Position numbers and translations under genes: made by a program. Of a DNA stretch of 64,000 bases, positions 1 through 64,000 are shown piece after piece. How positions within the stretch are numbered: position 1 is the first letter of the stretch; every line of letters starts with the position of its first letter. The notes beneath the pieces were generated by a model. The model was not told the origin of the DNA and did not search any database. It saw only the letters and a program-made list of their open reading frames with translations. The DNA comes from Macrostomum lignano (lineage: Eukaryota), in contig NIVC01003808.1 in NCBI GenBank assembly GCA_002269645.1, positions 1 to 64,000 of the forward strand, read 5' to 3'.

Positions 1-593
1 GAAAGCCGGAGAAAGGCCGGGACCGCACAAGAAGACCGGATCGATGAAGGGGAAAGGGATAACGAACAGTAGGAAAGAGATCTCGGTAGAAGCGGGAACA
101 CTTCCTAACTTAGCTAATGCGTTTCAGGGCTGCCCCCCCGCTACCATAGAAAAGGGGTTGGTGTGCCTACCAACCAACTGGCTCAAGGCTTATGAGTTAT
201 GACTGCTAGAGTTGAGGCTGTGACCTCGTTCAGGACAAATCCTCTTGCTTGCCGTTGCTAAGTTTTCATCCCCTCGGTTTCGAGAAGATTATATAAGTCG
301 GAGCGGAGCGCGGAAAAACGCAACCCCGCGGTTTTGCTAGAGAGTTAGCTTGGAGCTCCGTTAGGTTAACCTACCAGAATAAACATACTGTGTTCGAGTT
401 CTTTCTTGGTCTGATATCCGATCACCGAGGTGAGGATCGAGGAGGGAATTATAGCCGCCAGCCGGGAAACTGAGTATCGATAGTCGTCAGTAGTTATAGC
501 CTTCAAGTCAACGGACTGCCAACAAAACCGCTAGACTACCTATAGGAAAACATAAAGCTGAAGACACATAGAGAAGCCAGATACGAACGACAC

Positions 594-2812
594 GTGAAGA
601 GCTATATGGATTGTGAAGCTTGGGGATTGTGAAGCTTGGGGATTGTGAAGCTTGTGGATTGTGAAGCTTGGGGATTGTGAAGCTATATGGATTGTGAAGC
701 TTGGGGATTGTGAAGCTTGTGGATTGTGAAGCTATATGGATTGTGAAGCTTGTGGCTTGTGAAGCTTGGGGATTGTGAAGCTTGTGGATTGTGAAGCTTG
801 GGGATTGTGAAGCTATATGGATTGTGAAGCTTGGGGATTGTGAAGCTTGGGGATTGTGAAGCTTGTGGATTGTGAAGCTATATGGATTGTGAAGCTTGGG
901 GATTGTGAAGCTTGGGGATTGTGAAGCTTGTGGATTGTGAAGCTTGGGGATTGTGAAGCTATATGGATTGTGAAGCTTGGGGATTGTGAGGCTTGGGGAT
1001 TGTGAAGCTTGGGGATTGTGAAGCTTGTGGATTGTGAAGCTTGGGGATTGTGAAGCTTGGGGATTGTGAAGCTTGGGGATTGTGAAGCTTGGGGATTGTG
1101 AAGCTTGTGGATTGTGAAGCTTGTGGATTGTGAAGCTTGGGGATTGTAAAGCTATATGGATTGTGAAGCTTGGGGATTGTGAAGCTATATGGATTGTGAA
1201 GCTTGGGGATTGTGAAGCTTGGGGATTGTGAAGCTTGTGGATTGTGAAGCTTGTGGATTGTGAAGCTTGGGGATTGTGAAGCTATATGGATTGTGAAGCT
1301 TGGGGATTGTGAAGCTTGGGGATTGTGAAGCTTGTGGATTGTGAAGCTTGGGGATTGTGAAGCTTGTGGATTGTGAAGCTTGGGGATTGTGAAGCTGGTG
1401 GATTGTGAAGCTTGTGGATTGTGAAGCTTGTGGATTGTGAAGCTTGGGGATTGTGAAGCTATATGGATTGTGAAGCTTGGGGATTGTGAAGCTTGTGGAT
1501 TGTGAAGCTTGGGGATTGTGAAGCTATATGGATTGTGAAGCTTGGGGATTGTGAAGCTTGTGGATTGTGAAGCTTGTGGATTGTGAAGCTTGGGGATTGT
1601 AAAGCTATATGGATTGTGAAGCTTGGGGATTGTGAAGCTATATGGATTGTGAAGCTTGGGGATTGTGAAGCTTGGGGATTGTGAAGCTTGTGGATTGTGA
1701 AGCTTGTGGATTGTGAAGCTTGGGGATTGTGAAGCTATATGGATTGTGAAGCTTGGGATTGTGAAGCTTGGGGATTGTGAAGCTTGTGGATTGTGAAGCT
1801 TGGGGATTGTGAAGCTTGAGGATTGTGAAGCTTGGGGATTGTGAAGCTGGTGGATTGTGAAGCTTGTGGATTGTGAAGCTTGTGGATTGTGAAGCTTGGG
1901 GATTGTGAAGCTATATGGATTGTGAAGCTTGGGGATTGTGAAGCTTGGGGATTGTGAAGCTTGGGGATTGTGAAGCTTGGGGATTGTGAAGCTTGGGGAT
2001 TGTGAAGCTCGGGGATTGTGAAGCTCGGGGATTGTGAAGCTTGAGAATTGTGAAGCTTTTGGATTTAGAAGCTTTTGGGTTGTGAAGCTCGGGGATTGTG
2101 AAGCTCGGGATTGTGAAGCTTGTGGATTGTGAAGCTCGGGGATTGTAAAGCTTTTGGGTTGTGAAGCTCAGGGATTGTGAAGCTCGGGGATTGTGAAGCT
2201 TGTGGATTATGAATCTCGGGGATTGTAAAGCTTGTGCATTGTGAAGCTCGGGGATTGTGAAGCTCGGGGATTGTGAAGCTCGGGGATTGTGAAGCTCGGG
2301 ATTGTGAAGCTCGGGGATTGTGAAGCTTTTGGATTTAGAAGCTTTTGGGTTGTGAAGCTCGGGATTGTGAAGCTTTTGGGCTGTGAAGCTCGGGGATTGT
2401 GAAGCTCGGGGATTGTGAAGCTCGGGGATTGTGAAGCTTGTGGATTGTGAAGCTCGGGGATTGTGAAGCTCGGGGATTGTGAAGCTTGTGGATTATGAAG
2501 CTCGGGGATTGTAAAGCTTGTGGATTGTGAAGCTCGGGGATTGTGAAGCTCGGGGATTGTGAAGCTTTTGGGTTGTGAAGCTCGGGGATTGTGAAGCTTT
2601 TGGGTTGTGAAGCTCGGGGATTGTGAAGCTCGGGGATTGTGAAGCTTGTGGATTGTGAAGCTCGGGGATTGTGAAGCTTGTGGATTATGAAGCTCGGGGA
2701 TTGTGAAGCTTGAGGATTGTGAAGCTTGTGGATTGTGAAGCTCGGGGATTGTGAAGCTTGAGGATTGTGAAGCTCGGGAATTGTGAAGCTCGGGGATTGT
2801 GAAGCTCGGGAA
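594..2812. repeat. 16-bp minisatellite array (GGATTGTGAAGCTTGG and variants), about 135-140 units
   Basis: Continuous tandem units. Variants -TTGG/-TTGT/-ATAT dominate the left part and -CTCG the right part from about 2010. Confidence 0.97.
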
Positions 2813-3032
2813 CGTACAGTAAATTCAGGGATTGTGAAATTTGAGCGATTTAAAATTACTCGTAGTTTGAAATTTAAGGAAATTTAAATTATACATGTAG
2901 GAAAATCTCTTTCTAATCTGAGTAAATTTTATAACACTTGTTGGATATTTATTAGAAACTGAGCGATTGCATTTTTTCACGCATTTGACTTCCGAATCGA
3001 TTAGATGTATATAAATTCATTTTCCAACCTAA

Positions 3033-3572
3033 ATGTGCTGCCTCCTACCCGGCTGTCAGTTCGCAGAGATGCAGTCTCATCAAACGCTATACACGGTTAT
3101 GTCTCAGCCGCAGCCGTACCCGTCTGCGGTGGTTGGCCAGCAGCCGGTGCCACAGCATCCGCCGCAGCCGTCCCCGTCTGCGATGGTTGGCCGGCAGCCG
3201 AGGCCACAGCATCCGCCGCAGCAGTGCCAGTCGAACTCCGACCTGTGCAGCTGCTTTGATGACGACTGCGATTGCTGCCTGACCGATTGCGGCCCCTGCG
3301 AGCTCTGCTGCTGCATCTCGGAGTGTATGGGTGAATAGTGCTGCACCCCGATCTGTCTTGGCTGCCTCGGCAGCTCCGTGACTCTCATCGCCTACCGAGT
3401 GAAGCTGAGGGCCAGGTACAACATCCAGGGCAGCATCTTGGACGACTGTTGCACCACGGTGTGCTGCGCCAGCTGCATGCAGTGTCAGATCAAGAGGGAG
3501 CTGAACTACATTGAGAACCAGCTGGGCTGCAAGCCGGCCGGCTTTTTGAGAAATGAGAACTTGAGAACTTGA
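3033..3572 (+). pseudogene. PLAC8/cornifelin-family Cys-rich protein, intronless, interrupted by in-frame TAG at 3336-3338
   Basis: ORFs 3033-3338 and 3378-3572 are in the same frame. Read-through gives DLCSCFDDDCDCCLTDCGPCELCCCISECMGE*CCTPICLGCLGSSVTLIAYRVKLRARYNIQGSILDDCCTTVCCASCMQCQIKREL, the typical PLAC8 pattern. The start may be the ATG at 3069, after tcgcag|ag. A 54-bp internal duplication encodes QP-rich repeats. Confidence 0.8.
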
Positions 3573-3619
3573 GAACTAGGGATTTATTGGCGACTGGGGT
3601 GGCACGCCTTTTGGAGTGT

Positions 3620-3895
3620 GGGCGTCTGTGGTAGGGAGCTTTGGGTGTCTGTGGTAGGGAGCTGTGGGTGTCTGTGGTAGGGAGCTGTGGGTGTCTGTGG
3701 TAGGGAGACGTGGAGTGTCTATGCTAGAGAGACGTGGGGTGTCTATGCTAGAGAGACGTGGAGTGTCTATGCTAGAGAGACGTGGAGTGTCTATGCTAGA
3801 GAGACGTGGGGTGTCTATGCTAGAGAGACGTGGGGTGTCTATGCTAGAGAGACGTGGGGTGCCTATGCTAGAGAGACGTGGGGTGTCTATGGTAG
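3620..3895. repeat. Minisatellite, mainly 24-bp GTCTATGCTAGAGAGACGTGGGGT
   Basis: Direct tandem units; accounts for ORFs 3664-3921 and part of 3687-4226. Confidence 0.93.
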
Positions 3896-3929
3896 GTTGC
3901 GCGGAAAAGTTTCTTTTTTAATTTGTATT

Positions 3930-4200
3930 CTGAGGTGTGGGAATCGGGACTGGGGTGTGGGAATCGGGACTGGGGTGTGGGAATCGGGACTGGGGTGTGG
4001 GAATCGGGGCTGGGGTGTGGGAATCGGGACTGAGGTGTGGGAATCGGGACTGAGGTGTGGGAATCGGGGCTGGGGTGTGGGAATCGGGACTGAGGTTTGG
4101 GAATCGGGACTGAGGTGTGGGAATCGGGGCTGGGGTGTGGGAATCGGGACTGAGGTTTGGGAATCGGGACTGAGGTGTGGGAATCGGGATTGGGGTGTGA
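3930..4200. repeat. 20-bp minisatellite GGGAATCGGGACTGGGGTGT
   Basis: About 13 tandem units. Confidence 0.93.
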
Positions 4201-4924
4201 GGTCAGAGAAGTGTGCACATCGATGACTCACAATCGTGTCGGAGTGTCTGATGCGATTAACAATGGTTAAACAAAAAATTGACAAGTTAATTGCCCTGCG
4301 TGAGCACGTCAGAGCAATTAATATTAGTATATTAGTAAAGACAATTAATTTCGGTATAATTAAAACCACATCTGGGCCAGTCGAATGTCCAGATTAATGG
4401 GGAAAAACTTTTTCCTCTAAACTAACAATTAAAAAAAATCTTCCGCAGCACTGGGGACTACGCAATCTAGGAACTACAGACACATATCTATATCTCGCGG
4501 AAATTAAGCTACAAAAATATTAATATATCATAATTCAGTAAACCTGCCAGTTGAGTAATTTACAACAAGCGAACAGTATAGAGTATAGGTGTTAGCGACA
4601 TGCTGAGGATTACGTGATCAAGTGATTAAATAATTAAGCAGGACACCGAGAGGTGCAGTCTTCTTGAGCGTAACACTTTCACTTTGGCAACGGGGGACGT
4701 AATTGACCTGACACCCATCTAATTTGCAATTAAAATAAATAATGGTATTCATTATATCAGAAAAATAGTGATTTCTTATAACGCATCAAGAAAGAGGTGG
4801 CCACTCTCTAGAAACAATGACGTCATAGTTGAGTTCAAGGTCAGTTTAAAAGCACTGAGTACTTTAAACAATGCTGTTACTTTGATTTTTTAACGACTAC
4901 GCAACCCTTTAAGGTCATTCTACG

Positions 4925-5055
4925 CGATGACGTCATATTTCAAATAGTTTAACCCGATGAAGTCATCTTCGAATATTTTAACCCGATGACGTCATCGTTA
5001 AAATATTTTAACATGATGACGTCATCTTTCAAATATTTTAACCCGATGACGTCAC
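4925..5055. repeat. 30-bp tandem repeat carrying TGACGTCA (CRE-type) palindromes
   Basis: TGACGTCA at 4928, 4987, 5017 and 5047; TGAAGTCA at 4957; one more at 4818. Confidence 0.85.
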
Positions 5056-5216
5056 AGGGCTGTAGCGACGTTACTAATCGTCATAATCAAGGTCGTTTAA
5101 ATGTATAAAAATGACAATGATCATTCATGAACGGTCATTAATAATGCCGTCATAATTTCCAGAAGCAGTGAGCACATCCAGACCCTCATCTATAGCTAAA
5201 AATCGGCAAGGAAACC

Positions 5217-7732
5217 TTATTGAGGCGGCACCAGGCGCGATTTTTCGCCGTCGGTTTGTTTCGCGTTGCGACATTTTCGCACCTGTCGATAAATAAGCAA
5301 GCTGCATACGGGCACCACGCACAGGACGCACACTATAGCCATTACCAAGGCTGTTATGAACAGGATCTCGTAGTTCTGATTGGCCTGAAAGTAGGCGCAA
5401 TCCCAGGCGGATGGGGAGTACACCGTGCCGGGGTAGGGCAGCGGCCCGGTCAGATTCGAGGCCGGGACCGCCTTGGTGAAGGTGTTGCAGGTGGACTGCG
5501 CAAATCCGATTCGGCGCTTGGCACGGTCAAAGATTACGTAATAGCCTTCCATGAGCACCGCGCCTGCGGTATCGATTGGAGGCATATTTTAAGGTCATGT
5601 TTTATGACATGAAGTTGTATTGGTGACAGGTAGAATTGGTGACAGGTGGAAATGGTGACGGATAGAATTGATGACAGGTAGAAATGGTGACGGATAGAAT
5701 TAGTGACAGGTTGAATTGGTGACGGTTTGAATTGGTGACGGGTGGAACTGGTGACGGGTAGAACTGGTGACAGTTTGAATTGGTGACAGTTTGAATTGAT
5801 CCACAAAAGTTCAATTAAGCTTACCAAGAATGGCACCCTTTTTCGAGCCTTGCAGACCGAACTTGAAGCAGTCCTTGCCGGGTATGTCAAACACTTCGCC
5901 AACATAGCGCAGGTACTGCTGCGGACTGAGATGGAGATCGATCTGCTGCCGGTCTGAGTACAGCAAGCTAAATGTGAGCATAGGGAAGAGCTTCCATGGC
6001 CCGGTCTTCTCCGACAGGCAGAGCAGGGTTTCGCCCCGGTAAAACCGGTTCCCCACGCCGGTGATTTGGCTTGCTAGCTGACTGATGATTTTGGTAAAAA
6101 CGCGCATTGGCAACCGGATATCCGTTGTGCCGGAGTCTACGATTGTCTTATCCATGTTGTACTCTTTGCAGTCCATGCCCAGAGAAGTGCCGTTCATTTT
6201 TATGTCAACAATTACCACTTCGTAGTACCTTTGGGAGTGCGCGTTTATTAATTTTGTGATTCTATTTTATGTTCTTTATTCATGTACATTTATTGATTTT
6301 ATTGCTATTTCTGTGTACGTACAATGTACATCTAATCATTTTCCTACCCCCTCCTCGGGCTAGAGAGGTTTCTGAAATGTACAGGGGTAAATGTACATCT
6401 ACCCCCTCCTCGGGGCTCGGGCTAGAGAGATGTCGATGGAATTTACACTCGCCCATCCAACCATTTTTTTTACCCCTTATTCAGGCTAGGGAGAGGTCTC
6501 TGGAATGTAAACTCGTAACTCGTCCATCCAACCAATTTTCCTATCCCCTTTCTCGGGTCAGAGAGGTCTGGAATGCACACATACCCATCCAATCAATTTT
6601 CCTGCCCCTTTCCTCAAACTAGAAGTCTCTGAAATGTACACTCGCTCCTCTATCAGACTTTCCTGAGTTGAGCTAGGGACGCGTCTGAAACTCACCACTC
6701 CTTGCGAATCGGCACGTACAGCAGCGGGCCGCGCATCAGCTTCGGATCCACGCCGCCCAAAGTCAACGAGCCGTCCATGGCGTTGGAGGCATTGGAAGAA
6801 GTTGCAGCTGCACGGGTCGTGCCGCACAGTTGCAATGCGAATACATCTGTCAGGCCCCATTGCTCTACTAGGCTATCGAAGAAAGTTTTAATTTTGGGAT
6901 GCGGACTGGCAATGTGGCTGTAAGCCATGCCTAGAATGCCCTGCCAATCGGCTGTGTGTATAAAAAACTTTTTACTCGAATCGATGACGGCAATGTACGG
7001 CCGAATGGTCCTATTAGGATAGAATGACATCCGGACGAGGTCGGTTGCCAGGTGGCCGTTCCAGCGGCCCTGGGTGTAGGGCACGTACACGGACTGGCCT
7101 TGCCAGACGATGGTGGACGACTGATCCGCGTGGAAGAAGCGTTTGATGTCGCTGTGAGGCTTGCCGGCCACTGCGAAATTGCTGCTGCCCGTGTCGATGA
7201 GAATGTTGAACTGCCGGGGACATTGGTGGGTGCGCATGTTTGGGGGTTCGAGTCAGGTTATTACGGACAATGTCTAATACCAATTGATTAGGATTCTAAC
7301 GCAAAATATCCCATACCGTCTATACCGATATACCTGTGATCCCAATACACAATATCTCATTACTAAATTGCGTACCAAAAGTCCTAACCTAGAGTAATAA
7401 AAAAATAAAAAACTAGATTGAGTAGCCAAAGAGCTCACCAACTGAGGTGGCGTGCCGATGCCCATCTCCAGACAATAGCCCTGACCAGGCGAGCCTTTCA
7501 GATTGCGCTCACTAGTCTCGAACGGTACAAAAGAGCGCTTGGAGAGCTCCTGGTAGCCGTGCACCGACTTGCCGCCGGGAATCAGGTAGCGCAGATGTCT
7601 CAGACCGATGGAGAAACCGCTTGTCCTAGCAGAGTCCTCACCAGTAGCCGAGCGTTGCAACGATGCACTAATAATGACAATCAGACGAACTAGTGTTGTT
7701 ACTGACCTCAACAAACCGATTGATGACGTCAT
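5217..7732 (-). CDS. BACE1: Beta-secretase (BACE-like) membrane aspartic protease, 4 exons, about 519 aa
   Basis: Exons 7732-7439, 7210-6696, 6228-5825 and 5563-5217; GT-AG and phases are consistent, total 1560 nt. Catalytic motifs NILIDTGSSNFAV and IVDSGTTDIRLP, plus GAVLMEGYYVIFDRAKRRIGFA. N-terminal hydrophobic segment, C-terminal TM helix (ILFITALVMAIVCVLCVVPVCSLLIY) and a short tail. Confidence 0.93.
5615..5800. repeat. Intronic ~20-bp repeat (GAATTGGTGACAGGT core) in BACE intron 3
   Basis: Degenerate tandem units between the exons. Confidence 0.85.
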
Positions 7733-9478
7733 CCTTCTCTAAAAGGCAACGCGAGCTCTCGTTCTCCCTATCTATTACTCGCTCTCTCGTAATTCGTTTT
7801 CGCCTAGCAAGCTTCCACTTCTCTGAGGATCTAGTCTTCAAGCAAGTAAAAAACGTTTTAATCAATCTGAGTCGGGGCTTGTGTGCTACTACTGGGTTAA
7901 AGAAGTCAGGACAACATATTATACTGCTAAAGTTTGTGCGTGCATTGCTATTGCAGTGAAGATTTGGAATGCCAATCCACAAGGATAATAGAAAGAAACA
8001 GATGGCCACTGTGCCAGGCGGTGCATGCGATCAGGTCCTCCCTTTCTCTCCACTCCCACTCGCGACTTCAATAATAAAAGACAGCCAGCCAGCCCCCGCA
8101 CAAATTGGCCACGGACTGATCATGGATAGGCTAAGTACATTAGGAAAGTTAAAGGCAGTGTTTAACTGATCGGCCCGGCGGGGGCGCTGGTGTACAGTGT
8201 GTGGTTCTGGGGTGGCGGGCGCAAAGGGTTTGAGTTTTATGGCGACGGGTCCAATCCCCCACCCCTCCCGATCAGGCCGCAGTCGAACAAACTTAATAGA
8301 TACCCCCACCCAATCCAAAATAGTTTCAGGGGTTCAGCATAGAAAAATAGCCGAAAACCCCACCAATGACTATATTAGTTGAAATCGATTGTTGAAACCC
8401 ACCACCTCACCACCAACACACTAGGCCAAAAAACAGGCGAGTTCACGCACGGTAGGCGTTCATGCGTGTCATATGCACTAATAACTCATTGATTGACTTG
8501 CAGTTGCAGGCAAAGACAATTTTGCTTCTTTCAGCTTACAGTAGCTATTTGAAAAAAGCTCGAAACTTAGTTTGAAATTGCAGTCGAAGAGCGCGTTACT
8601 CCAAGTCCTAGTCATAGGAGAACTCTCTTCCACACCAGCCATAACGTTCGCGTTTGCGCTCTCTTCTCCCGGTCGATCTTGCAGCAATTTTAGTCTGTAC
8701 AAGAGAAGCTCATTTAACAATAAGCAATTGAGTTCTCCTCACAGCTAATGATATTTGCCTACAACAGCTATAATATTACTAAAAATAATACCCACGTCCC
8801 ACTGCCATACAGGAGGGCAGTCTAAACTTTCAATTGATTAATCCAGTCATTAGGGGTCATTAAAACTAAAAATTACTACTTTAAGTAGTATTTCTAATAG
8901 CACGAACCGCTTTTACGATCCTTAATTGATTACAAGCTGAGAGTACTGCAAAAATCTGCTATCAACGGCTGTGAAGTCCTTGTGAATTTTAGGGGATATG
9001 ATGATGAAGCTTAGGAGAAAAAAATAAAGAGATCAGATAGACGTTTTCTAGGCAAAGTTATTCTTCATGACATTATGACAGGTTATAAAATATTAATTTT
9101 TATATTTTGCATGCCAGACAGCAAGTAAAAATGCAAAACAGAGAATAGACAATATCTTCAATGTAGTAAAACTCAGCTAACAGAAGAAATAAATTCAGAA
9201 GATACTGGTAGAATCACAGATAATATACTATTAATTATCAACAATTTACAATTGGCAAAATATGAGCATTATGAAATTTGTTAACTGGTTCCCAGAGGTC
9301 CCGGGTTCGAATATTCAGTAACCCTATGGTTTATCCAAGGAGGAGCACCATATGACCCCACAATCCGTTGGCATCTAAGCAATACCCAACCCAATAAGCC
9401 TTTGCAACAGAGTAGCGGAAAGGTTTAATCAGCCTGCCGATATGTATCGAAAATTAGGTTTCATAGTGACTAGAAGAG

Positions 9479-11290
9479 TCAAAGCTCTTCGTGCAGCGCC
9501 ATGCCGGCATTGACCAGCTTGGACCCGATAAATACGCTATAGTGATCCAGCATCTCGGCCAGGCTCAATGCTCCATCTTTGTTGGCGTCGGCGGCTCGCA
9601 TGAGCACGGCGGCCTCCCTGGCGGCCATGGCCCGGCCCTCCGGCTGCAGGTAGGCGCGCAGTTCTTCACGATCGGCCCGGCCGTCCCGGTTGAAATCAAC
9701 TCGCTGATCGAATTCGTCCGCTCGAAGTTGCTGCTGGGCGGAGCTGTCCGCTTCCCGCTGCTGGGCCTCGCCGTCGCCGAATGGCAGCTCTTCAACGATA
9801 CGCGACTCAGGCGGCGACATGAACTCGCTGCGGGTGATGATCTGCGGTGCGGTGGGGGCAACCCGATTGGGTTGGCGGTAAAGTCAGTGGTAGAGTGGTT
9901 GAGTGAGGTCAGCGGTAGATGGGCGGGGTAGAGTCAGCGGTAGATGGGTGGGGTGGAGTCAGCGGTAGATGGGTGGGGTGCAGTCAGCGGTAGATGGGCG
10001 GGGTGGAGCCCCTACTCACCTGGTCGGCATTCCTATCCAGCGCAGCGAAGGCATCCTCCAAGCGATTCTCCAGCGTGGCGTTGCACAGTTCCGAGTGCTG
10101 GAAGCAGACGAATTCGTCCGCATCGAGCCAGCCGTCAGCGTCAGCGTCTGCCTGAGCCCAGCGGTGATGGTTGAGCGCCAGCTGCCTGCGATGTTCGGTT
10201 TGATAGGAAAGAATACTATTGTGTTGGCACAGTTGATTTTGAATGCGAGATGATAGTTGATGGCTGGGTCATTTAGGCTGGGATTTGGTAGGGATGGGGT
10301 ATTTTGGAATAGGACTTCGTGGAGATGGGGTATTTTGGAATAGGACTTCGTGGAGATGGGGTATTTTGGAATAGGATTTCATGGAGATGGGGTATTTTGG
10401 AATAGGATTTCATGGAGATGGGGTATTTTGGAATAGGATTTCATGGAGATGGGGTATTTTGGAATAGGATTTCGTGGAGATGGGGTATTTTGGAATAGGA
10501 TTTCATGGAGATGGGGTATTTTGGAATAGGATTTCATGGAGATGGGGTATTTTGGAATAGGATTTCGTGGAGATGGGGTATTTTGGAATAGGATTTCATG
10601 GAGATGGGGTATTTTGGAATAGGATTTCATGGAGATGGGGTATTTTGGAATAGGATTTCATGGAGATGGGGTATTTTGGAATAGGATTTGACGGAGATGG
10701 GGTATTTTGGAATAGGAATTCACGGGACGGGGGATCGCGCACCTGGCCTGATCGTCCGACAGCCGATAAGAGGTGACATCGTCGGCAAAGGCCAGGACCA
10801 CAGTCCGGTTGCCGGTCAGGGCGGACATCAGCTCCACCGTGTAGTGGCGAAGGCTCAGTCTCGGTGGCTGCTGCTGCTGATCCCGCTGAACCGAGGCGAT
10901 CAGCGCGGCGAAGACCAGCTGGCTGGAGTTCCTGGCCGCGGCCTCGTGCTCGGCCACAGAGCCGGCGATTCTGCCGGCCAGCTCGGTCGGGCTCAGCCGG
11001 CCGTCCGAGTTGGTGTCGATGCGCGGGAATAGCGCAGTTAAAATTTTGCGCGCCTCGGCGCCGCTCGAAGGCCGGACGGAGTCGTGCGCTTCGCCGAACA
11101 GCACTTCGCGGACGAAGTCGCGGTTAATGTGGGTGTCGGACTCCAACCGAACCGCGTCCGCGTGGTCAGCCGGGAGCAGGTGCTGCGGCAGGGTCGACTG
11201 GCTGCCGGCTTGGACGGGAGGCGAGCAGGATTTGCGTGGCAAAAGCAACAGATGCAGAAGCAGAAATTGAGACAAAACTGTCAACGGCAT
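9479..11290 (-). CDS. SDF4: Cab45/SDF4 (CREC-family secretory EF-hand Ca-binding protein), 3 exons, about 358 aa
   Basis: Exons 11290-10743, 10185-10020 and 9841-9479 (1077 nt). Signal peptide; DAVRLESDTHINRDFVREVLFG resembles the Cab45 N-terminal motif; EF loops DTNSDGRLSPTE, DADADGWLDADE, DRNADQIITRSE, DFNRDGRADREE and DANKDGALSLAE; C-terminus GSKLV...HEEL. Confidence 0.88.
9885..10005. repeat. ~25-bp intronic repeat (GTCAGCGGTAGATGGG...) in SDF4 intron 2
   Basis: 4-5 tandem units. Confidence 0.8.
10285..10720. repeat. 31-bp minisatellite GGAGATGGGGTATTTTGGAATAGGATTTCAT filling SDF4 intron 1
   Basis: About 14 near-identical units. Confidence 0.95.
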
Positions 11291-11379
11291 TGGCTGCGGG
11301 TTTCCCCGGCATAAGTTTGCGTGAGATAATAAACAATTCTGAAACTTAAGCCACTGTGCATTCTAGAGAATGGGCTGTG

Positions 11380-12005
11380 TGTACTCTAGGGCAGGTTAAA
11401 GGGTATTTGAGCACTCTAGGGTGGGTCAAAGGATATTTGAGCACTCTAGAGTAGGTTAAAGGGTATTTTAGCACTCTAGGGTGGGTCAAAGGGTATTTGA
11501 GCACTCTAGGGTGGGTCAAAGGATATTTGAGCACTCTAGGGTAGGTTAAAGGGTATTTGAGCACTCTAGGGTAGGTTAAAGGGTATTTGAGCACTCTAGG
11601 GTAGTTTAGGGGTATTTGAGCACTCTAGGGCAAGTTAAAGGGTATTTGAGCACTCTAGGGCAAGTTAAAGGGTATTTGAGCACTCTAGGGCAAGTTAAAG
11701 GGTATTTGAGCACTCTAGGGTAGGTTAAAGGGTATTTGAGCACTCTAGGGTAGGTTAAAGGGTATTTGAGCACTCTAGGGCAAGTTAAAGGGTATTTGAG
11801 CACTCTAGGGTAGTTTAGGGGTATTTGAGCACTCTAGGGCAAGTTAAAGGGTATTTGAGCACTCTAGGGCAAGTTAAAGGGTATTTTAGCACTCTAGGGC
11901 AAGTTAAAGGGTATTTTAGCACTCTAGGGTGGGTCAAAGAGGATTTGAGCACTCTAGGGTGGGTCAAAGAGGATTTGAGCACTCTAGGGTGGGTCAAAGG
12001 GTATA
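11380..12005. repeat. 30-bp minisatellite GGGTATTTGAGCACTCTAGGGTAGGTTAAA
   Basis: About 20 tandem units; explains the VLKYPLTxPR ORFs. Confidence 0.95.
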
Positions 12006-12663
12006 ACTGAGCAGGGTAGGTGAAAATTGGTTGCACTATTAGGCTGCCAAAATAGATAAAGGGGAACAGCTCGGGCGTTGAAGTAAGCGAAGCAGTGAAA
12101 ATGAACACAGCGGTATTGAATTTTATATTGTTATGTCAAGAGTAAATGATACAAGTTTCTTAAAAAATTATGTATATAAAACAGTTATTGAACCTTTGAA
12201 GACGCGAGAGTAACATGGAAAAAGGACTTCTTGGAATACATTCTAATTAAGATATGTTGAGAATGATTCAAATTCAAACTTGTTCTGCATGCGGTCGCTG
12301 AATAATTTGAGCGAGAAAATTGTCTATTGAATTATCTTTAACAGGAATAGACAAGCAATGCTTAAATAAATCATATACAGCGCATTGTACACTGGAATAT
12401 TTAAATATATATTTTACGCTTATTAGCAAATCATGAATATAAAGCAAGCCTACTTACTTATAGGCCTATGACGCAGACACGGATACTAGAAAAACTAGAT
12501 GGGCCAACTCAGAAACCATTTGCGTGTAAGCTACTTTCAGTTCAGTAGTAAGTTAAAAAAAAGCATTTTAATGTATTCTTAAAGCCAAGGCTCAATTATT
12601 AGCTCTCACCCCCCCCCAGCTTGAGCCGTCCGAACACGCCTTTCCACACTATCCCCCCCCCTC

Positions 12664-12958
12664 GCCCCAATTTATATTGCCTTTCTCGGAATTCCGCCCT
12701 AAAGCTGCCATGTACATTTCAGTGGACTGGCCAATGTACATTACTGCTGAACCAATTAGCAAGTTGTTTACGCCTGCAAGCTTGGGCTTCTAAACTTATC
12801 AAAGTCCCCCGCCGCGCCCCAATTTATATTGCCTTTCTCGGAATTCCAGCCTAAAGCTGCCATGTACATTTCAGTGGACTGGCCAATGTACATTACTGCT
12901 GAACCAATAAGCAAGTTGGTTACGCCTGCAAGCTTGGGCTTCTAAACTTATCAAAGTC
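12664..12958. repeat. Tandem duplication of about 150 bp
   Basis: CCCCAATTTATATTGCC...AAACTTATCAAAGTC occurs at about 12665 and 12817. Confidence 0.9.
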
Positions 12959-13776
12959 ATTTTAGCTGCCTTTATTTTTATAAAATAGCTTGTATATTCG
13001 TCTTTGCTACTGAACTGAAAGTAGAAAGCTGTTTTGCTAAGTAGTCGTATATATGCCCGAGTGAGCATTCTAGTTATAGTAGTATCTGTGAGCGCAGATC
13101 GATCAACCTTAGGCATGATTAATCGATAAATTGATTGGCAAAAATCAAATGACAGTCATTATAATAAGCACTGCTATGGGCACAAACAGACACCAAGATT
13201 GGAAGCCAGAAATCATAATTAAGTGGCAAAAGTTTAACTTATTAAAACTTATTAACGTATTAGCTCACAGCCGAAAACAAGCATAATTAAACGAATGTCA
13301 GTATTGAACGTTTATGTAAGAGGGAAACTTGCCAATTAGTAAAAAATCTGCTTACAGATAAAAATATCATAAAAGATAGTATTACATAAAAGCATAGAAT
13401 TATAAGCTTAATTAAAATTACTGGAATAGCAGTTTACCCTCATTTATATTGAATTCTAAATACCAAGAAAAACTCGCATATAAACACGACAGTAGTCACC
13501 CATCTTATTAAAAAGTATTCGTTAAAATCTTTAAAAACACAATAATCAATACATAGTTTGTGATGTACTTTCTTAAAACTGAAGTTTTTTTCCAGAAAAA
13601 AACACTAGACTACTAACAGTAGCGGTATACTTCTAATTTATTCGTCTTCTATTTTACTGTTTTCTACTATTATAAACCTAATAATGATCAAGTAATTTGT
13701 CGATTTTCTGGTACTATCAGCAATACAAACAGTTTTTAAAATTGATTTTTTATTCAAAAAGATGGATCGATAATCC

Positions 13777-15127
13777 TTAGGCGGCAGCTCCGCTCAGCTT
13801 TTTCAAGGCTCCGACGCCCATCTCCTGGTACTCCTGCCGGCTAATCCAGAACTTATCGTCGTGATCCTTCATAATATCGGCCAGGATAGCGCCGCCCAGG
13901 AACACCATGTGCTTGCGCCTGGGCGGATCCTCGATTCGGATTTTAAACTTGCTCAATCGTTCCGTGTCGCCTTTGAGCACCTGCTCCAGGTACAACTGCT
14001 TCATTTCCCTCTCTAGCCGGCTGGGCAGACCCGGGTACATTGTGGTGCCGCCCGATAGCACAATCTTCTTGTAGAACTCGGGCCTGATGTCCATGTCCGC
14101 CTGCTGGATGGTGTTGAACAGCAGTTCCGCCACGCCAACCCCGTCTACATCCACCAGGTGAGGCTGGAATAACGCCTCGGGAGCTTGAAAGCGCTCGCCA
14201 CTTACCTGTGGTGTTTGGGGGGGGGGCAACTGGCGGTTAATAAGCTGTTCTAGCTTTACCGTCATCCCATCCCCCTCCTCCCTCTCGTTAACCTCTCCAT
14301 CTCCCTTCCCTCTCATATCCCTTGCCTCCCATCTGCCTTCCCTCCCATCTCCCTTCCCTCTTATCTGCCTTCCCTCTAATCTCCCTTCCCTGTCAACTGC
14401 CTTTCCTCCCATCTCCCTTCCCTGTCAACTGCCTTTCCTCCCATCTCCCTTCCCTGTCAACTGCCTTTCCTCCCATCTCCCTTCCCTCCCATCTCCCTTC
14501 TCTTTCATATCCCTTTCCCTTTATACCCCTTCCCTTCCATCTCCCTTCTCATCCCATTCTCTACACCTCAGAAGAATCTCCATCCGCTCCTCTTGTGTCA
14601 CATCTCAATCCATCTTCCCAGCGGCCACCCATCGGCTCACCTTGATGACGCGGCCATCCGGCAGGGTGTACTTCTCGACCAGCACGGTGGTCTCCAGCGA
14701 CAGCCGCTCCTCCTGAGCAATATCGTAAGCCACATAGCACAGACGCTCCTTCAGCTGACGGATTGTCTCAAAATCAGCGCTAGCATTAAAAGCGTAGCCT
14801 CTGAGCAGCAGGAGCTTGATGAGATAGCGCGTGATGTCCCGGCCGGCAATGTTCAGCCGCTTGGTGAGATGCGGCAATGCGAAGCCGTCGTACACCGGGC
14901 AGATGTGGGTGACGCCGTCGCCTGAGTCAACTACAACTCCAGTGAGCAGGCCTTGAGCATAGAGGGTCAGCACCGCCTGAAATGTATAGTGCAAGGCCAC
15001 TGCTCGTATTCTAGTGCTGAGGGTCGCAACTCATACACTGTACATAAGTTTCTACTTTGTACTTTTATTGGAGATGATAAATAGGCTGCTAACTCGCTAA
15101 CTAACTACCCAACTAACTGACCAAGTG

Positions 15128-15166
<39 letters not shown>

Positions 15167-17563
15167 CACTAACTAACTAACTAACTAACTCACTAACTAA
15201 CTCACTAACTAACTAACTAACTAACTCACTCACTAACTAACTCACTAACTAACTAACTAACTAACTAACTCACTAACTAACTCACTAACTAACTGACTAA
15301 CAAACAAACAAACAAACAAACAAACTAACTCACTAACTAACTAACTAACTAACTAACTGACTAACAAACAAATAAACAAACAAACAAACTAACTAACTCA
15401 CTAACTAACTAACTAACTGACTAACTGACTAACAAACAAATAAACAAACTAACTAACTAACTAACTCACAAACAAACAAACAAACAAACAAACTGACTAA
15501 CAAACAAATAAACTAACTAACTAACTGTCTGACTAACTAACTTACTACTAATAAAGTAAATAACTAACTAATTAACTAACGAGTAAGGTCACAATAACAC
15601 GCAGAGACTTCACCTGAATAGCCACGTAGACTCCGGCAAAGTTGTACTTTTCAAACATTGCCTCAATCATGCGCTCCCGGTTCTTAGCCGGGTTCATGGG
15701 TGGCTCTGTCAGCAACACCTTGGTGTTCGGACAGTCCAGGTTCATCTTCTTCGGACCGAAGATGTAGTCGTACAGGTGCAGCATGTCAGTCCAGTTGCTG
15801 ACTATGCCGTTCTCCATTGGGTAGTTCACCTGCGATGGGAAGTAAGACAGGCAAATTAGCTGACGTATATCTTTCCCTGCATTATACACTTCGACCATTG
15901 TGCTAATCTCGATTCCCATTGTAGAAGTAGAGAGTAGACTTCAGTCTTAATGGAACTACAGTTAGAACAACTTCCGGTTCTCGAATCTAATTGGAGATAC
16001 AGTTAGAACAACTTCTGGTTGTCGAATCTAATTGGAGATACAGTTAGAACAACTTCCGATTCTCGAATCTAATTGGAGATACAGTTAGACCAAGTTCCGA
16101 TTCTCGAATCTAATTGGAGATACAGTTAGACCAACTTCCGGTTGTTGAATATAATTGTAGATACAGTTAGAACAACTTCCGGTTGTCGAACCTAATTGGA
16201 GATACAGTTAGACCAACTTCCGGTTGTCGAACCTAATTGGAGATACAGTTAGACCAACTTCCGGTTCTCGAATCTAATTGGAGATACAGTTAGAACAACT
16301 TCCGGTTGTCGAACCTAATTGGAGATATAGTTAGACCAACTTCCGGTTCTCGAATCTAATTGGAGATACAGTTAGAACAACTTCCGGTTGTTGAACCTAA
16401 TTGGAGATACAGTTAGAACAACTTCCGGTTGTTGAATCTAATTGGAGATACAGTTAGAACAACTTCCGATTCTCGAATCTAATTGGAGATACAGTTAGAC
16501 CAACTTCCGGTTGTTGAATATAATTGTAGATACAGTTAGAACAACTTCCGGTTGTCGAACCTAATTGGAGATACAGTTAGACCAACTTCCGGTTCTCGAA
16601 TCTAATTGGAGATACAGTTAGAACAACTTCCGGTTGTCGAACCTAATTGGAGATATAGTTAGACCAACTTCCGGTTCTTGAATCTAATTGGAGATACAGT
16701 TAGAACAACTTCCGGTTGTTGAACCTAATTGGAGATACAGTTAGAACAACTTCCGGTTGTCGAACCTAATTGGAGATATAGTTAGACCAACTTCCGGTTG
16801 TCGAATCTAATTGGAGATACAGTTAGAACAACTTCCGGTTGTCGAACCTAATTGGAGATACAGTTAGAACAACTTCCGGTTGTCGAGCCTAATTGGAGAT
16901 ATAGTTAGACCAACTTCCGGTTGTCGAATCTAATTGGAGATACAGTTAGAACAACTTCCGGTTGTCGAACCTAATTGGAGATACAGTTAGAACAACTTCC
17001 GGTTGTTGAACCTAATTGGAGATATAGTTAGAACAACTTCCGGTTCTCGAATCTAATTGGAGATACAGTTAGACCAACTTCTGGTTGTCAAATCTAATTG
17101 GAGATACAGTTAGACCAACTTCCGGTTGATAAAGCTGAATTCCGAAGATAAACCCTACTTCCCTACTTCCGGTCTGACAGATTTGACTACAGTTGGACTG
17201 CTTCCGTTTATAAAAAAATCGCCATATTCAATACTACTTCCGATTGTCGCAAAAGGCTATTCATTACTAGGTCCAGTCCCGGCTTCCGGAATTTAAAGAG
17301 AGCTCTCGCCACTGTCACATTAAGAAGCGAGTGAAACGAAAAAAAAACATTTTTACCTGCAGCATCTGTCGAACTTCCGCAGCCTCGTCGCCCACCATCA
17401 GGTCGCGAATCTCCACGTCGCCAATGCGCGACGAGCTGCGCAGAATTGGCCGGCCAACCAGAGACGGGAAAATGTGCTCGGGATAATTCGCGCCGGCCCG
17501 GCCGCACTTGACAAATCCCGTGCCATTGTCGCATACAACCACGTGTCTGCCTTTGCTATCCAT
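13777..17563 (-). CDS. ACTR2: Actin-related protein 2 (Arp2/3 complex), 4 exons, about 395 aa
   Basis: Exons 17563-17357, 15829-15614, 14976-14641 and 14205-13777; all introns phase 0; total 1188 nt. [45 protein letters not shown]. Confidence 0.96.
14260..14545. repeat. CT-rich low-complexity repeat in Arp2 intron 3
   Basis: CTCCCTTCCCT-type units. Confidence 0.85.
15100..15575. repeat. (TAAC)n/(AAAC)n microsatellite in Arp2 intron 2
   Basis: Direct inspection. Confidence 0.96.
15955..17130. repeat. 41-bp minisatellite GTTAGAACAACTTCCGGTTGTCGAACCTAATTGGAGATACA in Arp2 intron 1
   Basis: About 28 tandem units. Confidence 0.96.
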
Positions 17564-17704
17564 GCTGGCCTGATTTACAATTTGTAGAGCTTCATGAATT
17601 TTAGCATTTAGAAATGGAATCAGATGCGCACGCCGTTAATAACTTTCTATTTCTACTAATAGTAGCAAAGAGAGAAATTTTATTGAAATATTTACAATTT
17701 TAAG

Positions 17705-18685
17705 GGGAATTACTCAAATGCTAAAGGCTCAGGGGGATTTACTCAGATGCTAAAGGCTCAGGGGGATTTACTCAGTTGCTAAAGGCTCAGGGGGATTTAC
17801 TCAGTTGCTAAAGGCTCAGGGGGATTTACTCAGATGCTAAAGGCTCAGGGGGATTTACTCAGATGCTAAAGGCTCAGGGGGATTTACTCAGATGCTAAAG
17901 GCTCAGGGGGATTTACTCAGTTGCTAAAGGCTCAGGGGGATTTACTCAGTTGCTAAAGGCTCAGGGGGATTTACTCAGATGCTAAAGGCTCAGGGGGAAT
18001 TGCTCAGTTGCTAAAGGCTCAGGGGGATTTACTCAGATGCTAAAGGCTCAGGGGGATTTACTCAGATGCTAAAGGCTCAGGGGGATTTACTCAGATGCTA
18101 AAGGCTCAGGGGGATTTACTCAGATGCTAAAGGCTCAGGGGGATTTACTCAGATGCTAAAGGCTCAGGGGGATTTACTCAGATGCTAAAGGCTCAGGGGG
18201 ATTTACTCAGATGCTAAAGGCTCAGGGGATTTACTCAGATGCTAAAGGCTCAGGGGGATTTACTCAGATGCTAAAGGCTCAGGGGGATTTACTCAGATGC
18301 TCAAAACTCAGGGAGAATTGCTCAGATGCTCAAAACTCAGGGGGAATTGCTCAGATGCTCAAAACTCAGGGGGGATCACTCAGATGCTCAAACTCAGGGG
18401 GAATTGCTCAGATGCTCAAAACTCAGGGGGAATTGCTCAGATGCAAAAGGCTTGGGGGAATCACTCAGATGCTAAAAGCTCAGGGGGAATTACTCAGATG
18501 CTCAAAACTCAGGGGAATTACTCAGATGCTCAAAACTCAGGGGAATTGCTCAGATGCTCAAAACTCAGGGGGAATTGCTCGGATACTAAATGCTCTGGGG
18601 AATTGCTCAGATGCTAAATGCTCAGGGGAATTGCTCAGATGCTAAATGCTCAGGGGAATTGCTCAGATGCTAAAGGCGCAGGGGA
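17705..18685. repeat. 29-bp minisatellite CTCAGATGCTAAAGGCTCAGGGGGATTTA
   Basis: About 33 units, homogeneous on the left and diverged on the right. Confidence 0.95.
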
Positions 18686-19459
18686 AATCGATCATGAGCA
18701 AAGACCTTGGCTTATATGCCTCTAAGATGATAAATGGATTGATATCTCAACAGTGATGCAACGATGAAGCGTTTATTGATAAGAAAGCATTGAAGTCCGC
18801 TATGTAAGCATGTTTATGCACATATATTTGAATATTTAGCATAAATATAATGGCCTTGAATACCGCCCTCCATTGAAAACCTCTACTGATCTACTCGGCA
18901 GTAAAAAATCACAATTGCTGACAGACTTTGAGAAAAAATAAAGGTTATAAATTACAATCATAATCTATTTATTCAACAGGAAATCAGTTTAATTAAACAT
19001 TTTATATAGCCTCACAGATTTGGTCCGGGTTAGCAAGGTAGGAATAAAATAATACGATAATGCAATGCAGAAAGTTTATCGTAGCAACCGGAGCGCTTCT
19101 ATCTGAGCCGTCATCATTTTGAATCATATTTTCAATTATTTTATTTATATCAATCTAAAGCCAATTAAGTCAATAAGCCAATAATAGATTACTAATAGTA
19201 ATAACCTTTGATTTTTCAACGGAATCGTTAACTGACTCTCAAGTTTAAGCGCTGACAGTTAATTACAGCAACAGAGACTGGATAATAATGGTGGATTTAA
19301 ACACAGTTGAGCCGGTATAAACAAATAAACAACAGCGTATTGCCAGTGTCAGTAACAAACTAGATTTCATTATGGATGCCTTGTGCGAAAAAATTAATAG
19401 TTAATTAGCACGAGCGAGTGAACTGCCATTGAAATAACTGGATCCATTTTTATCCCAAC

Positions 19460-19715
19460 AAATTCAAAATCCCATTCTCAACAAATTCAAAATCCCATTC
19501 TCAGCAAATTTGAAATCCCAATTCTCAACAAATTAAAAATCCCATTTTCAACAAATTTGAAATCCAATTTCTAAACAACTTTAAAATCCCATTCTCAGCA
19601 AATTTAAAATCCCATTCTCAACAAATTTGAAATCCCATTCTCAACAAATTTGAAATCCCATTTTCAACGAATTCGAAATCCCATTTCTCAACAAATTTCA
19701 AATCCCATTCTCAAC
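19460..19715. repeat. ~23-bp repeat AAATTTGAAATCCCATTCTCAAC in the Ral 3' region
   Basis: About 11 tandem units. Confidence 0.88.
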
Positions 19716-19873
19716 GCGCAGGAACTACAAATTTTGAATCCTGATCTCAAACTGAGGACAGAGCATTGATTTGATCACTTGGACAAAAATAGCAACACAA
19801 TGGCGAATAGAAAAAAACTGATTTTTAAAAAATCGCACAAAAGGCTGGCCTTCTTTTTAAAGAAAAAAACGCG

Positions 19874-22800
19874 TCAAAGAATTTCGCATCTGCGCTTTTT
19901 CGGCTTCTTGCTGCGTCCGCCGCCGTTTCCGGTGACGGCCGATTGCTGCTTCCGGTGATGAATCTCGGTCAGCAGGTCGTAGAAAGCCTTGGTTACAATT
20001 CGATTAATAAAAGAAGGTTGAGAAAATTTATATTTCATTTTCAACAAACCGACAATGCGTAAAATTTAGATTGCGAATCAAAATTGACTGCTAATAGGCT
20101 TTCATCGCTACTAACGGTAGTGCTATTTGAAAAGCTATTTAGACTAAATTTTCGGGTTGAATAATTTTTTTCTAAAATCATGTAATTGAATTTGAAATAC
20201 GTAATCTCACTGTGCATGCAATTTAAGTTTGCGAAGCTATACAAAAATCAATTCTCTGAAATTTTGATTGCAGAGTTTCCACCGTGGAGAGGGAAGAGGG
20301 AAGGTGTGGAAGGAGATGAAGGGGGCTTGACGAGGATTTGGAAACCAGAGAAACGGGTGAGGTAGGGCGTCAGGCGATGAGGGTGAAATATGAGGGAAGG
20401 TAGGAGGGTGTGCGGGAGGGGATGATGAGGGGTGAGGGAGAGTAGGAGGGTAGAGGCAGAGGATGAGGGAGGGTAGAGGGAGGGGATAAGGAGGGTAGAG
20501 GGAAGGTAGAGGCAGGGTATGAGGGAGGGGATGATGAAGGGTGAGGGAGGGTAGGAGGGTAGAGGCAAGGGATGAGGGAAGGTAGAGGGAGGGGATAAGA
20601 GAGGGTAGAGGGAGGGGATAAGGAGGGTAGAGGGAAGGTAGAGGCAGGGTATGAGGGAGGGGATGATGAAGGGTGAGGGAGGGTAGGAGGGTAGAGGCAG
20701 AGGATGAGGGAGGGTAGAGGAAGTGCAAGAGGGAGAATGAATGAGAGAGAAAGAGATAAACAGGTACAGAAGGAAAATAGATGGGGCGAAAACAATGTAT
20801 GACGGATGGAGAACTAATAAATATCACTATTAAGAGCGATTGCTTCTTAACTACTGATTGATTCTGTAGTCATCAGTCTGGTAGACAATATGATAATAAT
20901 ATATAAATGAATTTATTGCGCCAGCAAACAGCTCTCGAATCAAAATATATAATACAATAGCTGTTTGCTAAGCTGGCTATAGTACTATAACAAAATAGAC
21001 TATTGTCGGAGTGTGAGAGTGTGCGTAGGCTGCGCTCAAAGCAGGCTGCAGCAGCATTTGGCAGACGAGCCGCCACCCTGCAGAGCAGCCATGCCAGACT
21101 GCTGCCTGTTCAGCTGCGGCCGGCCGCGCTTGTGGTCCAGCACGGAGCGGATCAGGCCGAAGAAGGCCTTCGTTGTGTTGCGTGTAATTAATTTTATTGT
21201 TTTGCATTGCGCGTTACATTTTTACAAAATAAAATGCTTGCACTGCCTCTAATGAGTAGGAATATTCGGACAGCACCTACCAATGTTGAAAAATAATAAT
21301 AAATGGACAAAAATCATTACACTGTCACGGGGTCATGAGACTGTCGGGAGTGATGAGATTTGTCTCGGAGTGATGAGATTTGCCTGAGAGTGATGAGATT
21401 GTCTGGGAGTGATGAGACTGTCTGGGAGTGATGAGACTGTCTGGGAGTGATGAGACTGTCTGGGAGTGATGAGATTTGTCTGGGAGTGATGAGACTGTCT
21501 GGGAGTGCGGAGACTGTCGAGACTGTCGGAGTGACGAGACTGTCTGGGAGTGCGAAGACTGTCGGAGTGACGAGACTGTCTGGGAGTGCGGAGACTGTCG
21601 GAGTGACGAGACTGTCTGGGAGTGCGGAGACTGTCGGAGTGACGAGACTGTCTGGGAGTGACGAGACTGTCGGAGTGACGAGACTGTCTGGGAGTGCGGA
21701 GACTGTCGGAGTGACGCGAATGACGAGAACAAAGATGAGCGGCCCATCTAAAAGCGCAATCAATGGCTCACCTTGTCGACATTCTCTCTAGTTTTGGCCG
21801 ACGTTTCCAGGTAGGGGATTCGCCAGGCTTCGGCCCGGGCCTCGGCCTCCCTGGATTGCACCTGCCGGCCGTCGGTGAGGTCGCTCTTGTTGCCAACCAG
21901 CAGCATGGGGATGGACTCGTCGCCTTTTACTCGGATGATCTGCTCTCTGCGCGATGGATGCAGTGAGGAGGGAGTAAATTAAATAAGCTTTGCCTGGGAG
22001 GGTGGCTGGAAGGTAAGGAGTGTTCGGGAGGGTAAGGAGTGTTCAGGAGGGTAAGGAGAGTGTCCGGGAGGGTAAGGAGGGTTCGGGAGGGTAAGGAGTG
22101 AGAGAGCGGGCACTGCACAGGAATAGAAATCGATGGCCCCAGAGACGCGAACTGACCTTACCTGAACTCATTAGTGGCGGCAAAGGACTCAGGATCGGTG
22201 AGCGAGAACACGCATAGGAAGCCCTCTCCGCCGCGGAAATAATTGTCCCGAATGCTGGCATAGTCCTCCTGGCCAGCCGTGTCCAGGATGTCAATGTGCA
22301 CCTCGGTGCCCTCCAGGGTGACCTTCTTTCGATACATATCGGCTTTGGTTGGCTCGTAGTCTTCAACGAACTGGGCGCGGTTGAGACGGAGTTTGACAGA
22401 AATTGGCCTAACTATTCGTACATATAGCAATGAATGATGCTCAAGTAGTGCCACAAGTGCATGAGTAACTACCCTAAAAGTATCAGATTGTATGATATCA
22501 TGCAGATTGCTTAGCAGGAGTGATCTTCTAAAGAGTGGGTAGAGTGACTAGGAGAGTGGGTAGAGTGACTAGGAGAGTGGGTAGAGTGACTAGGAGAGTG
22601 GGTAGAGTGACTAGGAGAGTGGGTAGCTTCTAGAGAGTGGGTAGAGTGACTAGGAGAGTGGGTAGAGTGACTAGGAGAGTGGGTAGCTTCTAGAGAGTGG
22701 GTAGAGTGACAAGGAGAGTGGGTAGAGTGACTAGGAGAGTGGGTAGCTTCTAGAGAGTGGGTAGAGTGACTTGGGGAGTGGGTCGAGTACTCGGGAGAGT

Positions 22801-23158
22801 GGGCAGAATGCCCGGGGGGATTGGGTAGAGTTCCCGGAAGAGTGAGTAGAGTGCCCGGGAATGGGTAGAGTGACTAGAAGAGTGGGTAGAGTGCCCTAGA
22901 AAATAAATATAGTGGCTAGTTATAAATAAGTAATCGACGAGAATTTAGGACGAGATTACGGGGAGTCTGGAAGACAGCTAGAGCGGACAGTGATAATGTA
23001 CATGCACAAAATTGCAACTTCAGCAGGCCGACCGTAACGCTCACCTCGTCGTACATGAACTGCAGCGTAAGGGCGCTTTTACCAACGGCGCCGCTGCCAA
23101 CCATAATGATTTTGTGCACAGGCTGCGATGAGCTGGTCCCACTCTTCTGCTTGGACAT
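19874..23158 (-). CDS. RALA: Ral-family small GTPase, isoform with the distal polybasic last exon (about 203 aa)
   Basis: Exons 23158-23045 (114), 22370-22162 (209), 21946-21772 (175) and 19987-19874 (114). [35 protein letters not shown] (Ral effector loop), [17 protein letters not shown]; tail [11 protein letters not shown]. Confidence 0.93.
20370..20740. repeat. GA-rich low-complexity repeat between the two Ral last exons
   Basis: GAGGG-type units with a longer internal duplication. Confidence 0.85.
21036..21167 (-). CDS. RALA: Alternative proximal last exon of Ral ([43 protein letters not shown]), isoform about 209 aa
   Basis: AG acceptor at 21169-21168, phase 0 matching exon 3. Begins like the alpha5 helix of the distal exon (AFF vs AFY) and ends in CAAX CSLL with TGA. 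AATAAA (minus strand) at 20917-20912. Confidence 0.8.
   Translation of the reverse strand, partial: AFFGLIRSVLDHKRGRPQLNRQQSGMAALQGGGSSAKCCCSLL
21335..21720. repeat. Intronic minisatellite (GAGACTGTCTGGGAGTGAT-type) in Ral intron 3
   Basis: Tandem units of 16-19 bp. Confidence 0.9.
22530..22900. repeat. 21-bp minisatellite AGAGTGGGTAGAGTGACTAGG in Ral intron 1
   Basis: About 17 units. Confidence 0.92.
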
Positions 23159-23399
23159 GATTTCTTACTACTTACAGTACTAGATAACGATTAAGACTAT
23201 ACCTGGCTTGTGATGTAATTAAATTTGCAATTAGTGCGCAAACTGAGTGTGGCGTGGCAGCATGCATAAAATAAATTTGTGGCGTAAGTTTATAATTACC
23301 GATTAAATACATATACAGGTACTACTATGAGTAAAGTAAATTCCAACCCTCTAATCTGGAATTCGCGCACATTTCGCGGGTACTTCACAGGTGGAGTCC

Positions 23400-23990
23400 C
23401 TATTAGAGTGGGTAGAGTTTTCTATGAGTGTGGTAGAGTACATGGGAGTGGGTAGAGTCCAAAGGAGAGTGAGTAGAGTCCTTAGGAGAGTGGGTAGAGC
23501 CACTAGGAGGGTGAGTAGAGTCCTTGGGAGCGTGGGTAGAGCCCCTAGGAGGGTGAGTAGAGTCCCTAGGAGAGTGGGTAGAGTCCCTAGGAGAGTGGGT
23601 AGAGTCCCTAGGAGAGTGAGTAGAGTCCCTAGGAGAGTGGGTAGAGTCCCTAGGAGAGTGGGTAGAGTCCCTAGGAGAGTGGGTAGAGTCTATAGGAGAG
23701 TGAGTAGAGTCCCTAGGAGAGTGGGTAGAGTCCCTAGGAGAGTGAGTAGAGTCCCTAGGAGAGTGGGTAGAGTCTATACCGGTAGGAGAGTGAGTAGAGT
23801 CCCTAGGAGAGTGGGTAGAGTCCCTAGGAGAGTGGGTAGAGTCTATAGGAGAGTGAGTAGAGTCCCTAGGAGAGTGGGTAGAGTCTATAGGAGAGTGAAT
23901 AGTCCCTAGGAGGGTGAGTAGAGTCCCTAGAAGAGTGAGTAGTCCGTAGGAGAGTGAGTAGAGTCCCTAGGAGTGTTTAGTCCCTAAGAG
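23400..23990. repeat. 21-bp minisatellite AGAGTGGGTAGAGTCCCTAGG upstream of Ral
   Basis: About 28 units of the same family as 22530-22900; explains the RRVGRVP ORF. Confidence 0.93.
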
Positions 23991-24461
23991 TGGGGTTAGA
24001 GAGTGGGCGCCAAAGTACTAGGGCTCGATTCCTGGGCGTCAGCTGTACACTACTCTTTTATAGACGTTAATCAAACAAATAAAAGACAGGCAGCCCAAGA
24101 ATTCAATCCAAGAAAAAGGCGAGAACAGCAACAGCCAATTCGGACGCACACGGAGAGACGGCACAATTAAGCGATGAAGTTAATCTCGCGAATTGCGCTC
24201 TCTGCGTGTGCGCTTGAATCATCATCACTTGACCAGCAGTTCTGCATCAATGAGCATCATTGCTTTATTAAATTTATATATAGTTACTAAACTAATCTGG
24301 TTAACAAAGTCACAGGGAAGTATAGGCTCGAAATTGGGATAAAGTGAGTCATAGAAGCATAGCAGAGAGAAAAAATTCAGGCGTTACACATGCAGTTTGA
24401 ATATTTTTACTATCATCATTTTATCGTGTGTAAGAAACCGTGCTTGCTTATGATTAGAAGT

Positions 24462-25658
24462 TCACTTCTTCTTGGCGGTGAGACCTGCGCCAGCGTTGAA
24501 CTTGAAGAAGATAATATCCCCGTCCTGCACCACATAGTCCCTGCCCTTCTGCTTGTATTTGCCTTTGGCTTTCACCTCGCTCTCCGAGCCGCACTCTTTA
24601 TAATCTTCGAAGCTCATAACCTCGGCCATGATGAAGCCATTCTCCATGTCGGAGTGAATCTTGCCGGCAGCCTGAGGCGCTTTAGTATTTAGCGGAATTG
24701 TCCAAGCTTTCACTTCGTCTTTGCCGGCGGTAAAAAAGTACTGCAGCTGCAGAGCCTTGTAGCCGGTTGAGATGATTTTGCCCAGAGCCGAGCTCACCCC
24801 GTGCTCCTTAGAGAACTCAGCCCTCTGCTCATCGGTCATGTCCGCCCATTTAAACTCCAGCTCAGCGGACAGCGGGATCACTGCGGCTCCCGGATCGTGC
24901 TGGTCAATCCACTCCTTGATCTTTGGCAACCATTTGTTCTTCTTCCGAATGAAGTCCTTCTCGCTCAGGTTAACCAGGTACACGATTGGCTTAGCGGTGA
25001 TGAACAGGTGCTCGTTGAGCAAATCGATTTCTTTGTCATTCCACTGCTCGAACCGAAGCGACCGTTTCTCCTCGACAACGATCCGGTGCACCTTCTGGAA
25101 GGCTTCAAACAGCGCCGTTTTGGACTTGTCGCCGCCGCGGGTGACCACCTTCTCCAGCTTCTCAAACTCCTTCACAATGTAGGCCTCATCTTTCAGCCGG
25201 AGCTCCTCGGAGATGATTTCAAGATCGCGGATGGGATCTACTTCGCCTTCAATGTGGGTGACCTCCTGGCAGTCGAATGCGCGCACCATGTGGAACAGCG
25301 CGTCAACGCCGCGGATATTGCTAAGGAAAGCGTTGCCAAGGCCCTGGCCTTCGCTGGCGCCTTTAACTAGGCCTGCAATGTCCCAGACATTGAGATAGGC
25401 GGGCACCCTGCTGGCAGGCTTCCAGTGCTCGCACAGCCATTCCCACCTGTCGTCTGGCACAGCCACCCGGCTCTCGTGCGGATCAATAGTGCAAAATGGG
25501 AAATTCTCGGCCGGAGCCGAGCTCTTCGTCAGCACGTTGAAGAATGTACTTTTGCCAACGTTGGGCAGGCCGACAATGCCGATCTTGAGGTTGCTGCCCA
25601 TCCGGCCAATGATTGGCGGGTTTTTCGGCTCATCTGCTCCCTTCTTCTTTGGCGGCAT
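24462..25658 (-). CDS. OLA1: Obg-like ATPase 1 (YchF/OLA1), intronless CDS, 398 aa
   Basis: [16 protein letters not shown] (G1), NFPFCTIDP (G2), [17 protein letters not shown] (G3), YLVNLSE (OLA1-type G4), and TGS-domain C-terminus [15 protein letters not shown]...[11 protein letters not shown]. Confidence 0.97.
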
Positions 25659-25869
25659 TCTGCTGTATCAGGCAGATTTACTCTCGAGTTCTGGCTGGCT
25701 GTCTAGTCTGTCTCACTCGCTAACTCTGAACTGGACCTGCTGCTGCCTGACCTGCTTAGGCGCTGAAAAAGTTCAATCCGTACTTTTATTTTGTTGAATT
25801 CAATTTTAATGCTCTTAAGACTAAAATAGCAACGCAAAGCCAGTCGGAGAATATGGAAAGGTGGCAAAG

Positions 25870-26640
25870 AACCAGCAACTGAGGATCTGGGAGGCTGGCC
25901 CAGCAACTGAGAATCTGAGAGGCTGGCACAGCAACTGAGAATCTGGGAGGCTGGCACAGCAACTGACACTCTAGGAGGCTGGCCCAACAACTGGGGATCT
26001 GGGAGGCTGGCCCAGCATGTAAAGATCTGGGAGGCTGGCCCAGCATGTAAAGATCTGGGAGGCTGGCCCAGCATGTAAAGATCTGGGAGGCTGGCCCAGC
26101 ATGTAAAGATCTGGGAGGCTGGCCCAGCATGTAAAGATCTGGGAGGCTGGCCCAGCATGTAAAGATCTGGGAGGCTGGCCCAGCATGTAAAGATCTGGGA
26201 GGCTGGCCCAGCATGTAAAGATCTGGGAGGCTGGCCCAGCATGTAAAGATCTGGGAGGCTGGCCCAGCATGTAAAGATCTGGGAGGCTGGCCCAGCATGT
26301 AAAGATCTGGGAGGCTGGCCCAGCATGTAAAGATCTGGGAGGCTGGCCCAGCATGTAAAGATCTGGGAGGCTGGCCCAGCATGTAAAGATCTGGGAGGCT
26401 GGCCCAGCATGTAAAGATCTGGGAGGCTGGTCCAGCAACTGAGGATCTGGGAGGCTGGCCCAGAAACTGAGGATCTGGGAGGCTGGCCTAGCAACTGACA
26501 CTCTGGGAGGCTGGCCCAGCAACTGGGGATCTGGGAGGCTGGCCCAGCAACTAAGAATCTGGCCCAGCAACTGACACTCTGGGAGGCTGGCCCAGCAACT
26601 GGGAATCTGGCCCAGCAACTGAGGGGATCTGGGAGGCTGG
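25870..26640. repeat. 28-bp minisatellite GAGGCTGGCCCAGCA(TGTAAA/ACTGAG)GATCTGG
   Basis: Homogeneous central block of about 15 identical units. Confidence 0.95.
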
Positions 26641-27262
26641 CGGATTCTAATACTGTCACTCTGTCATGTCTATTCCTTTCAATCGTTAGATACAAAGCAG
26701 AAACTACGAGCAGAAATATTTGATTACAAACAGCAATTTTAATCAGACAGTTTATTATCCATTACACCAATTACTTGGATGATTCTTAGTTACAAAGATT
26801 ATGAAAGCTATGATAAGGTACCGGGTATATTAATGAAAGGAAGAGTAAGTATGTGATTACATCTAGCGACGCCTGCTGATAGGTGGACAGAGACAAAACA
26901 GGCGAATACAGCAAAACTATACTCAAAGAAACTAATTGTCTCAGAGCACCAAAGTGTCTCGGACGTCACCAATGTTTAAATTAATTTTGGCAACAATTTG
27001 ATTGGGAGTGAACAAATATAAAGCACACCCAAACATGGCTACTAATCTAGTAGTAAGCAGCGAGTTTAAAACACACATTAGAGAAAAAACTTGAATATTA
27101 CAAAGAAATGCCTTACAGAAGCAGTTTTGTGAATTTTGAATTTTTATAATTGAACGCATATGAATTGGGCTTCAACACACGGAAAACTTTGAGCAACAAT
27201 TTATCGAATAGAAACTGAACAGCAACAAGAGGAACGAGAACGCGCAGGCATCCGTATCGGGA

Positions 27263-30200
27263 TCAGGACCAATCTTCATCCGACAGCCAGTTCAATTGGA
27301 TGGCGTCCTGGCACAGGCTTGGCGGGTAGGTTTGGTATTGCAGCTCGCTTGATGGGTCCGCGTCTGCCAACGATCAATACTAATGAGCTAATAGCATGTC
27401 GCCTGGATGACACCATCCTGTTTCCTGTCTGCACCTGCTGCTTCCTGTCTGACACCATCCTGTTTCCTGTCTGCACCTTCTGCTTCCTGTCTGTCACCTG
27501 CTGTTTCCTGTCTGTCACCTGCTGTTTCCTGTCTGCCACCTGCTGTATCCTGTCTGCCTCCTGCTGTATCCTGTCTGCCTCCTGCTGTATCCTGTCTGTC
27601 ACCTGCTGTTTCCCGTCTGTCACCTGCTGTTTCCTGTCTGTCACCTGCTGTTTCCTGTCTGTCACCTGCTGTTTCCTGTCTGTCACCTGCTGTTTCCTGT
27701 CTGTCACCTGCTGTTTCCTGTCTGTCACCTGCTGTTTCCTGTCTGTCACCTGCTGTTTCCTGTCTGTCACCTGCTGTTTCCTGTCTGCCAGCTGCTGTTT
27801 CCTGTCTGCCTCCTGCTGTTCTGTCTTCCACTTGCTGTTTCCTGTCTACCATTATGCTTTTTCCTGTCTGCCACCTGCTGTTTCCTGTCTGTCACCTGCT
27901 ATTTCCTGTCTACCATTATGCTGTTTCCTGTCTGCCAGCTGCTGTTTCCTGTCTGCCTCCTGCTGTTCTGTCTTCCACTTGCTGTTTCCTGTCTACCATT
28001 ATGCTTTTTCCTGTCTGCCACCTGCTGTTTCCTGTCTGTCACCTGCTGTTTCCTGTCTACCATTATGCTGTTTCCTGTCTGCCAGCTGCTGTTTCCTGTC
28101 TGCCAGCTGCTGTTTCCTGTCTGCCATTATGCTGTTTCCTGTCTGTCACCTGCTGTTTCCTGTCTACCATTATGCTGTTCCCTGTCTGCCACCTGCTGTT
28201 CCCTGTCTGCCACCTGCTATTTCCTGTCTACCATTATGCTGTTTCCTGTCTACCATTATGCTGTTTCCTGTCTGCCAGCTGCTGTTTCCTGTCTGCCTCC
28301 TGCTGTTCTGTCTTCCACTTGCTGTTTCCTGTCTACCATTATGCTTTTTCCTGTCTGCCACCTGCTGTTTCCTGTCTGTCACCTGCTGTTTCCTGTCTAC
28401 CATTATGCTGTTTCCTGTCTGCCAGCTGCTGTTTCCTGTCTGCCAGCTGCTGTTTCCTGTCTGCCATTATGCTGTTTCCTGTCTGTCACCTGCTGTTTCC
28501 TGTCTACCATTATGCTGTTCCCTGTCTGCCACCTGCTGTTCCCTGTCTGCCACCTGCTGTTTCCTGTCTGCCTCCTGTAGTTTCCAATACATTCTAATTT
28601 TACGACTATCCTGATCCAACTGTTTCCACAGTGTAAATATACTTCAGGCAAATCATTACCGTCAGAGTAGAACGGCACCGAGGTCGACTTGAAATTGCCG
28701 CCGCCGCCGCCGCCGTCGTCGTACCTGGCCAGCAGCTGGCCGACTGTCGCCGTCTCGCAGCCGAACTCCGCCAGCCGGTGCCGCAGCTCGCCGCCAGCCT
28801 CAGCCTCGCCGCTGCAATCGTCCGGCACAAGCAGAAGAAATTCGCGGTGCCGGCAGCGCAGGCGGGTCTGCAATTCGGCGAGGCCGTCAACGCAGCCGAG
28901 CAGCCCGGCGCCGCCGGAGCCGCCTTCGCCAGGCAGCAGCGAGTCGACGGCCCAGCGGCTGGCCTCCAGCATCTCCAGACAGGCGGCCAGGCGCTGCCGC
29001 TCCGATTTGGCTTTCAACGAAGCGGCCGCGGATGCCCCGGCGGCTTCAGTCGCGGCATCTCGCAAACGGCGAAGGTCGCGAGCTCGAATCCCGATTGGCC
29101 AGCGGCTGTCGCGGCGGCCTGCGGCGGCTAACAGGCGGGTCAGGGTGTCCGGCTGGTAGCGCAGCGGGTCGCCAAGCAGCAGGCAGGGACCGCCGGTGAC
29201 GGGGAAAATTGGTTGGAGAGATGAGGCCAGCGATGAGGCTGAGCTGGAGGCTGGGGAAGTGGGAATAAACAATATGGATGTGGCAATCATAAATGTGTTC
29301 ATTATAGCTTAGTCTCAACTGGGAAGCTGGGAGGCTGGCCCAGCAACTGGGGATCTGGGAGGCTGGCCCAGCAACTGAGGATCTGGGAGGCTGGCCCAGC
29401 AACTGAGGATCTGGGAGGCTGGCCCAGCAACTGAGGATCTGGGAGGCTGGCCCAGCAACTGAGGGGAGCTGAGAGGCTGGCCCAGCAACTGAGGATCTGG
29501 GAGGCTGGCACAGCAACTGACACTCTGGGAGGCTGGCCTAGCAACTGACACTCTGGGAGGCTGGCCCAGCAACTGAGGGGAGCTGAGAGGCTGGCCCAGC
29601 AACTGAGGATCTGGGAGGCTGGCCCAGCAACTGAGGATCTGGGAGGCTGGCCCAGCAACTGAGGATCTGGGAGGCTGGCCCAGCAACTGAGGATCTGGGA
29701 GGCTGGCCCAGCAACTGAGGGGAGCTGAGAGGCTGGCCCAGCAACTGAGGATCTGGGAGGCTGGCACAGCAACTGACACTCTGGGAGGCTGGCCTAGCAA
29801 CTGACACTCTGGGAGGCTGGCCCAGCAACTGAGGGGAGCTGAGAGGCTGGCCCAGCAACTGAGGATCTGGGAGGCAGGCCCAGCAACTGACGCTTTGGGA
29901 GGCTGACCCTGAAATCGAAGATCTGGGAGGCTGGCCCAGCAACTGAGGATCTGGGAGGCTGGCCCAGCAACTGACACGCTGAGAGGCTGGCCCAGCAACT
30001 GAGGATCTGGGAGGCTGACCCTGAAACTGAGGATCTGGGAGGCTGGCCTAGCAACTAAGGATCAGGGAGGCTGGCCCAGCAACTGAGGATCAGGGAGGCT
30101 GGCCTAGCAACTAAGGATCAGGGAGGCTGGCCCAGCAACTGAGGATCTGGGAGGCTGGCCCAGCAACTGAGGATCAGGGAGGCTGGCCTAGCTACTGAGG

Positions 30201-33200
30201 ATCCCTATGAGCAGTCTCACCCGTAGCAGCGCAGGCAGCCGCCGCAGCCGCCCTGGCCTGCTCAAAAGCCAGAAATCGAACGTCGCGCCGTTTCCGAAGC
30301 TCCAGCAGGCCGGGCAGCTGCCAGGGCAACCTGTCCAGAGCGGAGGCGTGGGCGTACACCACGAGCTGCTGCTGCTGCTGCTGCTGCAGTTGCTGAATGC
30401 CATCCCGTCGGGGTCCACGGCACTGCAGCAGCAGGGAGGCGTGCAGCGGATCGCACTGCCGATGTCCGAGGCTGGTCAGGCGGCTGGCCAGATCTGCGCA
30501 CTCCGCACTGTCCGAGATGCCGACCACGTGGAAGAATGGCGGCGGTGGAGGAGGAGGCGGAGGCGGCGGCGGCACAATGGACTGCTGCTGTGGCTGCAGT
30601 AGCGCAGATAGCAGAGGAGTAGGATAGTACTAATTAGATGACGAGACATTTAGCCTTAATAATACAGTCATAGTTACTCCTGCTGTTTACCACAAAACTG
30701 CGTTAATTTTTGCTGAGGTTTCTTTTATAGGTAGGTCGCATTTTTGGTAAAAAAAAGTAAGTTTAAGTTCCATAGTTTCTGTAATCCATATCTCATTAGT
30801 AGTATTAAATAATTTTATAATTTTTGGGATTCTCGTGAGTTCACTTGAAAGGTCAAGGGTTCGATTCCTGATTCTACTCGAGAGTTCACCCAGCTGTAAA
30901 ATGGGTAACCAGCATTAGCTGGGGTAACTGAGGGTGTGAGTGGCGAACCCCCCAGTCCTTGGACTGAACAGCCGTACGCAGCCTTCAGATGCGACGATGC
31001 GCCACGCAATAGCTGCGGCTGAGCTGTAGGTTGCACATATGGCCCAATTGGGGCAGGTTTATCAATTATTAATATTATTATTTTGGACAGTCTTGGCCCA
31101 GCGGCTAGCAACTGACACTCTTCGAGGCTGGCCCAGCAACTGAGGATCTGGGAGGCTGACCCTGAAACTGAGGATCTGGGAGGCTGACCCTGAAACTGAG
31201 GATCTGGGAGGCTGACCCTGAAACTGAGGATCTGGGAGGCTGACCCTGAAACTGAGGATCTGGGAGGCTGACCCTGAAACTGAGGATCTGGGAGGCTGAC
31301 CCTGAAACTGAGGATCTGGGAGGCTGACCCTGAAACTGAGGATCTGGGAGGCTGACCCTGAAACTGAGGATCTGGGAGGCTGACCCTGAAACTGAGGATC
31401 TGGGAGGCTGGCTTAGCAACTAAGGATCAGGGAGGCTGGCTCAGCAACTGAGGATCAGGGAGGCTGGCCTAGCAACTAAGGATCAGGGAGGCTGGCCCAG
31501 CAATTGAGGATCAGGGAGGCTGGCCTAGTAACTAAGGATCAGGGAGGCTTAAATTTAAAATTCAAGACTGCTTATTAATTGTCAAACTTGAATAATCCGG
31601 ATTCTGCATTCTGCAACTATTGTGGTTCAGAAAAAGACTCAGCAGTGTTAAGGGTAGGGCAGAGAATTTATTGACTAGAAAAAAGGTTCAGACATACCGC
31701 ATGGCTGTAATAGGCGGCAAGGAAGCTGTGATCGATCGAGCCGGCTTGCCTAGCAACGGTTGCTAGGGCGGCGGACGCCCGCTGCTGCTGCTGCTGCTTA
31801 GCGACGGCCAGAGCGGCCAGCAGTCTGGTTTGCATCTGAGCGGACAGAGGCGGCGGCTGCTGCGGCTGAGACGGTGGCGCCTCATCGTCAAGGAAAGCAT
31901 CGGCCAGGCCAATCTTGTAGCTGCGGATCATCGCGTCCTGGCGTTCCCGATAGGTCAGCGCGGAGCCGCCCGCGGCCGGCTCAGCAGCGGCAGGCGGCGG
32001 CGGTGGCTGCTGCCGGGGCATTGCGAGCTGGGAATTATTGTGATGGAGATGAGGCGGTTCAGGCGACGGCCGGAGCCTGGGCGGCAAGCAGCCTGCAGCA
32101 GGGGGTAAGGAGATTGAAGCAGCTGGGAGCGTTGCGTGGGCACTGAAGGGCTTGCTAATCTAAGGGATAGAAATGAACTAACATGGATACATGTGGGCAG
32201 GTTATTAGGAAGACGCTGCTTATAGTAGTATTCGGGATTTCAGAACGCAAGTCTTCGTATAGGGGGTATTAAGAGATTTTTACTTAAAGTACCTTTACGA
32301 CTTTCGGTATTTACGTTGGGAGATTTTCGGAATCAGCTGTATTGCGGGGTTTTATGAATCAGCTGAATTGGGAGATTTTGGGAATTAGCTGAATTGGGAG
32401 ATTTTGGGAATCAGCTGAATTGGGAAATTTTGGGAATTAGCTGAATTCGGACTTTAGGAATTAGCTGAATTGGGGGACTTTGGGAATTAGCTGAATTGGG
32501 GGATTTTAGGTATGAGCTGAATTGGGAAATTTTTGGAATCAGCTAAAGTGGGAGATTTTGGGAAATTGTGTGAATTTGGGATATTTCGGGAATTAGCTTA
32601 ATTGGGGGATTTTGGGAATTAGGTGAATTGCACGAGGGGGGGTTCGGAATCAGCTGAATTATGAGATTTAGGAACAGTTGAGTTGGGAGATTTTGAGAAT
32701 CAGCTAAATAAGGTTTTTCCTTTAAAAATGAGTTAGTTTTTTAAATCAGAGCTGTGCCAACTCAGAACTCACACTTCTGCTGAGCAATGCTTCCAGCAGC
32801 GGCAGATTCGAAAAGAATATCGCTGGGCCACTGCAAACTGGGCGCCGGCGACAAAGGTCGACGCAGAACTTGCCGTTGACAGGCGGTCATCGTCCAGTCG
32901 GACAGACCCTTTGACAGACACCGGCTGGCCGAGAACCGCCTCGGTGGCAGTGGCGGCAGGGCTCCAATCGACGCCGCTGTCAAATTCGGCAAACAGCCGT
33001 CAGCGGCTCTTAGAAACCGGCGTGCAGTCGAGCGCAGTCGATGCCGCAGTCGACGAATTCGCCGACGAACAATCGAGCCAGACTTGGCGGCGCCGTCAAT
33101 CCCAGCGTCAACATCGTCGACTACATCGAACTTGTCAAAGCCGATGCTCACAGGACTGCCGACATTGCCGCCACCGCTGCCGCTGTTATCATCGCCGTCA

Positions 33201-36200
33201 AAATCGTCGTCGTCGCTTGTCAAAGACGCGGCCGCCGTCAGAGAGTCTGGATAGAGTTGGTTGATCGCCAACTGCTCGTTGCTAAGGACGCCACCGCCGC
33301 CCGCGTAGAAACCGTCCAGGTAGCGCAGTAGAGCGAAGCCGACGTTGCGAACGCTTCTTGAGCGACGCTTGGGGTCTGCGGTAAGGTCCGGAAATGTGGA
33401 CTGCCAGACTAGTGAAACATGGACTACCAGACTAGTGAAACATGGACTGCCAGACTAGTGAAACATGGATTGCAAGACTAGTGAAACATGGATTGCCAGA
33501 CTAGTGAAACATGGATTGCCAGACTAGTGAAACATGGATTGCCAGACTAGTGAAACATGGATTGCTAGACTAGGGAAATATGGATTGCTAGACTAGGGAA
33601 ATATGGATTGCTAGACTAGGGAAATATGGATTGCTAGACTAGGGAAATATGGATTGCTAGACTAGGGAAATATGGATTGCTAGACTAGGGAAATATGGAT
33701 TGCTAGACTAGGGAAATATGGATTGCTAGACTAGGGAAATATGGATTGCTAGACTAGGGAAATATGGATTGCTAGACTAGGGAAATATGGATTGCTAGAC
33801 TAGGGAAATATGGATTGCTAGACTAGGGAAATATGGATTGCTAGACTAGGGAAATATGGATTGCTAGACTAGGGAAATATGGATTGCTAGACTAGGGAAA
33901 TATGGATTGCTAGACTAGGGAAATATGGATTGCTAGACTAGGGAAATATGGATTGCTAGACTAGGGAAATATGGATTGCTAGACTAGGGAAATATGGATT
34001 GCTAGACTAGGGAAATATGGATTGCTAGACTAGGGAAATATGGATTGCTAGACTATTCAAACGACTATCAAAAGCTCGCCATACCGCCGCTATCCAACGT
34101 GCCCCGCTCCATCAGCCACTCGGTCAGGGCTGCCTGAGCGGTGCGGCCGAGCTGACGCCGCAGGTGTAGCGGCAGCGACTCCTCCAACAGGGCGGCGTTG
34201 GCCCGTCGTGTTAGTCGAGACGCCGCATCCACTGGCAGACGGCGAAGACGTCGACGTGGGGGAAAATGGCGAGACTGCTGAGAAGGCTGCGACTGGGATT
34301 CAGCTGGAATGGTGAGGTCAGCGTGGGTGAAAATTAAAGTGCAGATGCAGCAGCCGATTGACAATCCAACTATCAGAGTAGAGTGACAATCTGACTACAG
34401 AGTGACAATCTGACTATCAGAGTGACAATTTGACTATCAGAGTGACAATTCGACTACGAGAGTGACAATCTGACTATCAGAGTGACAATTTGACTATGAG
34501 AGTGACAATTTGACTATCAGAGTGACAATCTGACTATCAGAGTGACAATTTGACTATCAGTGACAATCTGACTATCAGAGTGACAATTCGACTATGAGAG
34601 TGACAATCTGACTATCAGAGTGACAATTTGACTATGAGAGTGACAATTTGACTATCAGAGTGACAATCTGACTATCAGAGTGACAATCTGACTATGAGAG
34701 TGACAATTCGACTATGAGAGTGACATCTGACTATCAGAGTGACAATTTGACTGTCAGAGTGACAATCTGACTATCAGAGTGACAATCTGACTATGAGAGT
34801 GACAATTTGACTATCAGAGTGACAATTTGACTATCAGAGTGACAATTTGACTATGAGAGTGCAGTTTGACTATCAGAGTGACAATCTGACTATCAGAGTG
34901 ACAATTTGACTATCAGAGTGACAATTTGACTATGAGAGTGACAATCCGACTATCAGAGTGACAATTCGACTATGAGAGTGACATCTGACTATCAGAGTGA
35001 GAATTTGACTATGAGAGTGACAATTTGACTGTCAGAGTGACAATCTGACTATCAGAGTGACAATCTGACTATCAGGACTAAAATCTGGTGAGTTTTAACT
35101 TCAATAGTATACACCTGGCGCATACCTGAGCAGTCGGCAGTGGACTGAGTATTATCCCGCAAAATGACGGCCAGATTCTGTTTAAAATCTGCCAGCGCCA
35201 ATTCAGCCTGGGATCTGTCACCGGAATCGGAAGCGATAGCAGCGCGACCCGAGCCGGCGGATTGGGCCAGGCCACGGCCAAGACGGCGAACTTCTGACAC
35301 CAGACTGGGCGACTTGGCGAGGCAGGTGGACAGCAGGCTGTCTGAAGAGGGTTAGGGTGATGCTGCAGATAAGCTTTCATGTGAGCAGTGAGGATCTGGG
35401 AGTGCGGCAGGTGGCCCAGCAACTGAGGATCTGGGAGTGCGGCAGGTGGCCCAGCAACTGAGGATCTGGGAGTGCGGCAGGTGGCCCAGCAACTGAGGAT
35501 CTGGGAGTGCGGCAGATGACCCAGCAACTGAGGATCTGGGAGTGCGGCAGCTGGCCCAGCAACCGAGGATCTGGGAGTGCGGCAAGTGGCCCAGCAACTG
35601 AGGATCTGGGAGTGCGGCAGATGACCCAGCAACTGAGGATCTGGGAGTGCGGCAGGTGACCCAGCAACTGAGGATCTGGGAGTGCGGCAGGTGGCCCAGC
35701 AACCCAGGATCTGGGAGTGCGGCAGGTGCTCAGCAACTGAGGATCTGGGAGTGCGGCAGGTGGCCCAGCAACTGAGGATCTGGGAGTGCGGCAGCTGGCT
35801 CAGCAACTGAGGATCTGGGAGTGCGGCAGGTGGCCCAGCAACTGAGGATCTGGGAGTGCGGCAGGTGACCCAGCAACTGAGGATCTGGGAGTGCGGCAGG
35901 TGGCCCAGCAACTGAGGATCTGGGAGTGTGGCAGCTGGCCCAGCAACTGAGGATCTGGGAGTGCGGCAGGTGACCCAGCAACTGAGGATCTGGGAGTGCG
36001 GCAGGTGGCCCAGCAACTGAGGATCTGGGAGTGTGGCAGCTGGCCCAGCAACTGAGGATCTGGGAGTGCGGCAGGTGGCCCAGCAACTGAGGATCTGGGA
36101 GTGCGGCAGGTGGCCCAGCAACTGAGGATCTGGGAGTGCGGCAGGTGGCCCAGCAACTGAGGATCTGGGAGTGCGGCAGGTGGCCCAGCAACTGAGGATC

Positions 36201-37292
36201 TGGGAGTGCGGCAGGTGACCCAGCAACTGAGGATCTGGGAGTGCGGCAGGTGGCCCAGCAACTGAGGATCTGGGAGTGTGGCAGCTGGCCCAGCAACTGA
36301 GGATCTGGGAGTGCGGCAGGTGACCCAGCAACTGAGGATCTGGGAGTGCGGCAGGTGGCCCAGCAACTGAGGATCTGGGAGTGTGGCAGCTGGCCCAGCA
36401 ACTGAGGATCTGGGAGGAATAAAAGTACTCAAAGTAGGCCACTCACCAACAGACGCAGGTAAGTCGATGCTGTCATCATCGGAGCCGCTGCTCACTTGAG
36501 CCTCCAAGTTGCACGCAGCGGTGAAGCGGTCGTCAATGAAGCTCTGCAGTTGGCTCACCGCTGTAGTTGGCGAAATTTCTGCATTGTTGAAAAAGTGAAA
36601 ATAAAGCAGTTGCAGCACCATTGTGTAGGAGAATCCATCTTAGATAAGTAGGGACCTGAGCGGAGTGAACTATAGCTCATTCGGTAAATATAGGGACCTG
36701 AGCGGAGTTAACTATTGCTCACTCGGTAAAAATAGGGACCTGAGCGGAGTACTGGCATAAATAGAACAATGCATTAAAACTACATATATTGAACACCTGC
36801 ATCTGTTCCATTGACTTCAGAAGCTTTATCAGCCGGTTTGCTGCTAGCAGATGCATTGGCAACAACAACAGCAGAAGCAGTATCAGAAGAGGCTGGCAAG
36901 CACCGCGTCAGAGCCACCTGAGTCTCCGATAGCAGACAATCTGCCAAATCGTCAAGCGATGAATCTCCATTTCCAGCATCCTCATTGCTGGCATTGTTAT
37001 TAAACTCCTCGGCGGCCTTGCAAACTTCATCAAGCTGCTTAGCTAGGCTAGCCAGATTCAGCTTAGCAATCTTGTCCACCGAGGCGCAAATGGCAGCTTC
37101 ACTGGGCTGCCCATCGCTAGATGACGGTGCCAGTTTCCGCTTCCGGTTGCCATTTCCCGTCTGGCTGGAACTGCCATCCAGGCCAGATTGGGTCAGCCGG
37201 TTCAAAAAGTTGGACACTTCATCGGCTGCTGTGGCCGAGGCTGCATCAACCTCGGGCATGTCCGGGCCATTGCCCAGCTTGGAGGTGAGCAT
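27263..37292 (-). CDS. 9-exon gene of about 1041 aa with a C-terminal TASOR/FAM208-like (PIN-like) domain and a low-complexity N-terminal part
   Basis: Exons 37292-36797, 36578-36447, 35341-35126, 34303-34085, 33375-32773, 32092-31698, 30593-30221, 29250-28660 and 27363-27263. All are GT-AG with concordant phases; total 3126 nt open. LTSLGHRQCDP...PWQLPGLLELRKRRDVRFLAF...IFPVTGG...SRWPIGIRARDLRRL...LAELQ...REFLLL...FGCETATVGQLL resembles the human TASOR C-terminal region as I recall it. The family call needs an HMM search, and the 5' end and last exon are less certain. Confidence 0.62.
27400..28580. repeat. 21-bp minisatellite CTGTTTCCTGTCTGTCACCTG with higher-order duplications
   Basis: Fills the last intron of the TASOR-like gene; source of the 396-431 aa C/S/L-rich artefact ORFs. 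Confidence 0.95.
29320..30200. repeat. 28-bp minisatellite GAGGATCTGGGAGGCTGGCCCAGCAACT
   Basis: About 30 units, intronic. Confidence 0.95.
30825..31083 (+). mobile_element. Probable tRNA-derived SINE (5'-degenerate)
   Basis: Pol III B-box GGTTCGATTCC at 30858-30868, then CACCCAGCTGTAAAATGGGTAACC resembling conserved SINE central domains (recalled, not searched), and an (ATT)n-like tail at about 31065-31083. No A-box or TSD seen. Confidence 0.55.
31100..31550. repeat. 28-bp minisatellite variant GAGGATCTGGGAGGCTGACCCTGAAACT
   Basis: About 16 units of the same family as 29320-30200. Confidence 0.94.
32330..32710. repeat. Degenerate ~25-bp repeat (GGGAATTAGCTGAATTGGG core)
   Basis: Intronic tandem units. 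Confidence 0.85.
33395..34055. repeat. 23-bp minisatellite GACTAGGGAAATATGGATTGCTA
   Basis: About 28 units, mostly identical, intronic. Confidence 0.96.
34375..35075. repeat. 20-bp minisatellite AGAGTGACAATTTGACTATC
   Basis: About 35 units, intronic. Confidence 0.95.
35385..36415. repeat. 35-bp minisatellite GAGGATCTGGGAGTGCGGCAGGTGGCCCAGCAACT
   Basis: About 29 units; a 7-nt-longer variant of the 28-bp family. Confidence 0.96.
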
Positions 37293-38258
37293 GTGACAGC
37301 TGCTGCTGTTTGACTCTCGAGTTGCAGGTGAAAGTTTTAATAAATTGATTGACTTGGCACTGGGAGAGCAAAAGTTGCAGCATAAATGCAGCAGCAAGTA
37401 ATTCAATACAATTGTGAAAATATACAACCCTTTAGATTCAATTTAGCAGCTATAAGGAGGAAACTGTCAGAGTCAGATGCAGATAAACATTGATTTTAAG
37501 TATTTCTTTATTGCAGAATTTTCTACAGCTTCTATAATACTTTATGAAGATAGGAAATTTTAAAAAGCAATTTAGTGCTAAGTGATACCTGATTTTGAAG
37601 AGGCTTAGTGTGTATAGATTTCTATTAAATATACCTAGACTATTGTGATAATATCTTTAAGATTTGTGCCATTTAAATAAATGCCAATTCATCAAATTAA
37701 CACTATCAAAATTTTGGCTTTCTAAAAAATTAGGCTGCAACAAAAGTTTTGAGCATTTTTGAGCATTTTGAGCACCCTATCCATAGCCCATAGTCCAGAT
37801 CATGGCAGGCGTAGGCTGGAATGAAAATTCATGTTTTTTAAATTTTATGCTGACATAAAATAAAAAATTTTTCACACCAAGACTAAAATTGTTTATATGC
37901 CATTTTTTCAAAGCATATATATTTTTAGGAATTCAAAACTTTTATTTAACTTTAAAATGGCTGTTTTTTGCTAAAAACTGAATATTGTTTGTTTTAATTT
38001 GGCCTTTCTTATAATTTTACGTTATTATTTTCAATTTTAGTTTGCAATTATTTTTAAAGAGCTTTCAATGTTGGTTGATATTTAACTACACAATTACACT
38101 AGCCTTGAACTTGGCTATTTTTGTATGCCGACTGTGTACACTTCATGTCAAACCTGAAAATTCTATATGCCAAGTGTATGCCAAGATTGTCAGCGAGACC
38201 AAAAATATGCCGGAAAATTCTGGCGAAAAGGCCACCTTCGAATGAGTATAACTTTGGC

Positions 38259-39245
38259 TGTCAACTTTTCTATCAACTATTCCATTAACTTTCTGTCAAC
38301 TATTCCATTAAATTTTCCATCAACTTTTCTGTCAACTATTTCATGAACAATTATGCAAGTCTGTTAACTAGATTCCATCAAATTTTCTGTGTACTCTGAA
38401 TGGAAAGTGATATTTTTCTGTATAAGTGCAGACTTTTCCTTTGCAATTTTTTATGCATGCTTAAATTGGTTGAGTATTTATGTATATGTATAAATTATAA
38501 ATAAATAACACACATGCAATTTTTTTTTCGTGTGACATACATGTTCCAGAATTTAAATGGTATTGCTGCACTATTTGCACTATATCTGCACTTGTTTTAT
38601 CGATTCATCTTTGGTAACTAGGGTAAATGGAAAAGATGCACATTTTTACTAATGTAGGCTTGTTTTTTCATTGATATATAAGCATACAAACAGTCAATAA
38701 ATGAGCAAAGAGCTACTCGCATGATGATCCTATTTGACAAAGTCACATGTTTTTCCAAACATTAAATTGCACTTTAATGAATGCATTTAAAGTGCAACAC
38801 TATACTTTTTTTAATTAAATACATAGGTTGCTAGAATTTTGCCCATCCCCTAAAAAAATATTGAAAGAGTTCTAATCAAATTATTTTTGCTTAATTGAAG
38901 TACAATAAACATGTCCTGCTAACAGTTAACTACATATGCTCACACAAGGACTTCTAGATTTACTAGACCAACTAGTTAGTCTAGAAGTCCTTGTGCTTAC
39001 AATTTACAAATAAAAATAACATTAATGTTTGAGCTTGGATGTCATACAGAATTATTTCACAAAAGTTGATAGATAAAGTTGAAGGAAAAGTTGACAGAAA
39101 AGTTAACAGAGAAGTTTATAGAAAAGTTGATGGAAGAGCTGACAGAAAAGTTGACAGATAAAGTTGTGTACCCTACTTATAGGAAAAGTTGATGGAAAAG
39201 TTAACAGAAAAGTTAATGGAAAAGCTGAAAGAAAAGTTGTTGGCC
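38259..39245. repeat. Oppositely oriented arrays of a ~12-13 bp motif (TGTCAACTTTTC at 38259-38345 and GAAAAGTTGACA at 39060-39245); foldback-like relic
   Basis: The motif arrays are reverse complements of each other; no clear termini or TSD. Confidence 0.5.
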
Positions 39246-42200
39246 AAAGTTATATTTGTACCTTCCTGACTATGTCCCATACCACAGGGCCTAGTCCAGA
39301 TCATGCTGGGTGCATGCCTGAACAAAAATTGAATAATTACAAATGCACACCAGAAAAAAATGTAGTGCATGCCCATTCTAAAAAATATGCCAGTGTTGCA
39401 ACAATAAATGACCTTTTTTACGTTGTGACAATAAAATACTTTTTTTTTAAATTAGGCCTACATAATAGACCCCTATTACTCTATTACCAAATAATTTGGT
39501 TGCTTTTTATGCTTTTTTGGCAATACTATTTATAGCAGAAAATTTAAACACTCAAAGATTTGTTTAAATACCCTTTTAAGAGCTTGAAAAAACTGGAAAG
39601 CTTGAAATTTGCACTTAAAAATGAATTTTTTTATCTTTTTTCTACTTCACAATAACTTTTACACGTGATTCTATAAAGTTCACACTAGGTATGCACGCAC
39701 ACTATCTTCTCAGGAATGATGCACATTGCACGCCAACTGTGCACGCCTAATTTTGGCATGTAAGGCCAATGCACACCCAAATTTTTGGGCATATACTACA
39801 TGATCCAGAGTGTGGGTCCCATCCCATAGCCATAGGCATAGGGTCTTACTTTTAGGGATATAGACTAGAAAAAACTTTTTAAAATATATTTAGATATTAG
39901 TATATAATAAATTCTTGTCTTAAAAATTTTTAAAACTACAAAAACTTTTAAGTTTATACCAACAAAAAACCCAATGTAGGCTTTATATTTGACAAGTCAT
40001 ACCTCATAGGACCCCCACCCCACTAAAGTCCCTATGCCAGGTAACAAAAATCATGACATGATGCCAATTGATGGTTATGCTGATGCCTATGAGGACTAAA
40101 AAGTGGTTTGGCAAAAAATTAAAGATTCAGACCTAAAGATTTTAAAGACCTAGGCCTAGTCAAAGCAAAGAAACTAGTATAGGTCTAGTTCAATTTAATG
40201 CACTGGATATCTATGTAATTAAAAGGAAGTTGTTTGATTGGCGATTACACTAGGCCTACTGACTAGGTTAGCCTAACATGTTAGACGAAGTGTTTAACTT
40301 CGTTGAAAAATGAAACTCTCCATAACTAGAGGGAGATACGTGCTATAAAGTTTTTATTATTGAATGACAATCGCCAAGAAGAAAGTGAAAGATTGTGCTA
40401 AGTTAGGTTGTTAAGGCAGTCAAATATTAACAGAGTTTAATATTTATACCGCTGTTTTTCTTGGAATTCCGAACCGATTCTGGTTCTGGAATTGGTAATG
40501 TGAAAAGGCCCATTGAGAGATTCCCCGCGCTCTTTAACCTGGCGAAAATGATGTTTTTAAGTTCCTTCATGATGACTCACTCGTTATTTCACGATGTTTT
40601 TTTATAATATATTATAAATGCACTTTTCATTACAATTTTGCTCTTCAAAAGTCTATGCTCTTACCTTTTAGTATTGCAATGGCCGCCCTAACTTTATAAC
40701 TTAAGAGGAATCAATCTTCATTCGTCCAAATAAACTGCATACCAGTTTAATATAGTATTCGTTTCTTCTTGAAGCCAAAATCTTATTTAGAGCCTACGTT
40801 ATATTTTAATTGCAGATACATAAAGACTAAAGATTATGTATATTTATGTTATTTTCTAGTAATCGTGCATACATGTTTATTGGCCAATCGTCCTAAAGAG
40901 CCTAAAAATAACTATAAAAATTAGGTTACTTACTTTCTTATGTATTTATAATTTATCATTTTGCAAGAGCTGCACCTGATATTAAAAAACGTATTCATTC
41001 ACGCATTTGCATGTAGCTACTCCAAAAAAAGCACATTCTGACAATTGCATTCGGAAAGATTCGCGTATACCGAAACCTATACATTTAAAGTATAAGTATA
41101 GGCTGAAGCCTATAGTGTCGTATACAACCAAAGTATAAGTTCTAGTTAAACACATAGGTTGTAATAAAAATTTCAAGGTAGAACAGTTGAAAAATACTGA
41201 AACATTTTTGAGATAAAACGATTAATTTTTTAAGAAGTTATATTAGTTTGTTTAAACTGAATAAGAAAGTTTAAAATACCAACTGATTTCCTGGAATGTT
41301 CAGCCCGCGCTGGGAACGGTCGAACGAAGTGTCAGTGTCAGCAAATGCTGAAAATGCTGATTGCATCGGCAGCACTTTTGCACTTTAGCTACCTAAGGAT
41401 TATTGATACTTGAAAATGAATTGATAAAAGAATTTACTAATTTAAGAAATGTATATTGTTTTATACATTTAGTTTAAAATGTATTAAATTGCTTCTTACA
41501 ATTTTATTTCTAATAGAAATTTTCTATGCTATGTCACGTATCTGACTGATGTTCCGATGGAATGGTATCAATAAAACATTGTCATTAATTGGCCTGGTTG
41601 GCTCTCTTATATTACCTCATCTTAGATCCTATCTTATTTCACTTAAAACTAAAAGCGCTATACTTGTCAAACTATTTCCAATTGCCAATTAGAATTAGAT
41701 TGATTTAAAAATGCAATATAATAGAAATCAGGTAAAGTAGCTTGCTTGGCAAATAAAATAAAAAAAAATCCAAAAATCAACATGTGGTTTTTTCACACAC
41801 CAAGGTGCATTGTCAGGTATATTGTTTGAGACAAAAGGTGTGAGTAAGCAAATTTATAAATTATTTGTCAATGAAACGTATGTTAGTATGTAGCTGGTGA
41901 GTAAGTATTTTGTTTATTATAGCTTTGTATTTTGTTTCATAGCTGGTGAGTCACCCACCCTTAATACGCAACTCCAACACAGTGGTTCAGGCCATGTTTT
42001 TCGATTCCAGGTATTCTTAGTAAGAGAGCATTGACCTTGTTGTAACCACTGCTCACTCAATTATATTTTGTTTTCTACCTATTGGACATAGTCAGGAAGG
42101 TGTCCAGTGTATGCAAGAACTAATTCTGGGCAAAATTTAGCCTGTACGCCAATGTACGCCAATTTTTTTAGCTTCATTTCGAACATTACGCTGTACACTG

Positions 42201-42731
42201 AAGTCCTTTTTCCGTATTTGAAATTGGATTTTACGAAAGAATGGACTACTTTATTGCATGCAACAATTTAAAAAAGTTGAAAACAGAAACAAATAAAACA
42301 ATTCTTTTTTCACAAAAGTGCAAAATAACAATCTTTAGAAATAGTTTTCCATTATCTGCTTACTTTTTATTATTCTTTAATTTTTTCAATGGCCATAAAT
42401 CAACAAAGACATATGATACAATGCAAATAAGATTGAATATGATTTGTAAAAAAGGTCACTGTGCAATTGCTTACGTATATGGACAGTGATTATGATGCCG
42501 CCAGTAAAATTGGTACACTGATTTTGTCGTTCTGTTGTGTGTATACGCAGATACGCAAGTTTTCTAAAGATCTATATGCTGAAACTGATTCTAACGGCCA
42601 AGTGTATGCGGGATTATTCCTGCGTACGGACACCTTCCTGACTATGGCCTATTGGTCTTTGCCTTGCCTTGCCCTATGGACTATTAACCTCCTATTACTC
42701 TGTACATACAAAATACTTACTCACTAGCTAC

Positions 42732-43475
42732 TGTGACAGGCCTTTTGGCTCTGTCTTTCTAAACTTCTAACTATTAGTGTTTATTAAATATCCTACGAGC
42801 TGCCACCAAAGTTGTTACAGGCCTTTCACCTCTTACTTTATCAATTTTAATCCCACCGATTTGCCAACTACAGTTATCCTGATTATACTTGCTTTTACTC
42901 CCTAACTATTTCTTAGAATTTCATTTAAATATTTCTGGGTAGCGTTCTTAGTAGCGTTTCTGGTAGCTTATGGCTTGCTTTCTGGTAGCGTTCTAGTAGC
43001 TTATGGCCTGAGCGGTCTAGTACTGGTATATGTATTAGTGTATAGTCCTAATCGGGCGTTCACCGAGACTAGAGGGTCACGGCGCCTCTCTTGGTATATC
43101 TCCAAGAATTAGTCCCAATTCCCTTCTCTTAGCAAATTTCTTAGAATCGTTTCACAGGTTTTGCAAATAAATAAGTCGCTATTTAGCTCAAAGACTTTGA
43201 AATGGTTTAGATTGAACTGCTTATTCTGTTCGCAATTATTTGCTCACGAGTAAAAGACAGTTAGAGTATATTTGTCGCGAAACCGCTCCTATATATAGTG
43301 ATTTCCCCCACATACGATTAAAACAAAAAAATAATTCTCCAATTTATTTCACGCATTAAAACAAACTATTATTTGGCGTTCGCGTAGATTCAGTTTCTAA
43401 GAAAGATTCAAATATACAGTTATTACATTGAAAGAACATTTGAGTATACTATGATAAAGGCATAGCACTAGTACA
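42732..43475 (-). repeat. 3' LTR (744 bp)
   Basis: Near-identical to 49581-50324; preceded on the minus strand by the PPT AGAGGAGGAAAGT (43488-43476). Confidence 0.95.
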
Positions 43476-43761
43476 ACTTTCCTCCTCTATATATCAAATT
43501 TTGAACGAAATACTATATTATATGTATACAGTGAAAAATTGATATCGTAGGAAAATGTAGGTGAAAAGGTGCAAAGCAAGGTGCAGAAAACACAATTCAG
43601 TGCTAAAACAATTGGTGCATAAAATGGTTGTGATAGAACTATTATGTAGGTAAACCATTAAAGTGAGAACTATTATGGAAGCAAAACGAACTATTATAAA
43701 AGTATTATAAAAGGCAAAATTGTTATTAAAGGCAACGCAAAAGTTAGTTCACCTCAATAGT

Positions 43762-46700
43762 TCAGATAAACATGCAGGGCTCCGGGAGGTCGCGATAGTA
43801 GGGCCAGCCGACTTGAGCGAAAAACCATCGGTACTCTTCGTCGAGGACCGTCAGCGCTGGCGGCGGGTTGGCTCTTATAGCTCGCTGGAGGCGATAGGCG
43901 ACGTCCTGGAGAACAGCGACAGCTTCCTGGTAACTGAATTGATCCCTTAGAAACTTCAGGTGTGTCCAAATTTGCGAGCATTGGGGGTAGCGCTGTCGGC
44001 TGTCGGATAGGGGGCGACCCAGTCCCGGGCCCGGGCCCGAAAAGTCGGGAATCCCGACCAAAATCGTGGCCCGACCCGGGCCCGGGCCCGAACCTAAAAA
44101 AGTCGGGAAATCGGGACAAGTCTTTTTTCCCTAAAGGCACTAACCGCGTGCGAATAAGAAAAAATTATTTTTCAACACATTCACACTAATTTACCCTTAA
44201 TTCCAGCCCCAGGAAAATGCAACTGCAACTGCAAGGCATGACTGCATGAGGCATCTCTGTCTCTGGTCGGTCACTGACCTCACCTCGACCTCACCTGACC
44301 TGACTGTGAGCGGTCTGTGATTCTATGAAGCTGTCGGTCACTCACTGTCACTGGTGACTGGTGTCAGTCAAGCTCAAGCCTGTCTGCCCTGCCCCGGCTG
44401 TCCGTGAAGTTCGGTGATGTCTGGTGCTGCTCCCATCCCGATTCCCGATGTCCAGTCCAGGTCCAGGCTGCCAAGTCCGAGTGCCGATGCCGACTCCCGT
44501 TCCCGTTCCGTCACCGTCCTGAGTCTTGGACAGCTGGACTCCTGTCCTGAGTCCTGACTCCCACTCGAGCTTGAGTCAAGTAACCCACTCACTTAACTAA
44601 ACAGTCAGATTCGAATTTTCGAGTGTACATGTACGACAATAAAATTACATACTGTTCAAAATTGATGATACATATCATACAATATACATACAATATAGAT
44701 ATATGTATATATATATATATGTAATACTGATAGACTGATAGTGATATCATATCTGATACCGATTTATTGAAATTGACATCGTAAAAGATTACTGACTTCT
44801 GAGTTTTGACTTTTTCCTTTTTTATCACTTTCGTTTCGTCTGGACTCCTGGAGTGGAGAAGAGAAGTTGAGTGGAGGCCGAGGCCCGAGGGTGGACTGGA
44901 CTGGACTTTGAACTTTCTGGGCTCGTGGAGTGGAGTCGTGTCGTGTCTGAGGCGTGAGTCGTGACTTGTGACTGATTCGTGATTCGCGAGTTTTGTTTTG
45001 ACCGTGACGGTGACTCGTGATTGTGTAGTGACTCGTGAGTCGTGATCGTGACTCCGTAAGTGATGGACTACAGACGGAGTGCTAAAAATCACTGCTAGGC
45101 TAGTGCTATAAGTATCGAGTAATTATTACTGTCACTTTCGTTAGAATTATACAGTGTAGTGTAGTGTACTCTAATCAATAATCATTTCATCGTCATCCGT
45201 CATGTCAGGTCAGTGGTCAGGACTCAGGACTCAGGATCAGGACAGCACAACACTCAGTTAAGCATCGCATCAGTAATAGTAATAGATTTAGTATATTTAG
45301 ATGATATGATGTGAAGTAGCAATATCATTGATTCGTAGTAGGCTCTTAGCGTGAGCGTCTGTGACCGTGAGCGTCAGCCACAGCCAGTTTCCACTTTCCA
45401 GGAAGATCGGATTTTTTTCCAGGAAGATAAAATTAAAACATAGTTTTGCAATACTTTTTTGCAATATTGATTCCACTTTACACGCTGCAGGCTGCAGCCT
45501 AAAAGCAAAAATATGATTCTTTAAAAAGTTTATTTGTCATTTTTAAGCTTTTGTAAATAACATTTCCTATTTACATTCCAAGAAGGCTACCATTTTTCCA
45601 AGAAGTTTGCTATCTATTAGAGTTTGTAATCGTGTTCATATTTGTATCGTAGGTAGTCGTAGTCGTAGACTTGTAGTATCGTATTCGTAATCATATTCGT
45701 TTAAGTAGGTAGGTGAGCAGGTAGGCAGGTATCAGCTAATTACTTGTATTTCCATTGTCTGTTTGCCTGTTCTGTTGAGACAGTTGAGTGTTGTGTTGTG
45801 TTGTCACTTCACTTGTGTTCTGTTCTGTTATCTTGTCTTGTTGTCTTACTGAATACTGACTGTGTACATGGCTCTTTACATTGAAGCTATGTAAAGGATC
45901 TAAAAATTCAAATAAAAGAATCAATCAATTGATTTGGTTCTTACTTCCTTACTGCTTCCTATGCCAAGTGCCTTATACTTAATGCTTCAGCTTTTCTTCT
46001 TTTGCTTACTGCCACTGCCAGTGCCAGCCGCACTGCCGCAGTGACTGCTTGCCTACCTCACTGCTTGTTAGTATCACTGTCACTGGCACACACACAGTAC
46101 TTGTGCCACACACTCACACAGTGACATTGAATTTGAACTATTGAGTATATTGATATTTGAGTATTAAGTCTTTTAATGTAACTCTTATCTTATTCTGAAG
46201 TCTTAACTAATGTATTAAATAATAATAATATTTATTGTATATTTATTATATTTAAATTTAAATATTTATTATATTTAATATAATATATTATATTTATTAT
46301 ATTTATATATTATTATATATTTAATATATTTATATATTATAATATATTTAATGTTTATCATATATTTATTATACCTTTAATATATTATATTAAATTTAAT
46401 ATATTGATATATTTATTATATATTTAATAGTAATCCGCATATGCTAAAAGTATTAAGATTTATTATGATTTTTTTCCAATTATTGAGCTGTCCTAAAGAT
46501 CTTGTCCCGAATTCCCGAGGCCCGACCCGGGCCCGAGTCCTCATTCCCGGGCCCGACTTTGGCCGTCCCGGTCGCCCCCTACTGTCGGATCGGTGGTACG
46601 CTACTTTCAGTGCGTATTGCTCAATGTGGAAGCGTAGCTTTTCCACCTCTGCTCCGCGAGTCTCCACAAGTTCTCGGACGATGCGATGAAAATCTCTCTG

Positions 46701-47218
46701 CGAATTCGATTGCTGCTGGCTCGGCTGTAGTGCTGATGGCTGGCTAGACTGCTGCGCTGATTGCAGGCTCGGCTGCAACGCTGACTGCTGCGCTGATTGC
46801 AGGCTCGGCTGCGACGCTGGCTGCTGAGCTGGCGGTGTCGCAGCTGTCGATTTCTTCTGCCGTGGTGCCGGGGTCTTTCTCGATGATGGGGCAGCTGGCG
46901 GTGACACCAACTGCTGCGTTCGGCTTGATGTCGACGATCCTGGCGTGGCCTTGACAACATAGGAGCGCACGGGCGCAGCTGCCTGTGCTGCCACCAGGGC
47001 GGCGCGCTTCTGCTCGGGCCTTCGACCCTCATTTGGCGGCAAGGCGATGAAGCTGGCGATGATGTTCTTGGCCGTTTGCTGGATACACCAGGCGCCTTTG
47101 GACGTGTTGCACATCGAAGCGGTGCCTCATTTTCGTCGGTGTTGGGCGCTGGCTGGGGCTCCATATCGTCTGACAGATTGCCAATTAACTCGTCCAAGAT
47201 ATCAATAGAGTTGTTCAT
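43762..47218 (-). pseudogene. Accessory ORF of the LTR element, unknown function, split by the hAT insertion and probably frameshifted near 47000
   Basis: Removing 44008-46581 plus one TSD joins ...ALKVAYHRSD|SRQRYPQCSQIW...PEPCMFI* in frame, giving 256 aa from ATG 47114. An upstream ATG at 47218 (CAAAATG) starts in another frame. Confidence 0.7.
44008..46581. mobile_element. Non-autonomous hAT-like DNA transposon, 2574 bp
   Basis: Perfect 12-bp TIRs TAGGGGGCGACC (44008-44019 and 46570-46581), perfect 8-bp TSD CTGTCGGA (44000-44007 and 46582-46589), subterminal CCCGGG/TCGGG motif clusters at both ends; no transposase ORF. Confidence 0.92.
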
Positions 47219-47301
47219 TTTGATTTCTCTGCGAATGGCTCTTAGAATAGAAAGGAAGCTAGCAGTGAGCTATGGGATCTGTGGGGCCTGCAGGGTGCTC
47301 G

Positions 47302-47369
47302 TATTTATAGGCTGGCGGGCCGAAAAACTGGACCTCTTCGAAGCACTCCCCTCGCGCGTGGGGCGGGGC
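47302..47369 (-). promoter_or_regulatory. Candidate internal Pol II promoter: TATAAATA (47309-47302) and GC box GGGGCGGGGC (47360-47369)
   Basis: The TATA box lies about 85 nt upstream of ATG 47218 and the GC box about 50 nt further upstream. Confidence 0.5.
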
Positions 47370-47619
47370 ATGCCAGATTTGACAGATTTGACAACTAAAT
47401 TTTTATGGATTTTCTATTTCTTTTTATAACTTTTTTTATTTTTTGATAGATTTTCTTGAGTAAAGTATCAAATTAAAGATCGCATTTTGTAGATTAATAT
47501 GGTATTTACAGATTCGCTCTATGTACAGCATGTCAAATTTTATAAGCAGATAAGTAATTTTAATACGGAATTTTAACTATTTAACACTGTTTCTTATGGG
47601 AAATTGCTTACGTCATGAT

Positions 47620-48260
47620 TTAAGGTGCTAAATATTTCGCGTAGCGCCTTCGGGGCACAAATCCTGTCGCGCCTTCTCTTTCTCTCCTTCGCTGAGTCAT
47701 CCTAAAGTTATACCTATTCTCTGGCTGAACTCGTTCCTCCTCTAACTCTAATGCTCCTTCTTCTTCTTCTGATGGCTCATCTGAGTCAGTCGCTCTCTCT
47801 GTATTCTCACTGTTCAATTCTTCATTTCCTTCGTTTTCACTCTGCGAATTCGGATCTGCGAATACTCTCCATTGAATTCTGTTTTCTTCGTCTGAGCTTT
47901 CCTCCTCTAAAATTTGAACTTCTGGAATTCTAACTTCTTTTTGTCTATGGCAAATTCTTTTCTTCGGCTTCGGCTGTTCCTTCTTCTTAGTTGACACTAT
48001 TGCTGGTTCTAAATTATCATTATTAATTTCTTCTGGTAAATCAATTTCGGATTTCGGCACTGGAGTCAGATTATTACTGTTTTTCTTCGAACAATTTTGC
48101 AAATTCTCACAGCTTCTCTTCGAAATCTCATCTTCATTTTATCTCATCTCAACTCAACAACTTCTCGACTCAATATCTCAACTCGACCCTGACCTCTCGA
48201 AAGCTTCTCTGCTGAACTCATGCCAGCTACAGCTCTACTGTCACGGGTCCTACAACTCTT
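47620..48260 (-). pseudogene. Possible remnant of integrase C-terminal tail
   Basis: Acidic disordered ORF ending ...ENRYNFR... and an upstream RVVGPVTVEL fragment with stops, reminiscent of the GPY/F region. This is inference only. Confidence 0.35.
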
Positions 48261-48900
48261 AACAAATTCTCAAATCTCGAATCTCCTTCCGCTATCTCAG
48301 TTTGGCCTCGTCAGTAGAATCATAGAAATTCTGTATTAATCTGCTCTTTAGGCCTTACTGCCCTTCCTTTCCTGCATGGCCTGACTCTCTGAACCTTTTT
48401 TGGCTCTTCTGAAAGCGTCATCGGCCTCTTCTTTCTGCCTTTGGCCAATCCGCAATTGGTCAGCATGCGTAGCTGTCCGCGCGTCATGCCAATCTCTGCA
48501 ATCCAATCTTTTCGACAATTCTCTTCGCACAATTCTGCACAGTTCTCTCAGCATCAACTTCTCGTCAACTTCTCTGAGTAAAATAATCTTCCTTCAATGT
48601 TTTCAGTCCGAAATTGCAGTTCCCTGGCTTTCCTAAATAAGTTTTTTAGTAAAACGGCCCTTTTAAGGTCAAACGGCCCTTTTAAGGGTCACCTTCCTAA
48701 AATTTAATTATTTTATTTCTTTTAGACAGCTTATTGCCTTGCAACATGCCAACAAAATACCTCTTAATCAAATGTTTTTGGGTTTTTCTGAATTTTTTAT
48801 TCGTTTTTATATTTATGCATATATATTTGAAACATATTTACAGATTTGCTTTACAGACACTTTTAATTTGCTGATTCGCTTGAGTTCGCTCACTTTCTGA

Positions 48901-49479
48901 TTATGGCGGCTTCTGCTGGGCGTACCGATTGAAGTTGATTCGGCACTGGTGTCCTGCTTGAGGCCTAATGGGTCCTGGCTGGTTGCAGAAGAAGCAGTGA
49001 CCAGGTGTCGGCTCTGGCCTGATTCCACTGAATCTGTTCAGGCGGCGCGGTCTTGGCACTGACTGCTGCTGCTGCCCTGTCTTTGGTTCTAGGCTAATGT
49101 TCGTTAGCACGAAGGTCAAGGTCATTAGACACTCTACTAATGCATCAATTCCCTCTTTTCGGTTCTGCTGCTTCGGCTCAAATTCTTCGATTATTCGTCG
49201 CCTAATTTCCTGATACTGACTCTGCTCTTTTCTGTGACTGATTCGGCGTTTCAGTCCCTCTGGGATGTTTAGATTAGCAAAGAGAGCTTCCTTCTGTTTC
49301 TCGCCTGTAATCCCTTGGATTCTGCACTGCTGCTCAAACGTGTTCATCCACTGCCTAATGTTCTGACCAGGTGTGAACTTTTCTACTTGCACTTCAGCCT
49401 CCTTCGATCCTAACTTGAGATGTTTCCTCAGTTCCTCTGCCAGCATGGCGATGGCATCATTAGCCTGATTCTGATTCAT
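48901..49479 (-). CDS. Retrotransposon Gag-like protein, 192 aa, with degenerate zinc knuckle
   Basis: First ORF after the PBS; capsid-like VEKFTPGQNIRQWMNTFEQQC...QKEALF and CFFCNQPG knuckle start. Confidence 0.75.
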   Translation of the reverse strand: MNQNQANDAIAMLAEELRKHLKLGSKEAEVQVEKFTPGQNIRQWMNTFEQQCRIQGITGEKQKEALFANLNIPEGLKRRISHRKEQSQYQEIRRRIIEEFEPKQQNRKEGIDALVECLMTLTFVLTNISLEPKTGQQQQSVPRPRRLNRFSGIRPEPTPGHCFFCNQPGPIRPQAGHQCRINFNRYAQQKPP

Positions 49480-49567
49480 CTTCTCTCTATGAAAAACTTT
49501 TCAAATTATTCTTCGGAATTCTTCTGAATCTAGTTTTGAGAGTTCGCGCCGTTTCTCTAATCCTTAT

Positions 49568-49578
49568 CGCTGCCACCA
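49568..49578 (-). other. Primer-binding site TGGTGGCAGCG
   Basis: Two nt from the 5' LTR; complementary to the 3' end CGCUGCCACCA of eukaryotic tRNA-Leu (recalled sequence). Confidence 0.75.
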
Positions 49579-49580
49579 GC

Positions 49581-50324
49581 TGTGACAGGCCTTTTGGCTC
49601 TGTCTTTCTAAACTTCTAACTATTAGTGTTTATTAAATATCCTACGAGCTGCCACCAAAGTTGTTACAGGCCTTTCACCTCTTACTTTATCAATTTTAAT
49701 CCCACCGATTTGCCAACTACAGTTATCCTGATTATACTTGCTTTTACTCCCTAACTATTTCTTAGAATTTCATTTAAATATTTCTGGGTAGCGTTCTTAG
49801 TAGCGTTTCTGGTAGCTTATGGCTTGCTTTCTGGTAGCGTTCTAGTAGCTTATGGCCTGAGCGGTCTAGTACTGGTATATGTATTAGTGTATAGTCCTAA
49901 TCGGGCGTTCACCGAGACTAGAGGGTCACGGCGCCTCTCTTGGTATATCTCCAAGAATTAGTCCCAATTCCCTTCTCTTAGCAAATTTCTTAGAATCGTT
50001 TCACAGGTTTTGCAAATAAATAAGTCGCTATTTAGCTCAAAGACTTTGAAATGGTTTAGATTGAACTGCCTATTCTGTTCGCAATTATTTGCTCACGAGT
50101 AAAAGACAGTTAGAGTATATTTGTCGCGAAACCGCTCCTATATATAGTGATTTCCCCCACATACGATTAAAACAAAAAAATAATTCTCCAATTTATTTCG
50201 CGCATTAAAACAAACTATTATTTGGCGTTCGCGTAGATTCAGTTTCTAAGAAAGATTCGAATATACAGTTATTACATTGAAAGAACATTTGAGTATACTA
50301 TGATAAAGGCATAGCACTAGTACA
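49581..50324 (-). repeat. 5' LTR (744 bp)
   Basis: Followed on the minus strand by the PBS. Confidence 0.95.
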
Positions 50325-53300
50325 CTACATACATTTCATTGACAAATAATTTATAAAATCGCTTACTCGCACCTTCTGTTTCAAACAATATAACTAACAA
50401 TGCACCTTGCTATGCAAAGAAAAAAACTACATATTGATTTTGGGATTTATTTTCATTTTAATAGAAGTTTTGGCAATTGTCAAGTTCCATTCGTTAAATT
50501 ATTTTAACTCTAGAAAAGTATTATACAAACTGTTTTAAGTACAAATAACTACTTTTAAGAGACTTCAGTTTAATTAGGCACTAATTCTATGCTTTAAGTT
50601 CAAAACTTGTTGTAAATATAATATATCTGACATAGAAAAGCTGCAATAGTCTATGGCTAAAATGTTAACAAGTGAACAAGTCTTGATAGAAACAAATAAA
50701 AAGTATTATTATTGATGGTCAAACTGCCAATAAATAGCAAAAGCTTTAAAATATAGAATTAGTGCTTAATCAGGCTTGTCTCTTAAAAGTATTTATTTTT
50801 ACTTGAAACAATTGGTATAATACTTTTCTGGAGTCAAAATAATTTATTGAACAAAACTTGACAATTGCCAAAGTTTTTTATATTTGACTTTTATAGAAGT
50901 CATATATTGTAAGGCCTAATTATATATAGTAGTTGTTATTATTATAGTTACCATATAAATAGCAAAACTTACTTTTAGGGTCAACGCATAAGATACATCT
51001 GGGCCTAGGGTCTTTATTTAATGTAACTAGGTGTTAAAGAATATTGAATTTATCAAGATTTTTTACTCCAAGATTTTATATTTTTTCAACAATACAATAG
51101 TCAATATGAGATTTGATCAAGATTTTAAGATATATAGGCCTAATTCAAATTAGACAAAGCTAAAAAATTGAAACTAGGCTTACCCATATAACTTTAGTTA
51201 AAATCATAACCTTTAGTTCATAAAAAAACATAGATTTTTTAGTTCATCATTTTTCTTAATATGGCTTAATCCATTAATATGGATGACACTATAATAGGTT
51301 GATTTTTGGTATTAATTTGATCGAATTTGAATACAATCTACTTTGGTATAGCCACTTTGGTAACTGCTACTTTAGTAATAAAAAATGACCACTTTGGTAA
51401 TAGCCACTTTAGTAACTAAGTAGATTTATGACTACCAATACTATATTTTTATGGTAATTAAGTTTAGGAACTATTAGTTTAATAGTTAACATTTAAACTA
51501 TTTTATTGCCTAGTGTAGTTTAATTTTCTATTTAAACTAAATTATAATTTGTTTAAATTTGTGCATTACTTTATAACAAAAATTTAAAGGTGACAGAGAA
51601 CAACATGCCAATGTCCAGTTGAAAGTTGAAATATTAAAGTGAATAAATATAAAATTATAAATGAAAAAAGTAGATTTGGTCAACAAAGTTGCTAACTCAA
51701 AGATTCTAATATATATTATATTTGGTCAACAAGATGTCTTAGTTTGTACATGTATCTAGTGCACCTAGAAATTAAAATGAAATTTTTTTGTAGATTAAAA
51801 TATACATTGTTTTTAGCTTTAATCCAAATCTTCAAGTTTTCAAGAACCTATTAATCAATTGTTTTTTGTTGTTCTTTCTTTAAACTTTGTTTGTAAAATA
51901 TTTTTTGAGCATATCAATCAATATATACTGCTATTTCCACTTGTTATTGAAGTGGCTATTATCAAAATGGCTAAATCTAAATTATCTAAATATAACTGTA
52001 TAAATAGCAAAATTATTATTTTTATGGTCATCGTACATAGAAATCACAATGGCTATTTTTACAGTCATGAGGAAAAATATCATTTAAATTAAAATGTAAT
52101 AGTTAATATTTATCCATTGTATCAATTTGTTGATTTAACACATTTTTTTTTAAATTTAGTCACCTTATTGTTCTTATTTGCATTGTAAGCTTGTTATTTT
52201 ATTTAGATGATATTTATTTTTTAAGTGTTGACTGTAAAATAACTATCTCACTTTTATATAGTCACCATAATAATAACAACTGCTATTATATAAATAGGCA
52301 ATCTACAACTACAAAATTATATGTTTGTTTAATATTAATTTAGTATGAATTTTCTTAATAAAAGTAATAAAAGTTACATTTTGGCTAGCTACTTTCAAGC
52401 TGACTATGGTTTATAGAGAAATTTCAGCTGTGACTAAGCTACCAAGCTTTTATTTATAGAGTAATATAGCTTATAGAATTATATAAAATGTATTTTGGCT
52501 AGTTCATATAGTCCCTTTTGGAAAAAAGTTGTTAAATAGTAGATAGCTATCTAGCATATTTTCAGTATGACCCTGCAATGCAGTGCATTTTCTATTAGGC
52601 ACAGTGTGGTGTAGCACAGTAGGATACTTTGTGTGTAGTGCTTAGAATCTATATCAAAATGGTCATATACAAAATTGACAAAATGTCAAAACATCAAAAG
52701 TTGGCAACATTTTTGGTATGCTCTGCATAGTAGTGCTGTTTTATTAGTGTGTTACCATTGCCAAAGCAATGGAGAATGTTAAAAACCTTTATTGTTACAC
52801 CTTACTCCCAAATCTTATATATATGCTAGAAAATTCTGGCATGTAATGGGCATGAAAAAAATTGGTATAAAGTATCTGGCGTAAGACATAATCTGCCAGA
52901 ATATTGTACTGCAGAGCTGGTATATAGCATAGCTGTTTGCATACAAAAGACCAAAATGTCATAATGCAAGACAGGGTTCTATAGTCCTGACTCCTATCTT
53001 GTTGCAAAGCAGAAAAGTCCTTTATTGTTCCAATGACTTTTTGATAATGTCTGGCATATGTATCATGAGTAAATTTGTTTTCTGGCATAAACCCAAATTT
53101 ATAGTTTAGGGGATATGAAGTCTAGCTCCAAATGACTAAGAATAAGATTATTCAAGTGTGTGTATGAGCCTCGCAGGCTAGCTCAATCTTGGTTTGTAGC
53201 TTGTTGCTGGGGCACCAGGCCCCAGGGTTCTTTATTTATTTCTCTGCTTCCCAGCTTGGGGGAATAAAACCAGCAGGCCTATGCTTGTTGGGGGAAAAGG

Positions 53301-56300
53301 GTGCAGATAGACCAACTTGTGCATAGGACTTGGACATGCATTGGCTGTACAGTAATGACTGTAATTGCTAGACAAAGACATATGCCTGGTGGGAGTGCAA
53401 GTAACAGATAGACATTACAGAGGGGTCACACTTTCTAGTATACCATGTAACAGATTTGATAATATAGTTATTGCAATGCTTCTTGGGCCTAGTGCACACA
53501 CATAGTGACCTTGACCCTAGATACAACACATGTACCTTAGAGAATGACCCCATTGGTGCATTTTTGCAGGATCCTTGATGCATGTATATGCATTTTAAAT
53601 TTATTCCAAAAGGGTATATAGTAGTAGGAGTAAAGCCCAAGTTTGGGCCAAGCCTACATTTGAAAAGTGAAACACTGCAGCCTTGGATTGCATACTATCA
53701 AGGTACCTATTATATTAGAATTATGTCTAGTGGCTAAAGTTTGGACTGCTAATTGCCTGCTAGTTTCTTTAAGACCCAAGAGTTTATATTCTAGTGTACC
53801 AATACCTATGTATATTGCCTATAGCTAGGAAATAAAAAGCAAAAAGAGTATAAAAAAAAGGAAAAGCTAGAAAAGTATCATATAAAATCTCAAAAATGAA
53901 AATAAAGTTAGCAAAAAATATACAACTTGTAAAAGTTGGTTCAAAAGACATCTAAGCAGATTAGGAAAAAGCTAAAAACTAAGCAAATAGATGAAGCAAA
54001 GCAACTTTTTAGAGATGAAAAAAGGCCAAGAAGGCTAAGGATCATGATCTATAAAAGCTAAGACAAGAACTTGCTAGGAAAAGACCTAGGAAGCCCAATT
54101 GCAGCACATAAGCATTTTGGTAGATGGCATCCAATGTGGATCAGCCTGGCTTAGTGCACCATGGCATGGCAGCATGGTATAGAGCAGTGGGAGGCTAAAA
54201 AACATGAGGCACTTTCTCCTCCCCTATGCATTGTGCCACTGCGGCGCAGTTAGGGTGTGGGTGTCTAGAGCACCTAAGCTATGCGCTGCTAGGAAGACAA
54301 GAAAATTGTAGAGGCTATGTATACATATTAGGTTTGCTTAATTTTATTACTTTTAGGTAGAAATGCACTTTTGTTTGCAGAAGTAAAACTACAAAAAATT
54401 TAAATTTGTATTGAGGTTTTAGTAAATATCCATGCTAGTAGTTGTTTAGTACTTGTAAATGTCAAAACAAGTATGGCCCAAAAAAGACTATGCCTTACTC
54501 CCATCAATGGGGGTTATGATCATGGCTGAAATTTGGCAATCAAAACTGAATTATCTACAAGGCAAAAGCATCTTTTAGACCAAAAAAAGTGATTCTTTGT
54601 TTGAGTTTCTATGCTCAGTTTTTTTTCAATTTCAAAGCATTTGCTTAGATAGTTGGGTCTATATTGTTTTTAACCACTGCTCCAAATTACAAATCTAGTA
54701 TAATGAATATTACTTAAATCCACATTTATATAGGTAATTGGTAATTTAGTAATTTAGAAGATATTCAATAATTTATAAAAAAAATTGAAGAATACTTTTT
54801 AAAAATATTATTTAAAAATATTTGTTTAATAGTAATAATTATTATTAAAAGGTTAATAAAACATGAAAAAAAGTAAAACAAAATAATAAAAATATAAATA
54901 ATAATAATAATAAAATATTACTTTTAAATACTTTTTCTTTTTGGTTATGACTAGGATCTTGATTAAACAAGTTACAGTTTATTTGTAAAACAAACAACAA
55001 AACAGTTTCATTTTGTCTAAATAAACTACATATAACAACTTTTTTTCGATATGTTTTTTCTAGTATATGTTGTCTTTCTATATTTTATAATAAATAATAG
55101 TTTGAATGTTTTATGTTTTGACCCCAATTGTAGCTAATGGCCATTATTGCAAATAATATCTGATATAGATTGGCCCCTTACAGTGGCACAATGTGCAATG
55201 ATTTTGCACTGCATATGGTAATAGCATATCATGCAGGGTAGTGGCATAATGTATAGTTTGAGCACTAAGAAGGGGTGTCTTATACACCAAATTGCTAATC
55301 CTTGGGACTTGCACTAGTATAAGAAAGGGAAGGAAGGCATCTAGTATAGTTCAGACCTTAACTGCAATAGAGGTCACGATTATCTTTAACTAGAATTACC
55401 TTATTGCTATTCATCGTTATTGTATCAACAGTATTTCAAAAAATATGATTCAAACCTCTAATAAGAAGAAGGTTTTCATTTTATTTATCTTCTAAATTGG
55501 CCAACAGTATGTTTTAATAGATTAATATATTATTTCTCAACTGTTGACATGGTAATAATGTACTGTAGTTCTCATTATAAGATTTATTAAATATAAATAA
55601 AACATGAGTACAAATACATGAGAGAAAAAAGGAAAGTATTATTTGTAGTTATGCTTGCACTTTTATAATATTCAGTTGTAGGTATCACTAATATTAGGGA
55701 ATAACTTTGTTACATTATGTGAAATACCTAGCAGAGCTAGCCAATCTAGCCATATAGCAAGGGGCTTAGCCAATTTGTTCAGTTGGTATTTTGCATTTTT
55801 GGTCAAAAAGTAAGTTGCATGGCCAATATCAATTGGGAGGTTGCGCATATATGTATTTTTTTATGCAATAGTTTACTAGATATTTTTTTAGATTTGAACA
55901 TTGGTAAAAAAGAGTATTGGTATTAGCTAGGGGTTAGATAGATCTCAACCTCAAATGCATCTTTAATATCAAATCCCAATGTTAAATCTCAACTATCTTA
56001 TCTCATTTTCCTATTTTGGTCTCAATATTGTCTTAAAACATAAATAAAGTTGAGGTTTAAGATTTTATATCTATAGCTTTCCCTTGCTCTATTAACCACA
56101 TTCACCAACAGATACCACACCCATATACAGGCCTATAGTACACATTAGCAATCTAGTGCCCCCCTTTGGGTCACCCAAAAAGCAAGAGGCAAAATATTTA
56201 TGTGAATCCTATTTTCCTTGACACCTAAGCAATCTATATACTAATTTTGCGCTGTTTCGTGCGTGCGTGCGTGCGTGCAATTGATTTTTTCGAGAATGGC

Positions 56301-56869
56301 TCAACCGATTCTCTTCAAACTTGCACCATTCGATCAGAAATTTTCCTGGGATGGTGCATGCATCTTGGCTAAGAAATTGATTAATATTAAAGGGATGAAA
56401 TATTCGAAAAACATGATTTTTTGCAAAGGTCAAGCAGCTCTTTCGACCTGAAAGGCATTGTAAGAATGCTAGAGAAAAACCTGACTGACTGAATTTCAAT
56501 TCTGATAAAGATTGCATCACAGCAAGTTGAAAACAGTGCCAAAGAAATGCACACACGACTTGATTTAAATTGCGTAACCATACTGCTAACTTAAATTGAG
56601 ACTGATACTGGCTGACTGAGAAATTGATTATGTCATAACTTTTTACTCTAACCGATTTGCTATAATAATTGAATTATAAGGGCCACAATTCATGTTCTCC
56701 AATCGACAAGAGATAGCCTAGATGCGAGCAGACTGGACTGCTAATTCAGCGACCTGGGTTTGAATCTTAGTAGTGCAAAATAATTTTTTTATTAAAACAT
56801 CCTAAAAACAAAATGCTAAATATAAAAGAAGCACAAACAAAACAAGTCAAACAAAAGTGGCACCATTTC

Positions 56870-57400
56870 AAACATTAAAGGCCACCATGTCAAACATATA
56901 TGTGACTCCATTTCTAACATTAAAGAGCCACCATGTCAAACATATGTGACTCCATGTCTAACATTAAAGAGCCACCATATCAAACATTAAAGAGCCACCA
57001 TGTCAAACATTAAAGAGCCACCATGTCAAACATCAAAGAGCCACAATGTCGAACATTAAAGAGCCACCATGGAGAACATTAAAGAGCCACCGTGGAGAAC
57101 ATTAAAGAGCCACCAAGTCGAACATTAAAGAGCCACCATGTCGAACATTAAAGAGCAACCATGTCGAACATTAAAGAGCCACCATGTCGAACATTAAAGA
57201 GCCACTATGGTGAACATTAAAAAGCCATCCTTACAGACATTAAAGAGCCACCACGTCGAACATTAAAGAGCCACCATGTCGAACATAAAAGAGCCACAAT
57301 GTCGAACATTAAAGAGCCATCATTACAGACATTAAGGTGCCACCAGGTCAAACATTAAAGAGCCACATGTCAAACACAAAACAGCTACCATGTCAAACAT
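56870..57400. repeat. 23-bp minisatellite TCGAACATTAAAGAGCCACCATG inside the Helitron
   Basis: About 22 units. Confidence 0.92.
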
Positions 57401-57409
57401 AAATGGGGT

Positions 57410-57770
57410 GCCTACTATCTTGGAGTGCTTGCTATCTGGAGATGCGTGCTATCTGGGGATGCTTGCTATCTGGGGGTGCTTGCTATCTGGGGGTGCTTGC
57501 TATCTGGGGGTGCTTGCTATCTAAGGGTGCTTGCTATTAGGTGGATGCTTGCTATCTGGGGTCCCTGCTATCTTGGAGTGCTTGCTATCTGGAGATGCGC
57601 GCTATCTGGGGGTGCGTGCTATCTGGGGGTGCTTGCTATCTGGGGGTGCTTGCTTTCTAAAGGTGCTTGCTATTAGGTGGATGCTTGCTATCTTGAGGTG
57701 CTTGCTATTAGGTGGATGCTTGCTATCTGGGGTGCCTGCTATCTGGGGGTGCTTGCTATCTGGAGGGTTG
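57410..57770. repeat. 17-18 bp minisatellite TGCTATCTGGGGGTGCT inside the Helitron
   Basis: About 20 units. Confidence 0.92.
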
Positions 57771-58023
57771 CTGTCCTGGGATGTTTTCTTTTTGCATTGC
57801 ACTTCATTTGAGCAGGTTTTCTATTGTCTATGTGAAGGCTTTATTTGGCCTTTTTGATACTTGTAGAGAGCCAGAGATTGTATCTAGATGCCCCCCATTG
57901 GGGGGCGAAGATTGCTAGTCCCCCCTAAAAGCCTTGGCATTTCAATAAATATAAATATTCTATATAATAATTGAGTCAGTAAACAATTCACTTAAAAAAA
58001 TTATGTATAACAATGTATGTGTG

Positions 58024-58301
58024 AACATACATGCGCAACAGTCGGCCGAGTCGGCCGATCCGGCCGACTGATTTGGCAGCCAACCAAGGAAGTCGCAAAA
58101 ATGCCCACCCAAAAAATACCCACGCAGTAGTACTAAGTAGCTGACGAGGCATTTTTGCCTGATAAGACAGTCATAGTTACTCCCGCCGTTTACCCAAAGT
58201 TGCGTTAATTTTGCTTTAGGGTTTTTTTACATGTAAGTCGCATTTTTTGTTAAAACTAAGTCGCACGGCCGACCGAATTTTGGACGTTGCGCATGTATGT
58301 T
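58024..58301. mobile_element. MITE, 278 bp
   Basis: Perfect 16-bp inverted repeat AACATACATGCGCAAC (58024-58039 and 58286-58301) with subterminal TCGGCCGA motifs; TSD not identified. Confidence 0.7.
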
Positions 58302-59341
58302 ATATATTGTGATGATCAATATGCAATACAATGTACATAATGCTAGAAGGGCCAAAGCTCAAGCCGATTGGCTGCAGAGGACAGAAGAACTGATTGGAGT
58401 GGGGGTTTAAATATTGCAAGGGCCGAAGGGTTAAGTTGGCTGGCGGGAGAGAGAGTACATTGAACAGTGGGGCTGACAAGAGTGTGCAGCGCACGGGGAC
58501 AGCTCACAGTATGTATCTAATATTATTTTTTGCATACAAAGACTAAGTATATTATTGTAAATGGCAATAATATTATAGGTTAAATTAAAATAAAGACAAC
58601 AAAAACTAGGCTTATGTTTTATGATTGAAGACATTAGAGAAAAGGTAATTGTTGTGTCTAGTAACTGATGTATTTGTCTTGTTGCAGATTATCTCTTATG
58701 GCTGATATTGCTTTTTAATAAATGCACTTCATGTCCCCCTCCAAATGGGAACATCGGACAAGTATAGCAAAACAGTTAAATTATGTCAGTAAACAGTAAA
58801 TGCACGCCAACTAGGGTCAATCTTAGCTAGTTCATGCCATAGCAAGTTTATGGTGCAAATCTGTTAGGTTGCTGCCTAATGCGTGAGCTTCATCTCAGCG
58901 TAAACATTGGATGCTGTCCATTGTCATCCGGGGTCATTGCCGGTGTAGCAGTAATCTTAAAGAGAAGTTAATGGTTTTTTAGCTAATAAAATAACAAACC
59001 AATGTACAAGGTTTTTTATGATAAAATTTTTTTTATAATATTAAAGTTCTAAAGTACAGCATTGATTAAATGTTCAAAAATTATATTCTTTTAGTTAGGA
59101 TATCATTTTTAATTTTTTAAAGAAAATGCTTATCTACTTCTGTGGCTAAAGTTGCAGTATAAGAAACCTCTATAGGTTTATTAATAAAATCTCTATGACT
59201 CCTGACTGGTCCATGTTAAGCGAAACTTAGTGTACTTTTATTTATGCATGACTAAAACCGTCTTGCCAATCAGACAATCCGTCCATTGAAAGCCAACATT
59301 CGCTATCGATAGCAGCAGAACAATAAAGCCATTGTAAGGCC

Positions 59342-62300
59342 ATGCCAGACACTGCACAGCAGCAGCAGAAGGCCGCCAACGGTGCCAGCGGCAGCGGCGG
59401 CAAGTTCATCGACAGCGTCAACCCTGAAGATCCAGAATATCAACGCCAGATGATACGGCCAGCCGAGATCAAGGAGGACCTGACCCTCATGGATCAGCGG
59501 AAGCGAGTGTCTCTGATACTGAACTCCGAGGCCTTCAAGCAGGAGCTGGAAGAGATTATCCAATCCCAGTTGAAGTCTGGCGCCCATCCGGCTTCGCTAA
59601 TTGCGCTGCAGCAGATCTCCGACCTGCTGGTGCCGCACTCTGGCGGCGGAGGCCGCAGCGGCGCGCCGGCACCGGCTGGCCAAGTGGTGACGCCCGTCAA
59701 CGATATCCGATCCGTTGACGTGGCCGACTATGACAAAGGCGAGCGGCTGCTTCGCTGCAAGCTGGCCGCCGTCTATAGGCTGCTGGACATCAACGCCTGG
59801 TCCGCTGGCGGCCTGTCCAGCTTGGTTACTGTGAGTGACTGCGTGCTCTATACCCAAGAGTTGTCACTCATTTTTTAAGCTAAAACAGCCCCATTCTGAA
59901 GAATTGACCGTCAGGCCTCCTAAAGAATCGTCCCTCAGCCATAAAAAATCGGTCCTCAGCCATGAAAAATCGCCCCTCAGCCAAAAAGATCGTCCCTCAG
60001 CCATAAAGATCGTCCCTCAGCCATAAAGAATCGCCCCTCAGCCATAAAGAATCGCCCTCAGCCATAAAGAATCGCCCCTCGGCCACAAAGAATCACCCCT
60101 CATTCAAAGAGAGTCGCCACTCAGTCATCAAGAATCGCCCCTCAGTCATCAAGAATCGCCCCTCGGCCATAAAGTTCTTCCCTCGGCCACAAGGAATCAC
60201 CCTCAGTCAAAGAGAATCGCCCCTCAGCCATAAATAATCACCCCTCATTCAAAGAGAGTCGCCACTCAGTCATCAAGAATCGCCCCTCAGTCATCAAGAA
60301 TCGCCCCTCGGCCATAAAGTTCTTCCCTCGGCCACAAGGAATCACCCCTCAGTCAAAGAGAATCGCCCCTCAGCCATAAATAATCGCCCTCAATCATAAA
60401 GAATTGCCCCTTAGTCATAAAGAATCGCCCCTCAGTCATAAAGAATCGCCCCTCAGTCATTAAGAATCGCCCCTCAGTCATTAAGAATCGCCCCTCAGTC
60501 ATTAAGAATCGCCCCTCAGCCATACAGAATCATCCTCTGTCATCGTTCTCCTAAATAATTGCGCTAAAATCCTCAATCCCGCCCCTGCCTCCCGCCCTCC
60601 CAAACGCGCAGGCCCGCGTCAACAAGGAGACGCAGCACTTCCTGGTGGCCCCGCACGGCCTCCGCCATAGCGAAGTGACGGCCAGCAGCCTGGCTAAAGT
60701 CGGTCTGAATGGCGAGGTCGCCAACTCGGGCAGCTCGGTGTTCGGCGTCAACCAAACCGCCTGGTTGGCCGCGGCCGCGATTCACTCGGCCAGGCCGGAT
60801 GTCCGGTCGGTTGTCCAGCTGGCCACGCCGCGAGTTGTCGCCCTGTCCAACAGCCGGCGCGGCCTGCTGCCGCTGTGCATCGAGGCCTGCGTGCTGGGCG
60901 AGGCCGCCCTGGCCGAATCGGCCGATTCCGGCGCCATTAGCGCCGTATTGGCGCCAAACCATCGCATTCTAATAGTGCGCAATCGGGGCGCCTTTGCCCT
61001 AGGCGAAACCCTGGAAGAGGCCTGGATGTACGCCAGCCTGCTGGCCAGAGCCGCTGCCACTCAGCTGGTCTGTCTGCAGGCCGCAGGCGGCAACGTGGAC
61101 CAGCTGTTGCTGCCCAGCCCGGAGTCCGCCGCCCGCGCCTTCGAAGTCGGCAACCAAGCCGCCGGCGGGGTGAACCTGAAGACCGCCAGCGGGCACAAGT
61201 GGCGCCGAGGCGAGCTGGAGTTCGAAGCGGCGATGCGCCGCCTGGACTCCGAGGGCTACCGCACCGGCTACGCCTATCACGAGCCCAACGTGCGCACCGA
61301 GCGTCGGGTGAAACGACACGAGGACGTGGAAATTCCGCCATCCTCGTCCTCGTTTACGTACGTGTTCGACGGCGACGTGGAGCATTCGAAACTGGTGACG
61401 GCCAAGCAGGTGCTGGCGGCCGGGCAGCGCGGCCCGCACGGCGAATGGCTGACCACGCCCAACAGCTACCACCGCGAGGAGATCGAAGAGATCAACACGG
61501 ACAATCCGAAGAAGTTCACCAAATGGGTTCGCGACGGCCCCGATGCCAAGACGGCTGGCGGTACGCCGATAAAAATCAGCAACCCGAATCAGTTCGCGCC
61601 GCAGGGCGCCGATCCTAAGGAGTTCCGCAACCAGCAGCGCAAGGTAAAAAAGTGCAAATTCAATCTGAAAATTGGCCCAGGCTGTCGTTCGATTCGCAGT
61701 CAGGAAGGCCAGCCTTCAAGGTGCAGAGAGTTTAAAACGACGTTTCCTTTTATATTAGCTTTCCCAAGCTTTGATCATCAGGTGTTCTATCCAACCATTG
61801 TAAACAATGACTAGCTCAACGTGACGGCAGCATTCTCAGCTCTCAATTACAATGAATAAAACACAATAAACTAATGCAGGTCAAGGACCACTACTACAAG
61901 GACTCCAAGGATGCCGGGCCTCAGAGCCGACTGTTCAAAGACCAGCTGACCACTGACGAGGTCAGCCGCATGATGGAGGAAGGCCGCGCCAAGGCCGCCT
62001 CGGACGGCTCAGTAGTGGTCGGCGCCGCTAGCAAGGGCATCATCGCCAGGCAGCATCAGCACAATGCTCTGGTCTATCAAAATTATTATTCGCCTAATCC
62101 ATTCTCCGATGTCACGGATGAACAGTTGAACAACTACGAGGAGAGCGTGCTGGGCAAGAAGAAAGGCGGCGGCGGCACCACGGAGACGGAGACCGACAGC
62201 GAGGCCGAAGGCGGCCGCGCCAAGTCTCAGGCTGGCGCTAGCGAGGCGCCGCTGCCCAGCATACCGGAGGATCGGGCTAGCGCGCCCGGCGGCGCCAAAC

Positions 62301-63016
62301 AGCCGACCGCCGCTGGCGCTGTCACGTCCGACTCTGAGACCGGTTTGTCCTCACAAAATCATTTTTATCATGAAATTTTGTTTTTAGTACTCAAGTTATT
62401 ATCTTTTAATTAACCCGTTGATATAAAGGTAAGTAGAGATTTTTTAATTTACAGAATCTTTTGAAAGATTTGCTGCCAATTGATTTTCTTATATATTAGC
62501 ATTGAGTTGAGTAATCTATCAGTTGTTGTGTACTTATTTCTACTAACAGATATGCATGTTTGCTTAATATTGTCTTTTGTGTGTTACCTTACTCCAAAAC
62601 TCACCTGTTTGTTGTGATTAACATTGTCTTCGATAAAATTTGAAAAACTATCCACTAACAGACAGCTCAGTGCGGCAGCAGCCGCAGAAGCAGCAGCAGC
62701 CGCAGGAGCAGCAGAAGGCGAAGTCGCTTCAGCGGCACGAGTCTGACCGCCTCGCCGAGGCTCAGAGGCAGCTAGGTTAGTAGCGCTTAGACTGGCTTGG
62801 GCTAGGGCTAACACCGCAGTACTTTAGCTGTTGGAAGCTGGTGTAGATATTTATGTTCAGCATCCTGGAATCATTAATTAGTTAGTTAATTAATTAGTTA
62901 ATTTCTAATTAACCAACCAACCCGCGTTGGCGTGAATTCTTCCTAATTTTCAACAGCCACTGGCCCAGCTAAGAGCGCCACAGTTGACAGGGCCCAGTCT
63001 CAGCGTCTGGCAGGAG
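59342..63016 (+). CDS. ADD1: Adducin (hts-like), first 5 coding exons; continues beyond the window
   Basis: Exons 59342-59830, 60612-61643, 61880-62342, 62662-62775 and 62957-63016 with concordant phases. MDQRKRVSLILNSEAFKQELE, GERLLRCKLAAVYRL, class II aldolase-like head (HSARPDVRSV; ILIVRNRGAFALGETLEEA), RTGYAY and NPNQFAP. Confidence 0.93.
59925..60530. repeat. 21-bp minisatellite CAGCCATAAAGAATCGCCCCT in adducin intron 1
   Basis: About 28 units including a longer internal duplication. Confidence 0.93.
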
Positions 63017-63584
63017 GTATTTTAATCAGATTTATTATCCAAATTAACGATTGGCACTTAATTGCAATTGACTACTATCAAATATTTGTAGCGCACTTAA
63101 CAACATAATCTATTAGCTAAGCAAAAGATTTATATTAAGATTATGCAAGTACGAGTATTAATTATTTACTTTAATCTGATGGGTTGTGTTTATTTCGAAA
63201 CCTGGAGAGCAAGAACTTATTCAGATTTTAGCGCTGCTCTGCACAAGTTGTCGCTTCCCTTCCTTTGGTGTCGTGTTGTTTACTAATTGTTAACTTTTTT
63301 AATCCGTACGATTACCAAATTTGTGTGTTAGATTAATTCCTGCTACCGGGCGTTTGATTGTCGCCTAGCTTAATTGGTTTGCGTTTAACATTGAGATGCC
63401 CATTTGCTACAGAGCAGTGTACATCGAATTCAGGAGGTCGCTACTACCTATTAAGGCATCTGTGTTTACAAGCACCAACCTCATGGAACCTTAGATCTTC
63501 CCAGTGACGTTTCCTAGAAATGAGATCTCTCATTAGATCTCCCAGTGACGTTTCCTTGTCAAGCCCTATACACCCCTTTCTATC

Positions 63585-63940
63585 CCTACCCCACTCCCCC
63601 ACCTCGCACCCTTTCAATTCCTACCCCACTGTCCCCCACCTCACACCCTTCCAATTCCTACCCCACTGTCCCCCACCTCACACCTTTTCAATTCCTACCC
63701 CAACTGTCCCCACCTCACACCCTTCCAATTCCTACCCCACTGTCCCCCACCTCACACCCTTTCCATTCCTATCCCACTGTCCCCCACCTCACACCCTTTC
63801 CATTCCTATCCCACTGTCCCCCACCTCACCCTTTCCATTCCTATCCCACTGTCCCCCACCTCACACCCTTTCCATTCCTATCCCACTGTCCCCCACCTCA
63901 CACCCTTTCCATTCCTACCCCACTTGGGCCCCACCTCACG
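63585..63940. repeat. ~37-bp C-rich minisatellite (CCACTGTCCCCCACCTCACACCCTTTCCATTCCTATC) in an adducin intron
   Basis: About 9-10 units. Confidence 0.92.
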
Positions 63941-64000
63941 CCATCTAGGATATCATAATAAAAATTCAATGCAGAAACTAACTCATCTTTCATGTTGTTT

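Follow-up and report, generated by a model that had tools for sequence, protein, structure and literature searches.

A nine-exon gene model in Macrostomum lignano with a candidate TASOR DomII-like region towards its C-terminus

The window, i.e. the whole 64,000-nt stretch of DNA analysed here, lies on contig NIVC01003808.1 of Macrostomum lignano and contains copy g4 of the gene Mlig025502. Nine minus-strand exons join into one frame of 1063 codons without an internal stop (1041 aa when counted from the first Met), with an AG acceptor before each of the nine exons and a GT donor after exons 1–8. The initial annotation had proposed nine phase-concordant exons at this locus, all of which were recovered with these borders and in one open frame. 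The features referred to below are:

37360–37361, minus strand: AG acceptor before exon 1 (cttttgctctcccag/TGCC); the annotated partial CDS starts at 37361
36797–37359, minus strand: exon 1; first in-frame ATG at 37292–37290; matches the start of the annotated product P0024
36447–36578, minus strand: exon 2; within P0024
35126–35341, minus strand: exon 3; within P0024
34085–34303, minus strand: exon 4; within P0024
32773–33375, minus strand: exon 5; donor gtgagt; within P0024
31698–32092, minus strand: exon 6 of the long model; acceptor AG 32094–32093, donor gtatgt
31981–32029, minus strand: alternative acceptor AG (32029–32028) and last coding segment (32027–31981), with stop TGA at 31983–31981
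30221–30593, minus strand: exon 7; a poly-Pro stretch, then the TASOR alpha/beta (DomII)-like domain
30258–30533, minus strand: PF23314-like core within exon 7; residues 708–799 of the 1041-aa protein
28660–29250, minus strand: exon 8; putative PIN-like region in degenerate form (alignment over ~29240–28715), then a Gly run
27263–27363, minus strand: exon 9; stop TGA at 27265–27263; conserved in the sister loci L002 and L003
27364–36796, no strand assigned: the eight introns, seven of them largely made up of minisatellite arrays with units of 20–35 bp

Intron 1 lacked a minisatellite array above the score threshold. Comparison of three loci, i.e. the present one and the near-identical L002 and L003, revealed minisatellite arrays that vary greatly in length and exons that are ~99.7% identical, a degree of identity that makes a dN/dS test for purifying selection impossible. 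The long ORF and all splice sites are intact in both sister loci. The M. lignano genome as a whole is exceptionally rich in minisatellites.

In M. lignano, roughly 30% of genes receive a spliced leader (SL) by trans-splicing (PMC8629364). The annotated 5′-partial CDS, PAA49707.1, begins at 37361, 2 nt 5′ of exon 1, and has an equivalent start in all three loci. As the AG at 37361–37360 coincides with this annotated start, it is probably an SL trans-splice site and hence the 5′ end of the mature mRNA; an SL-derived AUG joined at this acceptor would be out of frame with exon 1. The 6 kb upstream of exon 1 are AT-rich and devoid of long ORFs, and five minus-strand ORFs upstream within the window had no Pfam hits. 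The initial annotation had noted a strong acceptor at this position and, because of it, had allowed for further exons upstream. The acceptor itself was confirmed, whereas the worry about additional exons is largely answered by the CDS start, the frequency of SL trans-splicing and the AT-rich 6 kb.

Every exon is free of internal stops in the long frame, and both alternative frames are interrupted in all but exon 3. Base-by-codon-position periodicity was strong in exon 6 (p = 1e-6), exon 7 (p = 4e-7) and exon 8 (p = 7.5e-6). Exon 6 has no stops in the long frame vs. three and seven in the other two; for the 283 nt of this exon that lie past the annotated stop, the counts are zero vs. three and four, with a periodicity of p = 1.7e-4. 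Codon periodicity was absent from the tested introns, except for one with a 21-bp minisatellite, where the signal is explained by a repeat period that is a multiple of three. GC2 in exons 7 and 8 falls well under GC1 and GC3, as it does in the neighbouring OLA1 gene. The codon periodicity of the exon 7–9 region thus supports the long frame. GC content, however, rises to as much as 70% in exons 6–8 (68–70% in exons 7 and 8), and GC-rich sequence produces longer random ORFs from composition alone, which counts against the long model. Opposite-strand ORFs gave zero Pfam hits, and neither ARAGORN (whole window) nor Rfam (26–46 kb) detected anything.

The annotated product PAA49707.1 (P0024; 593 aa) has exons 1–5 in common with the long model. 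An alternative acceptor sits 65 nt downstream of the exon 6 acceptor, and splicing via AG 32029–32028 rebuilds P0024 exactly; since the annotated CDS stops at 31981, exons 7–9 are left unannotated. None of the three loci has an annotated CDS over exons 7–9. This public gene set presumably derives from transcript assemblies. Older, independent predictions reach further, in that one (P0002) reproduces the exon 7/8 junction exactly and another (P0001) links exons 5–8. We infer that the long isoform is made, with one putative gene contributing all nine exons. Mlig025502 was not found in the accessible portion of the supplementary data of PMC5816591.

Alternatively, the locus might give rise to two products, namely the short annotated protein (exons 1–5 plus 44 nt; 570 aa from Met) and, separately, exons 7–9, be it as an untranslated or NMD-prone tail or as a downstream gene of an operon. 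Taken jointly, these variants form a minority possibility that deserves serious weight. In the operon version, trans-splicing at the exon 7 acceptor and initiation at the SL-terminal AUG would generate a stand-alone DomII/PIN-like protein of 355 aa. That PAA49707.1 and its two paralogues all terminate at the alternative-acceptor stop fits such a division, as does the start of exon 7, whose first base is a codon boundary, which contains no Met and with which the SL-terminal ATG is in frame. The exon 7 acceptor ctgcag furthermore matches YTNCAG, a motif over-represented where trans-splicing occurs, and M. lignano has many operons whose spacers are filled with repeats (PMC8629364). Yet an in-frame SL AUG is expected by chance in one third of cases, and the coding signature of exon 6 extends 283 nt past the point where the annotated CDS stops. 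In addition, the strong phase-0 donor of exon 6 meets, and suits, the phase-0 start of exon 7. A separate gene is likewise unsupported, as none is annotated over exons 7–9.

In the long model, 687 residues precede exon 7. This N-terminal part is rich in Ala, Ser, Pro and Arg and contains basic clusters (e.g. RKRK at residues 50–53) that make a nuclear location of the predicted protein plausible. A Pfam search of these residues identified no domain at E ≤ 10 beyond noise, in agreement with the initial annotation, which had seen neither a PARP-like nor a SPOC domain here. Specifically, Pfam searches of the whole protein and four N-terminal segments returned no pseudo-PARP (DUF3715/RDTS) hit at E ≤ 10, and the whole protein and N-terminal segments were equally without a SPOC-type domain. 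Nothing recognisable by Pfam corresponded to DomI (MPP8-binding) or to the Periphilin-binding linker. The annotated short product, too, had no pseudo-PARP hit in Pfam.

Among 24,736 Pfam models, the only family matched by the whole protein was PF23314 (TASOR_alpha-beta, i.e. TASOR DomII), at E = 0.15 and 12.6 bits. The isolated exon 7 domain matched profile positions 6–82 of 95 at E = 3.8e-4 and 21.0 bits, both scores being under the curated gathering score of 27 bits; reversed or shuffled controls never matched this family (0/10). As a TASOR reference we used P0003, a database protein of 289 aa with PF23314 and PF24630, which was found with a Pfam-checked TASOR C-terminal seed (listed at 100% identity across the full query, with one I/V difference between the two sequences). 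Against this real TASOR, exon 7 reached z = 6.3–6.6 in shuffle tests; its observed local alignment score was equalled by one of 3000 shuffles, and its score in a small-HMM test by none of 1000. BLASTP against P0003 gave a colinear alignment of 204 residues (E = 0.005), and hhalign against a shallow TASOR-only alignment an E-value of 0.071. The AF2 prediction for the exon 7 domain (pLDDT 57–76) contained beta-alpha-beta elements. As judged by these comparisons, the resemblance of exon 7 to TASOR DomII is likely non-random and above chance.

For exon 8, the Pfam profile search returned no PIN_TASOR (PF24630) match, local alignment to TASOR stayed at chance level in the shuffle test, and a small vertebrate-only HMM, too shallow to see this exon, missed it. 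End-free global alignment to the TASOR fragment, by comparison, scored z = 3.3–4.4 in five of six settings (controls, n = 10: z from −0.8 to 0.7), and MAFFT placed exon 8 colinear with the TASOR PIN region, the order being DomII then PIN as in TASOR. These alignments point to a weak similarity of exon 8 to the TASOR PIN, and the exon may fold as a PIN-like domain.

The motifs LGHRQCDP, QLPGLLELRK..VRFLAF, IFPVTGG, RW.I.IR and ELQ...R.FLLL, on which the initial annotation had based its comparison, all lie within exons 7 and 8. Their TASOR counterparts, as the initial annotation gave them, proved real, in that P0003 has LGNTECHP, KIPGLVTLKK, VSFAG, LFVSGG, KWQWKVH and RLQAQNIQQRH.VFL. Its TASOR-PIN reading stood as regards the likeness of the last ~300 residues to the TASOR C-terminus, which is weak but colinear and above chance, but not as regards PIN as its seat, for the signal lies in the DomII-like exon 7.

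An exhaustive phmmer search of the C-terminus against 1.84 billion representatives (E ≤ 0.001) recovered only two M. lignano predictions and no TASOR. Homology searches with the C-terminus and the whole protein returned solely M. lignano self-hits among the matches listed, with low-complexity words saturating. A sequence search of the PDB with the protein found nothing relevant, a pseudo-query assembled from the initially noted motifs gave no PDB match, and no TASOR DomII/PIN chain was found in the PDB. AF2 models of the region were poor (pLDDT 38.5 from a single sequence, 48.9 from a 6-row alignment), and Foldseek of the AF2 model against the PDB yielded nothing at E < 1. Given the poor model, the Foldseek null against Chp1 carries no weight.

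It is unlikely, in our estimation, that Mlig025502 is a real gene with a GC-rich, Ala/Leu/Arg-rich, lineage-specific C-terminus whose similarity to TASOR is coincidental. Such an origin would account for the sub-threshold scores (21 bits vs. a cut-off of 27, and the BLASTP and hhalign E-values given above), the more so as the domain was cut out once the first hit had been seen and the tests covered nine segments, and also for the lack of relatives at E ≤ 0.001 and of structural confirmation by AF2/Foldseek. It sits less well with PF23314 being the sole Pfam match of the whole protein, with the support of exon 7 by three differently built tests, and with controls (unrelated proteins, reversed and shuffled sequences) that scored at background; exon 8, with its weaker signal, is moreover placed in the correct order and orientation. 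That exons 7–9 are GC-rich intronic or intergenic DNA, open by chance, is barely credible: their base composition, the presence of opposite-strand ORFs and the missing CDS annotation would fit, but periodicity in exons 7 and 8 is confined to the proposed frame and absent from tested introns other than the minisatellite one, GC2 is low as in OLA1, the splice sites are phase-consistent, and a Pfam signal (PF23314) is present here and not in the opposite-strand ORFs.

The DomII and PIN module of human TASOR (FAM208A) spans about residues 1233–1466 (PMC7532188). As in the flatworm model, the protein is long and for the most part disordered, and it closes with an alpha/beta domain and, after it, a PIN-type region. 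Elements common to the two comprise F-[HY]-[VI], LG...C.P, [IL]PGL[VL].L[KR]K, V.F and F.V[ST]GG (the first-strand PIN motif, for which the alignment is uncertain), as well as [RK]W, C..L..LQ....RH..FL and G...AT, at an identity of about 17–21%. In contrast to human TASOR, the flatworm module is interrupted by poly-Q, poly-A/S and poly-G insertions, and the protein has no pseudo-PARP/DUF3715, SPOC, recognisable DomI or PF24630 hit, and therefore none of the parts required for HUSH activity and MPP8 binding. DomII/PIN is dispensable for HUSH reporter repression in human TASOR (PMC7532188).

Invertebrate ‘TASOR-like’ proteins, defined by DUF3715–SPOC–DomI (PMC10578480), are likewise non-vertebrate animal relatives of part of TASOR, and the full architecture including DomII and PIN has been reported for vertebrates (PMC10578480). 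Whereas those proteins correspond to the N-terminal half, the flatworm protein would represent the opposite, i.e. the C-terminal half only, and would consequently be invisible to a DUF3715-based survey. It is on this N-terminal DUF3715 domain that published searches for non-vertebrate TASOR relatives have relied (PMC10578480). TASOR DomII/PIN was itself recognised via Chp1 of Schizosaccharomyces pombe (PMC7532188), a RITS complex protein whose C-terminal half is SPOC–DomII–PIN; the flatworm protein differs from it in lacking a chromodomain and SPOC. In a passage of PMC7532188, the Chp1 PIN is described as needed in subtelomeric, not centromeric, silencing. If the flatworm module is homologous to that of TASOR, it would be the same ancient module as in Chp1.

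The explanation that best covers all of these observations, and which we hold to be evenly poised between right and wrong, is an SL-capped nine-exon mRNA encoding a 1041-aa protein with a TASOR/Chp1-type DomII and PIN tail in a non-catalytic docking role. The mRNA would be capped by spliced-leader trans-splicing at the acceptor 37361–37360, and the long isoform would use the acceptor 32094–32093 together with all nine exons to encode the full protein. Its C-terminal globular module would share a common ancestor with the DomII (alpha/beta) and PIN module of TASOR and fission-yeast Chp1 and, by analogy with these, might act as a docking surface, not as an enzyme, in an assembly devoted to chromatin or RNA silencing.

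Any link to HUSH or to repeat silencing is purely conjectural, and the flatworm gene is a modest evolutionary curiosity rather than evidence of a HUSH complex. As it combines sub-threshold remote homology with an unconfirmed isoform, its value is that of a lead. A relative of the C-terminal part only is of interest, as TASOR's conserved DomII/PIN end has no known function. Quite improbable, though of wider consequence, is that the DomII–PIN module silences repeats or transposons autonomously, either as the globular terminus of a fast-evolving flatworm protein or as the SL-started 355-aa protein; it would then possess an ancient, independent C-terminal function that vertebrate HUSH reporter assays have missed. 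Should the TASOR/Chp1-type reading of the nine-exon gene hold, the DomII/PIN module would be older than vertebrates within animals and separable from the rest of TASOR, and M. lignano, for which RNAi and transgenesis are available, would offer a system for probing its role.

An AG acceptor precedes each of the nine exons proposed for Mlig025502 (copy g4; minus strand, 37359–27263) and a GT donor follows exons 1–8, as seen by sequence inspection. Phase concordance, claimed in the initial annotation, was likewise borne out: the joined exons form one frame of 1063 codons whose sole stop is the terminal TGA (27265–27263), giving 1041 aa from the first Met (37292–37290). The proposed frame was the only stop-free one in every exon but exon 3. 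Codon-position base periodicity was strong in exons 6, 7 and 8 (p=1e-6, 4e-7 and 7.5e-6, respectively) and absent from the tested introns, the exception being a minisatellite with a 21-bp unit, a length divisible by three. The syntenic sister loci g1 (NIVC01001403.1) and g6 (NIVC01000006.1) carry the same 593-aa annotation, and both retain the nine exons, every splice site and the full 1063-codon frame; exon identity among the three loci is ~99.7%, too little divergence for a selection test.

When the whole protein was searched against Pfam, the TASOR alpha/beta domain (TASOR_alpha-beta, PF23314; DomII) was the sole family matched (E=0.15). Scored in isolation from the low-complexity sequence around it, the exon 7 domain (97 residues) matched positions 6–82 of the 95-position profile with E=3.8e-4 and 21 bits, below the curated cut-off of 27 bits; neither the reversed sequence nor nine shuffles matched (best stray E=0.057). 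As a real TASOR comparator, we used a 289-aa fragment retrieved with a TASOR sequence as seed (listed identity to the seed, 100% along its entire length), in which PF23314 is followed by PIN_TASOR (PF24630). BLASTP of the C-terminal tail against this fragment returned a 204-residue colinear alignment (E=0.005), local alignment of exon 7 with the TASOR alpha/beta part gave z=6.3, a score reached by one of 3000 shuffles, and a small HMM of vertebrate fragments placed exon 7 above 1000 of 1000 shuffles. Judged from these sequence comparisons, exon 7 quite probably encodes a TASOR DomII-type domain.

The TASOR-like C-terminus of the initial annotation thus held up for exon 7, and exon 8 resembles PIN weakly. 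Exon 8 gave no PF24630 match, a local alignment score at chance level and no small-HMM signal. End-free global alignment with TASOR PIN yielded z=3.3–4.4 in five of six parameter settings, compared with −0.8 to 0.7 for ten controls (reversed sequences, swapped domains, OLA1, adducin and the protein's own N-terminus). MAFFT aligned the tail and TASOR colinearly to the end (e.g. C..L..LQ....RH..FL and G...AT...[LF][LM]..[YF]), and hhalign against a shallow, TASOR-only alignment gave E=0.071.

An exhaustive phmmer search of 1.84 billion representatives found no relative beyond M. lignano at E≤0.001. Structure prediction, proposed earlier as a check, gave low overall confidence: AlphaFold2 reached a pLDDT of 38.5 without and 48.9 with a six-row alignment, with moderate confidence confined to the exon 7 domain (57–76, beta-alpha-beta). 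Foldseek returned no match for this low-pLDDT model, and the PDB copy searched contains no TASOR DomII/PIN structure.

Human TASOR residues 1233–1466 were assigned to DomII/PIN by way of yeast Chp1, and HUSH reporter repression does not require this region, but does require DUF3715 (the pseudo-PARP), SPOC and DomI (PMC7532188). Invertebrate TASOR-like proteins are defined by DUF3715-SPOC-DomI, the full architecture being reported in vertebrates (PMC10578480). In contrast to human TASOR, the flatworm protein lacks any recognisable counterpart of these essential parts, as judged by Pfam on the long protein, its N-terminal segments and the annotated product; the claim that no PARP-like or SPOC part can be recognised was supported. 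Consequently, neither 'TASOR orthologue' nor 'HUSH subunit' is an apt label for the protein. It carries at most a diverged copy of the TASOR C-terminal module, and a putative role in repeat silencing would be an analogy, not a finding. The original observation was accurate and its interpretation right in part.

A whole-protein homology search retrieved PAA49707.1 ('hypothetical protein BOX15_Mlig025502g4, partial', 593 aa), identical to a spliced reconstruction starting at 37361, using exons 1–5 and the downstream of two exon 6 acceptors, and ending at a stop at 31983–31981:

32094–32093 and 32029–32028, minus strand: candidate exon 6 AG acceptors, 65 nt apart; the downstream one is annotated.

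The annotated acceptor changes the reading frame relative to the proposed exon 6, and exons 7–9 have no annotated CDS in the public record of the contig. If the transcript continues, three more introns would follow the annotated stop, as in an NMD-prone or regulatory isoform. Beyond this stop, exon 6 is open in the proposed frame only and periodic (p=1.7e-4), its donor (gtatgt) lies at phase 0, and exon 7 begins at phase 0. Of two older-assembly gene predictions, A0A1I8HAZ4 has exactly the proposed exon 7/8 junction, and A0A1I8FQ82, although full of frameshifts, links exons 5 to 8. Because of this coding signal, phase fit and these predictions, a long isoform is likely, if not demonstrated. 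A single-gene model is plausible and, in our view, reasonably probable, yet at odds with the sole annotated CDS. UniRef clusters containing three fragments of the gene (A0A1I8FQ82, A0A1I8HAZ4 and P0027, another older prediction) are named 'Nuclear receptor domain-containing protein', 'Adenylate kinase' and 'Fibrous sheath-interacting protein 1'; the sequences give these names no support, and Pfam found none of these domains in A0A1I8FQ82 or PAA49707.1.

By trans-splicing, M. lignano adds a 35-nt leader with a terminal ATG to the transcripts of about 30% of its genes (PMC8629364). At the exon 7 acceptor (30593), the leader ATG would be in frame with exons 7–9, opening a 355-aa ORF in an exon itself devoid of Met; at exon 1, it is out of frame and opens a 38-codon upstream ORF. 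Two genes or an operon in place of one gene are thus kept alive as an alternative to the single-gene model. The initial annotation had also allowed for further upstream exons, and the acceptor it noted is present; the annotated partial CDS begins at 37361, 2 nt before exon 1 starts, in all three loci. This region adjoins the following:

38000–43700, directly upstream of the gene: AT-rich stretch, ~6 kb, 31–37% GC (vs. 52–70% in exons).

Given the annotated start, the prevalence of trans-splicing and the lack of long ORFs in this stretch, a missing upstream exon is disfavoured and the exon 1 acceptor is best read as a trans-splice site; ORFs further upstream had no Pfam match.

The introns and surroundings contain:

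27364–36446: tandem minisatellite arrays in introns 2–8, largely filling seven of eight introns.
24462–25658, minus strand: single-exon OLA1-type gene, with a single occurrence in the public collection (NIVC01003808.1 of GCA_002269645.1, whose coordinates are those of the window).
46416–49479, minus strand: several 160–230-aa ORFs, Ser/Pro/Gln-rich or Glu-rich, one with a C..C......H....C-like motif towards its end.

None of these ORFs had a Pfam match; they may represent a further orphan gene or the decayed remains of a mobile element. Other neighbours are ordinary (an Arf/Ras-like GTPase, an actin-family gene, an aspartyl protease and an adducin/class II aldolase gene). Despite ~99.7% exon identity, intron arrays differ in length between the three loci, from hundreds of bp up to 2000 bp. 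Introns 6 and 7 share a related 28-bp unit, CAACTGAGGATCTGGGAGGCTGGCCCAG, with the stretch 3′ of the gene beside OLA1 (25884–26641); the intron 2 array consists of a 35-bp variant unit. In the non-repeat part of intron 6 (about 30830–31000), the plus-strand reading resembles a tRNA T-arm (GGTCAAGGGTTCGATTCC), which suggests a tRNA-derived SINE remnant; neither ARAGORN nor Rfam (at gathering threshold) called anything there. The assembly holds three near-identical syntenic copies of the whole neighbourhood (gene, OLA1 and Arf-like GTPase); two of them have an annotated OLA1 product of 398 aa, the other one of 413 aa.

Follow-up and report, generated by a model that had tools for sequence, protein, structure and literature searches.

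A broken accessory gene with a candidate internal promoter in a pol-less LTR retrotransposon of Macrostomum lignano

An LTR retrotransposon of Macrostomum lignano carries, in the env position, an accessory open reading frame (ORF) that is dead in this copy and that, judging by its protein homologs, almost certainly derives from a real gene. This gene is probably family-wide in LTR elements rather than cargo, its linkage to LTRs being seen in this one copy. We tentatively propose that an accessory gene shared by the whole family, here present as a broken copy, likely has a promoter of its own and encodes a predicted soluble nuclear adaptor that would raise expression of the family in trans. The whole stretch of DNA analysed, called the window, comprises 64,000 nucleotides (contig NIVC01003808.1 of assembly GCA_002269645.1, positions 1 to 64,000), and the framework of the element within it is as follows.

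49581..50324, minus strand: 5' LTR, 744 bp, TG..CA, with TATATAT at 50146 and AATAAA at 49634
42732..43475, minus strand: 3' LTR, 744 bp, TG..CA, with 3 mismatches relative to the 5' LTR
42728..42731 (left) and 50325-50328 (right), no strand: target-site duplication CTAC, flanking the LTR element on both sides
49568..49578, minus strand: PBS-like TGGTGGCAGCG, TGG-initiated, 2 nt inside the 5' LTR
48901..49476, minus strand: ORF1, 191 aa, gag by position, with Cys-x2-Cys near its end
48139..48900, minus strand: stretch of ~760 bp broken in all three frames, a putative pol/integrase remnant
47620..48138, minus strand: acidic open frame of 172 codons, putative integrase tail
43761-43489, minus strand: AT-rich 3' untranslated stretch between the accessory ORF stop and the polypurine tract
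43476..43488, minus strand: polypurine tract (PPT), abutting the 3' LTR

The PBS-like and PPT-like sites orient the element on the minus strand. Inside, ORF1 is followed by the broken stretch and the 172-codon acidic frame; beyond an AT-rich spacer come the candidate promoter, the accessory ORF and the AT-rich 3' stretch. The PBS-like TGGTGGCAGCG presumably corresponds to a tRNA-Leu end. The PBS-like word TGGTGGCAG recurs near the 3' end of each LTR (49649-49657 and 42800-42808, minus strand), and short imperfect tandem repeats, GCCATAAGCTAC and GAACGCTAC, are found inside the LTR at 49767-49860.

With LTRs, target-site duplication and PBS and PPT sites present, and with no intact reverse transcriptase, RNase H or integrase, the element is a non-autonomous LTR retrotransposon. 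Apart from a hAT-like insert, its interior measures about 3.5 kb and is therefore too short for pol, and no Pfam match was found in three frames translated with X at stops. The LTR divergence K is about 0.004 (95% range 0.001-0.012), which makes the insertion young; as this age implies only a few interior changes, the loss of pol probably predates this copy, which was probably mobilised in trans. The labels 'gag' and 'integrase-tail remnant', which had been proposed from the letters of the DNA (hereafter the sequence-only reading), found no database support: neither ORF1 nor the putative integrase tail matched any entry, fold searches with the low-confidence predicted model of ORF1 (pLDDT 44) gave no informative match, and both labels are positional, aided by motif patterns. 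AATAAA words in the AT-rich spacers that follow ORF1 and the tail frame (47435-47440, 48712-48717 and 48796-48801, minus strand) could end shorter transcripts, by analogy with the sORF1 of the MDG1 group (excerpts of PMC11952523). The canonical heat-shock element (HSE), searched with the regular expression of PMC12801592, is absent from the LTR and from the whole window, and the family is therefore unlikely to be among the six heat-inducible M. lignano families reported in the excerpts of that paper.

The flanks of the LTR element (50325-56100 and 37600-42731) are AT-rich and CpG-depleted, with CpG observed/expected ratios of 0.12 on the right and 0.52 on the left, those of the LTRs and host genes being near 1, and they have the look of older repeat DNA eroded by methylation. 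Two arms of about 135 bp, in inverted orientation and 85% alike, are found at 41754-41887 and 50324-50460, the right one starting at the LTR edge; the LTR element may thus lie within or next to an inverted-repeat element older than itself. Another inverted pair occupies 50469-50597 and 50746-50872. Elsewhere the window holds an intronless OLA1/YchF gene of 398 aa (24462-25658, minus strand), which falls in a 90% cluster with two named members, both of them M. lignano proteins, and dense minisatellite arrays with units of 8-41 bp (1-37000 and 56860-60550), many of them apparently in introns. Three other frames are presumed by us to encode a BACE-type aspartic protease (5800-7740, minus strand), an Arp2-type actin relative (13777-14925, minus strand) and an adducin (59327-62413, plus strand).

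The accessory ORF lies between the putative integrase tail and the polypurine tract, on the same strand as the element, and is now divided into three pieces.

47018..47218, minus strand: N-terminal piece, beginning at ATG 47218, with an acidic amphipathic helix, EAPLRxxTRP and KRP, and a frame break at its end
46582..47012, minus strand: middle piece, with KRAA, an S/P/Q linker and the first two helices of the domain
44008..46581, no strand: hAT-like non-autonomous DNA transposon, 2574 bp, with a 12-bp perfect TIR and clustered subterminal CCCGA/GGGCCC motifs
43762..44007, minus strand: C-terminal piece, with the last three helices, an aromatic GWPYY tail and the stop codon

Translated separately, the three pieces contain no internal stop codon and total 283 aa, close to the ancestral length of about 290 aa proposed in the sequence-only reading, whose quoted accessory peptides all occur in the translations. 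That reading had also suspected a frameshift near 47000, which alignment to the homologs places at about 47015-47018, and had taken the C-terminal domain to become complete only once the hAT insert is removed; the homologs bear this out, since they run uninterrupted across the insertion site. The insert is bounded by a perfect 8-bp duplication, CTGTCGGA, at 44000-44007 and 46582-46589, and its longest wholly internal frame (177 aa) is without a Pfam match, which leaves it without a hAT transposase; its short TIRs and 8-bp duplication, together with the missing transposase, thus identify a non-autonomous, hAT-like element. Through the frame break and the 2.57-kb insertion, the accessory ORF is dead in this copy and cannot make protein. 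The frame break could be an assembly error. Words of 46582-49580 were present, at fractions of 0.68-0.84, in 20 of the 24 sequencing runs listed (6 studies, one organism), and no RNA dataset was listed among the carriers. Neither a TIR nor a duplication was found around the accessory cassette, and a nested-transposon origin of the cassette was rejected because its flanks share no word of 10 nt or more.

The descent of the ORF from a real gene is indicated by its homologs. The sequence-only reading had called for a search for intact copies, and at the protein level three lineages of uninterrupted homologs were found, two in M. lignano and one in a Logan cluster. When the C-terminal piece was used as a phmmer query against 1.84 billion representatives, seven matches were obtained, four of which were repeat proteins and were dropped. 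The other three (E 1.6e-14 to 7e-10) are P0004 (349 aa), one identical M. lignano protein with two gene numbers, Mlig016073g1 and Mlig008906g2; P0005 (90 aa), which is M. lignano Mlig008543g1; and P0006/P0011 (235/251 aa), the Logan cluster, on 5 contigs. Over the C-terminal piece, P0004, P0005 and P0011 are 51%, 47% and 40% identical to the window protein, respectively, and pairwise identity among the homologs is 49-60% in their last 90 aa. A profile search added no further homologs (2 of 7,999 candidates), and none from another named species was found among the 1.84 billion representatives or the 7,999 profile-scored candidates.

The similarity extends along the whole protein. P0004 matches all three window pieces in co-linear fashion, each window piece outscores 500 of 500 shuffles against both full-length homologs, and the acidic amphipathic helix, EAPLRxxTRP, KRP and K[KR]AA follow one another in an order that the window shares with both of these homologs. 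Conservation is concentrated in the domain and the motifs and the linker varies in length, which in these alignments is the pattern of selection on the protein. The ATG at 47218 is supported by P0011, which opens, at the corresponding position, with an acidic helix resembling that of the window ORF. P0004 has an N-terminal extension (residues 1-55) that is absent from the window and from P0011; its internal Met 56 aligns with the starts of both, and the annotated P0004 start may therefore be too early.

An identical protein under two gene numbers and a Logan cluster spread over several contigs would be expected of a multicopy element; the genome of M. lignano is also redundant, as a hidden allotetraploid (excerpts of PMC12801592), and a redundant genome can likewise yield identical proteins. 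The Mlig gene numbers come from a genome-guided transcriptome assembly (PMC5730564, in part). All three appear, in the class 'Non-Specific' and with no neoblast or germline mark, in the portion consulted of the M. lignano annotation table of PMC7336406, where the row for Mlig008906 is g1, not g2. These entries are indirect evidence that relatives of the gene are transcribed and say nothing of this copy.

AlphaFold2 modelled the natural homolog P0011 with a pLDDT of about 86-95 over most of residues 141-240 and below 50 in the linker, and the C-terminal domain is predicted to form a small bundle of five helices. Neither the pieces nor the homologs matched a Pfam family, and fold and family searches, of the kind that the sequence-only reading had proposed, likewise point to no known domain: they gave no clear fold match and none pointing to transcription or silencing. 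That the protein is not env-like and lacks a transmembrane segment, as had been claimed, also held on hydropathy, since the highest 19-residue Kyte-Doolittle mean is 1.02 in the window pieces and 0.67-0.90 in the three homologs, and no transmembrane or hydrophobic segment was found in any of them by this measure. The homologs contain 0, 0 and 1 NxS/T motifs for N-glycosylation, and F-type and gB-type fusion families were absent from the family-search matches listed, the P0011 model being a small helical bundle. Since the searches for a Pfam family, a clear fold match and a transmembrane segment all came up empty, the accessory protein is judged not to be an env.

The charge of the domain is near neutral. 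We read the basic motifs KRP and K[KR]AA as a putative NLS and the acidic amphipathic N-terminal helix as a putative activation helix; RxxTxP, a possible 14-3-3 motif, is left unclaimed. CaaX prenylation was considered and rejected, the Cys being the fourth-last residue of the window protein and P0011 but the third-last of P0004 and P0005. Together, the short docking helix, the basic motifs, the flexible linker and the neutral helical domain read as an adaptor.

Two features upstream of the accessory ATG bear on how the gene would be expressed.

47302..47366, minus strand: candidate internal promoter, with a GC box at 47366-47361 and TATAAATA at 47309-47302
47241..47269, minus strand: splice-acceptor-like site, with a branch-like CTCAC, a pyrimidine tract and an AG ending at 47241

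The GC box, TATAAATA and CAAAATG with the ATG at 47218 are all located where the sequence-only reading had put them. The GC box precedes TATAAATA by 57 nt, TATAAATA precedes the ATG by 91 nt, and no other ATG occurs within 120 nt upstream of it. When the 200 nt upstream were subjected to 20,000 dinucleotide shuffles, a GC box came to lie 10-100 nt ahead of a TATA in 0.2% of them (p about 0.002, in a test designed after the motifs had been seen), and of the 119 TATAWAW sites on both strands of the window, 2 have a GC box within 70 nt. These motifs slightly favor an internal GC-box/TATA promoter of the accessory gene, which we regard as a candidate. It is rather unlikely that the gene is expressed like an env, from an LTR-spliced or SL trans-spliced message using the acceptor at 47241, with the TATA being incidental or feeding a short outron. 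This acceptor, overlooked in the sequence-only reading, has 16 pyrimidines among the 19 nt before its AG, lies 23 nt before the ATG and follows the branch-like CTCAC by 24-28 nt; by its pyrimidine tract it ranks first of the 482 AGs of the element outside the hAT insert and within the best 22 of the window's 8,678, and donor-like sites are found in the LTR and just after ORF1. Trans-splicing affects 38.8% of M. lignano genes (PMC5730564, in part), the ORF3s of rotifers typically derive from spliced messages (excerpts of PMC5408684), and the env of Tor3a is spliced (excerpts of PMC4402516). However, a comparable AG arose in 15% of leader shuffles, and in 4% together with a branch motif, the promoter arrangement being the rarer of the two by chance, and neither of two putative host acceptors read in the window is rich in pyrimidines.

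In the proposed scheme of an internally promoted adaptor, accessory transcription would begin some 30 nt downstream of the TATA and run as far as the 3' LTR, where it would end, and this start would make expression independent of the LTR promoter. The two basic motifs would bring the protein into the nucleus, where its charge-neutral helical domain would dock not on DNA but on a partner from the host or the element, and its acidic amphipathic N-terminal helix would recruit an activator or displace a silencing factor. Because the protein would act in trans, a pol-less copy could still carry and use the gene.

Extra ORFs after pol, some of them internally promoted, are a known class that includes plant additional ORFs (aORFs), rotifer ORF3s and those of the Tor elements. 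By its position, its orientation and a frame that appears conserved at the protein level, the window ORF fits the sense additional ORF between pol and the 3' LTR (aORF-3S/ORF3). Like maize Grande gene23 and other plant additional ORFs, it lies between pol and the 3' LTR and has no similarity to known proteins; gene23 has its own promoter, a nuclear product and a suspected regulatory role, all of which are predictions for the window ORF, and it is antisense and from a plant, whereas the window ORF is sense and from an animal, with no known sequence link between them (PMC7264820, in part). The env of Oikopleura Tor3b and Tor4b is likewise a sense third ORF of an animal LTR element with an internal promoter, Penv, in or after pol, which in Tor4b is located in the intergenic space; its product, in contrast, is a transmembrane glycoprotein and its promoter has been mapped, while the window product is predicted to be soluble and its promoter is a prediction (PMC4402516, in part). 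The ORF3s of bdelloid rotifers also occupy the env position in LTR elements of invertebrates and are non-envelope genes specific to their families. They encode a DEDDy exonuclease, a GDSL esterase or coiled-coil proteins, mostly recognisable enzymes made from spliced messages, whereas the window ORF matches no Pfam family (PMC5408684, in part).

Three other systems, in which the element encodes a nuclear factor that works in trans, serve as functional models for the proposed role. Foamy virus Tas/Bet is expressed from an internal promoter, and Tas belongs to a complex retrovirus, in the partial sources consulted; VANC anti-silencing proteins belong to plant DNA transposons (excerpts of PMC13547354); and the sORF1 of the Drosophila MDG1 group lies upstream of gag (PMC11952523, in part). 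No sequence or fold match between the window protein and Tas, VANC or sORF1 was found. Among flatworms, planarian Burro elements carry accessory domains (excerpts of PMC6431247), and env-bearing elements are reported to have a gag-env-pol order with a gB-type env, unlike the window element (PMC13524379, in part).

The accessory protein family appears to be undescribed, although the LTR family may already be included in the earlier M. lignano LTR classification that PMC12801592 cites as reference 16, or among the consensuses of 131 of its 137 families. The combination of a sense ORF, a soluble product, a probable internal promoter and an animal host was not met in the literature surveyed, and nothing listed in the literature searches described a non-env regulator that an animal LTR retrotransposon encodes in sense and transcribes from an internal promoter. 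The three Mlig gene numbers occur in no full text searched and are absent from the supplements of PMC12801592, PMC5730564, PMC5816591 and PMC7806878, and none of the five short accessory motifs was found in the HSE-family sequences, among the portions listed.

That the ORF is instead a captured Macrostomum-specific host gene, or a retrocopy with its promoter, carried as cargo and having ordinary host paralogs as homologs, seems unlikely. Its composition is host-like, with a GC content of 0.57-0.58 (host genes, 0.55-0.63; LTRs and tail, 0.36-0.40) and a similar TpA depletion, and its homologs are annotated as transcribed genes. On the other hand, no other named species yielded a homolog in the searches above, the homologs form several lineages as diverged as their last 90 aa indicate, and an intronless gene together with its promoter would be hard to obtain by ordinary transduction of a spliced mRNA. 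Less likely still is a cytoplasmic adaptor for particles or RNA trafficking, which would bind Gag, genomic RNA or host transport factors and move particles to stem or germ cells. The GGDEF fold is alpha/beta. A degenerate env, or a bacterial GGDEF fragment captured horizontally, is highly improbable and largely refuted: the env position of the ORF, an Atlas feature match to GGDEF clusters (0.96, but with 144 of 256 features shared) and a 32-aa, 50% match to diguanylate cyclases are outweighed by the lack of a transmembrane segment, the presence of at most one N-glycosylation motif per homolog, the absence of an Atlas match for the natural homologs and of any tblastn match between these and the 80 loci bearing the GGDEF-type match, the all-helical P0011 model, the absence of GG(D/E)EF from the pieces and homologs, and negative Pfam searches.

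If the homologs prove to be host genes, the ORF would be a captured passenger only, and of small interest. For the preferred reading of a family-wide accessory gene, the setting is a favorable one. The functions of plant additional ORFs are unknown (PMC7264820, in part), and here the homologs are named and transcript-based, and the worm offers RNAi, transgenesis and assays with LTR reporters (excerpts of PMC12801592) as well as somatic piRNA silencing (excerpts of PMC4604429), so that the role of an orphan ORF3 is directly testable. A bolder version, which we consider improbable at present, holds that several diverged Macrostomum LTR families share this lineage-specific, internally promoted sense gene, and that it encodes a nuclear transactivator or a piRNA/chromatin anti-silencing protein with an unclassified helical domain. 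If true, it would give an invertebrate retrotransposon a regulatory circuit like that of foamy viruses, one that even pol-less copies have kept.
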